From an uncultured Pseudomonadota bacterium (GTDB lineage Bacteria > Myxococcota_A > Polyangia > Fen-1088): a stretch of 64,000 nucleotides of DNA. Below, in pieces: positions 1 through 64,000 of this stretch. Below the pieces are notes generated by a model. The model did not search any database. It was not told the DNA's origin and saw only the letters and a list, made by a program, of their open reading frames with translations. Location: the NCBI GenBank assembly GCA_963847705.1, contig CAWKBC010000027.1, forward strand, positions 768,001-832,000, read 5' to 3'. How positions within the stretch are numbered: position 1 is the first letter of the stretch; each line of letters starts with the position of its first letter. The translations under genes and the position numbers were made by a program.

Positions 1-903
1 GTCGATCTCCAGGACGTGGGCAGCCGCTATTACACGTACATCTGGACGATGGTGTTGGCGATGGAGGCGGCGTTCCGATCGGGCGTGGCCGTGATTGTGC
101 TCGATCGCCCCAATCCACTCGGCGGCGTAGGGATCGAAGGTGGCACCGTCGGCGAGGGGTACGAGTCGTTCGTGGGACTGGGAGCAATCCCGGTGAGGCA
201 CGGGCTGACCATCGGCGAGGTGGCGCGGCTGCGCCTGCCGGGGATGCCCTGGGGGGGGGCGCGGTTCGCGCGGCCCATCGAGGGTGACCTCACGGTGGTG
301 CCGATGCGCGGGTGGCGGCGGGCGATGAACTTCGTCGAGGCGGGGCTCCCCTGGGTGATGCCGTCGCCGAACATGCCGACGCCGGCGACCGCGCTGGTCT
401 ATCCCGGGCAGTGTCTGTTCGAGGCGACGAACCTCTCCGAAGGGCGGGGCACCACGCGTCCGTTCGAGATCGTGGGCGCGCCGTTCCTCGACGGATACGA
501 CTGGGTGGCGGCGCTGACCGAGATGTCGCGGAAGGAGCTGCCGCTGCCGGGCGTGCGGTTTCGGCCGCTCTCGTTCCGGCCGACGTTTCACAAGTTCGCC
601 GGTCGGTCCTCCGGTGGCGTGCAGCTGCACGTGACCGACCGGGCCGCCTTTCGACCGTACGCGACGGGGATCGCGCTCATTGCCAGCGCGCACCGGCTGG
701 CGCCGGCCGAGTTTCGCTGGCGGACGGAGCCCTACGAATTCGTCGCCGATCCGCCCGCCATCGATCTGCTGACCGGCGGGGCGGACGTCCGCCGCACCGT
801 CGACACGAACACGCCGCTCGGCGAGCTCGTCGCCACCTTCGCCCCCTTCGAAAGGGAGTTCGCCGAGCTCCGGCGCCCGGCGTTGCTCCCCGACTATCTT
901 TAG
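1..903 (+). CDS. Exo-beta-N-acetylmuramidase NamZ / DUF1343 family protein, 5'-truncated by the window edge
   Basis: Frame 1 is open from base 1 (VDLQDVGSRYYTY). Family motifs DRPNPLGG, RHGLTIGE, PSPNMP and NLSEGRGTTRPFE are present. Confidence 0.85.
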   Translation, partial: VDLQDVGSRYYTYIWTMVLAMEAAFRSGVAVIVLDRPNPLGGVGIEGGTVGEGYESFVGLGAIPVRHGLTIGEVARLRLPGMPWGGARFARPIEGDLTVVPMRGWRRAMNFVEAGLPWVMPSPNMPTPATALVYPGQCLFEATNLSEGRGTTRPFEIVGAPFLDGYDWVAALTEMSRKELPLPGVRFRPLSFRPTFHKFAGRSSGGVQLHVTDRAAFRPYATGIALIASAHRLAPAEFRWRTEPYEFVADPPAIDLLTGGADVRRTVDTNTPLGELVATFAPFEREFAELRRPALLPDYL

Positions 904-913
904 AAGACGGGCG

Positions 914-1465
914 ATGCGCGTCGCGATCTTCGGAGGGAGCTTCAATCCGCCGCACCTGGCGCATCAGATGGCGGCCCTCTACGTCCTCGAGACGGCCGCG
1001 ATCGACGAGCTCTGGATCGTGCCGGCCTTCCAGCACCCGTTCGGCAAGGCGCTGGCGCCGTTCGCGCATCGGCTGGAGATGTGTGAGCTGGCCGGGGCGG
1101 CCCTGGGGCCGCGGGTGAAGGTCAGCGCCGTCGAGCGCGACCTCGGCGTCGAGAGCCGCACCCTGCGCACGGTGCGACGGCTCCAGCAGGATTTTCCGGC
1201 CCACACGTTCTCCCTGGTGATCGGCGCCGATCTGCTCGCCGAGCTCCCCTCCTGGCAGGAGAGCGCGGAGCTGCAGCGGTCGGTGCCCTTGCTGGTGGTC
1301 GGCCGGGCCGGTTTCGAGACGGGTGAGGGGCGCCTGGCGCTGCCGCCCGTGAGCTCGACCGAGGTGCGGGCCGCGCTGGCTGCGGGGCGCCCGGTCGACG
1401 GGCTCGTGCCGCGCACGGTTCTCGACTACATCCGCGCGCACGACCTCTACGGCGAGAAGGGATGA
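914..1465 (+). CDS. nadD: Nicotinate-nucleotide adenylyltransferase
   Basis: FGGSFNPPHLAH (HxxH motif), IGAD, and VSSTEVR followed by VLDYI..H.LY. Confidence 0.9.
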   Translation: MRVAIFGGSFNPPHLAHQMAALYVLETAAIDELWIVPAFQHPFGKALAPFAHRLEMCELAGAALGPRVKVSAVERDLGVESRTLRTVRRLQQDFPAHTFSLVIGADLLAELPSWQESAELQRSVPLLVVGRAGFETGEGRLALPPVSSTEVRAALAAGRPVDGLVPRTVLDYIRAHDLYGEKG

Positions 1466-2451
1466 GCGACCTGCCCGAAGCGGGGATGGGCCCGCGGGCG
1501 GTGACCGAAGGGCCGGCCGAGCCGCTCCCCTCGGTGTTCATCATGGGCGCCGGTGTCGTCGGCACCGCGCTGGCGGTGCGCCTGGCCGGCGCCGGGGTCC
1601 CTGTCACCGGCTTGCACGGCCGTCAGGTCGAGCCGCCCGACACCGCCCGGGCGACCTTCGGCGCGGTCAGCGTCGTCCGATCGACCGGCGAGATCCCGCA
1701 GATGCTCTCGGAGTCCGACGCCGTGATCATCGCCGTCCGCGACGATCGGATCCCCGAGGTGGCCGCGCGGCTGGTCAGCGAAGCGCGCCTGCGGCAGCGG
1801 CAGATCCTGCTTCACACCTCGGGGGCCAACCCCGCGCGCAGCATCCTGGCGGCCGCGCTGCCGCAGGTCCGCGCGGTCGGGACGCTGCATCCGCTGGCCT
1901 CCTTTGCCGACGCGCGCGTGGCCATCGAAGGACTGAGCCAGATCGCCTTCGGGATCGAGGGGGACGAGGCGGCGTGCGCCCTGGCCCGGCGGATCGTGGG
2001 GGCGCTGGGGGCCCGGCCGGTGATTCTAGAGGCCGAAAATCTGGCGCTCTACCACGCGGGCGCGGTGATCGCGTCGAGTTACGTGGTCGCCATGGCCGAC
2101 GCAGCGCGGTCACTCCTCATCAAGGCGGGCGTCCCCGCCGACCAGGCCCTCCCGGTGCTGATCCCCTTGCTCGCCAGTGTGGTCCAGAACCTGGCTCAGC
2201 TCGGGCTCCCGGGCGCTCTGACGGGACCGGTCGAGCGGGGCGACGTGGCGGTGGTGGAACGTCACCTCGTCGCGCTTGCGGCGCAGGCGCCCGAGCTGGT
2301 CGAGCTCTACCGATTGGTCGGCCGGGAGGTGCTTCGCCTGGCGCGCGAGAAGGCCAAGATCGCCCCCGCCGCCGCCGCTCGGCTGGAGGCGCTGTTCTCG
2401 GGGGCCATCCCCTTCGCTCCCGCGACCAGCGGCCACGGGCCGGGCGCCTGA
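1462..2451 (+). CDS. Rossmann-like + DUF2520 protein (PanG-like ketopantoate reductase family)
   Basis: GAGVVG dinucleotide-binding motif, AVRDD, HTSG, HPL, YHAGAVIAS, and ALTGPVERGD..VERH. Confidence 0.8.
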   Translation: MSDLPEAGMGPRAVTEGPAEPLPSVFIMGAGVVGTALAVRLAGAGVPVTGLHGRQVEPPDTARATFGAVSVVRSTGEIPQMLSESDAVIIAVRDDRIPEVAARLVSEARLRQRQILLHTSGANPARSILAAALPQVRAVGTLHPLASFADARVAIEGLSQIAFGIEGDEAACALARRIVGALGARPVILEAENLALYHAGAVIASSYVVAMADAARSLLIKAGVPADQALPVLIPLLASVVQNLAQLGLPGALTGPVERGDVAVVERHLVALAAQAPELVELYRLVGREVLRLAREKAKIAPAAAARLEALFSGAIPFAPATSGHGPGA

Positions 2452-2581
2452 GCCGGCCCTCGGGGTTGCCGGTTTGTCCGGTTCGCCCGTTTGTGGTGTG
2501 ACGAGCCTGGCATTTCGCCCGCCTCTTCGCCTAATATCGCCTCCCGTTTCAACGTTGCGCCGACGGCGCGGGAGCTCTGGA

Positions 2582-3130
2582 ATGCACAAGGGATTTGCGC
2601 TCCGATTTGGGACAGTCCTGGCCCTCTCTCTTTTGACGTTCGCGCGCCCGAGCGCGGCCGCCAAGCCCGAGGACGTCTTCAAGGGGAAGATCATCATCAC
2701 CAAGAACCGGCTGCCGATGCACTTCTCGTCGCCGGGGGGCTTCGTCAGCGCGCTGCAGAAGAATAAGATCGACAAGATCTGGCCGACCGAAGAGCACGGC
2801 GACGACAAGGGGACCTGGGACCTCGAGTACCTGGCGTTCTTCGCGCAGCCACTCGACGACAGCGAGATCCAGGTGAAGTTTTTCGACATCACCCAGGGCG
2901 GCAAGAAGTTCGTGGCCGGCGATCCGCAGTACACGCGCGAGCGCGGCTCCCGCATCTTCGGTTCCAGCATCCAGCTGGCCAAGCCGGAGTTCGACGTGCG
3001 CAAGCGCTACATGATGACCATCGAATCCAGGGGGCGCGTCATCGCGACGACCAGCTTCTGGTTGCTCGGCAAGGGCGCGAACTACAGCGGCAAGGTCGAG
3101 TTCTCCGACGCCGACACCCGCGCCAAGTAA
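2582..3130 (+). CDS. Secreted hypothetical protein (182 aa)
   Basis: ATG at 2582, signal peptide ending ..PSAAA-, Lys-rich mature part with typical high-GC codon usage. Confidence 0.75.
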   Translation: MHKGFALRFGTVLALSLLTFARPSAAAKPEDVFKGKIIITKNRLPMHFSSPGGFVSALQKNKIDKIWPTEEHGDDKGTWDLEYLAFFAQPLDDSEIQVKFFDITQGGKKFVAGDPQYTRERGSRIFGSSIQLAKPEFDVRKRYMMTIESRGRVIATTSFWLLGKGANYSGKVEFSDADTRAK

Positions 3131-3197
3131 CGAAACGACACGCTGACGACAGGGCGGGGCGGGGTGACGAGGTGAAAATGCCGAGACGGTTCTGTCT

Positions 3198-4118
3198 TTG
3201 AAACGGGTGGGATTCTTCCTCGCGCTGATGGCGGCGGGCGGTCTGGCGCGGGCGGCCGCCCCGGACTCGAAACCGCCGCAGTCGCAAGCGCCGGCGAGCG
3301 ACGCGCCGCACGCCGCGCACAAGAGCCGTCGAAAGTCCGCCAGAGCCGACAAGCTCGTGGCGGGTTCGCCCGGGTTGCCGGCGGACCGGGTGGAGGCGTT
3401 GCGCCTGGCCCTGGTGGGCGCCGATGACGCAGCGGCAATCGAGGCGGCCGCCACCCTGGGCGCTTCGGGAACATCGGCCGCGGCCGAGCCGCTCTGCGAA
3501 GTGTTGGCGGCGGGCGCCGCGCCGGAGCGGTTGCAGGCGGTGCTCGACGCGCTCGGGAAGCTGGGCGAGGCGCACCTCCTGCCCGCCGATCAGACGACCC
3601 TCGACGCGCTGGAGCTCTACAGCGGTCATCGCTCGCCCGATGTACGCCGGCGGGCCATCAAGGCGCTGGGCGCGGTCAACGACCCGCGCGCGACGCCGGC
3701 TCTGCTGGACCGGCTGGGCGACGCTGCCTCGGACGTCCGCGCCGCGGCCGCCCAGGCGCTGGCGGCCCGCCACGAGGCCGCGGCCGCGCACCGGATGTTC
3801 GCGCTCCTGGCGATGGGCGATGCCGGCGTCGCCGGTCCCCTGGCCACGCTGGCCACCCCCGACATGGTCCCGCGGATCGCCGAGCTGAACGGCACCATCG
3901 AGGACGGGGTCATCGCCGACGCGCTCGGCGACTACGTCAAGCGTCCTGACGTTCCGGACAAGCTGCGCATCGACGTGCTCCGGACGATCGGAGGGCTGTC
4001 AGGCGCGGTGGCCACCACGGCGCTGGTCGACTACATCGCCTCGGTCCCCGCCAAGGACGACCGTGCCTCCAAGAAGGAAGCGCAGAAGCTGCTCGACGAG
4101 CGGAGCGCCTCGCCATGA
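3198..4118 (+). CDS. Secreted HEAT-repeat protein
   Basis: Signal peptide; HEAT-like units such as DVRRRAIKALG..ATPALLDRLGD..DVRAAAAQAL. Confidence 0.7.
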   Translation: MKRVGFFLALMAAGGLARAAAPDSKPPQSQAPASDAPHAAHKSRRKSARADKLVAGSPGLPADRVEALRLALVGADDAAAIEAAATLGASGTSAAAEPLCEVLAAGAAPERLQAVLDALGKLGEAHLLPADQTTLDALELYSGHRSPDVRRRAIKALGAVNDPRATPALLDRLGDAASDVRAAAAQALAARHEAAAAHRMFALLAMGDAGVAGPLATLATPDMVPRIAELNGTIEDGVIADALGDYVKRPDVPDKLRIDVLRTIGGLSGAVATTALVDYIASVPAKDDRASKKEAQKLLDERSASP

Positions 4119-5959
4119 AGGCACGTCACGTTCGCCGCCACCGGCTGACGACGGCGCTGGGTGCCGCGCTGGCGCTCGGCCTCGGGGCCTGCGCGACCAG
4201 TCCCTTCCAGCGGGCCGGCAACGCGGACGACGTGGCCGGCGCGGTGGCGCGCTCGCATCCACCCGCCGCCACCGGGCGCAGCCTGGCGTTCCTGGTCCTG
4301 GCGGGCGCCGGCGGCGCGCGGCTGGCCGAATACGATCTCGCCGCCTCCCGGGTCATGTGGACCCAACCGGCCGACGTGACCACCCGGGTCGAGGTCGGTG
4401 GCAGCGTCCTCGTTCACGGCAGCAAGGGGACGACGCCCAACGGAGAGCTGGTCGGGCGTGATGTGGCGACGGGCGCCGCGCTCTGGCAGCACCCCTTCCC
4501 CTCGTCCGAGCACCTCTACGGCTACGCCCTCGACGGCGACGCGCTGTTCGTCGTCACCCGCTCGACCACCAACCCGAGCAAAGCCGCCGGGGTGCTGGCG
4601 GCGTATGACGGGCGCACCGGGATCCTGCGCTGGCAGACCACCTTGCCGTCGGCACGCGTCGCTGGGCCGGCGGTGCGCGGCGGGGTGGTGGCGGTGCCGC
4701 TGGAGTCGCAGTACGTGCTCCTCTACGACGGCGTCACGGGGCTGCCGCTCGGACAGGTGCTTTCGACCGAGGAGGCCGCCACCTTCGTCCGCGCTCTGCC
4801 GGAGGGGTTCTTCTACGGCTCGCGCGGCCTGTTTCTGCTCGGGCGCGACACCGCCCGCGGCTCGCGCCACGCCAGCGGATACCTGGCCGCGCAGCTCCCG
4901 GCTTTCGTGCGACCGACCTACGACTACGATCACTACCGCCCCGAGCAGAACGAGTACTCGGCGCTCGATCGCAACCGCGTTCTCTGGCGGGTCACCGTCG
5001 CCGCCGACCGCCCGCTGTTCCGCGACGGTCTGGCCTTCGTGCACGACTACCGGTTCTTCTTCGCCTTCGACGCCAAGACAGCCGCGCTCCGCTGGGCCTA
5101 CGTCAGCCCCGAGGACGCGGTGGCCTCGACGGACACCGGTCGTTCGATTCTGTTCGTGTCGGTGACCGGCGAGATCACGGCCCTCGATCCCCTCACCGGC
5201 GCGCGAATCTACCGGGCCGGGCTTCCGGGCGAGGTGGTGCGGGGGGCGACCTTCGACGCTGAGGGGTTCGCGCCGCCGGTCACCGCCGCGGTGAGCACGC
5301 CGCCCGATCTGCTGGCGTCGCTGACGGCGATCATCGCCGATCCGGATCAACGATTTCCCGCGCTCAAGCTGTTCGCCATCGAAGAGCTCGGCCGCCAGCC
5401 GGGGCGGAACGTGACCGCCAAGCTGCTCGAGATCCTGGAGACCGAGAAGACGTCGCCGCTGGCCCTCCAGAAGGCGGGGGAGATGCTGGTCGGGCGTCGT
5501 GACGCCGGCGCGCTGGAGCTGTTCACCACCGCGCTGCGGGCGCATGCCGACTACAGCGCCAAGCGGGGGGCGCCGCCGGTGGAGATCCTCGCCCGCGCGA
5601 TCGGTGCGCTCGGGCCGTTGGCGCGCGCGGTGGCGCCGGATCTCGACGCGCACCTGAGGCTGCCGGAGACCTCGCCGGCCGCGGCGACGGAGATCGCCAA
5701 GGCGCTGGCGCAGATCGGCGCCCGCGAATCGATCCCGGCGCTGCGCGACTTTCTGACCATGTACCGGGCCGACCCCGGCTTCGAGCGCGATCCCACCGCG
5801 CTGGTGGCGGCGGCCGAGGCGCTGCTCACGCTGGGCGGGTCGGCCGATCGCGAGCTCTTGCTGTTCCTGGCCGAGGAGCCGCACACGGCGGCGGGTCTTC
5901 GCGCGCACGTCACGCGCGCGCTCGGCGAGACGGCCACGGCGACGGCGGCCAAAGAGTGA
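4115..5959 (+). CDS. Lipoprotein with PQQ-like beta-propeller repeats and C-terminal HEAT-like repeats
   Basis: Lipobox LGAC; repeats GRDVATGAALWQ, AYDGRTGILRWQ and ALDPLTG; helical C-terminus. ATGA overlap with the upstream gene. Confidence 0.7.
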   Translation: MKARHVRRHRLTTALGAALALGLGACATSPFQRAGNADDVAGAVARSHPPAATGRSLAFLVLAGAGGARLAEYDLAASRVMWTQPADVTTRVEVGGSVLVHGSKGTTPNGELVGRDVATGAALWQHPFPSSEHLYGYALDGDALFVVTRSTTNPSKAAGVLAAYDGRTGILRWQTTLPSARVAGPAVRGGVVAVPLESQYVLLYDGVTGLPLGQVLSTEEAATFVRALPEGFFYGSRGLFLLGRDTARGSRHASGYLAAQLPAFVRPTYDYDHYRPEQNEYSALDRNRVLWRVTVAADRPLFRDGLAFVHDYRFFFAFDAKTAALRWAYVSPEDAVASTDTGRSILFVSVTGEITALDPLTGARIYRAGLPGEVVRGATFDAEGFAPPVTAAVSTPPDLLASLTAIIADPDQRFPALKLFAIEELGRQPGRNVTAKLLEILETEKTSPLALQKAGEMLVGRRDAGALELFTTALRAHADYSAKRGAPPVEILARAIGALGPLARAVAPDLDAHLRLPETSPAAATEIAKALAQIGARESIPALRDFLTMYRADPGFERDPTALVAAAEALLTLGGSADRELLLFLAEEPHTAAGLRAHVTRALGETATATAAKE

Positions 5960-6285
5960 AGGTGAGCGTGGTCGTCTGCCGCGGACCTGTCTGCGGCGAC
6001 AAGCGCGGGTCAGCCGCCTTGACCGCTCACCTCACCGCCAGCCTGGTCGCGCGCAAGCTGCAGGATCACGTCACCGTCAGCGAGGAGATCTGCCTGGGCC
6101 ACTGTCTGCGCGGGCCCAATGTCCTGGTGTCGGACGCCGAAGACCCCGATGGTCTCACCTCGCCACGCGCCATCCTTTACAACCGGATGACCATCGCCGA
6201 CCTCGATCGGGTGGTCGAGCGCCATCTGGTCGGCGGGATCGCCGTCCGCGCGCTGACGAACCTGCTTCCCGTCCGCGACCGTTAG
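5956..6285 (+). CDS. Thioredoxin-like [2Fe-2S] ferredoxin
   Basis: CRGPVC ... CLGHCLRGPNV ... Y..MT..D...VVERHL.GG. Confidence 0.8.
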   Translation: MKVSVVVCRGPVCGDKRGSAALTAHLTASLVARKLQDHVTVSEEICLGHCLRGPNVLVSDAEDPDGLTSPRAILYNRMTIADLDRVVERHLVGGIAVRALTNLLPVRDR

Positions 6286-6330
6286 GCTTGCGCCGAGGGG
6301 CGACGGCGCCCAGAATCGCCGGTCCTTCGG

Positions 6331-8584
<2,254 letters not shown>

Positions 8585-8627
8585 CCGGCGCCCTGGCGAT
8601 CGCCCAGCGCGCGCCCAAGCGACCGCG

Positions 8628-9041
8628 TCAGCGGGCGCCCGAGATCGCCGCGACGATCTCTTGCGGACTCGTGCTGCGCTCGCGCTCGCGAACGGCGTCG
8701 ACGGCCGCTTGCAGCTCGCCCTTGTCGAGGAAGATGCCCTGACAGCGGCTGCAGTAGTCGACGTGGACCGAGCCCAGCATCACCTCGGAGAGGCTGCCGG
8801 GGCAGACCGGGCAGGGGGCGATCGACTCGGTCGGGATGGGCGGCGGTCCCGCCTTGCCGGCGAGCAGGCCTCGCAGCCGCGCCAGCTCGGCCTCGGGCAG
8901 CTTGGCTGCGCGGCTGATCTCGCCGCGATCCAACCAGAGCCCGCCGCACTTGGGGCAGAGGTCGACCTCCAGCCCCTGGAAGAGCGCCTTATCCAGGATC
9001 GAGTTGCATTTTACGCAGCAGATGTTGGTGGCGTCCGACAT
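8628..9041 (-). CDS. Double zinc-ribbon (zf-TFIIB-like) protein
   Basis: Two units of CxxC...VD.CxxC.G.(W/F)LD.GE: CVKC/CPKCGGLWLDRGE and CPVC/CSRCQGIFLDKGE. Confidence 0.8.
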   Translation of the reverse strand: MSDATNICCVKCNSILDKALFQGLEVDLCPKCGGLWLDRGEISRAAKLPEAELARLRGLLAGKAGPPPIPTESIAPCPVCPGSLSEVMLGSVHVDYCSRCQGIFLDKGELQAAVDAVRERERSTSPQEIVAAISGAR

Positions 9042-9062
9042 GGGCGAGATACTAGCAGTCCT

Positions 9063-9848
9063 ATGAACCGCGAGGAACAAGGGAAGGCCCAGGGAAAGGA
9101 ACCGGCGGATTCCCTCTCCGACCTGGAGACGCGTCTCGGGTACGTCTTTCGCGATCGGGCGCTCGCCGCGACGGCGCTCACGCACACCTCCTGGCGGAAC
9201 GAGGCGCCGGCGCCCGGGCCCGCCGACAACGAGCGGCTCGAGTTTCTCGGCGACGCGGTGCTGGCGCTGGTGGTGAGCGATCTGCTGATGCGCCGCCTCC
9301 CGGACAGCGCGGAGGGCGATCTGACGCGGGCGCGGGCGGCGCTGGTGAGCGAAGGAGGGCTGGCGCGGGCGGCGGGCGCGCTCGAGCTGGGGCGCTTCCT
9401 CTTCGTGGGCCGCGGCGAGGAGCGGACCGGGGGGCGCGCGCGTCCGTCGATCTTGAGCGACGCGCTGGAGGCGCTGATGGGCGCCGTCTATCTCGACGGC
9501 GGGCTCGACGCCGTCGCCGCGGTGGTGGCGCGGCTGTTTCAGTCCGAGCTGACCGACGTCGAATCGCACGCGCGGCTCGACTACAAGTCGCGGCTGCAGG
9601 AGCGGTCTCAGGCGCTCTGGCAGGCGGCCCCCGTCTACCAGGTCGTCGCCGAGAGCGGCCCCGATCACGACAAGCGGTTCGAGGTGGCGCTCTCCTTCGC
9701 CGGACGCGAGTGGGCCCGCGCCGGTGGGCGCTCGAAGAAAGAGGCGGAGCAGAGCGCGGCGGCGGTGGCGCTGGAGACGATCGAGCGTGAGTCGCGCCCC
9801 GGCGCCGACCCCGAACCCCAGCCCGACGCCAAGAAAGGCCAGCCATGA
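9063..9848 (+). CDS. rnc: Ribonuclease III
   Basis: ALTHTS, NERLEFLGDAVL and dsRBD DYKSRLQE...GRSKKEAEQ; ATG at 9063. Confidence 0.95.
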   Translation: MNREEQGKAQGKEPADSLSDLETRLGYVFRDRALAATALTHTSWRNEAPAPGPADNERLEFLGDAVLALVVSDLLMRRLPDSAEGDLTRARAALVSEGGLARAAGALELGRFLFVGRGEERTGGRARPSILSDALEALMGAVYLDGGLDAVAAVVARLFQSELTDVESHARLDYKSRLQERSQALWQAAPVYQVVAESGPDHDKRFEVALSFAGREWARAGGRSKKEAEQSAAAVALETIERESRPGADPEPQPDAKKGQP

Positions 9849-11248
9849 GCCCGTCGTCGCTGGAGGCCCTGCGGGCCGAGGTCCCCCCCGACGTGCTGGC
9901 GATCTGCCGCCGGCTGCGCGAGGCCGGCCACCAGGCCCACCTGGTCGGGGGCGGCGTCCGCGACATGTTGATTGGCCGCCCGCCGGCCGACTTCGATCTG
10001 GCGACCGACGCCCGCCCAGAGGCGGTGGTGGCGCTGTTCGGCACGACCTTCGCCATCCCCACCGGCCTCAAGCACGGGACGGTCACCGTCCTCAGCGAGA
10101 CGCGGCGGCCGGTCGAGGTCACGACGTTTCGGGGCGAAGGGGAGTACCTCGACGGGCGGCGCCCGGTCTCGGTCACTTATGTGGACACGCTGGAGGAGGA
10201 TCTGAGCCGGCGCGACTTCACGATGAACGCGGTCGCCTTCGATCCGCTGGACGGGCGGCTCAGTGATCCGTTCGACGGGCAGGGCGATCTCGCCCGCAAG
10301 TTGATCCGCGCGGTCGGCGACCCGTTGATCCGCTTTCGCGAGGACGGCCTGCGCCCCCTGCGCGGCGTGCGGCAGGCGGCGCAGCTGGAGTTCGAGATCG
10401 ATCCGCCGACGCGCGACGCCATCCCGCAGACCCTCGACGTGTTTCGCAAGGTCTCCGCCGAGCGGATCCGCGACGAGCTGTTCAAGATGTTGGCGGCCCG
10501 GCACCCGTCACGGGGGCTCGAGCTGATGCGCCAGACGGGCCTCCTCGGCGAGGTGATCCCGGAGCTGCTCGAGGGGGTCGGCTGTACCCAGAATCGCTTT
10601 CACAAGCACGACGTCTTCGGCCACACCTTGTCGGTGGTGGACGCCACCCAGGGCGACCCTGTGGGGCGGCTGGGCGCGCTCCTGCACGACGTCGGCAAGC
10701 CGCGCGCGCGCCAGCCGCGCGAGGGTGCGCCCGGTGAGTTCAGCTTTTTCAAACATGAATACATCGGCGCGGAGATGGCCGATGCCATCTGCCGGCGCCT
10801 CAAGCTGGCCAACGCCGATCGCGACCGGGTGGTGGCGATGGTGAAGAACCACATGTTCTTCTACATGCCCGACTGGTCGGACGGCACGATCCGGCGTTTC
10901 GTCCGGCGGGTGGGCGGTCAAGCAGGGCTGGCCGACCTGTTCGCGTTGCGCGAGGGCGACGTGAAGGGGCGTGGCTTCGGTGAGGATCCCGACCTGGAGC
11001 TGCGCGAGCTGCGCAGCCGCATCGCCGTCGTCGCCGACGCCGACGCGGCTTTGAAGGTCACCGACCTCGCCATCGACGGCAAGGACGTGATGCGAATCCT
11101 GGGCATCGCTCCCGGCCGTGAGATCGGCGTGACTCTCGAGCGGCTGCTGGAGCGGGTGCTCGATGATCCGTCGCTCAACGAGCGCGAGAAGCTGGAGGCG
11201 CTGTTGCCGGAGCTCCGCGAACCGACCGCCGACGAAAAAACGCGCTGA
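9845..11248 (+). CDS. CCA-adding / poly(A) polymerase-family nucleotidyltransferase with HD domain
   Basis: LVGGGVRD, DFDLAT, EDLSRRDFTMNA, RFREDGLR, SAERIRDE and LLHDVGKP. Confidence 0.9.
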   Translation: MSPSSLEALRAEVPPDVLAICRRLREAGHQAHLVGGGVRDMLIGRPPADFDLATDARPEAVVALFGTTFAIPTGLKHGTVTVLSETRRPVEVTTFRGEGEYLDGRRPVSVTYVDTLEEDLSRRDFTMNAVAFDPLDGRLSDPFDGQGDLARKLIRAVGDPLIRFREDGLRPLRGVRQAAQLEFEIDPPTRDAIPQTLDVFRKVSAERIRDELFKMLAARHPSRGLELMRQTGLLGEVIPELLEGVGCTQNRFHKHDVFGHTLSVVDATQGDPVGRLGALLHDVGKPRARQPREGAPGEFSFFKHEYIGAEMADAICRRLKLANADRDRVVAMVKNHMFFYMPDWSDGTIRRFVRRVGGQAGLADLFALREGDVKGRGFGEDPDLELRELRSRIAVVADADAALKVTDLAIDGKDVMRILGIAPGREIGVTLERLLERVLDDPSLNEREKLEALLPELREPTADEKTR

Positions 11249-11252
11249 CGCG

Positions 11253-11936
11253 CTAACGCCGGTCGAGGGCCGCGACCAGCGCCGCCGCCGAGGTCACGGT
11301 CTCGACCCCCCGCGAAGCGGGCTCCAGCCGGCCGAGCAGCTCGGTGCGGCGACGGACCACCGTCGCCTCCGGATCGGAGAGCGGGATGACCTCGATCGCC
11401 GGCGCGGCGCCGCCCCTGGCCGGCCGTGGCGCCGGGGTCGCCGGGCCCGCGGCGATCGTCAACACGGCCGGAAGCTTCACCCGCAGGCGGCGCTTGCGAC
11501 CGCCGCCGCGCGTGAGGACATCGACCGTCCCCCCCGAAACGAGGGCGATCTCCTCGACGCCGGCGACGTAGTTGGCCCCCAGGTGGCGGGCAATCGCGGC
11601 GGGCGCCGCACCCAGCCCTTCGTCGTCGGAGCGCACGCCGGTCAGCACCAGATCGGCGCCGATCCGCCGGAGCGCGATGGCCAGCAGCTGTCCGATGGTG
11701 TGGAAGTCGGTGCCGGTCATGTCGTCCGCCGCCACCCGCACCGCGCGATCGACCCCGGCGGCCAGCGCCAGGCGGAGCGAGCCGGCCTCCATCGAGGTCC
11801 CTCCGAGCAGCGCCGTCGTCTGGTGGCCGCCTGCCCCGAGCCCCAGGCCGTGCGCCAGCGCCAGCGCGTCCGCGCGGCCCAGCGCGTCGGGTTCCGGCCC
11901 TGGCGGCGGAGCCCGAAAACAGACGACCACGTTCAC
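11253..11936 (-). CDS. Electron transfer flavoprotein beta-subunit-like protein (divergent)
   Basis: GTG at 11936; NVVVC, ALAAGVDRAVRV, DLVLTGVRSDD..G and VKLPAVLT. Confidence 0.65.
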   Translation of the reverse strand: MNVVVCFRAPPPGPEPDALGRADALALAHGLGLGAGGHQTTALLGGTSMEAGSLRLALAAGVDRAVRVAADDMTGTDFHTIGQLLAIALRRIGADLVLTGVRSDDEGLGAAPAAIARHLGANYVAGVEEIALVSGGTVDVLTRGGGRKRRLRVKLPAVLTIAAGPATPAPRPARGGAAPAIEVIPLSDPEATVVRRRTELLGRLEPASRGVETVTSAAALVAALDRR

Positions 11937-12910
11937 GCGACACCTCTGCCGGCGAACGCCGCGAGCGCCTGGCCGATCTCGCTCCAGAGCTCGGCTCCGG
12001 CCGCCCCGGCGGGGACGCGCCAGAGGACGTCGACCGCGCGGGGCGGAGCTGCGTCGTCGCCGAACAGGATGGCGCCGAGACGGCCGCGGGGCGTCCCCAT
12101 CGCCAACCACGCGACGTCGCCGATGGCGATCACGATCTCCGGCGAGCTGGCCGCGATCGCCGCCGCCGCCCGCTCTCGGTCGACCACCGCCACGCCCGCC
12201 GGCGCCGCGGCCGCGATCTGCGCCAGCGCCTCGGAGCCGAGCGCGGGATCGACCGCCACCAGCACGCGCGCCAGCGGAATCGCCGCGTCGTCGTCGCGCT
12301 CGGAGGTGAGCTCCGAGGTGGTGTTCCCTCTGGGGGGCGCGCAGGCAATCACGTCGACGTCGATCTTTTCGCTGCCGACCTGCTGCGTGGCCACGCCGGC
12401 GGCCAGGATGGCGATCACCGGCCGTTCGATCTCCACCGGATCGAGGCGTCGATAGGCGGCCCGGGCGCCACGCCAGCGGCGGAGGACGACGCGCCCCACG
12501 CCGTCGGCGAGCGGACCGGCTGCGTCCGTCGCCTCGACGTCGGCGGCGCCAGCAAAGGCGGCGCCGATGCGGGCGGCGAGGCTGGGCCCGAGCGCCATCC
12601 CGGCCCCTCCGGCCGGAAAGAGCACCAGCAGCGGCGCGACCCGCTCGACCGCGGCCTGCAGGGCGGGGCCGTGGGTGGCATCCAGCGCCGCCGCCGAAAG
12701 GCCCGCCCCCTCGCAGAGCAGGACCTTGTCAGCCCCCGCACGCCCGAGACGCACCACCACCGCCTGGTCGAGCTCGCCATCGCTCATCACGATGGCGTAG
12801 ACGGTCGCGCCGGCCACGTGCGCGACGCGGCGGCTCTCGGAGAGCGCGAACAGCGATGGGCCCGTGGGCTCGCCGTCGCGGAGATCGATGGGAACGAGCA
12901 GGTTCGGCAG
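11933..12910 (-). CDS. Electron transfer flavoprotein alpha-subunit-like protein (degenerate); start uncertain, possibly CTG at 12910
   Basis: The frame extends upstream of the called 12817 start as LPNLLVPIDLRDGEPTGPSLFALSESRRVAH, resembling an EtfA N-terminus. Also LGRAGADKVL and LGPSLAARIG. Confidence 0.55.
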   Translation of the reverse strand: MPNLLVPIDLRDGEPTGPSLFALSESRRVAHVAGATVYAIVMSDGELDQAVVVRLGRAGADKVLLCEGAGLSAAALDATHGPALQAAVERVAPLLVLFPAGGAGMALGPSLAARIGAAFAGAADVEATDAAGPLADGVGRVVLRRWRGARAAYRRLDPVEIERPVIAILAAGVATQQVGSEKIDVDVIACAPPRGNTTSELTSERDDDAAIPLARVLVAVDPALGSEALAQIAAAAPAGVAVVDRERAAAAIAASSPEIVIAIGDVAWLAMGTPRGRLGAILFGDDAAPPRAVDVLWRVPAGAAGAELWSEIGQALAAFAGRGVA

Positions 12911-13011
12911 GAAGCGCCTCGCGGATGCGTCCCTTCGCGGAACGCGGAACGCGGGATTGGCGGAGTGGTTGGACGGCCACCATCATGCCTACGGGGGCGG
13001 GGGCTGTCCAT

Positions 13012-13041
13012 TTGACATGCTGATCGACCGGCCGTGATAAT
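13012..13041 (+). promoter_or_regulatory. Candidate sigma-70 promoter for the TPR-TPR-kinase cluster
   Basis: TTGACA (13012-13017), an 18-nt spacer, then GATAAT (13036-13041), 19 nt before the ATG at 13061. Confidence 0.55.
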
Positions 13042-13060
13042 GCAGCTCCGGCACTCCGGC

Positions 13061-16000
13061 ATGCCACCAGGAACCGACGGCGACGACGAAGAGCTGGTCG
13101 AGATCGATGTCGAGATCGACGGGCCGCCACCGGTTCCCCAGGCCTCGGCGCCCGAGCTGATCGCGGACGGAGGGGACACCGAGCCGAACCGCGGCGGAAC
13201 GCCCACCGAGGGTCCACCGCCCGCGCCTCCGGACATCCTGGAAATCTCCGACGTGGTCGAGCTGCAGCCGCCGATCGTCGAAGCAGCTGCGGACGATCTG
13301 GCCAGCGCGCTGGCGCTCTATGAAGCCGAGGCGGCCGCCGCGGAGGGGGGGCGAAAGGGCGCGCTGCTGCTGGAGGTCGCTCGGCTCCGGGAGATGCGCG
13401 ACGGCGCCGGGGAAGGGGGTGCGCGCGCGGCCCTGGCGGCGGCGCGCGCAGCCTTCGCCAGCGATCCCGCCTCGGTGCCCGCCCTCTGGCTGCTGCGCCG
13501 CCTGCTCGCGCGCGCCGGCGGGTGGGAGGAGCTGGCGGCGATCTACGAGCAGGCGATCCAGGCCCCGTTGTCTGCCGCCGACCCGCGTCTGCGCGCCGAG
13601 CTGCTGATCGCCCGTGGGCGGTTGCTGGAAGATCGGCTCGACCGCGCCAACGACGCGATCGGCTGTTACCGGGAAGCGCTGGCAGCGGCGCCCGATCACC
13701 CGGGCGCGCTGCTGTCCCAGCTGCTGGCCGGCGCGCGGGGGCAGGATGCGGCGCTCCTCGCCGAGGCGCTGGGCGGGCTCGCACGCCGCGCGGAGAGCCC
13801 CCCCGTGCGGGCGGCGCTGGTCATCGAAGAGGCGCTCGCCTGGCGTCGCGCCGAGCCGCGCGACGGTGCGGAGCGCGCGCTCGCCGTGCTGGAGGAGGAG
13901 CTCGGCCGCAACGACCCCGGGTCGCCGGTCGGGGCGCTGCTGGCCGAGCTCGAGGCGCTGGCGCGCGCCGAGGTCCCTGCGGCGACGGCGGTGCAGGCGC
14001 TCGAGGATCTGGCCAGACGGCTGGAGAGCGTCGACGCAGGCCTGGCCGTCGCGCTCTTGCGCGAGCGGGCCCGTCTGTTGCGCCAGGAGTTGCTGGCGCC
14101 CGAGGCGGCGCTGGAGACGCTCGACGAGGCGGCGCGCCTCGACCCCGCGCATCCGGTGGTGGCTGCCGAGCGGTTCGAGCTGGCGTTGGCCCTCGATCGC
14201 CGCGACGCGGCCGGCGAGCTCGCGCGGGGATTCCTCCTGGCGGCCAGGCGCGACGACGAGGCGGTCGACTTCGCGCTCGCCTGCGCGGAGGCGATCTTCG
14301 ATCCCGCCCACCCCGACGCCGCCGTGGAGATTCTCCAGACGCCCCGGGTGCGGGCCCGCCGCGCGGCCCGGGCCGATCTGCGGGCGCTCGAGCTGGCGCT
14401 GGCCGTCGTCCGACGGGACCCGCGGGCGCTGGCCGATGCCTTCACGCTCGGAGCGGACGCCGAGACGCATGCCGACGCCGGGTCGAAGGTCGCCGCGCTC
14501 ATCGCCGCGGGAGCGGTTCGGGCGGGACCGCTCGGGCAGACCGACGTGGCCAGCGATCTCTACCAGCGGGCCATCGATTTTGCTGCCTCGCCCGAACAGG
14601 CGCGCCCGGCCTTGCAGGTGCTGGTCTCGCTGCGGGCCGCCGCCGGCCGCATCGAGGAGGCGACCGCGATTCTGGAGACGGCGCTGGCTGCCTCGGCGGC
14701 GTCGTCCGGAGGAGGTACCAGCGAAGCAGACGCCGCCTTCGAGATCTGGGCGCGCGAATCGCTGGTGGCCTTCTACGCCGACGAGCTCGGCGCGCCCGGC
14801 CGCGCGCTGCCGCACCAGCGCCGTCTGGTCGCTCTGCGGCCGCGAGAGGGCGCGGGTCGGGTGCGGCTCTGCGATCTCGATCTGGAGAGCGCCCCGGATG
14901 GCCTGCGGCCGAACGAGCGCGCCGACAACCTGCTCGCCCTGGCGGCCGAGGCGGGCGAGCCGGCGGTGGAGATCGCGCTCCGGGTCACCGCCGGGCGAGC
15001 GCTCGCCGATTCCCCGGAGCCGCAGCAGAGCGCCGAAGGGCTGGCGCTGCTCGGCCAGCTGGTGACGGTCGATCCGTCGGGGCTGGCTGCGGCGCCGGTG
15101 GAGCGGGCGGCGGCCTCGCCGGCGGCGCGCGCGGAGATCGTGGCGGCCGAGCTCGGCGCCGCGGTCGACAACGGCCCGGCGGAGCGGACGCGTGCGCTCC
15201 GTTTCCGACTGGCGCACCACCGCGCGGCGGCGGGCGCTTTCGCCGAGGCGATGGCCGCCTTGACGCCGCTTCGCTCCGAGGGAGATCCGCTGGCCCGCGC
15301 CTGGAGCTACGCGCTGGCGCGCCGCGCGGGCGACGCGTTCCTGGAGGTCGCCGTGCTCTCCGAGGAGACGCGGGTGCCCGACGGCACGCTCGGCGACGAG
15401 GCGGGCGTGCTGCTCGCGCACGGCGAGGCGCTGGCCGAAGCGGGTGACCCGCAAGGGGCCGCCGATTCGTTGCGCCGCGCGGTCGCTCGCGCCCCGGACG
15501 GGGAGACAGCAGCCGACGCCGCCCTCTTGCTCTATCGTCTGGCGACCGTCGCCGCCACCAGCCCGGGCGGAGCGGGCGCGGCGTTGCCCGAGGCGCTGGA
15601 GGCACTGGCGGGTGCGGTGGGAGACGATCCCGCGCTCGCCGCGGCGGCGGCGCGCGAGGCGGCGCTCAGCGCGGCGGCGAGCGGCTCGGCTGCTGTCGTC
15701 CAGGGAGCGGCAACGAAAACGAAGCTCGGCGATTCGCCCGCCGCTCACGCCGAGCTGACGCTCTTGCGATTCATGACCGGTGTGCGCGCCGGGGACCCGA
15801 AGACGGTGGCCGAATCACTGGCCGAGATCGCGCGGGGGCTGGCCGACGCCGACGGAACCGTGCCCGGCGAAGCCGTGCCGCTGCTGGCCCGCGCGGCGGC
15901 GCGCGCCCGGCTGGCCGGCGCCGAGACCGCGGAGGCGGTCGCCGTGGCCGTCTGGGAGACGGCGCATCCGCCCGCGCTGGCGCCGGCCCTCGCCGATCTG

Positions 16001-18097
16001 CCGGTCGCGGGCGCCGCGCCCTGGCCCCCGGCGCGGCCCGATCCCCGGCGCTTGCGCGCCCGCCGGGCCGGGGGGGCGCTGGGCGTCGCGCTCCACCTGG
16101 AGGCGGCGCTCGACGCTGAACGACAGGGTGAGCTCGGTGCGGCGCTGGCGGCCTATGGCAGTGTGATCGCGCTCGACCCGGAGCGGCTGGAGGCCTGGAC
16201 CGGGGTGCGACGGGTGGCGCGCGCGGGTGGCGATCTCCTCGGTGAGGCGCGCGCGCTGGCCCGCCTGGGCATGCTGGTTCGCGATCCCAGGCGGGCCGCC
16301 GCGCTGCTCGCGGAGGCGGCCAGCGCCTACGAGAGCGCCGGGCGCGACGACGACGCCATCGCGGTTCTCGGGCGCGCGGTCGAGCTCTGCCCGGACGACG
16401 CGGGCGCCTATGCACGGGTCCACGCGCTCCTCCGCAGGGACCTGGGGGCGCCTGGGCGGGCTGCCACCTTCGACGGTCTCCTGTCGTACCGGCTGGCGGC
16501 CGGGCCGCTGACGGCGGCCGAACGGATTGCGCTGCTGTCCGAGCGCGCGGAGCATCGGATGACGCTGCTCGAGGATCGCCCGGCGGCCTTTCAAGATTTC
16601 AAGCGAATCTTGAAGATCAGCCCCAATCACCTCGACTCGCTGTATGAATTGGCGCAAGGGGCGCTCGGCGAGCAGGACCCCCGCGCGGCGGCCCGCTGGC
16701 TCGAGCGCTACCTGACGGCGGCCGGTGGCCATGACCCGGACCGGGTGGCGGCGGCGAAGCTGGACCTGGCCGCCTGTTATGAGGCGCGTGGCGAGACCGT
16801 GCGGGCCATCGAGACGTTGCGCCTGGCGGCCCTGGCCCGGCCGGCCGATCCGACGCCGCTCGAGCGCCTGGCGGAGCTCCACCTCCGCCGCCGGGACGCG
16901 CGTGGGGCGGTGGAGGCGCTCCGGGCGGCCGCCCCGCGACTCGGCGATTCGCCGGCGCAGGCAGCCCTGGCGCTGCAGATCGGAGCCATCGAACGAGACG
17001 TCGCGCGCGATCCGGCCGGCGCGGCGGCCGCCTTCCGACAGGCGGCGGAGCTCGATCCCCTGGGCCCGGGCGCGGCCACGCTGGTCTCCCTCCACGACGC
17101 CGCCTCCGACGCGCGGGGGGCGCTGGAGGTCGTCGAGCGGGAGATTGCCGATCTCAGGCGAGCGCTGGCCGCCAATCCCCTCGACGTGCGCCGGCTGGAG
17201 CGGCTCGGGCAGTGGCTGGCGGACGCGCGCCGCCGCGGCAGCAGCGGCGCCGACCCCGATGCCGAGGCCGTGGTGGCGAACGTGCGTGGGCTGGCCGGCG
17301 GACGCGCGTCGCCCTTGCCGGCGCCCGCCGCCGTCACGCCCAAGACGGGGCGCGCCTTCCTCACCGAGATCGCCGATCGCGCGGCCGGCGGCTTCGTGGC
17401 GGAGGTCTGGCCGCACCTGCGCGAGGCGGCGGCGGCGCTGTTTCCGCCGCCGCCGCGCCCCCGCCCGGCACCGCTCGGTCCCGAGCACGCCCCGCGCGTC
17501 GCCTGGATCAACGCGGCCGCGTCGGCCGTCGGCATCGCGCGCCTCGCGATCCTCGTCGCCCGCGAGCCGGGAGCGCCTCCGGCCGCGCCGAGCGATGGCG
17601 GTGAACCATCGCTGATTCTGGCCTCTGATGCGCTGTCGTCGCCGGCGCTGCGGTTTCACGTCGGGCGGGCGCTCGGGCTCATCGCCCAGCAGACGGTCGT
17701 CCTCGGGCGGGTGAGCGCCGCCGAGCTGGCGCCGCTCTTCGCCTGCGCGGCCTTGCTGGCGGGCGCAGAGGTTCCTGCGGAGCTGTCGACCCCGGTGGAG
17801 GATCTCCTGCGCGACGTCACACGCGCCGTGGGGCGCAAGGATCGGAAGTCGCTGGCGCTGCAAGCCTCGCGCTTCGGGTTCGAGCCGTTCGATCTCGAGG
17901 CCTGGCGAACCGCGACGCTGCGGGCGGCCGATCGCTTCGGGCTGTTCGTCTGCGGAGACCCAGCCGCGGCCGCTGCGGCCATCGCCGGGGGGGCGCAGGC
18001 CGTGCCCGGCAATCCGGCGGCGGTGGATCTGCTGGGCTTCGCCCTCGGCGATCGCTACCCGGCGCTCCGGCGGGCCGTCGAGGGGGGCGGCCGCTGA
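13061..18097 (+). CDS. Giant TPR-like helical repeat protein (~1680 aa)
   Basis: Acidic N-terminus; TPR-like units such as AIGCYREALAAAPDHPGAL and AFQDFKRILKISPNHLDSL; C-terminal LRFHVGRAL...ADRFGLFVCGD. Confidence 0.75.
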   Translation: MPPGTDGDDEELVEIDVEIDGPPPVPQASAPELIADGGDTEPNRGGTPTEGPPPAPPDILEISDVVELQPPIVEAAADDLASALALYEAEAAAAEGGRKGALLLEVARLREMRDGAGEGGARAALAAARAAFASDPASVPALWLLRRLLARAGGWEELAAIYEQAIQAPLSAADPRLRAELLIARGRLLEDRLDRANDAIGCYREALAAAPDHPGALLSQLLAGARGQDAALLAEALGGLARRAESPPVRAALVIEEALAWRRAEPRDGAERALAVLEEELGRNDPGSPVGALLAELEALARAEVPAATAVQALEDLARRLESVDAGLAVALLRERARLLRQELLAPEAALETLDEAARLDPAHPVVAAERFELALALDRRDAAGELARGFLLAARRDDEAVDFALACAEAIFDPAHPDAAVEILQTPRVRARRAARADLRALELALAVVRRDPRALADAFTLGADAETHADAGSKVAALIAAGAVRAGPLGQTDVASDLYQRAIDFAASPEQARPALQVLVSLRAAAGRIEEATAILETALAASAASSGGGTSEADAAFEIWARESLVAFYADELGAPGRALPHQRRLVALRPREGAGRVRLCDLDLESAPDGLRPNERADNLLALAAEAGEPAVEIALRVTAGRALADSPEPQQSAEGLALLGQLVTVDPSGLAAAPVERAAASPAARAEIVAAELGAAVDNGPAERTRALRFRLAHHRAAAGAFAEAMAALTPLRSEGDPLARAWSYALARRAGDAFLEVAVLSEETRVPDGTLGDEAGVLLAHGEALAEAGDPQGAADSLRRAVARAPDGETAADAALLLYRLATVAATSPGGAGAALPEALEALAGAVGDDPALAAAAAREAALSAAASGSAAVVQGAATKTKLGDSPAAHAELTLLRFMTGVRAGDPKTVAESLAEIARGLADADGTVPGEAVPLLARAAARARLAGAETAEAVAVAVWETAHPPALAPALADLPVAGAAPWPPARPDPRRLRARRAGGALGVALHLEAALDAERQGELGAALAAYGSVIALDPERLEAWTGVRRVARAGGDLLGEARALARLGMLVRDPRRAAALLAEAASAYESAGRDDDAIAVLGRAVELCPDDAGAYARVHALLRRDLGAPGRAATFDGLLSYRLAAGPLTAAERIALLSERAEHRMTLLEDRPAAFQDFKRILKISPNHLDSLYELAQGALGEQDPRAAARWLERYLTAAGGHDPDRVAAAKLDLAACYEARGETVRAIETLRLAALARPADPTPLERLAELHLRRRDARGAVEALRAAAPRLGDSPAQAALALQIGAIERDVARDPAGAAAAFRQAAELDPLGPGAATLVSLHDAASDARGALEVVEREIADLRRALAANPLDVRRLERLGQWLADARRRGSSGADPDAEAVVANVRGLAGGRASPLPAPAAVTPKTGRAFLTEIADRAAGGFVAEVWPHLREAAAALFPPPPRPRPAPLGPEHAPRVAWINAAASAVGIARLAILVAREPGAPPAAPSDGGEPSLILASDALSSPALRFHVGRALGLIAQQTVVLGRVSAAELAPLFACAALLAGAEVPAELSTPVEDLLRDVTRAVGRKDRKSLALQASRFGFEPFDLEAWRTATLRAADRFGLFVCGDPAAAAAAIAGGAQAVPGNPAAVDLLGFALGDRYPALRRAVEGGGR

Positions 18098-21000
18098 TGG
18101 CCGGCGAAAAGAAACCGCCCGCGTCGGGCCGTGAAGCTGCCGACGACGGTTCGGTCGAGGTCGAGGCGCTGTTCGACGATCTGTTCGACGAGGCGCCGCC
18201 CACCGATCCGACGGCGCCGACCGTGCCGGAGCGCGACGAGGAGGTCACGCTGGAGGTCCCTGCGGTGGCCGCCAGGGCCGGGATCAACCCCAGAGCTCCA
18301 GCCGAATGGGAGGTCGCGGCTGAATCCGAAGTCGAGCCCGAGGTCGAGCCAGAAGCGCCGGCCTTCTTCGCGCCGATCCTTCCCGAGATGGAGGCGGAGA
18401 TCTGGCAGGCGGGGATTCAAGCTCTGGTGACCGTGCCGGAGCGTTCCGCCCCGCCGACGACCTCCCACGATGACTGGATCGAGGAGGCGCGCCTGTTTCA
18501 AGCAGAGAGCAACTCCGCCGAGACACCGGTGCTGGCAGCGGGGCTCCTCACCGCGGCCGCGCGTGCGGCGGAGGTCGCCGGGGAGACGGCGGAGGCCGCC
18601 AGCGGCTACGACGAGGCGCTGGCCCGCGCGCCGACGGCGCCCGATGCGCTGCGGGCGCGCGCCCGTCTGGCAGAGAGCCTGGGCGACATCGACGAGGCCC
18701 ATGCGCTGTGGGCGCGGCTGGCCATCTCGGCGGGGACCGCCGAGGAGCGGGCGTTTTATGGGGCGCTGTCGGCGGAGTGGACGCTGGCACGCCGGGGTGC
18801 GCTGCCAGCGGTGGCCGGCGAGGCGATCCCCGCCGGAGCCGCGCGGGCGCTGGCGGTCGTCGAGGAGGCGTTGCGGGGCGGCACGTCGGTCGCTCCTGCG
18901 GCAGCGTTCGCGGCGGCCGGACGCGTTCTCGGCGGGAGATTCGGCGCGGCGTTTCTCGACCAGGCCGCGCGCTTCTCGCTGGCGGCGGGCGACGCCGCTT
19001 CGGCCGCGGCTCACCGAACGGCGGCGCGCAAGATCGATCCCCAGGGCGAGACCATCCTCGGCCGCCTGCGCGAGGCCGCCTGGACGGATCGCCGGCGCGG
19101 AGGAGGCGGCAAGACAGGCAAGACAGGCGAGACCGCCGACCTCGACCAGATCCTCGCGGCTTTGCCGGCGGGATCTGCGCTCGCGCAGGCGGTCGGCCGG
19201 TGGGCGGCCGCGGCGGCGCGGCGGCGCGGAGATCCGGAGCGGGCGCTGGCCCTGCTGACCGGCCTCGGTGCGACCACGGCGGCGGCCGCGCGCGATCGGC
19301 TCGATCTCGAGTTTCTCGTCGACGGCGCGCTCGACGAGCAGAGCCTGGCACGCCTGCGTGGGTCCGCCACGGCGCCCGCGGCCGCGGCCAACTTGATCTG
19401 GATCGAAGCCGCCGACCTCGTTCGTCGCGGGGAGCACGAGGCGGCGGCCCGGCTGCTCGGGCGGGGGATCGAGGAGCACGCCGATGCGGTCCCGCTCGCG
19501 CTCCTGGCCGAGGAGATCGCGGCGGCCACCGACGATCCGGCCCTGGAGGCCGCGACGCTGGACCTCTGGCTGCGCGGCGATCCAGCCCGCCGCGCCCAGG
19601 CCGCGCTGGCGCTGGCGGCCAACCTGGAGGCGGCTGGCAGCGGCCTCAACGCGCGCGCGGCGCTCCAGACCGCCGTCGAATCGGCGCCCGAATCGGCTTC
19701 GTTCTGGGTCGCGGCCGCCTCCGACGCGCGCGCCGGTCGGCGCAGTGATGCCGCGGCGGCGCTGGGATTCGGCGCCGAGGTCTGGGAGGCGAGCAGCCTC
19801 GTCCCCGGGCTGCGGGCGGCCGCGGCGGTGAAGCTCGCCCCCGGCGATCCGGACCGCGCGCTGGCCGCGCTGGGCGCCGCCGCCGAAGGGGCGCTCTCCG
19901 AGGCTGCGCGCGCGCTCGGCCCTTCGGCCGTCGCGCGGCTGGCCGAGCGGGCAGGGGATCGGGCGGCGTTCGAGACGGCGCTCGACGCCGCCGAGGCGGT
20001 GACCCGCGAGCCGGCGCAGGCGGCCTGGCTGGCGCTCCGGCGCGCCTGGTCGATTCCCTCGCCCGCGAGCGAGGCAGAGAACGAGGCAGCGGGGGCTGCG
20101 CGCCGGCGAGCGCTCGAGCGGGCCCTGGAGATCGTTCCCCGTCATCCGCTGGCGCTGGGGCTCTTCCTCGCCGAGCCGGGGGTCGACCTGGCGGCGGCGG
20201 CCGCCGCCCTGGCCCGGGTCGGCTCGGCCTCGTCCGAGATCTCCGCGTTCAGCCGGACGATGGCGCTGGCCGCGGCGAGCACGCTCGCGCTCGGCGGGGA
20301 TCGGGAGGGGGCGCTGCGGCGCGCGGCGGAGATCCTGGCGTCGGCGCCAGCAGATCCCGAGGCGCGGACGGCGGTGGCGCGGACGGCCGCGGCGCTCGGC
20401 GGCGAGAGCGGCCTGCGCGCGCTGGCCGGACTGACCGTCGCGGCGGCCGGGCGCGACGAGGCGCTCTCGCTGGCCGTCGCGGAGGCGCGCATCGCGATCG
20501 GCGCGCGGGAGGCGGCCGGCGAGGCGCTGCGAATCCTGGACGACGGCCGATTCGGGCCCGACGCGCGGCGCGCAGGAGCACGGCTCCGTGCCTCCGACGC
20601 GGTGCCGTTTCCGTCGGGGCTCTTCGCCGCGCCGCCCGAGCAGGCGGCCGCGGAGTCGCGAGCCGCGGTGGCCGCCGTGGTGGAGGCTGCGTCGGCCGGC
20701 CGTTGGGACGAGCTGGTCGCCGCGCTCGCGGGCGCCCCGCCGCACGAGGCGGTGGCCAGCGCCGGAACGTTGGCCCTCGCATCGCTGGTGGCGGAGGGAC
20801 ATGGCGACGAGGCCGCGGCTGACCGACTGGCCGAGGCGGCGGTGGGCGCGGACGACGCGCCGTCGCCGCTCTCCACGCTGACGCTGGCGCGTGTGGTCGA
20901 CTCGGCGGCCGACACGGCGGTCCGCGCGCGGGCGTTGACGGCGGCGACGGCCCGCCTGGGCGCCGCGGAGTCGGATCGTCGCTCCGCCGCGGCCGCGCTG

Positions 21001-23061
21001 GCGGCGCGGGCGCGCCTGGAAGAGGGCGCGGGCGAGCCCGCCGCCGCGGCGGAGAGCTGGCGCGCGTCGCTGGCCGCCGAGCCGACGTTTCTCCCCGCGG
21101 CCCGCGCGTTGCGGATCGTGGCGGCGCGGACGGGTGACAGCGCGGCGACCAGCGGCGCCTCCGAGACCGAAGCGGCCTGCCTGCTGGTTCCGGCGCATCG
21201 GGTGCGCGCCTTGCTGCTGTCGGCGGCGCTGGCCGTCGAGGCCCATCCGCCCGAGCGCGAGCGATCGCTCGGACTCCTGCGCGCCGCGCTCGCCGTCGAT
21301 CCGGCGCACGACGTGGCCTTCGAACGGTTGCGCGCGCTCCTCACAGAGCTGGACGATGCGCCGGCGCTGGCCGCGGCGTTCGCGGCCCGGATCGAGGTGG
21401 CGGTCAATCCGTTCGAGGTCACCTCGCTCCGGCTGACCCGCGCCGATGTCCTGTCGGCCACGCTCGGCGATTGGGGCGCCGCCCGGGAGGAGCTGGAGGC
21501 GGTCCTGCGCCGGCAACCGGAGCACGCCCGGGCGCTCGAGCGGCTGTCGGAGCTGCTCTGGAGCCGTGAGGCCTGGAGCGAGGCGGGTGAGATCTATCTG
21601 CGCCGCGCGGTGGTCGAGCGCGATCCGGCGACGCTGCGCGGGATCTTCCTGCGTCTCGGCGAGATCTATTCGAGCCGCGTCCCCGATCCCAAGCGCGCGG
21701 CGGCGGCCTACGAGCGGGTCCTCGGCGTCGACGCCGACAACCTGGAGGCGCTGCGGGCGCTGTCGGATCTGACGGTCGCCGAGGGGGACACCAAGCGCTC
21801 GCTCCCCGTCACCGAGCGGCTGGTGGCGCGTGAGCCGGACGTCGCCCGCCGTCACAAGACGCGCATTCGGCTGGGCGAGATCCTGATGCAGACGGGCGAT
21901 CTCCGGCGCTCCGGCGCCGAGCTGCGCCGGGTGGTCGACGAGTCGCCGCGCGATCTCGCGGCGGTCGGTGCGCTGGCGCAGCTTCTCGACCGGGCGCGCG
22001 ATCCGACGGGGCGCCGCACGGTGCTCGATCGCGCCGTTCGGTTGCACCGGCAGGATCTGGCCAGCGCCGGGGTGCGGGTGGAGACGCTGCGCGCGCTGGC
22101 GACGTTGCTGACCATGCGCGAGCGCCCCCAGGCCGCGCTGGCCGCGGCTCAGCTGGTCGCCGCCGTCGGGGGTGGGACAAGGGAGGGCGTTCGCCAGGCG
22201 TCGCGGCCCGGACGGAGCCTCTTGGGGCTGCGCCGACCCGAGGTCGATGATCGGGTCTTTTCGTCGGAGGCGCTTCCGCCGGGAATCCGACAGCTCTTGC
22301 GCCAGCTCGGGCCGCTGCTTCGACCAAGCGGTCAGGAGCTGGCGCAGCGCCTCGGCCGGGAGGGGGTGGGGAAGTCCGACCGCCGGACCCGCAACACGCC
22401 GCCCCGGCCGCTGTTCGACGCCGTCGCGGCAGAGCTGGGCGCCGGCGACTTCGACCTCTACGTGAAGACGCGCGGCGGGTCGTCCGAACCGATTCCGCTT
22501 CGTGCCGAGCCGGGGAGCCCGTCGGCGCTCATCATCGGCGAGGAGATCGAGGAGCTGGGCCCGGCCGCGCTGCGCTTCGCCGCGGCCCGCCTGCTGCGCC
22601 TGACCGCGACGAACCTGGACGCCATCCTGGCCGGCTCGCCCGTCGAGGCGGGTGCGCTGCTGGTCGGGATCATCCGACAGTTCGTTCCGGACTACGAGCA
22701 CACCGAGGTCCCGGAGAGCCTGATCGCCCCCGAGATGTCCCGCGCCGAGCGGGCGATCCCGCGCAAGCTCAAGCCGCAGGTCATGCCGTTCGCGGTCGAG
22801 AGCGCGGGCGCGTTCGACCTGGGCGCCCTCCACGCCGCCACGCGCGACGCGGCCAACGCGGTCGGCCTGCTGGCGGCGGGCGATTTGCCGGCCGCGCTGT
22901 CGGTGATCCTGGCGGTCTCCGGGACCGCCCCGGTGAAACTGGGCCTCGGTGGGGTCGGGCTCACGCTCGAGGCGATCGGGGCCCACGCCGAGGCGATGGC
23001 GTTGCTGCAGTTCGCCGTCTCGGATGAGTTCGATGACCTGGCGGGCGCGCTGGAGTCGTAG
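18097..23061 (+). CDS. Giant TPR-like helical repeat protein (1654 aa), probable paralog of the upstream gene
   Basis: TGATG stop/start overlap; acidic N-terminus; TPR-like units (AAAAYERVLGVDADNLEAL); C-terminal LRFAAARLL...ANAVGLLAAGD. Confidence 0.75.
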   Translation: MAGEKKPPASGREAADDGSVEVEALFDDLFDEAPPTDPTAPTVPERDEEVTLEVPAVAARAGINPRAPAEWEVAAESEVEPEVEPEAPAFFAPILPEMEAEIWQAGIQALVTVPERSAPPTTSHDDWIEEARLFQAESNSAETPVLAAGLLTAAARAAEVAGETAEAASGYDEALARAPTAPDALRARARLAESLGDIDEAHALWARLAISAGTAEERAFYGALSAEWTLARRGALPAVAGEAIPAGAARALAVVEEALRGGTSVAPAAAFAAAGRVLGGRFGAAFLDQAARFSLAAGDAASAAAHRTAARKIDPQGETILGRLREAAWTDRRRGGGGKTGKTGETADLDQILAALPAGSALAQAVGRWAAAAARRRGDPERALALLTGLGATTAAAARDRLDLEFLVDGALDEQSLARLRGSATAPAAAANLIWIEAADLVRRGEHEAAARLLGRGIEEHADAVPLALLAEEIAAATDDPALEAATLDLWLRGDPARRAQAALALAANLEAAGSGLNARAALQTAVESAPESASFWVAAASDARAGRRSDAAAALGFGAEVWEASSLVPGLRAAAAVKLAPGDPDRALAALGAAAEGALSEAARALGPSAVARLAERAGDRAAFETALDAAEAVTREPAQAAWLALRRAWSIPSPASEAENEAAGAARRRALERALEIVPRHPLALGLFLAEPGVDLAAAAAALARVGSASSEISAFSRTMALAAASTLALGGDREGALRRAAEILASAPADPEARTAVARTAAALGGESGLRALAGLTVAAAGRDEALSLAVAEARIAIGAREAAGEALRILDDGRFGPDARRAGARLRASDAVPFPSGLFAAPPEQAAAESRAAVAAVVEAASAGRWDELVAALAGAPPHEAVASAGTLALASLVAEGHGDEAAADRLAEAAVGADDAPSPLSTLTLARVVDSAADTAVRARALTAATARLGAAESDRRSAAAALAARARLEEGAGEPAAAAESWRASLAAEPTFLPAARALRIVAARTGDSAATSGASETEAACLLVPAHRVRALLLSAALAVEAHPPERERSLGLLRAALAVDPAHDVAFERLRALLTELDDAPALAAAFAARIEVAVNPFEVTSLRLTRADVLSATLGDWGAAREELEAVLRRQPEHARALERLSELLWSREAWSEAGEIYLRRAVVERDPATLRGIFLRLGEIYSSRVPDPKRAAAAYERVLGVDADNLEALRALSDLTVAEGDTKRSLPVTERLVAREPDVARRHKTRIRLGEILMQTGDLRRSGAELRRVVDESPRDLAAVGALAQLLDRARDPTGRRTVLDRAVRLHRQDLASAGVRVETLRALATLLTMRERPQAALAAAQLVAAVGGGTREGVRQASRPGRSLLGLRRPEVDDRVFSSEALPPGIRQLLRQLGPLLRPSGQELAQRLGREGVGKSDRRTRNTPPRPLFDAVAAELGAGDFDLYVKTRGGSSEPIPLRAEPGSPSALIIGEEIEELGPAALRFAAARLLRLTATNLDAILAGSPVEAGALLVGIIRQFVPDYEHTEVPESLIAPEMSRAERAIPRKLKPQVMPFAVESAGAFDLGALHAATRDAANAVGLLAAGDLPAALSVILAVSGTAPVKLGLGGVGLTLEAIGAHAEAMALLQFAVSDEFDDLAGALES

Positions 23062-23089
23062 CGCGCCCGCGTGATAAATTGGGCCCTCG

Positions 23090-24559
<1,470 letters not shown>

Positions 24560-24600
24560 CGCGTGGAAACAGTCCATCGGTGCGTGGCTATCCGGTCGAG

Positions 24601-25594
24601 GTGAGCAGCGAGGCTGCGGCTGCACACGCCGCGGCGCTGGTGCTCGATCTTCACAACGACGTCCTCACCAAGCTCACGCACTCGAAGTACGACTTCGCGC
24701 GCGAGCACGGTCCGGCGGCGTTCTACAACCCGCTGCGCCTGGATCTCGGATCTGCCGCGCATCAAGCGCGGAGGCCTCGACGCGCTCGGCTGCCTGATGT
24801 TCTCGGGCTTCCGGATCGATCCAGGACGGCGGCGGTTCTGGCGCCAGCTCGAGCGGGCCCGCGCGCTGGCGGCCGAGAACGCCGACACGCTGACGCTGGC
24901 GCGCAACGCGGGGGAGATTCGCGCCGCGCGCGCGGCAGGCCGGGTGGCGCTGTTCCTGGGCGTCGAGGGGAGCTACGCGATCGACGACGACGTCGAGGCG
25001 GGGGTGGCCCGCCTGGCAGAAGCGGGCGTGATGTTCCTGGGGCCGCTGTGGGAGCGTGACAGCGGCGCCGGGAGCTCCTGCCGCACGGCCCCCGCGCGCG
25101 ATCGGGGCCTCACCGACCAGGGGCGCGTCCTCTGCCGCGCCTGCGACGCCGCCGGGATCCGCCTCGACGTCGCGCACGCCAGCCGCAAGACCTTCTGGGA
25201 AATCGTCGAACGGGCGGAGCGGCCGCCGTTCTCGTCGCATTCGGGCGCGGCCGGCGTCTATCCGCATCCGCGCAACCTGGACGACGATCAGATCCGCGCG
25301 CTGGCGGCGCGCGGCGGGGTGGTGGGCGTCATCTTCGTCGCGCCGTATCTCGGCGGGACGTTCTGTACGCTGGAGAGCGTGGCCGACCACATCGAACATG
25401 TGGCGCGCATCGGCGGCGACGACTGCGTCGCGCTCGGCTCGGACTTCGACGGCTTCCTGCCCCTGCCGCGCGGCCTGCGCGACGCCGGGGATCTCCCGCG
25501 GCTGACCGAGATCCTGTGGCGCCGGGGCTGGCGAGGCGCGCGCCTCGGCAAGCTGTTGGGCGAAAACGCGCTGCGGTTTTTCGCCGCCTCCTGA
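24601..25594 (+). CDS. Membrane dipeptidase (peptidase M19); +1 frameshift near 24748
   Basis: DLHND in the first frame; after removing one G the sequence reads DLPRIKRGG, LGVEG, DVAH, SSHS, RNLDD and LGSDFDG. Confidence 0.85.
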
Positions 25595-25770
25595 CGCGCC
25601 GCGGGGCGATTTGCGCAGCGTTCGCCTTGTCCGCTGACGGGACGCGACCTACCTGCTCACATACTCCGCACGTGCAGGGCGTCGGCGGGGAACCAGTTGC
25701 ATTGATTGGTTAATTTCCGGAATCCGGGCTGTTGTTTGCCGGCCGGCCCGGCAGTGGTTGCGCGCCCGGC

Positions 25771-25806
25771 AGAGGTTGGGTGTTGGTAAGAGGTCGGGTG
25801 TTGGTA
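25771..25806. repeat. 18-bp direct repeat x2 upstream of the cytochrome cluster
   Basis: AGAGGTTGGGTGTTGGTA (25771-25788) and AGAGGTCGGGTGTTGGTA (25789-25806), one mismatch. Confidence 0.8.
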
Positions 25807-25924
25807 GATAGATAGGTAGTCAGAGGTGAGAGCATTCTCAACAACAAGGTGCATCAAGCGAACGGTTGAGTCCGGTCCGGTTCAATCCGTCCGCGGTCGT
25901 GGCTTCGAATTCCGCTTCGAAGCG

Positions 25925-26518
25925 ATGGCTGCGCGCCCGCTTTGTGTCCTCGTCGTGCTCGCAGCGCTGCTCGGGGGAGGTGGATGCAACCAGCTCCTGC
26001 TCGCATCGTCGGCCGCGCCCCAGCCCTTCGATGGCGGCGAGGCCGGGATCACCACCGCGCTCACCCGTGATTCGCACGCGGTCTACTTCCCGATCGGCGA
26101 CGGCACCAACCACGCGGCGCAGGTCTGCACCGACTGCCACCAGAGCGCCAACACCTTCGCCGACTTCACCTGCATCTCCTGCCACGATCATTCCGAGGAA
26201 CTCGCCGACACCCGACACGTTTACATCACCGGGTTCGTCTACCAATCCTCGGCCTGCTTCTCTTGCCACCCGACGGGCAACGAGGCAGCCATCACCCCCG
26301 ACGAGCACAGCCTCAAGTACTTCCCGATCACCGATGCCGCACACGGTTCACTGGCCTGCACCGACTGCCACCAGGACCCCACCACCTCGAAGCCCTTCAG
26401 CTGCGTCACCTGCCATGACCACAGCTCCGGCGTGGAGGCGACGAACCACGCGAGCGTCGCTGGCTACAGCTACGATTCGACCTCCTGCTACAACTGCCAT
26501 GGGGCGCCGAGCGACTAG
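25925..26518 (+). CDS. Hexaheme c-type cytochrome, probable lipoprotein
   Basis: Six CxxCH motifs (CTDCH, CISCH, CFSCH, CTDCH, CVTCH, CYNCH) in two tandem triheme units; hydrophobic leader ending GGGGC. Confidence 0.85.
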   Translation: MAARPLCVLVVLAALLGGGGCNQLLLASSAAPQPFDGGEAGITTALTRDSHAVYFPIGDGTNHAAQVCTDCHQSANTFADFTCISCHDHSEELADTRHVYITGFVYQSSACFSCHPTGNEAAITPDEHSLKYFPITDAAHGSLACTDCHQDPTTSKPFSCVTCHDHSSGVEATNHASVAGYSYDSTSCYNCHGAPSD

Positions 26519-26527
26519 GGCCGTTCC

Positions 26528-28800
26528 TTGACACCGCAGTCTGCCGTCGAGGCCCTCACGACGCGCCTTTTAGCCCTGGGACCCGGGGCGTGGTCCCTTC
26601 TGTTCGTCGGCGTGGCGGCGCTCGTGGCGCTCGTCTTCCTCGTCGTGCGGAGCCGCGAGCACCGGCGGGCGCGCGCGACGCTGGACGAGGCCCTGCGGAT
26701 GGAGCTGCACCTCCCCCAGTCATTGCACCCGGTCATCGATCCCGACGTCTGCATCGGCAGCGGCTCCTGCATCCAGGCCTGCCCCGAGGGGAGATCCTGG
26801 GGCTCATCAACGGCGTGGCCACGCTGGTCAACCCCTCGAGCTGCATCGGCCACGGCCGTTGCGCGGCCGAGTGCCCGGTCAGCGCCATCAAGCTGGTGTT
26901 CGGTTCGGCCGAGCGCGGCGTCGACCTCCCGGAGATCGACGGCTCGTTCGAGAGCAGCCGCCGCGGGATCTACATCGTGGGCGAGCTGGGAGGGATGGGC
27001 CTCATCAAGAACGCCCTCACGCAGGGGCTGCAGGTCGCGGCGCGGGTGCGGGCCGCGCTTGGACCGGCGGCGCGCCGTGGCGACGGCGAGCTCGTCGACC
27101 TCGCCATCGTCGGCGCCGGCCCGGCCGGAATCGCGGCGGCCGTCGGCGCGCGGGCCGCCGGTCTCTCCTACGCGCTGCTCGAGCAGGACACGGTCGGGGG
27201 GGCGATCGCGCACTACCCCCGGCAGAAGCTGGTCATGACCGAGCCGGTCACCCTGCCATTTCACGGCAAGTTCGGACGTCCGTTCATGGCCAAGGAGGAC
27301 CTGCTCGCCGCGCTGGAGCGGGTCATCGCCGACGCCGGGCTGGAGGTCCACGAACGGGCGAGGGTCGTGTCGGTCGACGGGCAGGCGGGCGACTTCCTGG
27401 TCACCTCGTCGCGCGGCGTCCTGCGGGCGCGGCGGGTCGTCCTGGCGATCGGCCGGCGCGGTACGCCCCGCACGCTGGGGGTGCCGGGGGACGACCTGGC
27501 GAAGGTGACCTACCGACTGATCGATCCGACCCAGTATCAAGGCAAACGGGTGCTGCTGGTGGGCGGCGGCGATTCGGCGCTGGAGGCGGCGGCGATGCTG
27601 GCCGACCAGACTTCGGCGGAGATCACCATCGTCCATCGTGCGCCCCAGTTCGCCCGTGGGCGCGCGCTCAACCGACAGAAGATGGAGGCGCTGCGGGCCT
27701 CGGGCCGGGTGCGCGCGTTCATGTCGTCCGAGGTCGCGGCGGTGGAGCCGGCCGCGGTTCGCCTGACGAAGGGCGGCGCGACGACGACCGTACCCAACGA
27801 CTTCGTGATCGCCTGTCTGGGCGGGGAACCTCCCGGGCAGTTCCTGAAGACCGTCGGCGTCGACATCCGGCGCCACCGGGGCGACCGGGCGATGGCCAAT
27901 CCCACCTTCGCCGCCCAGGTGGGCTCTGCGGGCGACGAGCGGCTCGCCGCGACGACGCTCGCGTTCGTGGGAATCGCGATCTTGGTCTTTCTCGGCGTGG
28001 CGGGCGGCCGCTACTACCTGCTGCCGGACGCCCTGCGCTACCGGGCACCCCAGCACGAGCTCATGAAGCCGTCAGGATCCTGGGGCCACGGGATCGGAAT
28101 TCTCGCCACCGGCGTGATGCTGCTGAACTTCGTCTATCCGATTCGCAAGCGGGCGCGCTGGTTGAAGCGAAGAGGCTCGATCGCCCCCTGGCTGCGCTTT
28201 CACGTGTTCGTGGGGATCCTGACGCCGCCGGTGATCCTGTTTCACTCGGCGTTTCGCTGGGGCAACCCGCTGGCGACCGCCACCTACGTCTCGCTGGTGG
28301 TGGTGGTCGTGACCGGCCTTTGCGGGCGGTTCATCTACGGCCTCTTCCGCGTCGACGCCGAGGACGGCAAGCGGGTGGCGGCGCTGCGGGGACGACTGCA
28401 ACCCGTGCTGGCGGCGCTCGGCTCCCTCCAGGGGGCGCAGATGGACCTCCCGCGCTCCGCCGCGCTGGCCCGGCTGACCGCGCTGGTGGAGGCGCCGGGG
28501 GCCCTGCCTGCGTCGGTGGGCGAGCTGCTCTGGCGGATGCCCGCCGAGGCCTGGGCGTTGCGGCGCACGATCCGTCAGCTCGAACCCCTGTTCGTCGACC
28601 GCCGGGCCTTCCCGGCGTTTCGGGCGCAGCTGCTCGATCTGCGGCGCCGCGACGTGAAGCTGCACTTCCACCGCGGGTTCAAGCGGCTCATGCACGGCTG
28701 GCGAATCTTCCATGTCGCGCTGTCGGTGGTCCTGGTCGGCCTCATCGGCGCGCACATCTGGATCAGCCTGCGCATCGGCTTCAAGTGGCTCTGGTCGTGA
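26528..28800 (+). CDS. Membrane-anchored ferredoxin + FAD/NAD(P)H oxidoreductase + cytochrome-b-like domain; -1 frameshift near 26790
   Basis: N-terminal TM; CIGSGSCIQACP and CIGHGRCAAECP; GIYIVGE; IVGAGPAG; VGGGDSALE; C-terminal TM helices with two H-x13-H pairs. Confidence 0.8.
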
Positions 28801-28819
28801 GCGGGCCTGTGGCAAAGGC

Positions 28820-30712
28820 GTGAGGAGACCGGCGCTGGTCGGCGGACGCGCGCTCGGGGTGGCTCTCCTGCTGTTGTTGCTGGGCGGCGGACGCGACGCT
28901 GCGGCCCAATTTTTTTCCCCGGGTCCCCTGGCCAAGGCGCATGCCGCGCTCGACACCAAGGGTCTCAGTCAGTGTGGCGCCTGCCACGACAAGGGGGAGC
29001 CCCGCTTCGCCAACCGCTGCCTCGCCTGCCACAGCGAGCTCGGGCCGGAGCTCAAACAGCGCGACGGCCTGCACGGGCGCATGGTCCCGGCGGTCTTGAA
29101 CCAGTGCCAGACCTGCCATCCCGATCATCGCGGCCTCGACTTCTCGCTGATCAGCTTCGGCGGGAGCGTCAAAGGATTCGATCACAAGCGGACGGGCTGG
29201 CCCTTGCGCGGGCATCACGCCCAGACCTCCTGCGAGAGCTGCCACGCCAGTCACCAGCTGGTCGACCAGACGGTGGTCCGGATGCTGGCGGCGCAGCAGG
29301 GGCGCACCACCTTCCTCGGCCTCGCCAAGCGTTGCGACAGCTGCCACTTCGACGAGCACCGGGGGCAGCTCGGCAAGGACTGTCAAAAGTGCCACGGCGA
29401 CACGGCGCTGTTCTGGAGGACCACGCTCGGCGCGTTCGATCACCAGGAGACCGCCTTCCCCCTGCGGGGGAAGCACAGGGCGGTGCCCTGCGCCGGGTGC
29501 CACGCCACCGTCGAGGATCGGGCTTCGTTCAAGCAGTTCTTCCCGCCGCCGCGCAGCCCGACCTTCATGCAGATGAAGCCGGTCGCTCACGGCACCTGCG
29601 AAAGCTGCCACAAGGATCCCCACCAGGGGTCCTTCGGCTCGAGCTGCGCCGGCTGCCACACGGAGGAGGGTTGGAACGTGATCCTCCCGGGGCGCGAGCT
29701 GTCGGCGAGCTTCCACGACCGCACGCGCTTCCCGCTCCGGGGCGCGCACGCCAGCGTGGCCTGCAAGAGCTGCCACGGGCCGTTCGGTCACCAGGCGGCC
29801 GTCTTTCGCGGGCTGCCGTTCGCCCGGTGCAGCGACTGCCATCAGGACGCCCACCTCGGCCAGCTCGCGGCGCTGCCGGGGCGGCCGGCGGCGGACTGCG
29901 CCGCCTGCCACGACGAGAGCGCGTTCAAGCCGCCGCGCTACGAGCTCGAGGCCCACGCCAGGACGCGCTTTCCGCTCGAAGGGGGGCACGCGGTCGTCGC
30001 CTGCCGCGACTGCCACCCCGTCGACAAGAGCCTGGCGGCGCGGGTGCCGCAGGAGGTGACCGTCAAGCTGGCCAGGCAGCGCCGCCCGCTGGTGGTCAGC
30101 CTGGCGGTGCTGCGCCCCAAGATTGGCCCGCAGACTTGCTCTCGCTGCCACAAGGATCCGCACGGAGGGCAGTTCGACGCCGAGATCAAGGCGGAGGACT
30201 GCGGCGGGTGCCACACCGTCAAGTCGTTCGCCGACTTGACCTCGTTCCACCACGACACCGACAGCCGATTTCCGCTGACCGGAACGCACCAGCGCACCCC
30301 ATGTGCGGGCTGCCATCGGGCCGAACAGATCCGGGCGGGCGAGGCGCCGGTGGTCCGCTGGAAGCCGCTGCCGGTGACCTGCGGCGGCTGCCACCGCGAC
30401 GAGCACCAGGGGCAGTTTTTGGCCAGCACGCTCCCCTCCGACGGCGTCGCGCGCGGCGCCGAGGGGTGCGACTTCTGCCACCAGACCACGAGCTTCAAGA
30501 CGACCGGGTTCAGGCACGACGACGCGCGCTTCACGACCTACCCTCTGCAGGGGAAGCACGCCTCCTTGCCCTGCGGGGATTGCCACCGCGCCGTCACGCT
30601 GACCGCCGAGGGGCAGGCGCTCGAGGCCGTTCGTTACCGCCCGCTGCCGCGCGATTGCCAGGGGTGTCACGTCGACTTTCACCACGGCGACTTCAGGGGG
30701 TTCGAGCCGTGA
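28820..30712 (+). CDS. Secreted multiheme c-type cytochrome (20 CxxCH)
   Basis: Signal peptide ending DAAA-Q, then SPGPL..AH; 20 CxxCH motifs counted; repeated FDH..T.FPL.G.H linkers. Confidence 0.9.
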   Translation: MRRPALVGGRALGVALLLLLLGGGRDAAAQFFSPGPLAKAHAALDTKGLSQCGACHDKGEPRFANRCLACHSELGPELKQRDGLHGRMVPAVLNQCQTCHPDHRGLDFSLISFGGSVKGFDHKRTGWPLRGHHAQTSCESCHASHQLVDQTVVRMLAAQQGRTTFLGLAKRCDSCHFDEHRGQLGKDCQKCHGDTALFWRTTLGAFDHQETAFPLRGKHRAVPCAGCHATVEDRASFKQFFPPPRSPTFMQMKPVAHGTCESCHKDPHQGSFGSSCAGCHTEEGWNVILPGRELSASFHDRTRFPLRGAHASVACKSCHGPFGHQAAVFRGLPFARCSDCHQDAHLGQLAALPGRPAADCAACHDESAFKPPRYELEAHARTRFPLEGGHAVVACRDCHPVDKSLAARVPQEVTVKLARQRRPLVVSLAVLRPKIGPQTCSRCHKDPHGGQFDAEIKAEDCGGCHTVKSFADLTSFHHDTDSRFPLTGTHQRTPCAGCHRAEQIRAGEAPVVRWKPLPVTCGGCHRDEHQGQFLASTLPSDGVARGAEGCDFCHQTTSFKTTGFRHDDARFTTYPLQGKHASLPCGDCHRAVTLTAEGQALEAVRYRPLPRDCQGCHVDFHHGDFRGFEP

Positions 30713-31590
30713 GGGGCACGCGCTGCTTGGTGCTCGCCGCGCTCTTGGTCCTGCCCGGCGCCATGACGCTGGCCGAGACGTCGGGGCCGGTCGGTGGGCC
30801 GCCGGCGCCTCCGGCGCCGCCCCGCGCGGCGCCGACCGCGGCGTTCGGTCGGGGCGGGGCGGCCACCAACTGCGCGGCGTGCCACGTCGAATCCAGCTGG
30901 TCCGAGGTGCGGTTCAACCACGATCGCACCGGCTACCCCCTGGTCGGCGCCCACGCCAAGGTGACCTGCCAGGCCTGCCACCCGACGGGATTTCGGGCGC
31001 GGGTCCCGGAGCTCTGCAGCGGCTGCCACCGCGATCGCCACGCGGGAGAGTTCGGGCTTCACTGCGAGGGCTGTCATGAGGCGACGCGCTGGGCTGAAGC
31101 GCTGTTCGGTCCCGACGCGCATCGCAGCACCGCGTTTCCGCTGACCGGCAGGCACGCGCTGATTCCTTGCCGCGAGTGTCACGGCGACATGCGCGATCGG
31201 ACCTTCTCCCAGGCGCCGCTGGCCTGCGTCGCTTGCCACCAGAAGGACTACGACAACGCGGCGCTCACCTCGCTCGACCACGTCGCCTCGCACTTCGACA
31301 CCAACTGCCAGGCCTGTCACAACACCTGGTCCTACTTTCCGGCGCGGTTCGACGCCCACGATCGCTGCTTCGTGCTGTCGTCGGGACCGCACGCCCCAAT
31401 TCGCTGCGCGCAGTGCCACACCCGCGCGGCCGGCCTGGTCGTCACCGGCGCCTGCAGCACGCAGAATTCGACCTGCACCAGCTGCCACGCGCACAGCTGC
31501 GCGCGGAGCGATCAAGAACATCAATCGGTCATGGGTTACAGCTGCAGCGACTCCAAGTGCTACCAATGCCACCTGCGCTCAGTCCCCTAG
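30709..31590 (+). CDS. Secreted decaheme c-type cytochrome (10 CxxCH)
   Basis: GTGA overlap start at 30709; signal peptide; 10 CxxCH motifs from CAACH to CYQCH. Confidence 0.88.
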   Translation: MRGTRCLVLAALLVLPGAMTLAETSGPVGGPPAPPAPPRAAPTAAFGRGGAATNCAACHVESSWSEVRFNHDRTGYPLVGAHAKVTCQACHPTGFRARVPELCSGCHRDRHAGEFGLHCEGCHEATRWAEALFGPDAHRSTAFPLTGRHALIPCRECHGDMRDRTFSQAPLACVACHQKDYDNAALTSLDHVASHFDTNCQACHNTWSYFPARFDAHDRCFVLSSGPHAPIRCAQCHTRAAGLVVTGACSTQNSTCTSCHAHSCARSDQEHQSVMGYSCSDSKCYQCHLRSVP

Positions 31591-33212
31591 CGTCGCTGCT
31601 GCTGGCGGCGGTCTCGATGTCGGCGCCGGTGCGGTCGTCGGCGGCGGCGACCGGCCAGGTCCGGTTCGTGACGGCCAGGCGCCTCTACCTCGACAAGGGA
31701 GCGGCGGATGGCTTGCGGGCGGGGGACAAGGTGACGTTCTCGCGCGAGGGGCGCGGGGCGGGCGGCTGCACGATCGATCTCGTCGGGACGCACGACGCCG
31801 TCTGCCGTGGGCGAGGGGCCTCGGCCGGCGACGTCTTCGCGCTGCCGCGCCGCCCGGCGCCTGCGTCGCCGCCGGTCCCAGCGCCGCTGCCCGCGCCCGA
31901 GTCGGACGAAACGGTGGAGAGGCGCGCCGCCGAGCTGGCCGCGTCGCCGCACGACAAGGTCGACTTCGTGCCCCAGGTCCGCACCGCCCGAGTCGCCACG
32001 GGAAACGCCGCGCTCGGCGTGGCCGTGTACGCCACCCGGCCGGGCGCGCCCCAGTATGTCGACGAGACCCTCGATGTCGCGCTCCAGCACGTTCCTCTCG
32101 GCAGCTCCAGCTTCCGGTTCGACACGGCGTTCTCGGTGGTGCGCATGCAGACCACCTCGCCGCCGCGCTTTCGCCCCGGGAGCGTGACCGAATTCTATCT
32201 GTGGGACGCCGAGATCTCGCGCCGGGAGATCGACTCGCAGACGGTGGTGGCGCTGGGGCGTATCTGGCCCTGGCACACGCCCGGTCTTCCCATCCTCGAC
32301 GGCGCGCAGCTCGGACGGCGAAACGAGCTGGGGACGGTCGAAGGGGGCGTCTACGCGGGGCTCATCCCAGACACGCTGACCCTCGCGCCGACCTTCGATG
32401 CCTGGACGACCGGCGTCTACGGCGCGCTCTCGCAACCGGGCGCGCGCGACGACACGATCCGGATGGCCGCCGAGGAGGCAAGGATCGGGGTGCGGCACTC
32501 GCCGACGGCGGGATGGGTCCGCGAGGCGCAGGGGCAGGCGACCATCGAGCTCGCGGGGGGCGGCGTCGCCGCCAGCGGCTGCCTGCGGGACGCGCCGGAG
32601 GTCGACCGCCAGCCGGTGCTGGAGCTGGCCAATGGGGAAGCCTGGGTGCGGTCCGCGTCGGTGGGGGCGCGCATCCAGGTGCGCTACCTCGGGGTGGGGC
32701 CGGAGCAGGAGCCTCTCTTGCGCGACGAGCTCCCCCGCGTGCTCGGTGGGTTCCACGGCAGCGCGGGCCTCTCCTGGGATCCGGCGCGCACCGTCGGCCT
32801 TGCCCTGAACGGCGACGCGCACCACGAACAAGAGGGGAACCTGAATGAGGTCAACGCGGGCCTCGACCTCCATTTTCCTCGCCTGTTTGGGCAGAGCGGC
32901 GGCCTCTGGCTGGGCGCCGCGGCGGGGCAGGGGTGGATGGAGAGCCGCAGCGCCTACGCGCAGATCATCCTGACCGCCCCCCGGGTCCGGCTGCTCGGAC
33001 GGGTCGGCGGCGACGTCAGCCGCTTCGCCGATCCCAGCGGCGAGGTCGCGGTCTCGGAGCTGGGCGGCTCGCTCCAGCTCGAAGGGAGGCTCACGCCGCG
33101 CCTGCGCCTGGTGGCCCGCTCGCTGGTGCGCGTTCCCCTGGCCATCGCGGGCGTCCTGCCCGACGCGACGTCGGGTCTCGTCTCCAGCCTTGATCTCGTG
33201 GCCGCGTACTAG
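31566..33212 (+). CDS. Probable outer-membrane beta-barrel protein with N-terminal soluble domain
   Basis: Signal peptide; small domain YLDKG..DGL..GD; Pro-rich linker; many amphipathic beta-strands; C-terminal aromatic residue (DLVAAY). Confidence 0.6.
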   Translation: MPPALSPLASLLLAAVSMSAPVRSSAAATGQVRFVTARRLYLDKGAADGLRAGDKVTFSREGRGAGGCTIDLVGTHDAVCRGRGASAGDVFALPRRPAPASPPVPAPLPAPESDETVERRAAELAASPHDKVDFVPQVRTARVATGNAALGVAVYATRPGAPQYVDETLDVALQHVPLGSSSFRFDTAFSVVRMQTTSPPRFRPGSVTEFYLWDAEISRREIDSQTVVALGRIWPWHTPGLPILDGAQLGRRNELGTVEGGVYAGLIPDTLTLAPTFDAWTTGVYGALSQPGARDDTIRMAAEEARIGVRHSPTAGWVREAQGQATIELAGGGVAASGCLRDAPEVDRQPVLELANGEAWVRSASVGARIQVRYLGVGPEQEPLLRDELPRVLGGFHGSAGLSWDPARTVGLALNGDAHHEQEGNLNEVNAGLDLHFPRLFGQSGGLWLGAAAGQGWMESRSAYAQIILTAPRVRLLGRVGGDVSRFADPSGEVAVSELGGSLQLEGRLTPRLRLVARSLVRVPLAIAGVLPDATSGLVSSLDLVAAY

Positions 33213-33410
33213 CAGGGCGTCGGCGCAAGGCGACGGTGAGCGCAGCGAACCATGCCCGACATCGTGGCGCCGAAGGCGCCCCAGGAGTCGGATCTCGATG
33301 CCCACGTCGGAAACGAATAGGACGCGGTTCGACGCAGCGTCCAATCGCGCGGCCCGTCGGCCGCGGTGTGCCGGCGGCGTTCCGGCGATGTGTTAGCTTG
33401 GGCGGCCGAC

Positions 33411-34556
33411 GTGCTGAATCTCCGCAACCTCGACCGCGGTGAGATGGGCGAGGCGCTCGCGTCCTGCGGCGTGAGCAGCCAGGTCGCCCAGCGGGTGTTC
33501 GCCCGGGTGCATGGCCTGGGCGCCACCGGGTTTCCACCGGGCTCGGTGCGGGGGCTCGCGCACGCCACGACCGCGGCCCTGGAGCGCGGCTGCGAATGGC
33601 CGGACCTGGAGGTCATCGAGCGGCGGCGGGCCGCCGACGGGTTCGTGAAGTACCTGTTTCGGACCGCCGACGGTCACGCCATCGAGGCGGTGCGGATTCC
33701 CTTGCCGGACCCGGCCGACGCGCGTGCGCTCAAGGAGCGGCGCCGGGCCGGTGAGGCGGCCGGGCTCCAGACGTTGCCGACGGCGAAGTACACCGTCTGT
33801 CTCAGCTCGCAGGTCGGGTGCGCGCTCGCCTGCGATTTCTGCGCGACCGGGCGCCTGGGGGGGATTCGCAGCCTGAAGACCTGGGAGATCCTGGCGCAGC
33901 ACCGGCTGATCGCCGCCGAGGCCGATCATCCGGTGAGGGGCGCGGTCTTCATGGGGATGGGCGAGCCGTTCCTGAACTACGAGAACGTGATCCGGGCGGC
34001 CCGCATCCTCTGCGATCCGGCGGGGCCGGCCATCTCCGCCAAGGCCATCTCGATCTCGACCGCCGGCGTGCTCCCCGCGATTCGCCGCTTCACCGCCGAG
34101 GGGCATCACTTTCGCCTCATCCTGTCGCTGGGTGCGCCGCTGGGCGCGCAGCGGCGGGTGCTGATGCCGATCGAGGACCGCTGGCCGGTGGTCGACGTGC
34201 TGGCCGCGCTCCGCGAGCATGCCGAGGCGCGGGGCGTGCGCGCCATGCTGGCCTACGTGGTCATCGGGGGCGTCAACACCTCGCCCGCGCACGCGCGTGC
34301 GCTGGGCGAGTTGCTGGCCGGAATGCGCGCCAAGCTGAGCCTGATCGACGTCACCGACGAGACCGGCCGCTACCAGCGTGCCGGCGACCAGGAGCTGGCC
34401 ACGTTCCGCGACGCCCTGGCCGCGCTCGGTATCCCCGTTGCCCGGCGGTACTCGGGCGGCGCCGAGATCGGCGCCGCCTGCGGAACCCTGGCCGCCACCC
34501 GACAGGGCGGCCAGGATGCCTTGGTTCAGGTTCGGCTCGAGAGCGAGCGGCTCTAG
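33411..34556 (+). CDS. RlmN/Cfr-family radical SAM RNA methyltransferase (divergent)
   Basis: KYLF, CLSSQVGCALACDFCATG, FMGMGEP, ISTAG and C-terminal GAEIGAACG. Confidence 0.85.
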   Translation: MLNLRNLDRGEMGEALASCGVSSQVAQRVFARVHGLGATGFPPGSVRGLAHATTAALERGCEWPDLEVIERRRAADGFVKYLFRTADGHAIEAVRIPLPDPADARALKERRRAGEAAGLQTLPTAKYTVCLSSQVGCALACDFCATGRLGGIRSLKTWEILAQHRLIAAEADHPVRGAVFMGMGEPFLNYENVIRAARILCDPAGPAISAKAISISTAGVLPAIRRFTAEGHHFRLILSLGAPLGAQRRVLMPIEDRWPVVDVLAALREHAEARGVRAMLAYVVIGGVNTSPAHARALGELLAGMRAKLSLIDVTDETGRYQRAGDQELATFRDALAALGIPVARRYSGGAEIGAACGTLAATRQGGQDALVQVRLESERL

Positions 34557-34569
34557 CCCATCGTCTGGC

Positions 34570-36662
<2,093 letters not shown>

Positions 36663-36666
<4 letters not shown>

Positions 36667-37238
36667 GGATTCATCTCTCCTGAATCGTGCGAGCCGGCCG
36701 CGCTCGATCCAATCTGGCGGCCGACGGAGGCGAGGCGTTCGCGGAGTCGATCGAGCCGCGGTGCCTCAGTTTGACCGAATCGCACCAGCTCTTTTCCGTA
36801 GCTGGCTTCGGTTTCGCGAAGCTCACCGTGGATCACGGCGAGCTGTTCCCATTGTTTGGTGAGCGGCCCGGGGCGCGGGTGCCCGTAGCGGCAGCGCTGT
36901 TCCGCGGCCTGCCACTGGCCGAGCCAGAAGGCGCGGTCCTCGGACCAGCGCTGCGCCTCGTCCGCGTCGTAGTGCGCGACCAGGTGGTCGAAGTTGTCGA
37001 GGTGACGCTCGAGCCCCTGTTCCACGTCGCCCAGCTCCTCGGCGCAGCTCTCCAGATCCGCGGCCGAGGCGCCCGCCGGCGCGCCCAGCGGCTCGACGTG
37101 CCGCCGGCGCGAGATCGTGACGCCCACCGAGACCAGCAAATAGCAGCTCCCCACCGAGACGAACGTCAGCACGAGGCCAGACAGAAATCGACGGTAGCGA
37201 TGGTATTCAGGTGGTGAGGCAGGCGATTCGGGAGACAT
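36663..37238 (-). CDS. Hypothetical single-pass membrane protein
   Basis: One hydrophobic segment then a helical domain; 4-bp overlap with the helicase start. Confidence 0.65.
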
Positions 37239-37348
37239 ACGCGGTCCCAGCGCAAGCGGAGCGCCGCCGGCGTCGTCGTCCCCGGAGCGCCGGGGAGCGC
37301 GTCGAACCTACGAGGCCGGGCCCGGCGTGTCAAATCGGCCGAAGCTCG

Positions 37349-39040
37349 TCAGGGCGTGACCGGGGCTGCGACCGCCACTCGGAACCACCCGTTTCCGTCG
37401 GTGACGGCCACCCCCCGCAGGGTGGGGGCGGTGCGGTTCGGTCCGGTGCAATCGGCGCCGGTGCAGCGGACCTCGAACAGTCGGACGGTCGCGGAGGCCA
37501 GCGGGGTTATCCCATCAGGGGCAAACACCGTGCCCGCGACCGCCGCGCCCGCCGGCAGGGTCACGTCGTGAGTGACCGACGCTGGCCCGCCCACCCTGAA
37601 TCCATATTCCGTGAAGCGCGGCGCGGCGGAGCCGGTCGGAGGATCGTAGTCGAGTTGATAGGTTCCTGGATCGAGAGGCAGGTCGAACGTTCCGTTGGCG
37701 GCGGTGGTCGTGCTGGCGGGCGCCGGGGTCGCCGAGGTGCAGGATGCGTTGTCCAACGTCTCCTGCGTGGCCGTGATGGCCACGTTGGACAGCGGATAGC
37801 CCTGGTTGTCGCGGACGGTGCCGATCAACGTCGGGCGCGCCGTGAGCACGATCGTCATCAGCGTCGGCGCCGAGGCCACGTTGACCGCGCTGCCGCCCAC
37901 CGTCACGCCGATCGTGGAGTCGCAGGGGATGGCGAACGCGGAGTTGGCCGGTGGGACGACGGAGACCTGGTAGTTGAGGGTCGTCTGGGCGGTCCCCGGG
38001 AGCAGCGACAGTCCGACGATTCCGTTGTCGGTGAGCCCGTCGCGGGCAAAGTCCGTCGAACCGACTGCGCTGGTGCCCACCACGGTCTGCGCGTGGACGA
38101 GCGCGCCGCTGACCGGCGTACCGTCGCTCCCTTTGACGTTCAGGTTGAACTGATTCAGGTTGCTGTAGGCGGGCAGCATGATGGAAAGCGCTGTCGCGCT
38201 GGCCTGCGGGGCGATCGGGTCGGAGATGAACGAGGGATCGGCGACAGGGGACGGTTCTTGCGGCGTCAACTGGATGGTCAGCGGATCGCCGTTGGCGGTG
38301 ACAGCCGAAGGGAGCAGGAGCCGGAAAGAATCGACTGAGCCGTTCGACTGGGTGAGCGGAGCATTGCTGACCAAGACCCCATCCTGGAAGGCGCGGGCCA
38401 CGAAGGTCGCTGCCGGGGGCGTCCCGACCGCCGAGAGGAGCGTTCCGCTGATCGTGAAGTCATCGCCCGGGATGCTCTCGCCGAGCATCGCGCTCACCGT
38501 CACCGGAAAAGAGAAAGGGGGACTCTGCTGATCGGCGGGGGCGAGCGGGAGGAGCGCCAGGGTCGCTGCGCTGGAGATCGCGGTCTGGGGGACGGTCAAG
38601 GATGCGCCAATCACGCTGGCCGAGGCCCCCCCGACCGTCGGTGCCTGGAAGGTCAGATCGGGCCGTCCAGGAATCTTGGTCGGAACGGTGAGCACGACGC
38701 TCGCGGTCGATGGTGCCGCGACGCCGGCGGCCGCGGTAAAGGTGGCGGCAACCCCCTCCTGCGCGGCAGCGATGAGCTGCTTCGAAGGGATCGGCTCCAT
38801 GGAAAGGTCGACCGTCGGAAGCTCGGTGATCGCCGCGGTCGTCGCATTCGTGGGTGGATCGATCTCCATCGCCAGGCTGAGGCTGCCGGTCAAGTTGGGG
38901 ACGCAAGCGATCGTCGCGCAGTGGGTCCCGATGCTGCCGCCGGAACCGGAACCGGGGCTCGCGCCGCTGCTCGAACCGACGCCGGCGCAACCGCTGAAAA
39001 TCGATGCGGCAGCCAGAAACAGCAGCGCCGTGCGCCTCAT
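37349..39040 (-). CDS. Lipoprotein with carboxypeptidase-regulatory-like (Ig/prealbumin-fold) repeats
   Basis: Lipobox FSGC; repeats GTVRDNQGYPLSNVAI...TTAANGTFDL.LDPGTY and GTVFAPDG..PLASATV...TDGNGWF. Confidence 0.7.
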   Translation of the reverse strand: MRRTALLFLAAASIFSGCAGVGSSSGASPGSGSGGSIGTHCATIACVPNLTGSLSLAMEIDPPTNATTAAITELPTVDLSMEPIPSKQLIAAAQEGVAATFTAAAGVAAPSTASVVLTVPTKIPGRPDLTFQAPTVGGASASVIGASLTVPQTAISSAATLALLPLAPADQQSPPFSFPVTVSAMLGESIPGDDFTISGTLLSAVGTPPAATFVARAFQDGVLVSNAPLTQSNGSVDSFRLLLPSAVTANGDPLTIQLTPQEPSPVADPSFISDPIAPQASATALSIMLPAYSNLNQFNLNVKGSDGTPVSGALVHAQTVVGTSAVGSTDFARDGLTDNGIVGLSLLPGTAQTTLNYQVSVVPPANSAFAIPCDSTIGVTVGGSAVNVASAPTLMTIVLTARPTLIGTVRDNQGYPLSNVAITATQETLDNASCTSATPAPASTTTAANGTFDLPLDPGTYQLDYDPPTGSAAPRFTEYGFRVGGPASVTHDVTLPAGAAVAGTVFAPDGITPLASATVRLFEVRCTGADCTGPNRTAPTLRGVAVTDGNGWFRVAVAAPVTP

Positions 39041-39525
39041 GGGCATGAGAACGTCCAGTTTGCGCGGACCACGAAGCCGTCGCTTGACGGCGGCAAGGCG
39101 TCGAGCACCATGACATTCGACTGGTCGAATTCGCGGTCGGCGAGGATGAACTCGAGTTGGTGGACAGCGAGGGTTGGCGCGGGGTTGAGGGCGCAGGGCG
39201 ACGAGCCAAGACTCACCGAGACTGTTTGCTGGCTCCCGGTTGCCGAAGGCTGGATGTGCGCGATCGCCTGCGGGCGGGTGCTGGCGCTGTAGGGCGGATA
39301 GTCGATCACCCACCGGTAAGCGAGTGTGTCGTCGACGTTCTGGTCGGTCACCGTCACCTGAAAGTCCTGCGAGGCGTTCGCAACGAAGAGACCGAAGCCC
39401 GGGAGTGCGCTCACTATGAAGGGGGGAACGTTCGGCTCGCCGGGCGGGTCCTGAAAATTCGGGGCGACGGGAACTACGCAGGCCGAAATCGATGAAACCA
39501 AAGCAAGCAGAACCACTGGGAGCAT
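39037..39525 (-). CDS. Small hypothetical lipoprotein
   Basis: ATG at 39525, lipobox ISAC, beta-rich body; ATGA overlap with the downstream gene. Confidence 0.7.
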   Translation of the reverse strand: MLPVVLLALVSSISACVVPVAPNFQDPPGEPNVPPFIVSALPGFGLFVANASQDFQVTVTDQNVDDTLAYRWVIDYPPYSASTRPQAIAHIQPSATGSQQTVSVSLGSSPCALNPAPTLAVHQLEFILADREFDQSNVMVLDALPPSSDGFVVRANWTFSCP

Positions 39526-39535
39526 CTTCAAAGAC

Positions 39536-39552
39536 AGCAGGGAACGTGCCAG
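39536..39552 (-). promoter_or_regulatory. Sigma-54 (-24/-12) promoter
   Basis: Minus strand reads CTGGCACGTTCCCTGCT = TGGCACG-N4-CTGC, with exact GG-N10-GC spacing. Confidence 0.75.
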
Positions 39553-39674
39553 CGGTCGCGGGCGCGCCCCGGGCGGGCCCCGGCGCCGCTGGGCTGCCGC
39601 GGCCCGGACATCGCTGTCATGGTCGGCCCCGATTTGTCGAGTCCTGCCCCAGCCGCCGGTGTTGATGGCCGGCC

Positions 39675-41513
39675 TCATCCGCCCTCGTTGCCGCCGTTCG
39701 CTTCGGGCAGCCCGTCATCGAGCAGCCCGCCCCCTTCGCCCTTTTCGAGGTGGCGGAAGATGGTGCGCGGGTCGACGCCGAGATCGCGGGCGGTCTTGGT
39801 GCGGTTGCCGCTGTTGAGGATCAGGATCTCGTTGATGTAGTCGCGCTGGAACTTCTCCTTGGCCTCCGCCAGCGGCAGGATGGCCGGCAGATCGTCGGGC
39901 GAAAGGTCGAGGTCCTCGGGACCGAGCAGGGCGCGGTCGGCCAGCACGACCGCCTTCTTGATGCGGTTCTCGAGCTCGCGGATGTTCCCGGGCCAGCGGT
40001 GGCGCTTGATGGCGGCGATGGCGTTCGGGGTGAGCCCGCGGACCTGTCCGCCGTACTCCGGCGCGTAGCGTCCCACCATGTACCGGGCCAGCACCACGAT
40101 GTCGTCGCCGCGATCGCGCAGCGGCGGCAGGTGAAGCTGCACGACGTTGAGTCGGTAATAGAGATCCTCGCGGAACCGCCCCGCCTTCATCTCGACCTCC
40201 AGGTCACGGTTGGTCGCCGCGACGACACGAATGTCGATCGCCTCCGGGCGCGTGTCGCCGACCCGCACCACCACCCGCTCTTGCAGCGCGCGCAGGATCT
40301 TGACCTGAAGCGACAGCGGCATCTCGCCGATCTCGTCCAGGAACAGCGTCCCGTGGTCGGCCGATTGAAACCGCCCGACCTTGTTGCTGACCGCGCCCGT
40401 GAAGGCGCCGCGCACGTGCCCGAACAGCTCCGACTCCAGCAGGTTCTCCGGGATGGCGCCGCAGTTGATGGTGACGAAGGGGTGCTTGGCCCGCTGCGAC
40501 CGGCTGTGCAGCTCGCGCGCGATCAGCTCCTTGCCGGTGCCGGTCTCGCCGGTGATCAGCACCGAGATGTCGGTGGCCGCCACCTTCTGCACCTTGCGGA
40601 AGATCTCCTGCATCCGCGGCGCCGAGCCGAGGATCTCGCCGAAGCGGATCTGCTCGATGCGGCTCTGCAGCGAGCGGTTGTCGAGCTTGAGCTCGTTGAC
40701 CAGCAGCGCGTTGCGCACCAGCAGCGACGCCTGCGCCGCGAAGACCGACAGCACCTCCAGGTGCGCGGCGGCGAAGAGCTGGGCCACGTTGTCGTTGCCG
40801 ACGTAGATGACCCCCAGCATGTTGCCGCGCTCGAGCAGCGGCACGCACATGACCGAGGTCAGCTTGAGGTTCACCACCGAGAGCGAGTTCTTGAACGCCT
40901 CGTCGTGGAGCGCGTCCGAGATGATGAGCGGCTGCCGCGTCTTCACGACGTGGGCCAGGATCGAGTCGGAGAGCTGGGCGACCGCATCGGAGATCGTCTC
41001 GCGGCGCAGGTTCCGCGCCGCCTTGACGATCGGCTCGCCCGACTCCATCAGGACCAGGAACCCCTTGTCGGCGTTCGACACCTGGATCATGACGTCGAGG
41101 AGCTGATCGACCAGCGTCGGCAGCTCATAGCTCTCCATCAGCTTGCCGCTGAACTCGTAGAGCTTCTTGTAGGAGGCCAGCTCGGTCGCGTCGGCGCCGC
41201 CCGCCGGCTCGTCGGCGCCCGGTTGGTCGTAGAGCGAGAACTCCAGCTCGACCGCGCCGATCCGGATCCGGTCGTCGTGCGCCAGCTTCTGCTTCTGTCG
41301 CTTGCGCCCGTTGACGAAGATCTCGGCGTCCCGATCGGTGGCCGCCAGGTTGAACTCACGGCCGTCGAAGTGAATGTGGGCCGGGCTGTCCGACAACGAC
41401 GGATCGGGGAGCGCCACGTCGGCCTCCTCGCCGCGCCCCAGCGAGGTGAGCTTCTTGTGGATCCGGTAGACCTTCGTCCCCTTGCCCGGAAGCTGGATTT
41501 TGAGTGTGGCCAT
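39675..41513 (-). CDS. Sigma-54 enhancer-binding protein, FHA-GAF-AAA+-Fis HTH
   Basis: FHA-like SLGRG..ADV..S..AHI..FVNG; GAF SVMCVPL..GVIYV; GETGTGKE, ESELFGH..GAFTGA, FLDEIGE, WPGNIRELEN; HTH GNRTKTARDLG. Confidence 0.92.
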   Translation of the reverse strand: MATLKIQLPGKGTKVYRIHKKLTSLGRGEEADVALPDPSLSDSPAHIHFDGREFNLAATDRDAEIFVNGRKRQKQKLAHDDRIRIGAVELEFSLYDQPGADEPAGGADATELASYKKLYEFSGKLMESYELPTLVDQLLDVMIQVSNADKGFLVLMESGEPIVKAARNLRRETISDAVAQLSDSILAHVVKTRQPLIISDALHDEAFKNSLSVVNLKLTSVMCVPLLERGNMLGVIYVGNDNVAQLFAAAHLEVLSVFAAQASLLVRNALLVNELKLDNRSLQSRIEQIRFGEILGSAPRMQEIFRKVQKVAATDISVLITGETGTGKELIARELHSRSQRAKHPFVTINCGAIPENLLESELFGHVRGAFTGAVSNKVGRFQSADHGTLFLDEIGEMPLSLQVKILRALQERVVVRVGDTRPEAIDIRVVAATNRDLEVEMKAGRFREDLYYRLNVVQLHLPPLRDRGDDIVVLARYMVGRYAPEYGGQVRGLTPNAIAAIKRHRWPGNIRELENRIKKAVVLADRALLGPEDLDLSPDDLPAILPLAEAKEKFQRDYINEILILNSGNRTKTARDLGVDPRTIFRHLEKGEGGGLLDDGLPEANGGNEGG

Positions 41514-41524
41514 GGATGGTCCTT

Positions 41525-42464
41525 TCAGAAGCTGAGAGCAGCCGAGAGCCCGAACGGCGTCAGGCCGACCTGAACCGCCGGTGGCGGCGGCGTCACCGGC
41601 GCTGTCGGCGCTATCGGCGCTATCGGATCGGTCAGCAGCACGTCGCGCTGATAGTGCCGGATGGCGTCGACCACCCCCCAGATGGCCGCCGCGAAGAACA
41701 GTCCCCCGGAGATCAGCTGGACGCGGAGGATCGTGCGGGAGGTCTCCTCCTGGGAGTGATCGATGTCGGCGGTGGGGCAGGCGCCGGTCGACGGTATCGT
41801 CTGCAGGCATTTGCGGTAGGGGTTCCCGCCGTAGAGCGCGAAGTTGGTGGTGAAGGCGCCCACCGAGATCGCCGCCAGCGCCGTCTCGACGCCGAAGAAC
41901 AGCCACCCTTTGCGCGGCTGGCCGTTCTGGAACTGGCCTGCCCCGAAGGGGACGAAGTTGAGGAGATAAGAGTGCCGTTCGTAGCGCAAGACGGTGGTGA
42001 CCGGCGGGTGCAGCCGCGCCTCGCGCTGCAGGCGGGCGGCGATCTCCTGGTCGCGGCGCCTGCGGCGGGCTTCGATGGCCACGATCTCGGACTCCTCCTC
42101 CTTGACCACGGCGTTGAAGGCGTCGACCACCTGCTGCGGGTCGAGCAGCGGATCGAACCGGTAGTCGGGACGCAGCTCGAGCAGCTTGTGGAACTCCCGC
42201 TTCGCCTCCTCGCTCCGGCCGGAGAAGATGTACGAGACGCCCAAGAATCCGGTGCGCCTGGACCACCTCACCCTCGCTGTCGAGCAGCACCTCCGGGTAG
42301 AGCAGCGGGTGCAGCAGATCGATGGCGCGCTTGTACTCGGCCCGCCCGAACGCCGTCCGCCCGCGATCGAAGGCCTCGTGCGGCGTGCTCCGCGCCTCCG
42401 GCGGGTGCGCCGGGGCGGCGACGAGGAGCGCGCTGGCCAGCGCGGCCAAGAGCCCGACGCTCAT
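41525..42464 (-). CDS. Secreted/membrane TPR-like protein; frameshift near 42246
   Basis: Signal peptide; AHRILG|VSY..GRSEEAKREF..LLEL.PDY..DP; hydrophobic segments after PFGAGQFQNG. Confidence 0.7.
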
Positions 42465-44278
42465 TCGGTCGTCGCGCCTGTCTTCAACTTCACGACGTGG
42501 GTGAGGCGCTCGCCGGCGCGCACGCGGATCTTCTCGGTGGCGAAGGCTTCGCCCGCGTCGACGGAGACCTCGATCTCCTTGCTGGAGTCGTCGTCGGTGA
42601 AGAACGGGACGTCAATCTCTTCGCCGGGGCGGCCGGCGGTCGCCGCCACCTTGCGATTGGGGTCGCTCACCAGCACCCGCGCCGTCGCCACCGCGGGTTC
42701 GGTGGTGACCAGCAGGTGCGCCGCGCGCCACTTCAGGCGGCGGGCGATGATCGCGTCGGCCGGCAGCGGGTGATTGGGCCCGATCTCCACCCGCTCGACG
42801 AAGCAGCAGCCGCTGGGGCTGCGCAGCTCGAGCACGTGGTCGACGTTCCAGGGGACCGCGATCGTCGTGTGGTCCGGGTCGTAGGCGAACTGCCGCTTGC
42901 CGTCGAGGTAGACGTCGACGTTCTGGGGGGTCGGCCCCAGGGTGAAGGTGCGCGAGGCCCCGGCCGGGTCGACGCCGCCCGCAGCGTGGCCATCGCCGCG
43001 CGAATGCGCCGGGTGGACCAGGGCCGACACGCGTCGCTGCGCCACAGGGGCCGTCACTTGCGCCGCCGGAGCTGGCGCCGGCGGAAGCAGCGGCGGCGGG
43101 CGGGGGACGGCAGGCAGCGGCAGGGTGACGGCGACGGTCGGGGGGTGAGAGCTCCGGTGATGCGCGGCCGCCAGAACAGCGCCCGCGGCGAGCGCGACCA
43201 GCGCGGTCGCCGTCATGGCCTGGTACACCCTGCGACGGCCATGCAGACGCCGCAGCGCCGCGGTCACGGTCTCGTTGTCCGGGTCGAAGGCGAGGACCCG
43301 GTTCCACAGCTCCAGCGCTTTCGCCCGGCGCCCGGCTGCGAGCTGCGTCCGCGCCGACCCGGTCAGGGCGGTGGCGAGGCGCTTGGGGAGCGCCTGATCG
43401 TAGGCGGCGGGGGCGGCGAAGTAAGCGCGCAGCTCGGCGCGCACGTCGGTCAAGCCTGCCTCGGTGAGGTAGGCCGTCAGGTCGTCGCCCATCGGGGTGA
43501 CGTCGGGGTAGCGGTCGTCGGGGCGGTGGGCCAGCGCGCGGCTGATGATCCGCGACAAGACCTGATCGACCCCTCGCCCGACCGTGCGCGGGTCGGGGAA
43601 CTTCCCCTCGGCGATCCGGCGCAGCACCTCGTGCGGGTTCCGCCCGGAGAACGGCAGCTCACCGGTGGCCAGGAGGTAGAGCATGATCCCGACGGAGAAG
43701 ACGTCGGTGCGAAAGTCGAGCTGCTTGCCCTCGATGATCTCCGGCGCCATGTAGGCCGGCGAGCCGAGCAGCTGGCCGGTCACGGTCATCCGCTGGAAGT
43801 CGAGGACCTGCGCGATGCCGAAGTCCATCAGCTTGATGAGGCCGTCCTTGCGGATCATCACGTTCTCGGGCTTCACGTCGCGGTGGATGACGCCGAGGGA
43901 GTGCGCATGCCCGAGCGCGTGGCAGACCTCGACCGCGATCAGCGCCGCCACCTCGGAGAACCCCAGTGGGCGCCCGTTCAGGTACTGCTTGAGCGTCTGC
44001 CCGTCGATGAACTCGGTGACGATGTAAGAGCTCGCCGAGCCGAGCCCCGAGTAATCGAAGATCTCCAGGATGTTCTCGTGCCGGAGCTTGGCCACGGCCC
44101 GCGCCTCGCGTTCGAGGCGCGCCTTCGAGTCGGGCTCACCGGCCAGGTGCTGGTGGAGGATCTTGATCGCCACCTCGCGCTTGAGGGTCTCGTCCTGCGC
44201 GCGATACACGACCGCCATACCACCCTGACCCACCTCTTCGATGAGCGTATATCGTTGAGGAACGCGGGCCTGCTCCAT
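42461..44278 (-). CDS. Membrane Hanks-type Ser/Thr protein kinase
   Basis: GQGGMAVVY, VAIK, HRDVKPEN, DFG and GSPAYMAPE; TM helix; extracytoplasmic beta domain. Confidence 0.93.
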   Translation of the reverse strand: MEQARVPQRYTLIEEVGQGGMAVVYRAQDETLKREVAIKILHQHLAGEPDSKARLEREARAVAKLRHENILEIFDYSGLGSASSYIVTEFIDGQTLKQYLNGRPLGFSEVAALIAVEVCHALGHAHSLGVIHRDVKPENVMIRKDGLIKLMDFGIAQVLDFQRMTVTGQLLGSPAYMAPEIIEGKQLDFRTDVFSVGIMLYLLATGELPFSGRNPHEVLRRIAEGKFPDPRTVGRGVDQVLSRIISRALAHRPDDRYPDVTPMGDDLTAYLTEAGLTDVRAELRAYFAAPAAYDQALPKRLATALTGSARTQLAAGRRAKALELWNRVLAFDPDNETVTAALRRLHGRRRVYQAMTATALVALAAGAVLAAAHHRSSHPPTVAVTLPLPAVPRPPPLLPPAPAPAAQVTAPVAQRRVSALVHPAHSRGDGHAAGGVDPAGASRTFTLGPTPQNVDVYLDGKRQFAYDPDHTTIAVPWNVDHVLELRSPSGCCFVERVEIGPNHPLPADAIIARRLKWRAAHLLVTTEPAVATARVLVSDPNRKVAATAGRPGEEIDVPFFTDDDSSKEIEVSVDAGEAFATEKIRVRAGERLTHVVKLKTGATTE

Positions 44279-44397
44279 CCGTCTACCCTGACGAACGTGT
44301 CATAGGGCCAACCTGAGAGCCCGATATTACGCGGATTTGCCGCCCGGCATCAAGCGGGGGGCAAGTGCCTTGGCTGTCAGGCCTCGGTCAAGACGGT

Positions 44398-45733
44398 TCA
44401 GCCCTGGCCGGTCTGGCCGGCGCCGCCGGTCTGCCCCGTTCCGTCGACCGGGTGGGCCAGAAAGTAGGGGAGGGCCTCGCTCATCAGGTCGAGCTCGGGG
44501 TCGAGTTGCTTGCCGATCCCCTCGGTGACGGCAATTGCGATGTTCACGATGGTGAAGCTGGCGTTCACCCGCACCCGGTGGCGGCGCAGGATTCCCAGCA
44601 TGTCGAGAAGCACCTTGCCGACCTGGACCTGCCCGAGCCGGTAGCCCCAGAAGCGCCCCACGAACTCGATGATGGCGGCGCGGTAGCGCTCGAACGCCTC
44701 CGGATCGCGGGGCGTGCCGGCGGACTCGGAGAGGCCGTACATGATGTGCGCCATCGCGTCGCCGTCCCGCTGCGCCCAGGCGGCGAAGAAGCGCGCGAAC
44801 CCCTTGCGGTGCGGCTCGTCGAGAATCGCCGACCAGGCCGAGGTCGAGCAGCGCCAGCTTGTCGTCCGGGGTGATGAAGATGTTCCCGGGGTGGAGATCG
44901 GCGTGCACGAAGCCGTCCTCGAAGATCATCTTCATCAGCATGCCGAGCCCGATCCGGGCGACCCGCTTCGGATCCGAACGGGTGGCCGGGGTGGAGAGGA
45001 TCTTGGTCCCCTCGATGAAGCTCATGGTCAGGATCCGCTCGGTCGACAGCGCCTCGATCACCTCGGGGAAGACGACGTCGGGGTGATCCTTGAAGTTGTT
45101 CCGGAAGCGGCGGTTGTTCTGCGCTTCGATCCGGAAGTCGAGCTGCGCGAAGATGGCGCGGCCGAACTCCTCGACGGCGGCCACCGGCGCCAGCGTCGAG
45201 ACCGAGGGGATGAGGTTCAAGAGTCGCGCCCCTTGCCGCATCACCACCATGTCGAAGGAGCAGAGCTCGACGAGGTTGGGGCGGCGGATCTTCACCGCCA
45301 CGATGCGGCCGTCGGTCAGCCGCGCCTTGTGCACCTGCGACACCGACGCCGAGGCCAGCGGCACCGGCGCGAACTCGGCGTAGATGGTCGCCAGCGGGCG
45401 GTGGAGATCCCCCTCGATGGTGCGGACCACATCCTCGAATGGGAACGGCCCGACGTGATCCTGCAGCTCCGCCAGCGCGTTCGAGATGTACTCGGGGAGG
45501 AGATCCGGGCGCGTGCTCATGATCTGCCCGACCTTGATGAAGGTGGCGCCGAGCTCGCGGAAAAGGTCGACGACGACCCGCCCCAGCCAGGCCCGCCGCC
45601 GATCGCGGCCGGACCGCCGCAGCCAGAGCAGCCACCAGCCGATCCAGAATCGTGCCCAGTGCTTGGTGACGCGGGCCCAGATGCCGACGGCCCGTGCCAC
45701 CAAGCGCCAGCGAGGCAGGGGCTTCGCCGCCAT
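44398..45733 (-). CDS. ABC1/UbiB-family atypical kinase; frameshift near 44824
   Basis: LGATFIKVGQ..STRPD, ASASVSQVH, VAVK, HADLHPGN and LLDLGLVG; C-terminus continues in the 44398-44754 frame. Confidence 0.88.
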
Positions 45734-45760
45734 GATTGAAAGTCTATACTATAAGGCGCA

Positions 45761-47605
45761 ATGAGCGTCGCCCCCGCTTCGATGCCGGCCGAAATTGCTG
45801 CCTCTGACCTGCGCAAGAACGAGCCCAGGACCGCGGTGGAGATGTGGAAGCGGCGGGTCGCCAAGATGCCGGCCGGCCCCGCCTTTCGCCACTTCGCAGG
45901 CGTCGCCTGGAAGACCATCAGCTACGCCGAGGCCGACGCCGCGGCGCGCGAGATCGCGGCCGGGTTGATCGCGGCCGGGGTGGTCCCGGGCGATCGGGTC
46001 TGCCTGCTGGCCCAGACCCGACTCGAGTGGGCGCTCTGCGACGTCGGCATCCTGCTGGCGGGTGGCGTCACGGTCCCGATCTACGCCTCGAACACCGCGG
46101 AGCAGTGTGAGTTCATCATCCGCGACGCGGGCGCGAAGATCGTGATCGTGGAGGACGCCGCCCAGCGCGACAAGGTGCTGCCGCTGCGCGACCGGCTGTT
46201 CACGGTGACCGGGATCGTCCAGATCGCCGAGGAGGCGCCGGCGGGGAACGCCGTCCGTTCCCTGGCTGCGGTGCGCGACGATGGACGACGCTGGCTGGAG
46301 GCGCAAAAGGGTGCCGCCGCAGATCTGCTGGAGGCGCACGCGGAGACGGTGGGGCCCGAGTCGCTGTTCACCATCGTCTACACCTCGGGCACCACCGGGA
46401 CCCCCAAGGGGGTGGTGCTGACGCACGAGAACCTCACGTCGTCCGTCTGCAGCGCCGTGCGCGCCATGGGGGTCAACGAAGGCGACCAGCAGTATCTGTT
46501 TCTTCCGCTGGCGCACATCCTGGCCCGCCAGACGATCTGGGTCGGCTTCGCGGCCGGCTACGTCACCACGTTTTCGCGCGGGACCAACCAGATCAAAGAG
46601 GATCTGGTGGCGGTGCGGCCGACCTTCATGGCCGGTGTCCCGCGCATCTACGAGAAGTTCTACGCCGGGGTGAGCGCGGCCCTCGCGCAGGGGACGGGGT
46701 TGAAGCGCCGGCTGGCCGACTGGGCGCTGCGCGCGGGCCGGGCGCACGCGGCGGCCGAGCGCGCGGGGGGGCATCCAGGCGGGCTCGGCCACTGGCTGGC
46801 CGACAGGCTGGTCCTCTCCAAGCTGCGGGCGCGCCTCGGCCTCGACCGCTGCCGCTTCCTCATCTCGGGCGGCGCGCCGCTCTCCGCCGAGATCGCCGAG
46901 TTTTTCCACGCCACGGGGCTCCTCATCATGGAGGGCTATGGGCTCACCGAGACGACCTCGGGGGTGTTCGTCAACCGGTTGGACCGCTACCGCTTCGGCA
47001 CGGTCGGCCCGATGATGGACGTGGTGGAGTCGCGGATCGCGGACGACGGGGAGATCCTGGTGCGCGGGGCACCCGTTTTCCGCCAGTACTACAACAACCC
47101 GGCCGCCACCGCGGAGTCGGTCGAGCCGGACGGCTGGTTCCACACCGGCGACATCGGCGTCATCGAGGACGGATTCCTGCGCATCACCGATCGCAAGAAG
47201 GACCTCATCGTCACGGCCAACGGCAAGAAGGTCGCGCCGCAGCCGATCGAGAGCGCGCTCAAGGCGACCTCGTCGCTGGTGAGTCAGGCGCTGGTCTTCG
47301 GTGACAAGCGCCCCTACTGCGTGGCCCTGCTGACGTTCTCCGAAGAGGCGGCCAAGCGATTCGGGGCGGGCGCCGCCGATTCCCAGGAGCTGAAGGCGGC
47401 CTTGCAGAAGGCGGTCGACGAGGTGAATGGAAAGCTCGCGCCGTACGAGCGGGTCAAGCGCTTCTCCATCCTTCCGCAGGACCTCACCGAGGCGGCGGGG
47501 GAGCTGACGCCGAAGCTGAGCGTCAAACGCAAGGTGGTCATCGAGAAGTACCAGCAGACCATCGAGGCGCTTTACGAACGCGGCTCCGCCGCCCACGCCG
47601 ACTGA
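45761..47605 (+). CDS. Long-chain fatty acid-CoA ligase (AMP-dependent)
   Basis: YTSGTTGTPKG, EGYGLTE, GWFHTGD, ITDRKKD and ELTPKLSVKR. Confidence 0.9.
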   Translation: MSVAPASMPAEIAASDLRKNEPRTAVEMWKRRVAKMPAGPAFRHFAGVAWKTISYAEADAAAREIAAGLIAAGVVPGDRVCLLAQTRLEWALCDVGILLAGGVTVPIYASNTAEQCEFIIRDAGAKIVIVEDAAQRDKVLPLRDRLFTVTGIVQIAEEAPAGNAVRSLAAVRDDGRRWLEAQKGAAADLLEAHAETVGPESLFTIVYTSGTTGTPKGVVLTHENLTSSVCSAVRAMGVNEGDQQYLFLPLAHILARQTIWVGFAAGYVTTFSRGTNQIKEDLVAVRPTFMAGVPRIYEKFYAGVSAALAQGTGLKRRLADWALRAGRAHAAAERAGGHPGGLGHWLADRLVLSKLRARLGLDRCRFLISGGAPLSAEIAEFFHATGLLIMEGYGLTETTSGVFVNRLDRYRFGTVGPMMDVVESRIADDGEILVRGAPVFRQYYNNPAATAESVEPDGWFHTGDIGVIEDGFLRITDRKKDLIVTANGKKVAPQPIESALKATSSLVSQALVFGDKRPYCVALLTFSEEAAKRFGAGAADSQELKAALQKAVDEVNGKLAPYERVKRFSILPQDLTEAAGELTPKLSVKRKVVIEKYQQTIEALYERGSAAHAD

Positions 47606-47616
47606 GCGCGCCGCAG

Positions 47617-48447
47617 CTACGGATTGAAGCCGCGCAGCTCGACCAGCAGCCCGGCGATGAGCGCCCGCAGCCGATCGAACCCCGGCTGCACGATCACGAA
47701 CTTCTCCTCGTCCATGTAGAGATCGCGCCTGAGCTCGATCTGGATCGCGTGCACATCGTCGGCCGGGCGCCCGTGGTGCGTGGTGATGAACCCGCCCTTG
47801 TACGGCTCGTTCGGCTTCACGGTGAGCCCTGCGGCGGCGAAGTGGCGCGTGACCAGCGCCCGCAGCGCCGGCGAGCAGCTGGTCCCCTCCCGATCGCCCG
47901 GGACGACATCGGCCCGCTCGCTCCCGGTGTCGGTGTGTCCGGCCCGACCGCGCGAGGGCATCGAATGCCCGTCGACCAGGACGGCAAACCCGAAGCGGGC
48001 GCGGGCGCGCAGGAGGGCGCGCGCGATGGCCTCGTGGTAGGCGGTGTGGATGGCGGTCCGGCCGCTCCACTCCGGCAGCGTGAGCGGGCGCGCCAGCGCC
48101 GGCGCGCCGGTGGTGGTGACCGCCCAGATGAATCCGCGGCCGTCGGCGTTGCGGGGGGCCCGGTGTTCCGGCACCGCGCCCGGCGCGACGTCGTCGGGAT
48201 CGCGGTTGAGATCGCAGACGAAGCGGGAGAGCTGCGCCGCCACGTAGGTCTCCGGCCCGTCGGGCTCGCCGATGCGATAGAGGCGATCGACGAAGAGATC
48301 GGCGTCGCCCCGCACGTCGAGCTCGGGTGTCAGCGTCTCCTCGTAGCCTGCCGTGCGCACCCCGGCGTGCGGGACGCTCACCACCACCGGGGTGGTCGGC
48401 GCTGCGGCCGATCGCGCCATGAACGCGCCCTCCACGATTCCCAACAT
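47617..48447 (-). CDS. N-formylglutamate amidohydrolase family protein
   Basis: SVPHAG, SRFVCDLNR, DGHSMP, PYKGG and AIQIE.RR.LY. Confidence 0.85.
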   Translation of the reverse strand: MLGIVEGAFMARSAAAPTTPVVVSVPHAGVRTAGYEETLTPELDVRGDADLFVDRLYRIGEPDGPETYVAAQLSRFVCDLNRDPDDVAPGAVPEHRAPRNADGRGFIWAVTTTGAPALARPLTLPEWSGRTAIHTAYHEAIARALLRARARFGFAVLVDGHSMPSRGRAGHTDTGSERADVVPGDREGTSCSPALRALVTRHFAAAGLTVKPNEPYKGGFITTHHGRPADDVHAIQIELRRDLYMDEEKFVIVQPGFDRLRALIAGLLVELRGFNP

Positions 48448-48469
48448 CGCTAGCTGCCTTCTAACACGG

Positions 48470-50599
48470 CTAAAAAGTCATTTTGTAACCGAGATCGGCC
48501 AGGAGCCCGGCGCTGTTCCCCTCGATCTCGTCGCCGGCCGACGTGCGTCCGAGGTCGATCCGGAGGTAGCGGAGTCCGATCGCCAGCCACCCGGGTCTGA
48601 GCGGGTAGGTCAGCTCGCTCCCGGCGCCCATCGCCAGGGCGTTCACGATGGCGCTGTCGATCATCGTCGTTCCTGCCGGGCTCGCGGTGACGCGCGCCCA
48701 GCCCCAGGACCAGCCGAGGTCGGCCTCGGCGGCGAGCTCCAGCGCGTGCGGCAGGGCAAACCCGACCCGCGCCACCGCCAGCAGCGGAAACACATTGGTC
48801 TCGAGCCTCGCCGTTCCCGTATGGTTGACGCCGCCGCCGGTGACATCGCCGCGCAGGTACCCGGCCGCAAAGCCGGCCGCCAGGTGAACGCGCCGGGCAG
48901 GCAGCGGCGCCAGCCCTTCGACGAAGGCGGTCGGCCCGACGGTCTCTCCGAAATTCGTGAAGAGGCCGGTCCGTGCGGCGGCGATGACGCGCACCGGCGG
49001 CGGCGTCACCTCGAAGCTGGCATCCGCCCGCAACATCTCCGAGGCCATCACCGCGAGCGTCTCACGGTGGGGCTCTCGCGTCCGCTCCGGGACGTACTCG
49101 GCCAGATACTCGCCGTCGCGGGGAACACGAACCTCGCGAATGCTTCCCTGGGGGGTCTCCCAGCTGAGCCCTGACACGGAGGTCGGCGTTCCGTTTCCGT
49201 CGACCGCCTGGACCCGCACCTGGGTCCCGCGCTTTCCGTCGGCCACGATCGGCCCCGCAGCGATCTGGAGCGTCAGCCGCTCCGGGGGCCCGCCGGTGAC
49301 ATGCAGCGGTTGCGTCGCCACGACCTCGCCCAGCGCCGCATCGACCATCATGTTCTCCCGCCCGTCGTACTTGGCCGGGGGCAGCACGGAGAAGGTCGCC
49401 GCGCCCGCCGGCGTCACCGCCACCGAGGTGGGGCGACCGTCGACGCGCACGAACACATCGGCGGCCGAGGTCGGATTTCCGAACCGGTCGCGCGACGAGA
49501 TGGAGAGGGAGACGGGACGGGGATCGCCGACGATGAGCCAGCGGTCGCTGGCGGTGATGGAGAGCTGACTGGGCGGGGCGGCGTGCAGTGGAAGGACCAG
49601 CTCGGCGCGCCCGCCCGTGGCGCTGCTCGGGCCTGGGGCGATCGCGGTCAACGCGACCGCGCCGGCGCCGACGTGGACCGGCGCCTCGAAGAGGAAGCGG
49701 GCCTCGCCGGGCGACCCACCCAGCGGGTGGACCAGCCCGGCCGAGGCGGCCAGCACCAACTGCCCGGCGGGCGCGGGGGCGCCGTTCTCGTCGAGCGCGC
49801 TCACCACGATCTCGCTGAAGCCGCCCACCTCCAAGGACGCGGGCGACAGCAGGAGCACGCGCGGGAAAGACGGCAGTTGCAGGTCGACCTCGGTCGCGCG
49901 GGCGCCGCCGCTCCTGTCCACCGCGCGCGCCTCGGCCTTTCGCACGCCAGGGGGGACGTCGATGGGGATCTCAACGTGACCCTGCCGATCGGCGACGACC
50001 GGACCGAACTGGCGGTCGCCCACCCGCATCGTCACCGAGGCGCCGCCGCTGGTGTGAAACGGGAACAGCGTCGCGCCCTCGAGCGCGATCCGCGTCGCAC
50101 AGTGCAGCCGCGCGGCGCCGGCGCCGAATTCGACCACCAGGAGCGCGACCTGGGGAAATCGATCGGCGGGGGGGTGATAGCGGGTGGTGAAGCGTCCCGG
50201 CGCGCCCGGCAGCGGCGCATCGAGCGTGCCGACCGTCGCCAGCGCACGCAGAGGGACGAAGCGCGCGGCGTCGGGGCCCGAAAGGTCGATGAGGACATCG
50301 ACCTCTCTGTCGACGCCCAGCTTGAGCGCCGGACGGGCAGGGGTCATGGCGATGGTCGTCGCCAGCGCGGTCTCCGGCGCTGTTGGCGACGCGCTCGTCG
50401 GTCCGGTCGTCGGCGCGGTCGTCGGTCCGGTCGTCGGTCCGGTCGTCGGTCCGCTCGTCGGCGCGGTCGTCGGTCCGGTCGTCGGCGCGGTCGTCGGTCC
50501 GGTCGTCGGTCCAGGTGTCGGCTCGGCGGCGAGCGCGAGCGTCCCGCCTGGGGTCCACGAGACGACCAGGAGCAGGAGGACGGCGCGGGCGGCCGGCAA
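48470..50599 (-). CDS. Secreted protein with PT-rich linker, Ig-like (invasin Big_1-like) domains and probable C-terminal beta-barrel
   Basis: Signal peptide; PTT(G/A) repeats; IVADG...VRVQAVDGNG.P; C-terminal amphipathic strands ending GYKMTF. Confidence 0.6.
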   Translation of the reverse strand: MPAARAVLLLLVVSWTPGGTLALAAEPTPGPTTGPTTAPTTGPTTAPTSGPTTGPTTGPTTAPTTGPTSASPTAPETALATTIAMTPARPALKLGVDREVDVLIDLSGPDAARFVPLRALATVGTLDAPLPGAPGRFTTRYHPPADRFPQVALLVVEFGAGAARLHCATRIALEGATLFPFHTSGGASVTMRVGDRQFGPVVADRQGHVEIPIDVPPGVRKAEARAVDRSGGARATEVDLQLPSFPRVLLLSPASLEVGGFSEIVVSALDENGAPAPAGQLVLAASAGLVHPLGGSPGEARFLFEAPVHVGAGAVALTAIAPGPSSATGGRAELVLPLHAAPPSQLSITASDRWLIVGDPRPVSLSISSRDRFGNPTSAADVFVRVDGRPTSVAVTPAGAATFSVLPPAKYDGRENMMVDAALGEVVATQPLHVTGGPPERLTLQIAAGPIVADGKRGTQVRVQAVDGNGTPTSVSGLSWETPQGSIREVRVPRDGEYLAEYVPERTREPHRETLAVMASEMLRADASFEVTPPPVRVIAAARTGLFTNFGETVGPTAFVEGLAPLPARRVHLAAGFAAGYLRGDVTGGGVNHTGTARLETNVFPLLAVARVGFALPHALELAAEADLGWSWGWARVTASPAGTTMIDSAIVNALAMGAGSELTYPLRPGWLAIGLRYLRIDLGRTSAGDEIEGNSAGLLADLGYKMTF
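50392..50512. repeat. 12-bp coding tandem repeat (~10 units) encoding PTT(G/A)
   Basis: GTCGTCGGTCCG and GTCGTCGGCGCG units in tandem. Confidence 0.85.
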
Positions 50600-50600
50600 C

Positions 50601-51435
50601 TCAGAGCTCCTGCGACACAGGCAGCGTCAAGCGAAACACGGTGACCACCGGCTCGTTCCAGCTCCCGGGATCGTCGGCGAGCGCCGAGATCTCCGCCCGC
50701 GCCCCGCGCGATCTCGCGGCTGACCGCCAGCCCGAGGCCCGTCCCCTGTTCGTCCCCCTTGGTGGTGAAGAACGACTCGAACAGCCGCGCGCGCAGCGCC
50801 TTGGCGATGCCGAGGCCATTGTCCGCCACCTCGATCGAGGCGAAGCGAGGATTCTCCGCCATCACCCGCGCGCGCACCTGAACGATGGGGGCGGGCGCGC
50901 CGGAGACGGCGTCGAGCGCGTTGGCCAGCAGGTTGATCAGGATCTGCTCGAGGGCGTGCGGGGCGGCGGCCACCGGGGGGACGTCCGGGGCAATCTGGGT
51001 TCGCAGCGTCACCCGGGCTTTGCGCAGCCGAAAGTCGAGCAAGGAGGTGACCCGCACGAGCACGGCGCCCACCTCGGCGCGCGTCTTGCCGCCGCTCTGC
51101 GAGGGGACGGAGAGCTGGCGCAGGTTCGCCACCAGCCCCGTCAGGCGCTCGGACTGCTCGACGATGTGGCGGGCGAAGTCCAGGACCTCGTCGAGCTCGA
51201 CGCGATCCCGTTCCAGCAGCAGCTGGGCGAGGCCCTTGATGGCGAACAGGGGCTGGCGCAGCTCGTGAATCTGCTTGGCGGCGAACCGACCGAACTCCGC
51301 CAGACGGCCCGCGGCCGTCAGCAGATCGCGCAGGCGGCGAAGCTCGGCGTCGGAGACGGTGGGGACAGGCGGGGAGCGCTCCGGTGCCGAGGGCGGGGGA
51401 GGGGAATCGCCGGGAGGACCAAGAGGCGTGCTCAT
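50601..51435 (-). CDS. Cytoplasmic histidine kinase without evident sensor domain; frameshift near 50685
   Basis: H-box IHELRQPL, N-box QILINLLANALDA, DNGLGI, FFTTK and GTGLGL. Confidence 0.85.
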
Positions 51436-51442
51436 GCGCGGC

Positions 51443-52411
51443 TCATTTCTTCCACAGGTCGGTGGCCTCGGGCGTCAGCGCCGGGGGCGGGCCGCGGCGC
51501 AACAGCGTGGCCGACGCCTGCCGGGTTCGTCCTCCCAGGTCCTCCACCTTGACGTCGACGGTGTTCTTCCCGGTGCGCAACGGCACCGTCGCCGTGAACT
51601 GTCCATCGGTGCCGACCTCGGCCCGGGTGCCGTTGACGGTCACCGACGAGGAGGGGGCAGCGCGTCCCTTCACCTCCGTGTCCGCGACGGCGTGGCGCTG
51701 CTCGGCGGCCGGCCAGACCACCTCCAGCAGGACATCCTCGGGGATGCGTTCGGGATCGCTGGGCGCTGCGCCGGCCACGCTCGTCGACTGGGTGCCTGGG
51801 GGGAGCGTGAGAGATTTCCCGCCGGCGGTGAACTTGGCCTTGCCGGCCAGCGACGCGACCGAGACGCGTCCTCGCTCGTCCGACAGCACCACGAAGTGCG
51901 CCGGGCCCTCGTTGGCGGTGCGCGTGTCGCGGGAGGTGATCTCGACGCTGTCGCTGCCGCTGACGCGCGCGAGCAGCTTTCCGTGGCGCAGATCGACGGT
52001 GGCGCCGCTGGCCAGCCGATCGAGCCCGATCTCGACCCGCTCGCGCAGCTCGATCTCGGTCCCCGCCGAAAGCTGAAGGATGGCGCGGCCGCCGGCCGCC
52101 GTGCGCACCACGTCGGTCCGGGTCAGCGTGTCGCCGGCCTTGATCGGGACCCATTGCCCGGCGCGCTGCGCCTCGACGTTCCCGGTGGACGAGGCGACCT
52201 GGAACGTCGCTTCGTCGCGCGCGGGGGCCGCGGCGGGGGCGGCAGAAGGGGCGACCGCCGCGTTGCGGGCCATCGCCTCGGACGGCCCCGGCAATGCCGG
52301 CGGCGAGCTCAAGTAGCGGCGTGAGGTGACGGCGGCGACGGCGACCGCGCCCAGGCCCAGCGCGATCAGCCCCACGTTGCCGAGCTTGCGGCTGGGAGGC
52401 CGGGTGCTCAT
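51443..52411 (-). CDS. Bitopic FecR-domain protein with C-terminal Ig-like domain
   Basis: N-terminal TM; FecR-like GNVE...W..IKAGDTL...DVVRT..GGRA.L; C-terminal VTVNG....VGTDGQF...L..GKN. Confidence 0.65.
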   Translation of the reverse strand: MSTRPPSRKLGNVGLIALGLGAVAVAAVTSRRYLSSPPALPGPSEAMARNAAVAPSAAPAAAPARDEATFQVASSTGNVEAQRAGQWVPIKAGDTLTRTDVVRTAAGGRAILQLSAGTEIELRERVEIGLDRLASGATVDLRHGKLLARVSGSDSVEITSRDTRTANEGPAHFVVLSDERGRVSVASLAGKAKFTAGGKSLTLPPGTQSTSVAGAAPSDPERIPEDVLLEVVWPAAEQRHAVADTEVKGRAAPSSSVTVNGTRAEVGTDGQFTATVPLRTGKNTVDVKVEDLGGRTRQASATLLRRGPPPALTPEATDLWKK

Positions 52412-54314
52412 GGACGGTGCGCCCGCCCTTCGTCTGCCGGAAAAATGAGGGTGAAGGTGGTCCCGCCGCCGACGCTGCTGTCGACCGTGACGGTGCCGCC
52501 GTGGTCCTCCACGGTGCGATGCACGAACGAGAGCCCCAGCCCGGTCCCCGAACGATCGCCCTTGGTGGTGAAGAACGGATCGAAGATGCGTGGCAGATGT
52601 TCGGCGCTGATCCCGGTGCCGCTGTCGCCGATCCGGACGCGCACGACCTTGTCCTCGATCTGACTGGTCTCCAGCGTCAGCGTCCCGCCCTTCTTCATGG
52701 CGCTGCGCGCGTTCTGGATGATCTGGATGAACGACTCTTGCAGCTGCGTGGCGCTGCCGCGCACGGCGGGGGTGGCGCCGTACTTCCGCACCACCGCGAT
52801 CCCGGCCGCCGCCATGTCGCTCGGCCCGCACAGCTCCACCGCGTCGTCGAGGGTGCGCGCCAGATCGACCGGCGTGGTGTCGTGCCCGCTCTGCCGCTGG
52901 GCGAGCCGCAGCATGTTCTGCACGATCTTGCGGATGCGCAGCGCCTCGCTCTCCAGATCCTGCAAGAGCGGCCGGGCCGGATGCCCGGCCGGCAGATCGG
53001 CGATGAGCAATTGCACGATCCCCAGCGCGCCGGTCAGCGGATTGTTGATCTCGTGCGCGACGCCCGCGCCCAGCTCGCCCAGCGCCGAGAGCGAGCGCGA
53101 ACGGAAGAGAAGGTCCTGCGCCTGCCGCAGCTCGGTGGTCTTGTCCGCGACCCGCTTCTCCAGCGTCTGGTTCCAGGCCTTGATCTCGTCGGTCTGCTGC
53201 GTGATCTTCTGCCGCGCCGCTTCCAGGCCGGTGGCCATCTGGTTGAAGGCCACCGCCAGCTCCCCCAGCTCGTCGGGCGCCGCCGGCGCGATCCGGGCCT
53301 CCAGCTGGCCGGCGCCGATCTGGCGCGACCCCACCACCAGCGCCGCCACCCGATCGCTCAGGCGCCGGGCGAAGATCCGCGCCGCGATCGAGCCGATGAG
53401 GGCCGCCACCGCGATCCAGATCAGCGTGGCCCAGGTGATCTGGTTGACCGGCAGCAGCGCGGCGTCGACGGTCTTGTCGACCAGCGCCCCCATCCCCCAG
53501 CGGGCGACCGGAGCAAAGGCGCCGATGAGCCGCCGCCCGTCGCGCACGTAATCGGCGACGATCGGCCCCGAGGGGGCCTCTCCCTCGCGCGTGCCGGGCA
53601 GTCGGATGGTGCCGAGGCTGCCGACGCCGCCATGCGCCGACGAGGCGATGAGCCGCGCCCGCCCGTCGGTCAGCGCGACCTCCGTATCGGCGTTGCCCAA
53701 CGAGGCGACGTAGCTCCCCAGCCGCTTGAGCGACACCTCGGCCGCCAGGATCCGCCGCCCGCCGCCCAGCTTCGGATCGAAGGCGACCGCCAGCACCACG
53801 TGCGGCAGCCGCATCGGCCCCCCCAGGAAGATCGGTCCCATCCCCTCCCCGGCGCCAAGCGCCGCGCCGAGCGGGGCCATGAGGCCGACCCCCTCGACGT
53901 CGGTCGGCCGCATCGGCTCGTGCCCCTTGAGGGCATCGTAGCGGTTCGGGTTCTCGAGATAGGCCGGCTGCCCGATCAGCGTGCCGTGCTCGTCGAACAT
54001 GGCGACGGCGCAGAAGTCGTCGCTCTGGTGATAGACGAGCTGCAGAAATTTCAACAGCGCCTCCGACGACGGACTCTCGTTCGCCGAGGAGCGGGTCAGA
54101 TCGAAGATCTTCGCGTCCACCCGCAGGATCGACAGCTGGTTGTCGATGTGGCTCTCGGCGTAGCCCGCCACCTGCTTGGCGACGGTCAGCTCGTTCTCTC
54201 GAGCGCGTTGCGCAGGGCCCCCTGGCCGATGTACAGCGACGAATAGCCGGCGATGCCGAGCGGCAGCACCGAGACGCCGATGGCCAGCAAGGTCAGCTTG
54301 GAGAGGAGCTTCAT
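52408..54314 (-). CDS. Membrane sensor histidine kinase (Cache-like + HAMP); frameshift near 54197
   Basis: TM1 in MKLLSKLTLLAIG..; periplasmic domain; TM2; HAMP DELGELA.AFNQM; AHEINNPL, DPFFTTK and GTGLGL. Confidence 0.88.
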
Positions 54315-55667
54315 GGTCCGACGCTCCCCGGACAGCCGCCGTCGGGGGTGAGGGGAGCGGGGAGGGAGACGGCTGCATCGGCGGCGGCGTCCACCACCGC
54401 CGGCAGATATCCGTACGGCACGCCTGCTCCGGTCAAGGAACCGCCGAGCGCATCCGCCGCCGCGACCGTCTCCGTCCCCATCCCGGGCGGGGTGAAGCCC
54501 TCGACCCGGTTGGCGTTCACGAAGGTCGGGCAGACCAGCAGCCTGCCGTCGAAGGTGATCACCGTGGTCGCGGTCCGAAAGTTCTCGCCGACGATCGTGA
54601 TCGGCGTGAAGCCGCTCTGGGGGCCGGAGGTCGGGCTGACCTCGCGCACCGTCGGCGGCGACAGGTAGGTGAACGAACCGGTGAGCGTCGCGGAGGCGCC
54701 GCCGGTCGTGACGGTCACGGCCGTCGGTCCAGCCGCGTGCGGTGGGGTGAGCGCGGTGATCGAGGTCGGCGTGACGTCGTAGAGCGTCGCGACCTGGCCG
54801 TCGAACGCCACCTGCGTCACTCCGGCCACGAAGCTGGCTCCGGAGAGCGTCACCGCCGTCCCCCCCTGCGTCGAGCCGGAGCTGGGAGAGAATCCCGCCG
54901 GGAGGGGCGCCGGGACCAGCGGCATCGCGGCGTGGGCGGTCTGGATGAGGCCACCGGTGCCGGTCGCCTGGGCCTCGATCGTCAACATGTCTCCATCGGC
55001 CGTCGGGGCGGGCGCTGGAAAGCGGAACGTGCACGAGGCGCGGGGTCCTCCGGTCAGCGAACAGGTCTCCGTCGAGGGCGCCGCCGTGCCCGCGGTGATT
55101 GTCACCGCCAGGCCAGTCAGGGTGCCATAGCCGTCGTCGGCCGCGACGAGCACGTCGACGGATGCGTTCGCGCCGATCGCGCTGCCGTCGCGCGGGTTGG
55201 TGATGCTGACCGTCGGGGGCGTGGTGTCCGTCCCCAGCGAGGTAAAGGCCAGAGCGAGGCGCGTGCTGTGTCCGCGGGGATCGGCCGACGATCAAATCGT
55301 ACTGCCCTCCGGGGAGTCCGGGCGGAACGATGGCGCTCAGGATGTTGACGCTCACCCAGGTGACCTGCTCGAGGGCGAAGCTGCTCGACCCGGTCGTCGC
55401 CTGGGGCGCCGACGCGGCCTGGCCCACCAGCGTCGCGCTGAACCCGCTGACCTCGACGCCGGCGCTCCCGGCCGTGGTGTCGAACTGGTAGGCGGGACGA
55501 AACACCCCTCCATCCATGGTGGCAAAGATGTTGGCCGCCACCGGAGCGTTGTTGTACGCCATGGCGGGCGTCATCTGACCGAGAACGGCGGGCGGCTCCG
55601 CGCTGAGGCCGCACCCCGCGACGGTGCCCAGGAAAAACGCGGCCGTGGCGGTCCTAGCCGGGGGCAT
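54311..55667 (-). CDS. IPT/TIG-domain lipoprotein; frameshift near 55285
   Basis: Lipobox VAGC; IPT units SPSSGSTQGGTAVTLSG.SF and SPTSGPQSGFTPITIVGENF. Confidence 0.75.
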
Positions 55668-55734
55668 CGCGCGCATTCTAACACCGAGGAGAGCCCATCC
55701 CGTGCGGGCCGATCGGTCGAGAGTCAGTCGAGAG

Positions 55735-56469
55735 TCAGTCGAAAAAGGCCTCGGTCCTGATCTGAGCCTTGCGGTTCACGCCCCGGGCGATGAGCTCACG
55801 CTTGACCTCGGTGATCATGGCGCCGTTGCCGACCAGGTAAAACGTGGGCGAAACCAGCTGGGGGAGGCTGTCCAGCAAGGCGGCCGTGATCCGCCCGCGC
55901 CCGCCGTGCCAGGAGGCGTCCGGGGCGGTGAGGAAGATCCGCAGGTCGGCGGAGGCGCGCCTCGCCAGCGCCTCAATCTCGGCGCGGGCGAAGAGATCGG
56001 CCTCTTCGCGGGCCCCCCACATGACGATGCAGCGGCGGGACTCTTTGCCGCTCTCGCGGCGGCGGCCGAGCTCGCCCAGCATCGGCATCACGGCCGAGAT
56101 GCCGGTCCCGGTCGCGCCAAAGAGGACGTCGCCCGGGTGCACCGGGTCGAGCACGAAGAAGCCGTGCGGACCGGTCATGTTCAGCACGGTCCCGATCGGA
56201 AGCGACATCAGGAACTCCGAGGCCTTGCCCTCGGGGATCACCCGGATGATGAACCGCAGGACCTCGCCGGCGTCGCTCTGGGAGGCGATCGAGTAGCTGC
56301 GGCGTGGGATGAGGTCGGCGCCGGGTGCGTCGGGGCCGATCGACATCGAGACGAACTGGCCGGCCTTGAACTCGAGGCGGGACGGCGAGCGGAGCGCGAA
56401 GGAGAGCTCAGCGATGTTGGCGGCGATCGTTTCGCGGGCGATGAGCTCCGCGGTGAAGGGGGCTGGCAT
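55735..56469 (-). CDS. FNR-like FAD/NAD(P)-binding oxidoreductase
   Basis: FKAGQF, RSYSIAS, GKASEFL, GPHGFF, ATGTGI and C-terminal EAFF. Confidence 0.85.
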   Translation of the reverse strand: MPAPFTAELIARETIAANIAELSFALRSPSRLEFKAGQFVSMSIGPDAPGADLIPRRSYSIASQSDAGEVLRFIIRVIPEGKASEFLMSLPIGTVLNMTGPHGFFVLDPVHPGDVLFGATGTGISAVMPMLGELGRRRESGKESRRCIVMWGAREEADLFARAEIEALARRASADLRIFLTAPDASWHGGRGRITAALLDSLPQLVSPTFYLVGNGAMITEVKRELIARGVNRKAQIRTEAFFD

Positions 56470-56506
56470 CGGCGCGATCATAATCGAGGCGTGCTAGCTT
56501 CGCCGA

Positions 56507-57229
56507 ATGTCCCGAACGTCGATGTCCGCGCGCCAAAAGCTGACCTCTGTGGCCCTGGTCGCATTCCTGGCGGCCGCGAGCGGCGGCGCCTGCAGCAAGA
56601 CGGACGAGGCCGGCAAGCCGTCGACGGTCCCTCCGCTGGATCCAGCCACTGCGCCGAGCGCGCCGGCAACCGCCACGCCCCCGCCAGCGATGCCAGCGGC
56701 AGCGATGCCCGCGGCAGCGCCCCCGGCTGAGGCGCCTGCCGCCGACAGCCCCGGCGCGTCGATCACCGGCTCCATCGTCCTCGCCCCCTCGGTCGCCAAG
56801 GCGAGGCCGAAGGGGGGGACGCTGTACCTCGTGGCGCGCCGGATCTCCGACAATCCGACGGCACGCGGGACGCTCATCGCGGTGAGGAAGCTCCCGGCGA
56901 CCAGGTTCCCGCTGCCCTTCTCGCTCACCGCCGCCGACATGCCCTTCCAGAACGGTCCGTTCGACGGCGACCTGGTGCTGACCGCGCGCATCGATCAGGA
57001 CGGCGATCCGCTGACCCACGAAAAAGGGGACGTCTTTGGCTCGCTGCCCAAGGTCCCGGTCGGCTCGCACGACGTGAAGCTGGCGCTCGACCAGGTGCAA
57101 AAGGAGACCGAATCGCTGGCCGCCGGCGCCCCGATCATGGGCGGGATGGGCGCGCCCGGAGCGGCCGGCGCGATGCCGCCCGGGCATCCCCCGATGGGGG
57201 GCGGCGCGCTCCCTCCCGGCCACCCATAG
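56507..57229 (+). CDS. Lipoprotein resembling the C-terminal Ig-like domain of cytochrome c maturation protein CcmI/CycH
   Basis: Lipobox-like GGAC; GTLYLVAR..AVRKL...FPL.FSL...D and ARIDQDGD.....GD..G; C-terminal MPPGHPP x2. Confidence 0.55.
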   Translation: MSRTSMSARQKLTSVALVAFLAAASGGACSKTDEAGKPSTVPPLDPATAPSAPATATPPPAMPAAAMPAAAPPAEAPAADSPGASITGSIVLAPSVAKARPKGGTLYLVARRISDNPTARGTLIAVRKLPATRFPLPFSLTAADMPFQNGPFDGDLVLTARIDQDGDPLTHEKGDVFGSLPKVPVGSHDVKLALDQVQKETESLAAGAPIMGGMGAPGAAGAMPPGHPPMGGGALPPGHP

Positions 57230-57251
57230 CCAGAGGCCATGTGATCGCGTC

Positions 57252-57377
57252 GGGCTCGCGCGAGCTTGGCTCGCGCGAGCCCATCGCGGGGGGCGCGGGA
57301 CCCTTTCAGGGTCCCGATGTATGAGTCGCGCGAGCTTGGCTCGCGCGAGCCCATCGCGGTGGGCGCGGGACCCTTTC
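57252..57377. repeat. Palindromic intergenic element, two 52-bp copies with 70-bp period (REP-like)
   Basis: 57256-57307 and 57326-57377 differ by one base. Hairpins GGGCTCGCGCGAGC-TTG-GCTCGCGCGAGCCC and CGGGACCCT-TTC-AGGGTCCCG. Confidence 0.8.
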
Positions 57378-57411
57378 TTGGGGGCCTGCATGTGGTAGTT
57401 TCCGCGGCAAC

Positions 57412-57651
57412 ATGGACTACAAAAAGCTGCGCGACATGGTCAGCCACCGGACGACGTTCGAGTACGACTCGGGGGCGAAGATCATCGGAACGATCGCCGC
57501 CTGCATGCCGGCGAACGGGCCGGTGCAGATGCTGGTGCTGTCGAAGGTGCAGGTGCTCGACGCGAACCAGAGCGTCATCGCCAAGTACGAAGAGCTGCCG
57601 CTCGTCCCCAACAACCTGATCGGCTTCCAGATCACCGAGGGGCCATTGTGA
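57412..57651 (+). CDS. Small hypothetical protein (79 aa)
   Basis: Typical codon usage, protein-like composition, GTGA overlap with the next gene. Confidence 0.7.
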   Translation: MDYKKLRDMVSHRTTFEYDSGAKIIGTIAACMPANGPVQMLVLSKVQVLDANQSVIAKYEELPLVPNNLIGFQITEGPL

Positions 57652-59159
57652 AGCGAGCGGCGACCACGGTCGCCGTTTGGGTCGCGTTGCTCGCGGGGGC
57701 CTGCGCCGGGCCGGCTTATACGATCGTCGATGACCCGTTCGACATCGCGGAGACCACGAGCGCCCCGGAGATCAGCGCGATCGTCGACGCGGGCGGGGGG
57801 GACGTGACGCTGTCGGGGCCGCTGGCGATGGAGGCGTCGGACGGTGTGGCGGTCATCGGGGAGACGCTCTGGGTGCGTGGCAGCTCGTTCGGCAAGCAAC
57901 CGACGGTCCTGGTGGGGGGCCGGCCCGCGGCGGTCCTGGGACGCACGCGGGAGGGGGGCCTGGTGGTGCGCGTCCCGGCCGGGACGCCGACCGGCTCGCA
58001 GGCGGTGGTGGTGAGCAACGAGCTCGGCAAGAGCGAGCGCCCCATCTCCGTCCGCCGCTACGCCGCGGTGCTGGCGCCGGGCAGCGGTCAGATCGGCTGG
58101 GCCGTGGTCGGCGCCGACGGACCGATCGCAGCGGGCGCCACGCCTGTTCCGGAGGCGCGCTGGCTGGCGCTCTCGAGCGACGGCCGCGCGGCCTACGTCG
58201 CGGAGACGCGCGGCGGGACGATCGACGTGATCGATCTGCCGGCGCCCGGCGCGCCGAAGCTGATCTACAAGCTGGAGCTGGGGAGCGCCGGCGGTCCGGT
58301 GCTGGCCCTGGCCGCGGCCGCGCACGCGCCGGTGCTCGCCGTGGTGCGCGCCAACGACGTCGTGCTCGTGGATACGAGCTCGCCGCTGCACCCGGCGCGC
58401 AGCGCGCCGCGCGCGTTCCCGCTGTCGGTGCGCGACGCCAAGATTGCGGCCGCCGACATCTCGCCCGACGGCAAGCTGCTGGCGCTCGCCACCCAGGCGG
58501 GAAACCAGGTCGTGATCCTCGATCTCGGTCCGTCCGGCCAGGCGCCGATCGCCAGCGTGCTGGCCATCGCGCCGGAGATCCGCGAGAGCATCCTCTGTGA
58601 CGTGGCGTTCGCGCCGGCCGGCGACACGCTCTGGGTCCTTTCCGGTGACACCCCCAGGAGCGCGGTGGTCGGTCCGGAGCCGACGCAGCTGCGGGCGGTT
58701 CGCCTGACGAGCGATTCGCAGACGCTGGTCCGCCTGACGGCGGCCCGGCTGGTCGAGATCACCGACGCCGCGGCGCCCGCGCGGGTCAGTGTCGGCCGCG
58801 CGTTGCCGCTGGCGAGCGGCGCGGCGATCCGCTTGCCGCCGGAGCGCAACACCGTGTTCTTCGCCGCCGCCGCGCAGGCGGGCGGTGGGACCGGGATCTT
58901 TCGCCTCGACGCCGAGGATGCCGCGACGGTGATCGTGGCCAGCCCGGCACGCGTCGGACGTCCGGATATCTCGCCCGAGGGGCGCTGGCTGCTGGCGCCG
59001 GCGGCGTCGCCCGACGGTGCGGTGCGCGTCCTGGCGGCGGCCATCGACGGACGCCCGGCGCCCGCCGGTGCCGCGCTTCCCGTCGACGCGATCGCTGCGT
59101 TGCCAGGCGAGGGACCGCCTGCCGCGCGCCCGACGCCCGAGCTGAGGATTCAGCCCTGA
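57648..59159 (+). CDS. Lipoprotein with IPT-like domain and beta-propeller repeats
   Basis: Lipobox AGAC; GSSFG..PTVLVGG; blades ALSSDGRAAYV, ISPDGKLL, FAPAGDTLWV and ISPEGRWL. Confidence 0.7.
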   Translation: MKRAATTVAVWVALLAGACAGPAYTIVDDPFDIAETTSAPEISAIVDAGGGDVTLSGPLAMEASDGVAVIGETLWVRGSSFGKQPTVLVGGRPAAVLGRTREGGLVVRVPAGTPTGSQAVVVSNELGKSERPISVRRYAAVLAPGSGQIGWAVVGADGPIAAGATPVPEARWLALSSDGRAAYVAETRGGTIDVIDLPAPGAPKLIYKLELGSAGGPVLALAAAAHAPVLAVVRANDVVLVDTSSPLHPARSAPRAFPLSVRDAKIAAADISPDGKLLALATQAGNQVVILDLGPSGQAPIASVLAIAPEIRESILCDVAFAPAGDTLWVLSGDTPRSAVVGPEPTQLRAVRLTSDSQTLVRLTAARLVEITDAAAPARVSVGRALPLASGAAIRLPPERNTVFFAAAAQAGGGTGIFRLDAEDAATVIVASPARVGRPDISPEGRWLLAPAASPDGAVRVLAAAIDGRPAPAGAALPVDAIAALPGEGPPAARPTPELRIQP

Positions 59160-59164
59160 AGAGG

Positions 59165-59452
59165 GTGCGTGCCGTGGTGCGGGGCCGCGTGCAGGGGGTC
59201 GGTTTCCGCGCCTCTGCGGCGCACGAGGCGCGCCGTCTCGGCGTCGCCGGCTGGGTCCGGAACCTGCACGACGGAACCGTCGAGCTGGAGGCGCGCGGCG
59301 CGCCGGCCGCGGTCGACGCGCTCTGCGCCTGGCTGGCCCAGGGACCACGCGGCGCGCGGGTGACGGGCGTGGACGCTTACGAGGTGCCCGCCACGAATGA
59401 GATCCAAGATCGGCTGGGCGGGAATGACGGGGACGGATTCGAGATACGCTGA
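59165..59452 (+). CDS. acyP: Acylphosphatase
   Basis: GRVQGVGFR and GWVRN..DGTVE. Confidence 0.92.
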   Translation: MRAVVRGRVQGVGFRASAAHEARRLGVAGWVRNLHDGTVELEARGAPAAVDALCAWLAQGPRGARVTGVDAYEVPATNEIQDRLGGNDGDGFEIR

Positions 59453-59506
59453 CGCTGCACACGGATCACACGCTGACTTGCACGCTGACTCGCGCGGAGG
59501 GCGCTC

Positions 59507-61492
<1,986 letters not shown>

Positions 61493-61538
61493 CCGCCCCC
61501 GTCGACCGGGTCGGCGAGCGGAAGGGGCCGCGCGTGAC

Positions 61539-63578
<2,040 letters not shown>

Positions 63579-63617
63579 TGGGGCGCCATCGTACCGCGAA
63601 TGGGTTATATACGCCGC

Positions 63618-63791
63618 ATGGCGCTCAACCCAGAGCTCATCGATATCCTCGCTTGCCCCAAATGTAAGGGCGCCCTCAAGCTGCGGGGCGACGAATCGGC
63701 CTTCGAGTGCGGGGTCTGCAAGCTGTCGTACGCCGTCGTCGACGACATTCCGAACTTCATCCTCGAAGAGGCAAAGCCGCTCAGTCCCTGA
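63618..63791 (+). CDS. Trm112-like (UPF0434/YcaR) protein
   Basis: LIDILACPKCKG.L....C..C...Y.V.DDIP. Confidence 0.88.
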   Translation: MALNPELIDILACPKCKGALKLRGDESAFECGVCKLSYAVVDDIPNFILEEAKPLSP

Positions 63792-63870
63792 GAGCGAAGC
63801 CGCTCAGTCCCTGAGAGCGAAGCCGCTCAGTCCCTGAGAGCGAAGCCGCTCAGCACCTGACGCGAAGCCG
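63774..63870. repeat. 23-bp tandem repeat (3 exact copies + 1 degenerate) starting inside the Trm112-like gene end
   Basis: AAGCCGCTCAGTCCCTGAGAGCG at 63774, 63797 and 63820; variant at 63843. Confidence 0.9.
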
Positions 63871-64000
63871 AAGTACCAGAGACGTGAAGTACCGCATCTG
63901 ACGGTCCGCCAAATCATGGGCAGACCGACGATCGCCACCGGTTGAGCTGCTTCTGGTTTTTTTGCGCTCTTCAGGGGGAGCCTTACACTGCCAGTATGAG

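Follow-up and report, generated by a model that had tools for sequence, protein, structure and literature searches.

The locus described here raises the question of how electrons could pass between the cytoplasm and the cell surface through a set of multiheme cytochromes encoded beside an inner-membrane protein with its own predicted flavin and NADPH sites. To our knowledge, the characterised porin–cytochrome conduits of Gram-negative bacteria draw on the quinone pool. We analysed a stretch of 64,000 nucleotides of DNA (hereafter the window), in which five adjacent genes, A to E, had been singled out by an earlier note as a candidate conduit.

Five-gene cluster and its relationship to PCC3

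All five genes lie on the plus strand (Table 1), separated from A to E by spacings of 9, 19, −4 and −25 bp, and the products of A, C and D carry 6, 20 and 10 CxxCH motifs, respectively, in agreement with the earlier description of co-oriented genes with short gaps or overlaps encoding 6-, 20- and 10-heme cytochromes. The 36 CxxCH motifs all fell within the two frames used for coding, the remaining four frames of the region containing none, which indicates that they did not arise by chance. The heme units are repeated, and each heme corresponds to 29.3–32.8 residues in these cytochromes, a low ratio like that of PCC3. Neither a sigma-70 promoter nor a terminator was detected above chance at the locus; a sigma-54-like element near 25685–25702 was not conserved in loci L163–L165. 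Relatives of the cluster were found by an alignment-based scan of a genome collection (a single-protein scan gave none, its patterns being too specific), and the synteny survey of these relatives bore out the expectation that the genes are conserved together in other genomes.

Table 1. Positions of the cluster features within the window
Feature	Position	Strand	Basis
Gene A, 6-heme predicted lipoprotein cytochrome c, 197 aa, two 3-heme repeats	25925..26518	+	CxxCH, signal peptide and Cys
Gene B, whole	26528..28800	+	
Gene B 5' piece, with the membrane anchor (N-terminal) and the first of the ferredoxin motifs, C-x2-S-x2-C-x3-CP (26750–26785)	26528..26791	+	Frame analysis; homologue P0001
One-base frameshift in gene B, base missing at short G run near 26788–26791	26786..26792	+	Frame comparison, relatives
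Gene B cytoplasmic part, predicted Bdr/YpdA–TrxR fold without CxxC	26791..27890	+	Domain, profile and fold searches
Second Fe–S motif, C-x2-H-x2-C-x3-C	26842	+	Gene B sequence
Permuted FAD segment, GELGG	26980	+	Gene B sequence
GxGxxG	27112	+	Gene B sequence
NADPH-type GGGDSA	27562	+	Gene B sequence
Gene B membrane part, predicted di-heme cytochrome b with five predicted helices, WX3HX13H twice, and TGxxG	27928..28800	+	PCC3 inner-membrane protein homology
Gene C, 630-aa exported 20-heme cytochrome, F.H..T.FPL.G.H repeats	28820..30712	+	CxxCH; PCC3 homology
Gene D, 293-aa exported 10-heme cytochrome	30709..31590	+	CxxCH; repeat types
Gene E, 548-aa predicted outer-membrane protein, ends in Tyr	31566..33212	+	Structure model; remote PCC3 porin homology

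The C protein matched the PCC3 periplasmic cytochromes of 21, 24 and 27 hemes from end to end (27–28% over about 630 aa, E 1e-49 to 1e-58). Against the DmsE/MtrA family (TIGR03508; cut-off 192.2 bits), C scored 46.1 bits and D 15 bits, and the suspicion that the heme linkers are unlike those of MtrA was thus upheld, with the linkers matching the PCC3 periplasmic cytochromes. The PCC3 extracellular multiheme cytochromes (10–85 hemes, Thr/Ser/Gly-rich repeats) matched D weakly (E 1e-7 to 1e-11) and did not match A. The repeats of D are of the C type in the N-terminal half and of the A type in the C-terminal half; fusions of C with D were observed in L025, L139–L141 and L149, and those of D with A-type repeats in L049 and L052, suggesting that the cytochromes are arranged in series. 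The signal peptide of A ends in Cys, a residue kept in all 19 A-type N-termini compared, which supports its earlier assignment as a lipoprotein. A is the variable member of the set, with 6–42 hemes in relatives, and is probably located on the surface side.

The structure model of E (pLDDT 76.8, pTM 0.57) comprises a beta-barrel of 22 strands, preceded by a helix and a small N-terminal beta domain in which a pair of Cys is conserved. The structures most like it were those of outer-membrane barrels (Z up to 16.9; 374 residues at rmsd 5.4 with 8% identity), MtrB (6r2q_B) ranking 29th among generic barrels (Z 13.7). The product of E, suspected earlier of being a beta-barrel, is now predicted to be one by its fold. 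Searches of Pfam and NCBIfam at E 0.1 returned nothing for E, including no MtrB/PioB match, and in the ESM Atlas it matched unnamed clusters only. With narrower alignments, the comparison of E with the PCC3 porins gave 0.3% and the E profile matched no proteobacterial porin; this was reversed with diverse alignments, by which hhalign gave 96.8–98.6% (E 2e-10 to 7e-16) and the E profile scored PCC3 porins at up to 32 bits, compared with 9 bits for the best of 84 unrelated controls. By these profile comparisons, E is remotely related to the PCC3 porins, within a family that is unnamed. A heme chain may pass through barrel E, with D as the candidate cytochrome. MtrB has 26 strands; E, with 22, is narrower, which was counted against the export conduit proposed below.

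These sequence comparisons place the cluster as a divergent relative of PCC3, itself a predicted porin–cytochrome c cluster (He et al. 2017, PMC5566968; also PMC10734462). Features in common are a five-helix membrane protein with two WX3HX13H motifs, a periplasmic cytochrome of about 21 hemes beside it (20 in C of the window), a variable outer cytochrome, a barrel (by remote homology) and about 30 residues per heme. The published PCC3 model, however, has no flavo-Fe–S domain, whereas the membrane protein of the window is fused to one of the NADPH type. In addition, TGxxG replaces SGXXG; the barrel is about 200 aa shorter, with the small beta domain in place of the long N-terminal region of proteobacterial PCC3 porins; the outer part consists of two proteins, one of 10 hemes and a lipoprotein of 6; and the host is a myxobacterium (nearest homologue in Polyangia). 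The statement in the earlier note that it knew of no characterised system with this layout, though one could exist, therefore stands only in part: the cluster type already has a name, as a PCC3 homologue, but PCC3 is known by prediction.

The PCC4-like ptdABCDEFG operon is similar in gene content, encoding a FAD/NAD(P) oxidoreductase, an Fe–S protein, a ferric-reductase-like membrane protein, a porin and cytochromes (PMC5566968; 10.1101/2023.11.21.568154, as far as its accessible part goes). According to that part, its cytochromes form a penta-, tetra- and deca-heme set, in contrast to 6, 20 and 10 hemes in the window; PtdC is likened to flavohemoproteins and PtdE is said to have a cNMP domain with 2x4Fe-4S, whereas no cNMP domain was detected in B. 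The same portion of the source states that PCC3 and PCC4 membrane proteins have no significant overall homology, and contains no proposal of an NAD(P)H-fed mechanism for Ptd. The combination of a barrel with periplasmic and outer multiheme cytochromes is shared with MtrCAB/MtoAB/PioAB and Geobacter Pcc; the cluster described here differs from these conduits in having no MtrB/PioB family match, a DmsE/MtrA score far below the cut-off and no CymA-type gene.

Gene B as a predicted fusion of a flavo-Fe–S protein and a cytochrome b

Gene B had been described as encoding a membrane FAD/NAD(P)H/ferredoxin protein with two His pairs. The motifs and a Pyr_redox_3 domain (E 2e-39) agreed with this composition, but not with a single open frame: the N-terminal helix and first Fe–S motif are out of frame with the remainder (26791–28800). 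The intact homologue P0001 begins with the same sequence as the 5' piece, one extra base was present at the frameshift site in seven contigs of relatives (four runs), and intact homologues are about 757 aa long. Since gene B is intact in close relatives (L163–L165), the frameshift is, on sequence grounds, probably an assembly error. Programmed frameshifting at 26790 was ruled out, because the homologues are single open reading frames.

It is unlikely that gene B is a true pseudogene in this strain, with the conduit disabled or decaying, a matter independent of the function of the family. The frameshift is indeed present in the assembly, and gene B was matched in only 3 of 25 genomes of the same genus (completeness 68–95%), suggesting that loss or patchy gain is common, and a search of sequencing runs, in which none contained half of the words of the stretch, yielded no reads of this strain. 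Gene B is also broken, at another site, in G021, which together with the frameshift here was counted against the export conduit proposed below. By a codon-bias scan, however, the assembly (2.80 Mb) has 98 frame switches, or 3.5 per 100 kb, four of them within the window, compared with four in 430 kb of control loci. Moreover, the neighbouring dipeptidase gene is also broken here and intact in L163–L165, the remaining four genes are intact, and the pieces of gene B are 84–91% identical to intact homologues.

Of solved folds, that of Bdr, which is NADPH-dependent, came closest to the cytoplasmic part of B (Z 24.3, with 267 residues superposed at rmsd 3.0), and the closest solved sequences were likewise of the Bdr (YpdA)/TrxR type (E 1.7e-46). 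B resembles Bdr and the TrxR-type ferredoxin–NADP reductases in lacking CxxC and in its NADPH fingerprint; unlike them, its flavoprotein is circularly permuted, with the usual C-terminal FAD segment preceding the Rossmann motif, membrane-anchored and joined to a ferredoxin domain. Scores against the named families were below threshold for both YpdA (TIGR04018, 154.5 against a cut-off of 339.9 bits) and TIGR01292 (63 against 343 bits). The motif GGG(D/N)(S/A)A was present in 117 of 123 flavoprotein domains and was followed by xYR or xHR in 106 of 112; CxxC preceded it in none of the 112, which sets the family apart from thioredoxin reductases. Two atypical Fe–S sites were recognized, one with a His ligand and one often without a Cys. 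From these motifs, B is predicted to prefer NADPH and to hold FAD and Fe–S cofactors.

The membrane part, about 290 aa of the approximately 757-aa fusion, corresponds to the stand-alone PCC3 protein of about 300 aa, and the family profile scored it at E 3e-63 (with the window sequence included in the alignment). The W-x3-H-x13-H motifs at 28189–28245 and 28699–28755 lie on helices 3 and 5, and the four His were invariant in 41 membrane domains. Helix 4 carries TGLCG in place of the SGXXG of PCC3: the 16 fused forms all have TGxxG, and of the 49 stand-alone forms 48 have SGxxG, the exception being truncated. Matches to Ferric_reduct (PF01794) were weak (5 of 41 domains, best E 3.6e-5), as were those to Ni_hydr_CYTB (5 of 41). 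Among solved structures, the membrane-domain profile had no sequence match (best E 0.14, coiled coils), and the domain was absent from fold searches of the full B model, the lists being filled by the flavoprotein. For a stand-alone membrane protein, the ESM Atlas gave a 0.90 lead to 'ferric reductase like'.

NOX and ferric reductases (FRE, MsrQ-type) pass electrons from NAD(P)H through flavin and two b hemes, on helices 3 and 5, to the outside. B would work in a similar manner, with a predicted cytochrome wire as the acceptor, but its flavoprotein is of the TrxR/Bdr fold with two Fe–S centres and not an FNR-fold FAD/NADPH dehydrogenase. The likeness in His spacing to NOX and ferric reductases has been remarked upon (PMC5566968).

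Flavoprotein–membrane partnership and proposed direction of electron flow

The proposed partnership of a putative heme-bearing membrane protein with a pyridine-nucleotide flavoprotein was supported, in that the two travel together or are fused in relatives. In the family of the genome carrying locus L086 (Gallionellaceae, 91 genomes; membrane protein cut-off E<1e-70, four weak-match genomes dropped), the membrane protein was present in 45 and the flavoprotein in 46 genomes; all 45 with the former had the latter, in 44 cases within 6 kb on one contig. In the phylum of the window (151 genomes; flavoprotein cut-off at least 451 bits, five genomes with only a distant paralogue of 306–352 bits dropped), all 37 genomes with the flavoprotein had the membrane domain. 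It counts against the export proposal below that 11 of 48 phylum genomes with a membrane-domain match had no strict flavoprotein; the two that were inspected had cNMP-type/Fe–S fusions in its place. These counts include kin, the genomes not being independent. Among 123 distinct domains, the order flavoprotein–membrane was found in 32 fusions and the reverse in seven, in separate parts of a FastTree tree (no topology test), with the flavoprotein cytoplasmic in both orders by hydropathy and positive-inside counts. Flavoprotein-seeded loci of at least 15 kb numbered 42, of which 40 encoded the membrane protein, 41 a cytochrome with at least 10 hemes and 37 a barrel. In L173, C, D and E stand without B immediately upstream, which likewise counts against the export proposal. 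Two recurrent neighbour families considered as possible barrels proved to be Ank/Sel1 and CcmF.

We give an even chance to the proposal that electrons flow from NADPH through FAD, Fe–S centres, two b hemes, a cytochrome wire and the barrel to the outside, the cluster being an export valve and not an iron oxidase. The five genes would build an electron-export conduit across both membranes, bypassing the quinone pool. NADPH would reduce FAD in the Bdr/TrxR-fold domain on the cytoplasmic side; the two Fe–S centres would split the electron pair into single electrons; b hemes on the His pairs would take these through the inner membrane in the manner of NOX and ferric reductases; C would span the periplasm; D would continue the wire at or through E; and A, or D itself, may reduce an acceptor outside, for example Fe(III), humic quinones or a different cell. 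What the sequences show are motifs, predicted folds, synteny, co-occurrence and fusions; from these we infer the cofactors, the NADPH preference, the direction, the quinone bypass, the cytochrome entering the barrel and the acceptor. Outward flow is downhill and helped by the membrane potential, yet spends it, so that the conduit is likelier to be a redox valve or a reductive metal-handling device than a chain that conserves energy by respiration or Fe(II) oxidation.

Alternatively, the di-heme domain may give electrons to and take them from the quinone pool, the flavoprotein and Fe–S centres forming a side branch (either an NADPH:quinone oxidoreductase or a route back to NADP+) and the wire running in either direction. 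Hydrogenase and formate dehydrogenase have cytochrome b subunits with two hemes that exchange with quinone in this way, and the weak Ni_hydr_CYTB matches point in the same direction, as does the published model, in which the PCC3 inner-membrane protein is a quinone-active cytochrome b (PMC5566968). We nevertheless consider this reading doubtful: the near-obligate pairing and two independent fusions with an NADPH-type flavoprotein would be unneeded for quinone-only entry, no quinone-site motif was recognised in the membrane domain, although such a site may be present, and the host genome has other complexes for quinol oxidation (two ACIII-like clusters, beside three heme-copper oxidases), which were counted in favour of a quinone-free conduit.

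A role in which B supplies periplasmic reducing power for maturation of the giant cytochromes (reduction of heme/apocytochrome thiols), with the cytochromes and barrel as clients, is distinctly unlikely. Genes ccmF/G/H adjoin the flavoprotein in 15 of 80 loci, in several of which it is co-directional downstream of ccm, and the fold is TrxR-like; the other 65 loci are without such genes, no ccm family was found at E 1e-8 among 28 neighbours from four Gallionellaceae loci, the CcmF/NrfE gene of the window host is on another contig, and the flavoprotein has no CxxC. The ccm flanking was also counted against an export conduit.

Very unlikely, in our view, is inward flow from a donor outside the cell (Fe(II) mineral, Fe(0), electrode or partner cell) through the cytochromes and b hemes directly to NADP+. 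Autotrophs need NADPH, and TrxR-type ferredoxin–NADP reductases are close in fold; transfer from donors near Fe(II) to NADP+, however, is an uphill step, chemically as well as against the membrane potential. Aerobic heterotrophs also have the cluster, in records titled Novosphingobium, Hyphomonas and Archangium. PCC3 is common in iron oxidisers (PMC10734462), which favours inward flow and counts against export, since the export of NADPH electrons looks wasteful there. In S. lithotrophicus ES-1, expression of its two PCC3 clusters was lower on Fe(II) than on thiosulfate (PMC8788666, accessible part), an observation that counts for export and against inward flow. Iron-oxidising cells of Sideroxydans CL21 showed up-regulation of the membrane gene from one PCC3 copy (10.1101/2025.02.27.639646, accessible part), which counts against export and for the quinone-linked model.

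Implications for PCC3-type clusters

PCC3 has been an orphan since 2017, widespread and expressed but without a function; PCC3-type clusters are usually discussed as candidate iron oxidases, and the expression data fit iron oxidation poorly. A literature search found no paper tying PCC3 to this flavoprotein. More tentatively, with somewhat less than even confidence, we suggest that PCC3-type clusters in many phyla are a bacterial NOX-like machine, in which a permuted NADPH flavoprotein with His-ligated Fe–S centres would feed a di-heme cytochrome b, a wire of 30–80 hemes and a barrel family of its own. This would be the first quinone-bypassing conduit from cytoplasm to surface in Gram-negative bacteria, with the myxobacterial fusion as its Rosetta stone. 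The near-obligate NADPH-type flavo-Fe–S partner, fused in two orders, makes the function of PCC3 directly testable with one purifiable protein. If the proposal is true, 37 of 151 sampled genomes of the window's phylum (about a quarter) and 45 of 91 sampled Gallionellaceae (half), as well as aerobic Alpha- and Gammaproteobacteria, would vent cytoplasmic reducing power to the outside, which would bear on iron and humic cycling in soil, on the reading of metagenomic PCC3 genes and on the wiring of NADPH metabolism to electrodes.

Gene order and reading frames of the cluster

All five genes (A–E) were found at the positions proposed in the earlier note, with intergenic distances of 9, 19, −4 and −25 bp, and the CxxCH motifs counted there in the cytochromes A (6), C (20) and D (10) were recovered in full. 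Each of the 36 motifs lies in a coding frame, and the remaining four frames of the region contain no CxxCH. Across homologues of D, the ten CxxCH sites are invariant or almost so, and the extra His residues kept with them are candidates for bis-His ligation. The genes are conserved together elsewhere, with the order B-C-D-E retained in five genomes (G030, G032, G011, G021 and G002) and in many Myxococcota-titled loci, while A differs in size and position between relatives. A–E is a real, conserved, five-part cluster. The nearest named homologue belongs to a Polyangia bacterium; B was matched in 3 of 25 same-genus genomes, and the cluster is patchy among close relatives.

Gene B, taken as a single open gene in the earlier note, is broken by an overlooked one-base frameshift near 26790, which puts the N-terminal helix and first Fe-S motif out of frame with everything that follows; GC3 changes frame at this point. 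Homologues with 85–91% identity are single proteins of 746–767 aa, and three metagenome loci (L163–L165; 75–91% identity) keep the five genes in order with B intact, E of L164 being cut off by the contig end. Seven contigs of relatives (other strains), spread over all four runs, carry an extra base at the site. A codon-bias scan of 5 of the 48 contigs of the assembly detected 98 frame switches in 2.80 Mb, compared with 4 in 430 kb of controls (23 loci). The intact homologues, the extra base and the excess of frame switches together suggest that an assembly error is the likelier cause. B is also frameshifted, at another site, in L024 of the same-genus assembly G021.

The Peptidase_M19 gene just upstream is unbroken and in the same position in L163–L165, where a Ser/Thr kinase and an AT-richer non-coding stretch, possibly a promoter or regulator site, are also kept beside the cluster. 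The downstream radical SAM gene, presumably RlmN-like, keeps its place in L162, L163 and L165 but seems to have no connection with the cluster. The codon-bias scan detected two further apparent frameshifts; at the first, the start of a secreted helical-repeat protein is joined to the wrong frame before a sigma-54-type FHA/GAF ATPase, the domains being named from their motifs. Three multiheme proteins elsewhere in the host genome received no NCBIfam cytochrome name at E 1e-15.

Positions of the cluster, its neighbours and related features
Feature	Sequence	Position	Strand	Remark
Two very long Ala-rich repeat proteins, Ser/Thr kinase	window	13034–24559		upstream; 1687 and 1654 aa
Membrane dipeptidase (Peptidase_M19)	window	24580–25594		frameshift near 24745
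Non-coding stretch	window	25810–25890		upstream of A
A	window	25925–26518	+	cytochrome
B	window	26528–28800	+	frameshifted
C	window	28820–30712	+	cytochrome
D	window	30709–31590	+	cytochrome
E	window	31566–33212	+	predicted barrel
Radical SAM gene (Pfam Radical_SAM)	window	33444–34556		downstream
DEAD-box-type helicase	window	34570–36666	−	
Apparent frameshift	window	~42250	−	
Apparent frameshift	window	~44830	−	
Frameshifted B	L024	7847–10166		
cNMP-type/4Fe-4S fusion	L147	6516–8678		
cNMP-type/4Fe-4S fusion	L148	9390–11477		
cNMP-type/4Fe-4S fusion	L033	7591–9861		
Distant flavoprotein–ferredoxin paralogue	L034	8696–11047		Myxococcota
Distant flavoprotein–ferredoxin paralogue	L036	7821–10709		Myxococcota
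Distant flavoprotein–ferredoxin paralogue	L030	8542–10899		Myxococcota
Large cytochrome	L041	16296–20210		29 CxxCH
Large cytochrome	L042	16567–20322		29 CxxCH
Large cytochrome	L101	14219–18616		58 CxxCH
Host multiheme protein	L152	7242–8860		13 CxxCH
Host multiheme protein	L153	5425–8396		8 CxxCH
Host multiheme protein	L154	6218–8128		8 CxxCH

Predicted domain structure of proteins B and E

Protein B was analysed through the model of its intact homologue P0001 (pLDDT 81.1), in which an anchor helix, a ferredoxin-type domain and a flavoprotein domain are followed by five helices. The nearest match of the flavoprotein is the bacillithiol disulfide reductase Bdr (Z 24.3, rmsd 3.0, 267 residues; E 1.7e-46 by sequence), and its score falls under the YpdA family cut-off. 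Profile positions 163–424 align with Bdr 3–267, and positions 115–154, taken alone, give a weak match to the C-terminal FAD segment of TrxR/Bdr; as judged from these alignments, the flavoprotein is circularly permuted relative to TrxR/Bdr. Among 123 distinct domains, the variable position of the first Fe-S motif is occupied by Ser in 72 cases, by Cys in 40 and by another residue in 11, and His replaces the second Cys of the second motif in 122. GGG(D/N)(S/A)A is present in 117 of the 123 and is followed by xYR/xHR in 106 of 112, a pattern conventionally read as an NADP(H) fingerprint; no CxxC precedes it in any of 112 domains. The membrane part carries two W-x3-H-x13-H motifs, and all 41 aligned domains retain the four His of this pair. 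By positive-inside counts, each motif has one His towards the cytoplasmic side and the other towards the periplasmic side, consistent with two putative hemes stacked across the membrane.

Protein E matched no Pfam or NCBIfam family. In its AlphaFold2 model (pLDDT 76.8, pTM 0.57), a small beta domain and a helix precede 22 strands at residues 145–547, and the fold matches listed are beta-barrels throughout, with outer-membrane barrels on top (5–13% identity), supporting the earlier prediction of a barrel. The family comprises 865 representatives (E<=0.001).

Relation to published porin–cytochrome clusters

According to PMC5566968, PCC3, a predicted porin–cytochrome c cluster type, comprises a porin, an extracellular cytochrome, a periplasmic cytochrome of about 21 hemes and a membrane protein of about 300 aa that carries SGXXG and a pair of WX3HX13H motifs. 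Neither ferredoxin nor thioredoxin is mentioned in the main text of that paper, whose Tables S3/S4 may bear on gene lists. The membrane protein is proposed there to be quinone-active, and a quinone-linked device is an unlikely reading of the present cluster. In ten Gallionellaceae-family loci of PCC3 layout (L120–L129), the cytochrome pairs fall within the ranges in the available text of PMC10734462, and C aligns with their 21-, 24- and 27-heme proteins over about 630 aa (E 1e-49 to 1e-58). An early comparison of E with their porins saw no relation; with diverse alignments, hhalign gave 96.8–98.6% over 309–333 columns, with a common GR..G..DG motif, and the PCC3 porins ranked above 84 barrel-like controls, barrels inside these clusters excepted. 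The cluster thus has counterparts of the PCC3 membrane protein and periplasmic cytochrome and, by remote homology, of its barrel, but has TGxxG for SGXXG, a fused membrane protein and other outer cytochromes, so that it is a PCC3-like variant and not canonical PCC3. The earlier note knew of no characterised system with this layout; a named kind is now related to it, and PCC3 is itself predicted, not characterised.

In its available text, 10.1101/2023.11.21.568154 describes the PCC4-like ptd operon, a porin–cytochrome cluster with an FAD/NAD(P) oxidoreductase, an Fe-S protein and a ferric-reductase-like membrane protein. A peat preprint (10.64898/2026.05.27.727921; supplements may overlap) presents in its accessible part four architectures of 8–13 hemes that look unlike the present cluster, and the parts seen of PMC13386937, PMC7399161, PMC11475568 and 10.1101/2022.03.26.485925 hold distribution information only. 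No literature tying a B-type flavoprotein to PCC3 was found within a coverage that excludes most subscription journals. The cytoplasmic NADPH-type input would be the new element, the kind of cluster being already named.

A scan of genome contigs confirmed at least 597 relatives, of which the best 80 were analysed; their titles include Myxococcota, KSB1, Zixiibacteriota, Calditrichaceae, Planctomycetota, Ignavibacteriales, Bacteroidota, Acidobacteria, Nitrospiria and many Proteobacteria. The membrane domain was present in 65 of these 80 (16 fused) and a cytochrome with at least 10 hemes in 61. Among the 42 of at least 15 kb, the numbers were 40 and 41, with a barrel in 37 (18 E-type, 19 of proteobacterial type). 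In the Gallionellaceae family of G061 (locus L086), the membrane protein (E<1e-70; four genomes with only weak matches dropped) occurs in 45 of 91 genomes and the flavoprotein in 46; all 45 have the flavoprotein, within 6 kb in 44. Within the phylum to which the window belongs, the flavoprotein occurs in 37 of 151 genomes (five with a distant paralogue alone dropped), all 37 with the membrane domain, and 11 of 48 with the membrane domain lack the flavoprotein; in two of these 11 that were looked at, it is fused to a cNMP-type/Fe-S module. These counts are descriptive, since kin are not independent. Flavoprotein and membrane domain are fused in either order (32 and 7 of 123 domains), and the two kinds group apart in a FastTree tree rooted at its midpoint.

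Another type of fusion, of the membrane heme domain with a cNMP-type/4Fe-4S module, was observed in L147, L148 and L033 and echoes PtdE plus PtdF; cNMP_binding was matched in L147 and L033, and in L148 the fusion is followed by a cytochrome of 31 hemes and an E-type barrel. Some of the distant paralogues in L034, L036 and L030 contain four in-frame CxxCH and lack a membrane partner in their vicinity. The large cytochrome of L041 has MtrC/MtrF-like domain matches. A Sel1+ankyrin protein of ~670–700 aa lies near the flavoprotein, mostly directly downstream, in 28 of the best 80 loci of at least 597 (including L063, L076, L080, L096 and L097).

Proposed direction of electron flow

In the simplest wiring, electrons would pass from NADPH through FAD to the two Fe-S centres of B, then to the inner and outer heme b of its membrane domain, and on through C, D and the barrel to A or an outside acceptor. 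The cytochrome order C, D, A is suggested by C–D fusions and D-plus-A-type fusions in relatives. The host genome elsewhere encodes three heme-copper oxidases, two ACIII-like clusters and a CcmF/NrfE heme lyase. That the system supplies reductant for maturation is favoured by ccm genes adjoining 15 of the best 80 loci (of at least 597), and we regard this as quite improbable. In nine loci, mostly of Alphaproteobacteria (L072, L073, L077, L085, L088, L091, L092, L094 and L109), an insertion of ccmF-G-H-I separates the membrane gene from the flavoprotein and runs in the latter's direction.

Published expression of PCC3, in the text available from each source, is mixed. In S. lithotrophicus ES-1, both PCC3 clusters were lower on Fe(II) than on thiosulfate (PMC8788666), and in proteomes one was mostly undetected and the other flat (PMC12016527). 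In Sideroxydans CL21, one PCC3 membrane gene was higher in iron-oxidising cells (10.1101/2025.02.27.639646). This rise counts against an export reading. Inward electron flow we consider very improbable. Passing electrons from Fe(II) in to NADP+ is uphill chemically and also has to work against the membrane potential. Export from about −320 mV, in contrast, runs downhill with the membrane potential's help, as in NOX, though at the expense of that potential. Since outward transfer is downhill and inward transfer from Fe(II) uphill, we favour the conduit as an export valve or a means of reductive metal handling.

Follow-up and report, generated by a model that had tools for sequence, protein, structure and literature searches.

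The locus described here raises the question of why a flavoprotein with NAD(P)H motifs should share a polypeptide chain with a dihaem-like membrane domain, in an operon of multihaem cytochromes, and in which direction electrons would run through such a protein. The gene occupies positions 26528..28800 of the window, the 64,000-nucleotide stretch of DNA from an uncultured bacterium (GTDB class Polyangia) that was analysed, and all of its features, like those of the operon, lie on the plus strand. We consider it probable that the intact protein is the cytoplasmic entry to a predicted PCC3-type trans-envelope wire, handing electrons from NAD(P)H outwards to multihaem cytochromes.

The gene starts with TTG at 26528, and its window copy changes frame at a run of G (26788..26791), where a one-base deletion, recognised from relatives' contigs and the alignment, splits the reading frame. 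The N-terminal piece (26528..26788) has 87 codons and carries an anchor helix, an invariant LHP and the first ferredoxin motif; the helix is predicted to cross the membrane at residues 21-40 (26588..26647) by hydropathy on the intact relative P0003 (757 residues), in whose model it extends over residues 19-57. This piece matches Fer4_2 in Pfam (E 2.9e-6) and is 92% identical to residues 1-87 of P0003, and the second piece, of 669 residues, is 91% identical to the remainder. The relatives' contigs from all four of four runs (one contig per run) hold one extra base at 26787-26791. A sequence-only reading of the window, made earlier, had placed every one of its motifs correctly and had proposed that one G be restored here; the one-base break was borne out, and the relatives read Glu-Gly-Gln at this point, so the missing base is not necessarily a G. 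The search for relatives had 7998 candidates, of which 7160 reached E 1e-20, and the best 120 of the 7160 included 107 full-length, intact fused proteins, which were aligned; the close ones are labelled Polyangia (e.g. P0069). A programmed frameshift was ruled out, the break being common to no relative, and an assembly error is likely. A high indel rate across the genome was not found at ~51 conserved places, where the frame changed only here and in one C14 candidate; because such changes are that rare, a recent true mutation is possible, and the window copy is either mis-assembled or recently inactivated. The gene for a membrane dipeptidase (M19) ~2 kb upstream (24580-25594) is likewise split, its start (with LVLDLHND) lying in the frame of 24580 and the rest in that of 24797; a short stretch near 24740-24755 is repeated.

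The core of the flavoprotein consists of FAD and NAD(P)H domains of the thioredoxin reductase (TrxR)/YpdA type (27094..27882; GAGPAG, GGGDSA and HR-x5-R) lacking a CxxC motif. Upstream of its first Rossmann motif, at 26911..27060, lies a segment that corresponds, by profiles and by comparison with a sister protein, to the C-terminal FAD-binding strand, the GE (for GD) motif and the helix of the TrxR fold. In the window, FESSRRGIYIVGELGGMGLI..A..QG precedes DLAIVGAGPAG (27094 on), and VGGGDSALE..VHR follows it. An AlphaFold2 model of P0003 (pLDDT 86.6, pTM 0.73) has YpdA as its best fold match, with residues 187-451 of the model superposed on residues 1-273 of the 326-residue chain (Z 22.9, rmsd 4.8, 263 aligned), and Foldseek agrees. 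The last 50 residues of YpdA find no partner after model residue 451, which is where the unfused relatives stop. A profile of the 50-residue segment ahead of the Rossmann motif, made from 81 sequences, gave 29 PDB matches up to E 10 (best E 0.011), 26 of them to pyridine-nucleotide flavoproteins, where the match falls on the T-x-x-x-G-x-x-x-x-G-D motif that follows the NAD domain. Individually, 52 of the 81 segments match the model for YpdA and 38 that for TrxR, each with a score that is weak on its own, and the window's own segment as a single query had no match in PDB or NCBIfam. The cleanest control is provided by nature in the sister protein at locus L115, which is unpermuted: the profile region 126-386 is found at its residues 3-267 and the region 75-116 at 274-315. 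The TrxR fold is thus circularly permuted here, as the sequence-only reading had claimed, and the normal TrxR domain order was not seen when the predicted structure was superposed on YpdA.

The same reading had noted the missing redox CxxC, and none was found in the FAD/NADPH core of the 106 scorable fused proteins (of 107) or of 46 unfused ones. YpdA/Bdr and the TrxR-type ferredoxin-NADP reductases (FNRs; 7A76, 3AB1, 3LZW; PMC8564101) share with it the TrxR fold without CxxC, the GxGxxG and GxGxxA motifs and the Arg motif for the 2'-phosphate, whereas the present protein is permuted, with its C-terminal motif moved out of the normal order, has Glu where the GD motif has Asp, carries a fused dicluster ferredoxin and a membrane anchor, and is 23-27% identical to them. 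Its match to the YpdA profile TIGR04018 (E 2.9e-45) covers only positions 1-274 of 316 and reaches 154.5 bits against a cut-off of 339.9; that to the thioredoxin reductase profile TIGR01292 reaches 63 bits against 343. In Pfam at E 0.1, Pyr_redox families are present and PF08022 and PF08030 absent. With a TrxR fold devoid of CxxC and with NAD(P)H motifs, the protein agrees with what defines TrxR-like ferredoxin-NADP reductases, and since a ferredoxin is in addition fused next to the moved FAD motif, a reaction mode of this type is likely. A preference for NADPH would be expected because of the GxGxxA motif and a (H/Y)R-x5-R variant of the HRRxxxR motif. We found neither a permuted flavoprotein of this kind nor a flavoprotein with such clusters in the literature, in which a passing mention in supplements is possible.

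The ferredoxin domain contains two motifs, the first of which (C-x2-S-x2-C-x3-CP, CIGSGSC..CP; 26750..26785) has Ser at the position of the second Cys, and the second (C-x2-H-x2-C-x3-CP, CIGHGRC..CP; 26842..26877) has His there. The claim that both lack the second Cys holds for the window, and the His of motif 2 is invariant together with the six Cys, in 107 of 107 fused proteins (from the best 120 of 7160 matches) and 69 of 69 unfused ones; as a family-wide feature, the Ser of motif 1 failed. The fused proteins have Ser in 103 cases and Cys in four, and the 69 unfused ones have Cys in 49, Ser in 17, Ala in two and Gly in one. The six Cys and the His lay outside the search patterns, which did include GELxGMGLI and GGGDxALEA. 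By these alignments only the cluster His is a family trait, and the Ser is a lineage variant. A further His, His67 of the LHP just ahead of the ferredoxin (26726-26728), is kept in 107 of 107 fused and 68 of 69 unfused proteins. The CXX?XXC ferredoxins described by Child et al. 2018 (PMC6237146) from actinobacteria and Rhodopseudomonas likewise replace the second Cys by His or Ser, and every one that was examined contained [3Fe-4S]; those are small, single-cluster partners of P450s, whereas the domain here is a fused dicluster one and its cluster type may differ. His-ligated [4Fe-4S] clusters are known from hydrogenases (PMC6237146). The motif 2 site could accordingly house a [3Fe-4S] or a Cys3His [4Fe-4S] cluster, and that of motif 1 a plain [4Fe-4S] cluster, turned into a Ser/3Fe version in this lineage.

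The C-terminal membrane domain (27940..28800) has five helices in a model of pLDDT 92.7 and by hydropathy and charge, with W-x3-H-x13-H on helices 3 and 5; a helical hairpin on the cytoplasmic side separates helix 4 from helix 5. The predicted topology puts the flavoprotein, a K/R-rich loop and the hairpin all on one side of the membrane. Two H-x13-H pairs had been reported for this part, and they are found at codons 28201/28243 and 28711/28753; the four His are kept without exception in the 71 aligned domains, the two full motifs occur in 69 and S/TGxxGR in 68 of the 71 (TGLCG in the window). The window-family profile matches stand-alone inner-membrane proteins (IMPs) of PCC3 at E 1e-17 to 1e-44, and the domain is that already described protein and not a new one; its His pairs and the analogy to ferric reductases were published in 2017 (PMC5566968), and it is the flavoprotein that the PCC3 papers cited here do not mention. 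A position proposed as a third haem ligand, H521, was rejected: it is His in 107 of 107 fused proteins, but Tyr in 54 and His in nine of 71 IMP domains.

Fold searches with the membrane model gave cytochrome b561 (the E. coli superoxide oxidase; Z 10.3), a designed dihaem bundle (10.0), FdnI (8.9) and NOX5 and STEAP4 (both 8.6), and unrelated helical bundles scored 10.6-10.7, including a chemoreceptor bundle at 10.7. These values, suggestive only, do not single out NOX/ferric reductase (FRD) domains, as the Z scores of NOX5 and STEAP4 fall within the range common for helical bundles. Foldseek gave no match at E 0.001 for the membrane model, a PDB profile search with the alignment returned only coiled-coil noise, and PF01794 was matched weakly by three of the 71 domains (best E 0.0088). 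A complex prediction for the unfused flavoprotein and IMP of locus L054, with haems and FAD included, scored 0.12 (mark 0.32) and speaks neither for nor against their contact.

Nine bases ahead of the gene lies a 6-haem c-type cytochrome with a lipoprotein-like N-terminus (25826..26518), and downstream, in the operon that the gene heads, follow a 20-haem cytochrome (28712..30712, its true start probably near 28820), a 10-haem cytochrome of the same repeat family (30709..31590) and, as the last gene of the operon, a likely outer-membrane beta-barrel (31587..33212). The 20-haem protein, with 20 CxxCH motifs, is a homologue of the PCC3 periplasmic multihaem cytochrome; it aligns over ~600 residues with 18-27-haem proteins next to proteobacterial IMPs and has matches in 64 of the best 80 loci of at least 570 relatives (E 1e-36 to 1e-168). 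The putative barrel is haem-free, is conserved in nine fused loci and has a weak relationship with the porins of PCC3 (hhalign E 0.002, probability 13.8%); the best four outside matches of its profile are the barrel genes of split clusters, at a weak E 0.03-0.5, and the nearest named Atlas clusters are barrels (0.86-0.88). Cytochrome c assembly genes are present in the genome. No RNA data set was listed for this DNA, and the DNA data sets had shares of 0.05-0.07. Directly after the operon lies an RlmN/Cfr-family radical SAM gene (33366-34556) that scores below all NCBIfam cut-offs, and on the other side, at 13034-24559, are two adjacent Ala-rich repeat proteins (~1650-1690 aa) followed by a Ser/Thr kinase-like gene. 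Such long Ala-rich repeat proteins and Ser/Thr kinase-like genes are typical of myxobacteria.

PCC3 as described by He et al. 2017 (PMC5566968) has an IMP of the same build, ~300 aa long, in which W-x3-H-x13-H stands on helices 3 and 5 of five and S/T-G-x-x-G (SGxxG) on helix 4, a homologous periplasmic cytochrome of ~21 haems and an outer-membrane barrel. The Amphritea locus L054 contains a 63- and 21-haem pair, which is the pair given for Amphritea atlantica in that paper. The window differs in that the Fe-S flavoprotein is added as a fifth gene, in this case joined to the IMP, and the Myxococcota form has 6-, 20- and 10-haem cytochromes with a shorter barrel in place of a 15-85-haem extracellular cytochrome; set beside the 10-85 haems that define the extracellular cytochrome of PCC3, the window operon offers the 10-haem and the 6-haem gene. 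The accessible portions of the PCC3 literature describe a four-gene cluster without a flavoprotein (PMC5566968, PMC9900912, 10.1101/2025.02.27.639646, PMC12016527, PMC8788666, PMC13386937), and in the supplement of PMC12016527 the gene ahead of the IMP Slit_1446 of strain ES-1 is an HD phosphohydrolase. Single cytochromes with 63-67 CxxCH motifs were seen in Thiodiazotropha and Amphritea (L063:2191-7251, L082:2212-7161, L054:1137-5891).

A scan of GTDB gave at least 570 relatives of the flavoprotein, the best 80 loci of which were analysed. It is fused in 11 of these 80, a separate IMP gene lies in the flank of 55 of the 69 unfused loci, and for ten of the remaining 14 the contig ends less than 5 kb upstream; 63 of the 66 IMP-bearing loci among the 80 hold a cytochrome of at least nine haems. 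In a tree of 41 cores (two rows left out), a branch with support 93/81 separates the 14 fused rows from the others. In the window's phylum some match was present in 141 of 301 genomes, with five fused among the matches listed. At nine loci (L014, L018, L020, L025, L027, L040, L044, L049 and L077) ~3-4.5 kb of other genes separate IMP and flavoprotein, and L120:10735-15375 has two flavoprotein paralogues 2 kb apart within one multihaem cluster that contains a single IMP.

The converse test took 121 genomes from the family to which the Gallionella locus L085 belongs and searched them for IMP and flavoprotein one at a time. The two were found together in 58 genomes, only the IMP in two, only the flavoprotein in two and neither in 59 (three weak IMP rows and seven weak flavoprotein rows dropped, two G335 pieces merged). 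Within 10 kb of an IMP lay 58 of the 62 flavoprotein copies, 57 of them head-to-head, and 58 of the 80 IMP copies had a flavoprotein within that distance; the other 22 are mostly second copies, and 19 of these 22 copies are in genomes with a flavoprotein elsewhere. In the class of L054 (399 genomes; 4-5 candidates scored per genome, two genomes left out), 42 genomes had both, four only the IMP, three only the flavoprotein, in one case beside an uncounted IMP fragment, and 350 neither, and 40 of 49 copies lay within 10 kb of the partner. Thirteen weaker flavoprotein matches lack the N-terminal part, nine of them within 10 kb of a weak IMP match; they are probably of the L115 type, which was examined at one locus. 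The sampled genomes are related and these counts therefore not independent; in them, the flavoprotein tracks the IMP almost perfectly.

This association bears on the 2017 model, in which the IMP is a quinone-reactive cytochrome b (PMC5566968). That proposal is in keeping with MsrQ, which has the same His layout and carries ubiquinone (PMC12525009), with the quinone-linked cytochromes b among the fold matches (E. coli superoxide oxidase and FdnI) and with the 22 of 80 IMP copies that have no adjacent flavoprotein. A quinone-fed IMP would have no need of an NAD(P)H flavoprotein, yet the latter is absent from only two of 60 and four of 46 IMP-bearing genomes in the family and class samples and is fused to the IMP here, and the quinone of MsrQ was concluded to be an acceptor rather than the donor (PMC12525009). 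We regard a quinone-fed IMP as unlikely.

Under the reading that we favour, with NAD(P)H as the source, the dinucleotide would be oxidised at the FAD site of the permuted TrxR fold on the cytoplasmic side, and the FAD would release single electrons through the two tethered iron-sulfur clusters to two predicted b-haems, at H559/H729 (inner) and H573/H743 (outer; P0003 numbering), which would carry them across the inner membrane. From there they would reach the operon's periplasmic multihaem cytochromes and the likely outer-membrane barrel. The sequence-only reading had proposed a NOX-analogous transmembrane reductase built from different parts. In layout this stands: as in the NOX/FRD family, including MsrQ (PMC3591440, PMC12525009), a cytoplasmic NAD(P)H flavin module is paired with two His pairs on helices 3 and 5. 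The dehydrogenase differs, being a TrxR-fold module at the N-terminus with an Fe-S relay, whereas NOX has a C-terminal FNR-fold FAD/NADPH pair; MsrQ takes its electrons from a separate cytosolic NADH oxidoreductase (PMC12525009). FNR-type C-terminal domains and an equivalent of His-119 of NOX2 (PMC3591440) are lacking, and the partners are multihaem wires. The analogy does not extend to the membrane part, a known PCC3 IMP, or to the acceptor: the residue four positions beyond the second His of TM3, which is the signature His of NOX, is Arg in the window and His in nine of 71 domains, and the neighbouring multihaem cytochromes are the most likely acceptor rather than O2.

Transfer of electrons from NAD(P)H to c-type haems is downhill, and the membrane potential favours their outward movement; the outward direction would thus follow from general bioenergetics. 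The opposite course, from Fe(II) to NAD(P)+ through such a chain, is uphill in redox terms and runs against the membrane potential. An inward wire, in which an extracellular donor (Fe(II) minerals, sulfur compounds, partner cells or electrodes) would feed the Fe-S clusters, FAD and finally NAD(P)+, would profit from the reversibility of TrxR-type FNRs, but it would have to go against both gradients with no coupling site in sight. The carriers, by record titles, also include Novosphingobium, Hyphomonas, Methylophilus and myxobacteria, none of them known for lithotrophy. PCC3 came to light in iron oxidisers, and many Gallionellaceae have it (PMC5566968; PMC9900912), and the IMP of one PCC3 copy is up-regulated in the iron-oxidising Sideroxydans CL21 (10.1101/2025.02.27.639646), whereas both PCC3 clusters of S. 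lithotrophicus ES-1 are down-regulated on Fe(II) (PMC8788666). On balance an inward wire strikes us as improbable, and export of electrons by PCC3 as more likely than oxidation of Fe(II). Since export would spend rather than make proton-motive force, redox balancing or the supply of reductant to the outside is more likely than respiration. A superoxide producer of the NOX kind or a YpdA-like thiol-disulfide reductase that merely sits beside cytochrome genes has in its favour the YpdA/Bdr proteins as closest sequence and fold matches, likewise without CxxC, and the His layout of NOX TM3/TM5 (PMC3591440), but is very improbable given a YpdA score of 154 bits against a cut-off of 340, the Arg in place of the NOX signature His and the large multihaem cytochromes in 63 of 66 IMP loci (best 80 of at least 570), superfluous for an enzyme that reduces O2 or thiols.

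The permuted domain also occurs in other settings. In the window's class, L106:6236-8308, L107:5776-7929, L108:6176-8263 and L109:6310-9015 encode a second architecture, in which a tetrahaem cytochrome c, a membrane helix, a ferredoxin and the permuted TrxR domain form one protein; its second ferredoxin motif is CCGxxxC, a 5-haem gene adjoins it and no IMP was seen in the stretch. A third (L110:4495-6684, L111, L112, L113, L114, L116) has the permuted TrxR domain at the N-terminus, followed by a polytopic membrane part that bears CxxxC motifs and by a ferredoxin at the C-terminus, an arrangement that we take to be NapH-like. The unpermuted sister at L115:7300-12190 has cNMP-binding-like repeats and a ferredoxin, and its gene is followed directly by an IMP-like gene and a 10-haem cytochrome. 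In PCC4 (PMC5566968), an IMP with the His motifs of PCC3 stands beside redox genes, and the L115 locus, from its gene content, is probably of the PCC4 type; its flavoprotein, in normal TrxR order with cNMP-like and C-terminal ferredoxin parts, sets it apart. The repeats suggest that electron export might there be under cyclic-nucleotide control.

Surveys of iron-oxidising bacteria list PCC3 clusters among the candidate iron oxidases, and a dedicated NAD(P)H flavoprotein that tracks the IMP or is fused to it predicts that they export electrons rather than take them up. For the thioredoxin-reductase fold, the findings would provide a naturally occurring circular permutation that recurs in three architectures or more. 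Whether PCC3 at large is a widespread, quinone-independent conduit from NAD(P)H to the outside, serving no iron oxidation and entered through a convergent analogue of NOX, is a wider proposition that we put forward tentatively, at slightly less than even chances; in that analogue, a single polypeptide here, a permuted TrxR-fold reductase would be connected by a His-tuned iron-sulfur relay to a dihaem membrane domain. If true, it would mean a route that bypasses the quinones from cytoplasmic reductant to the cell surface, found in roughly one of every nine genomes in the sampled class.
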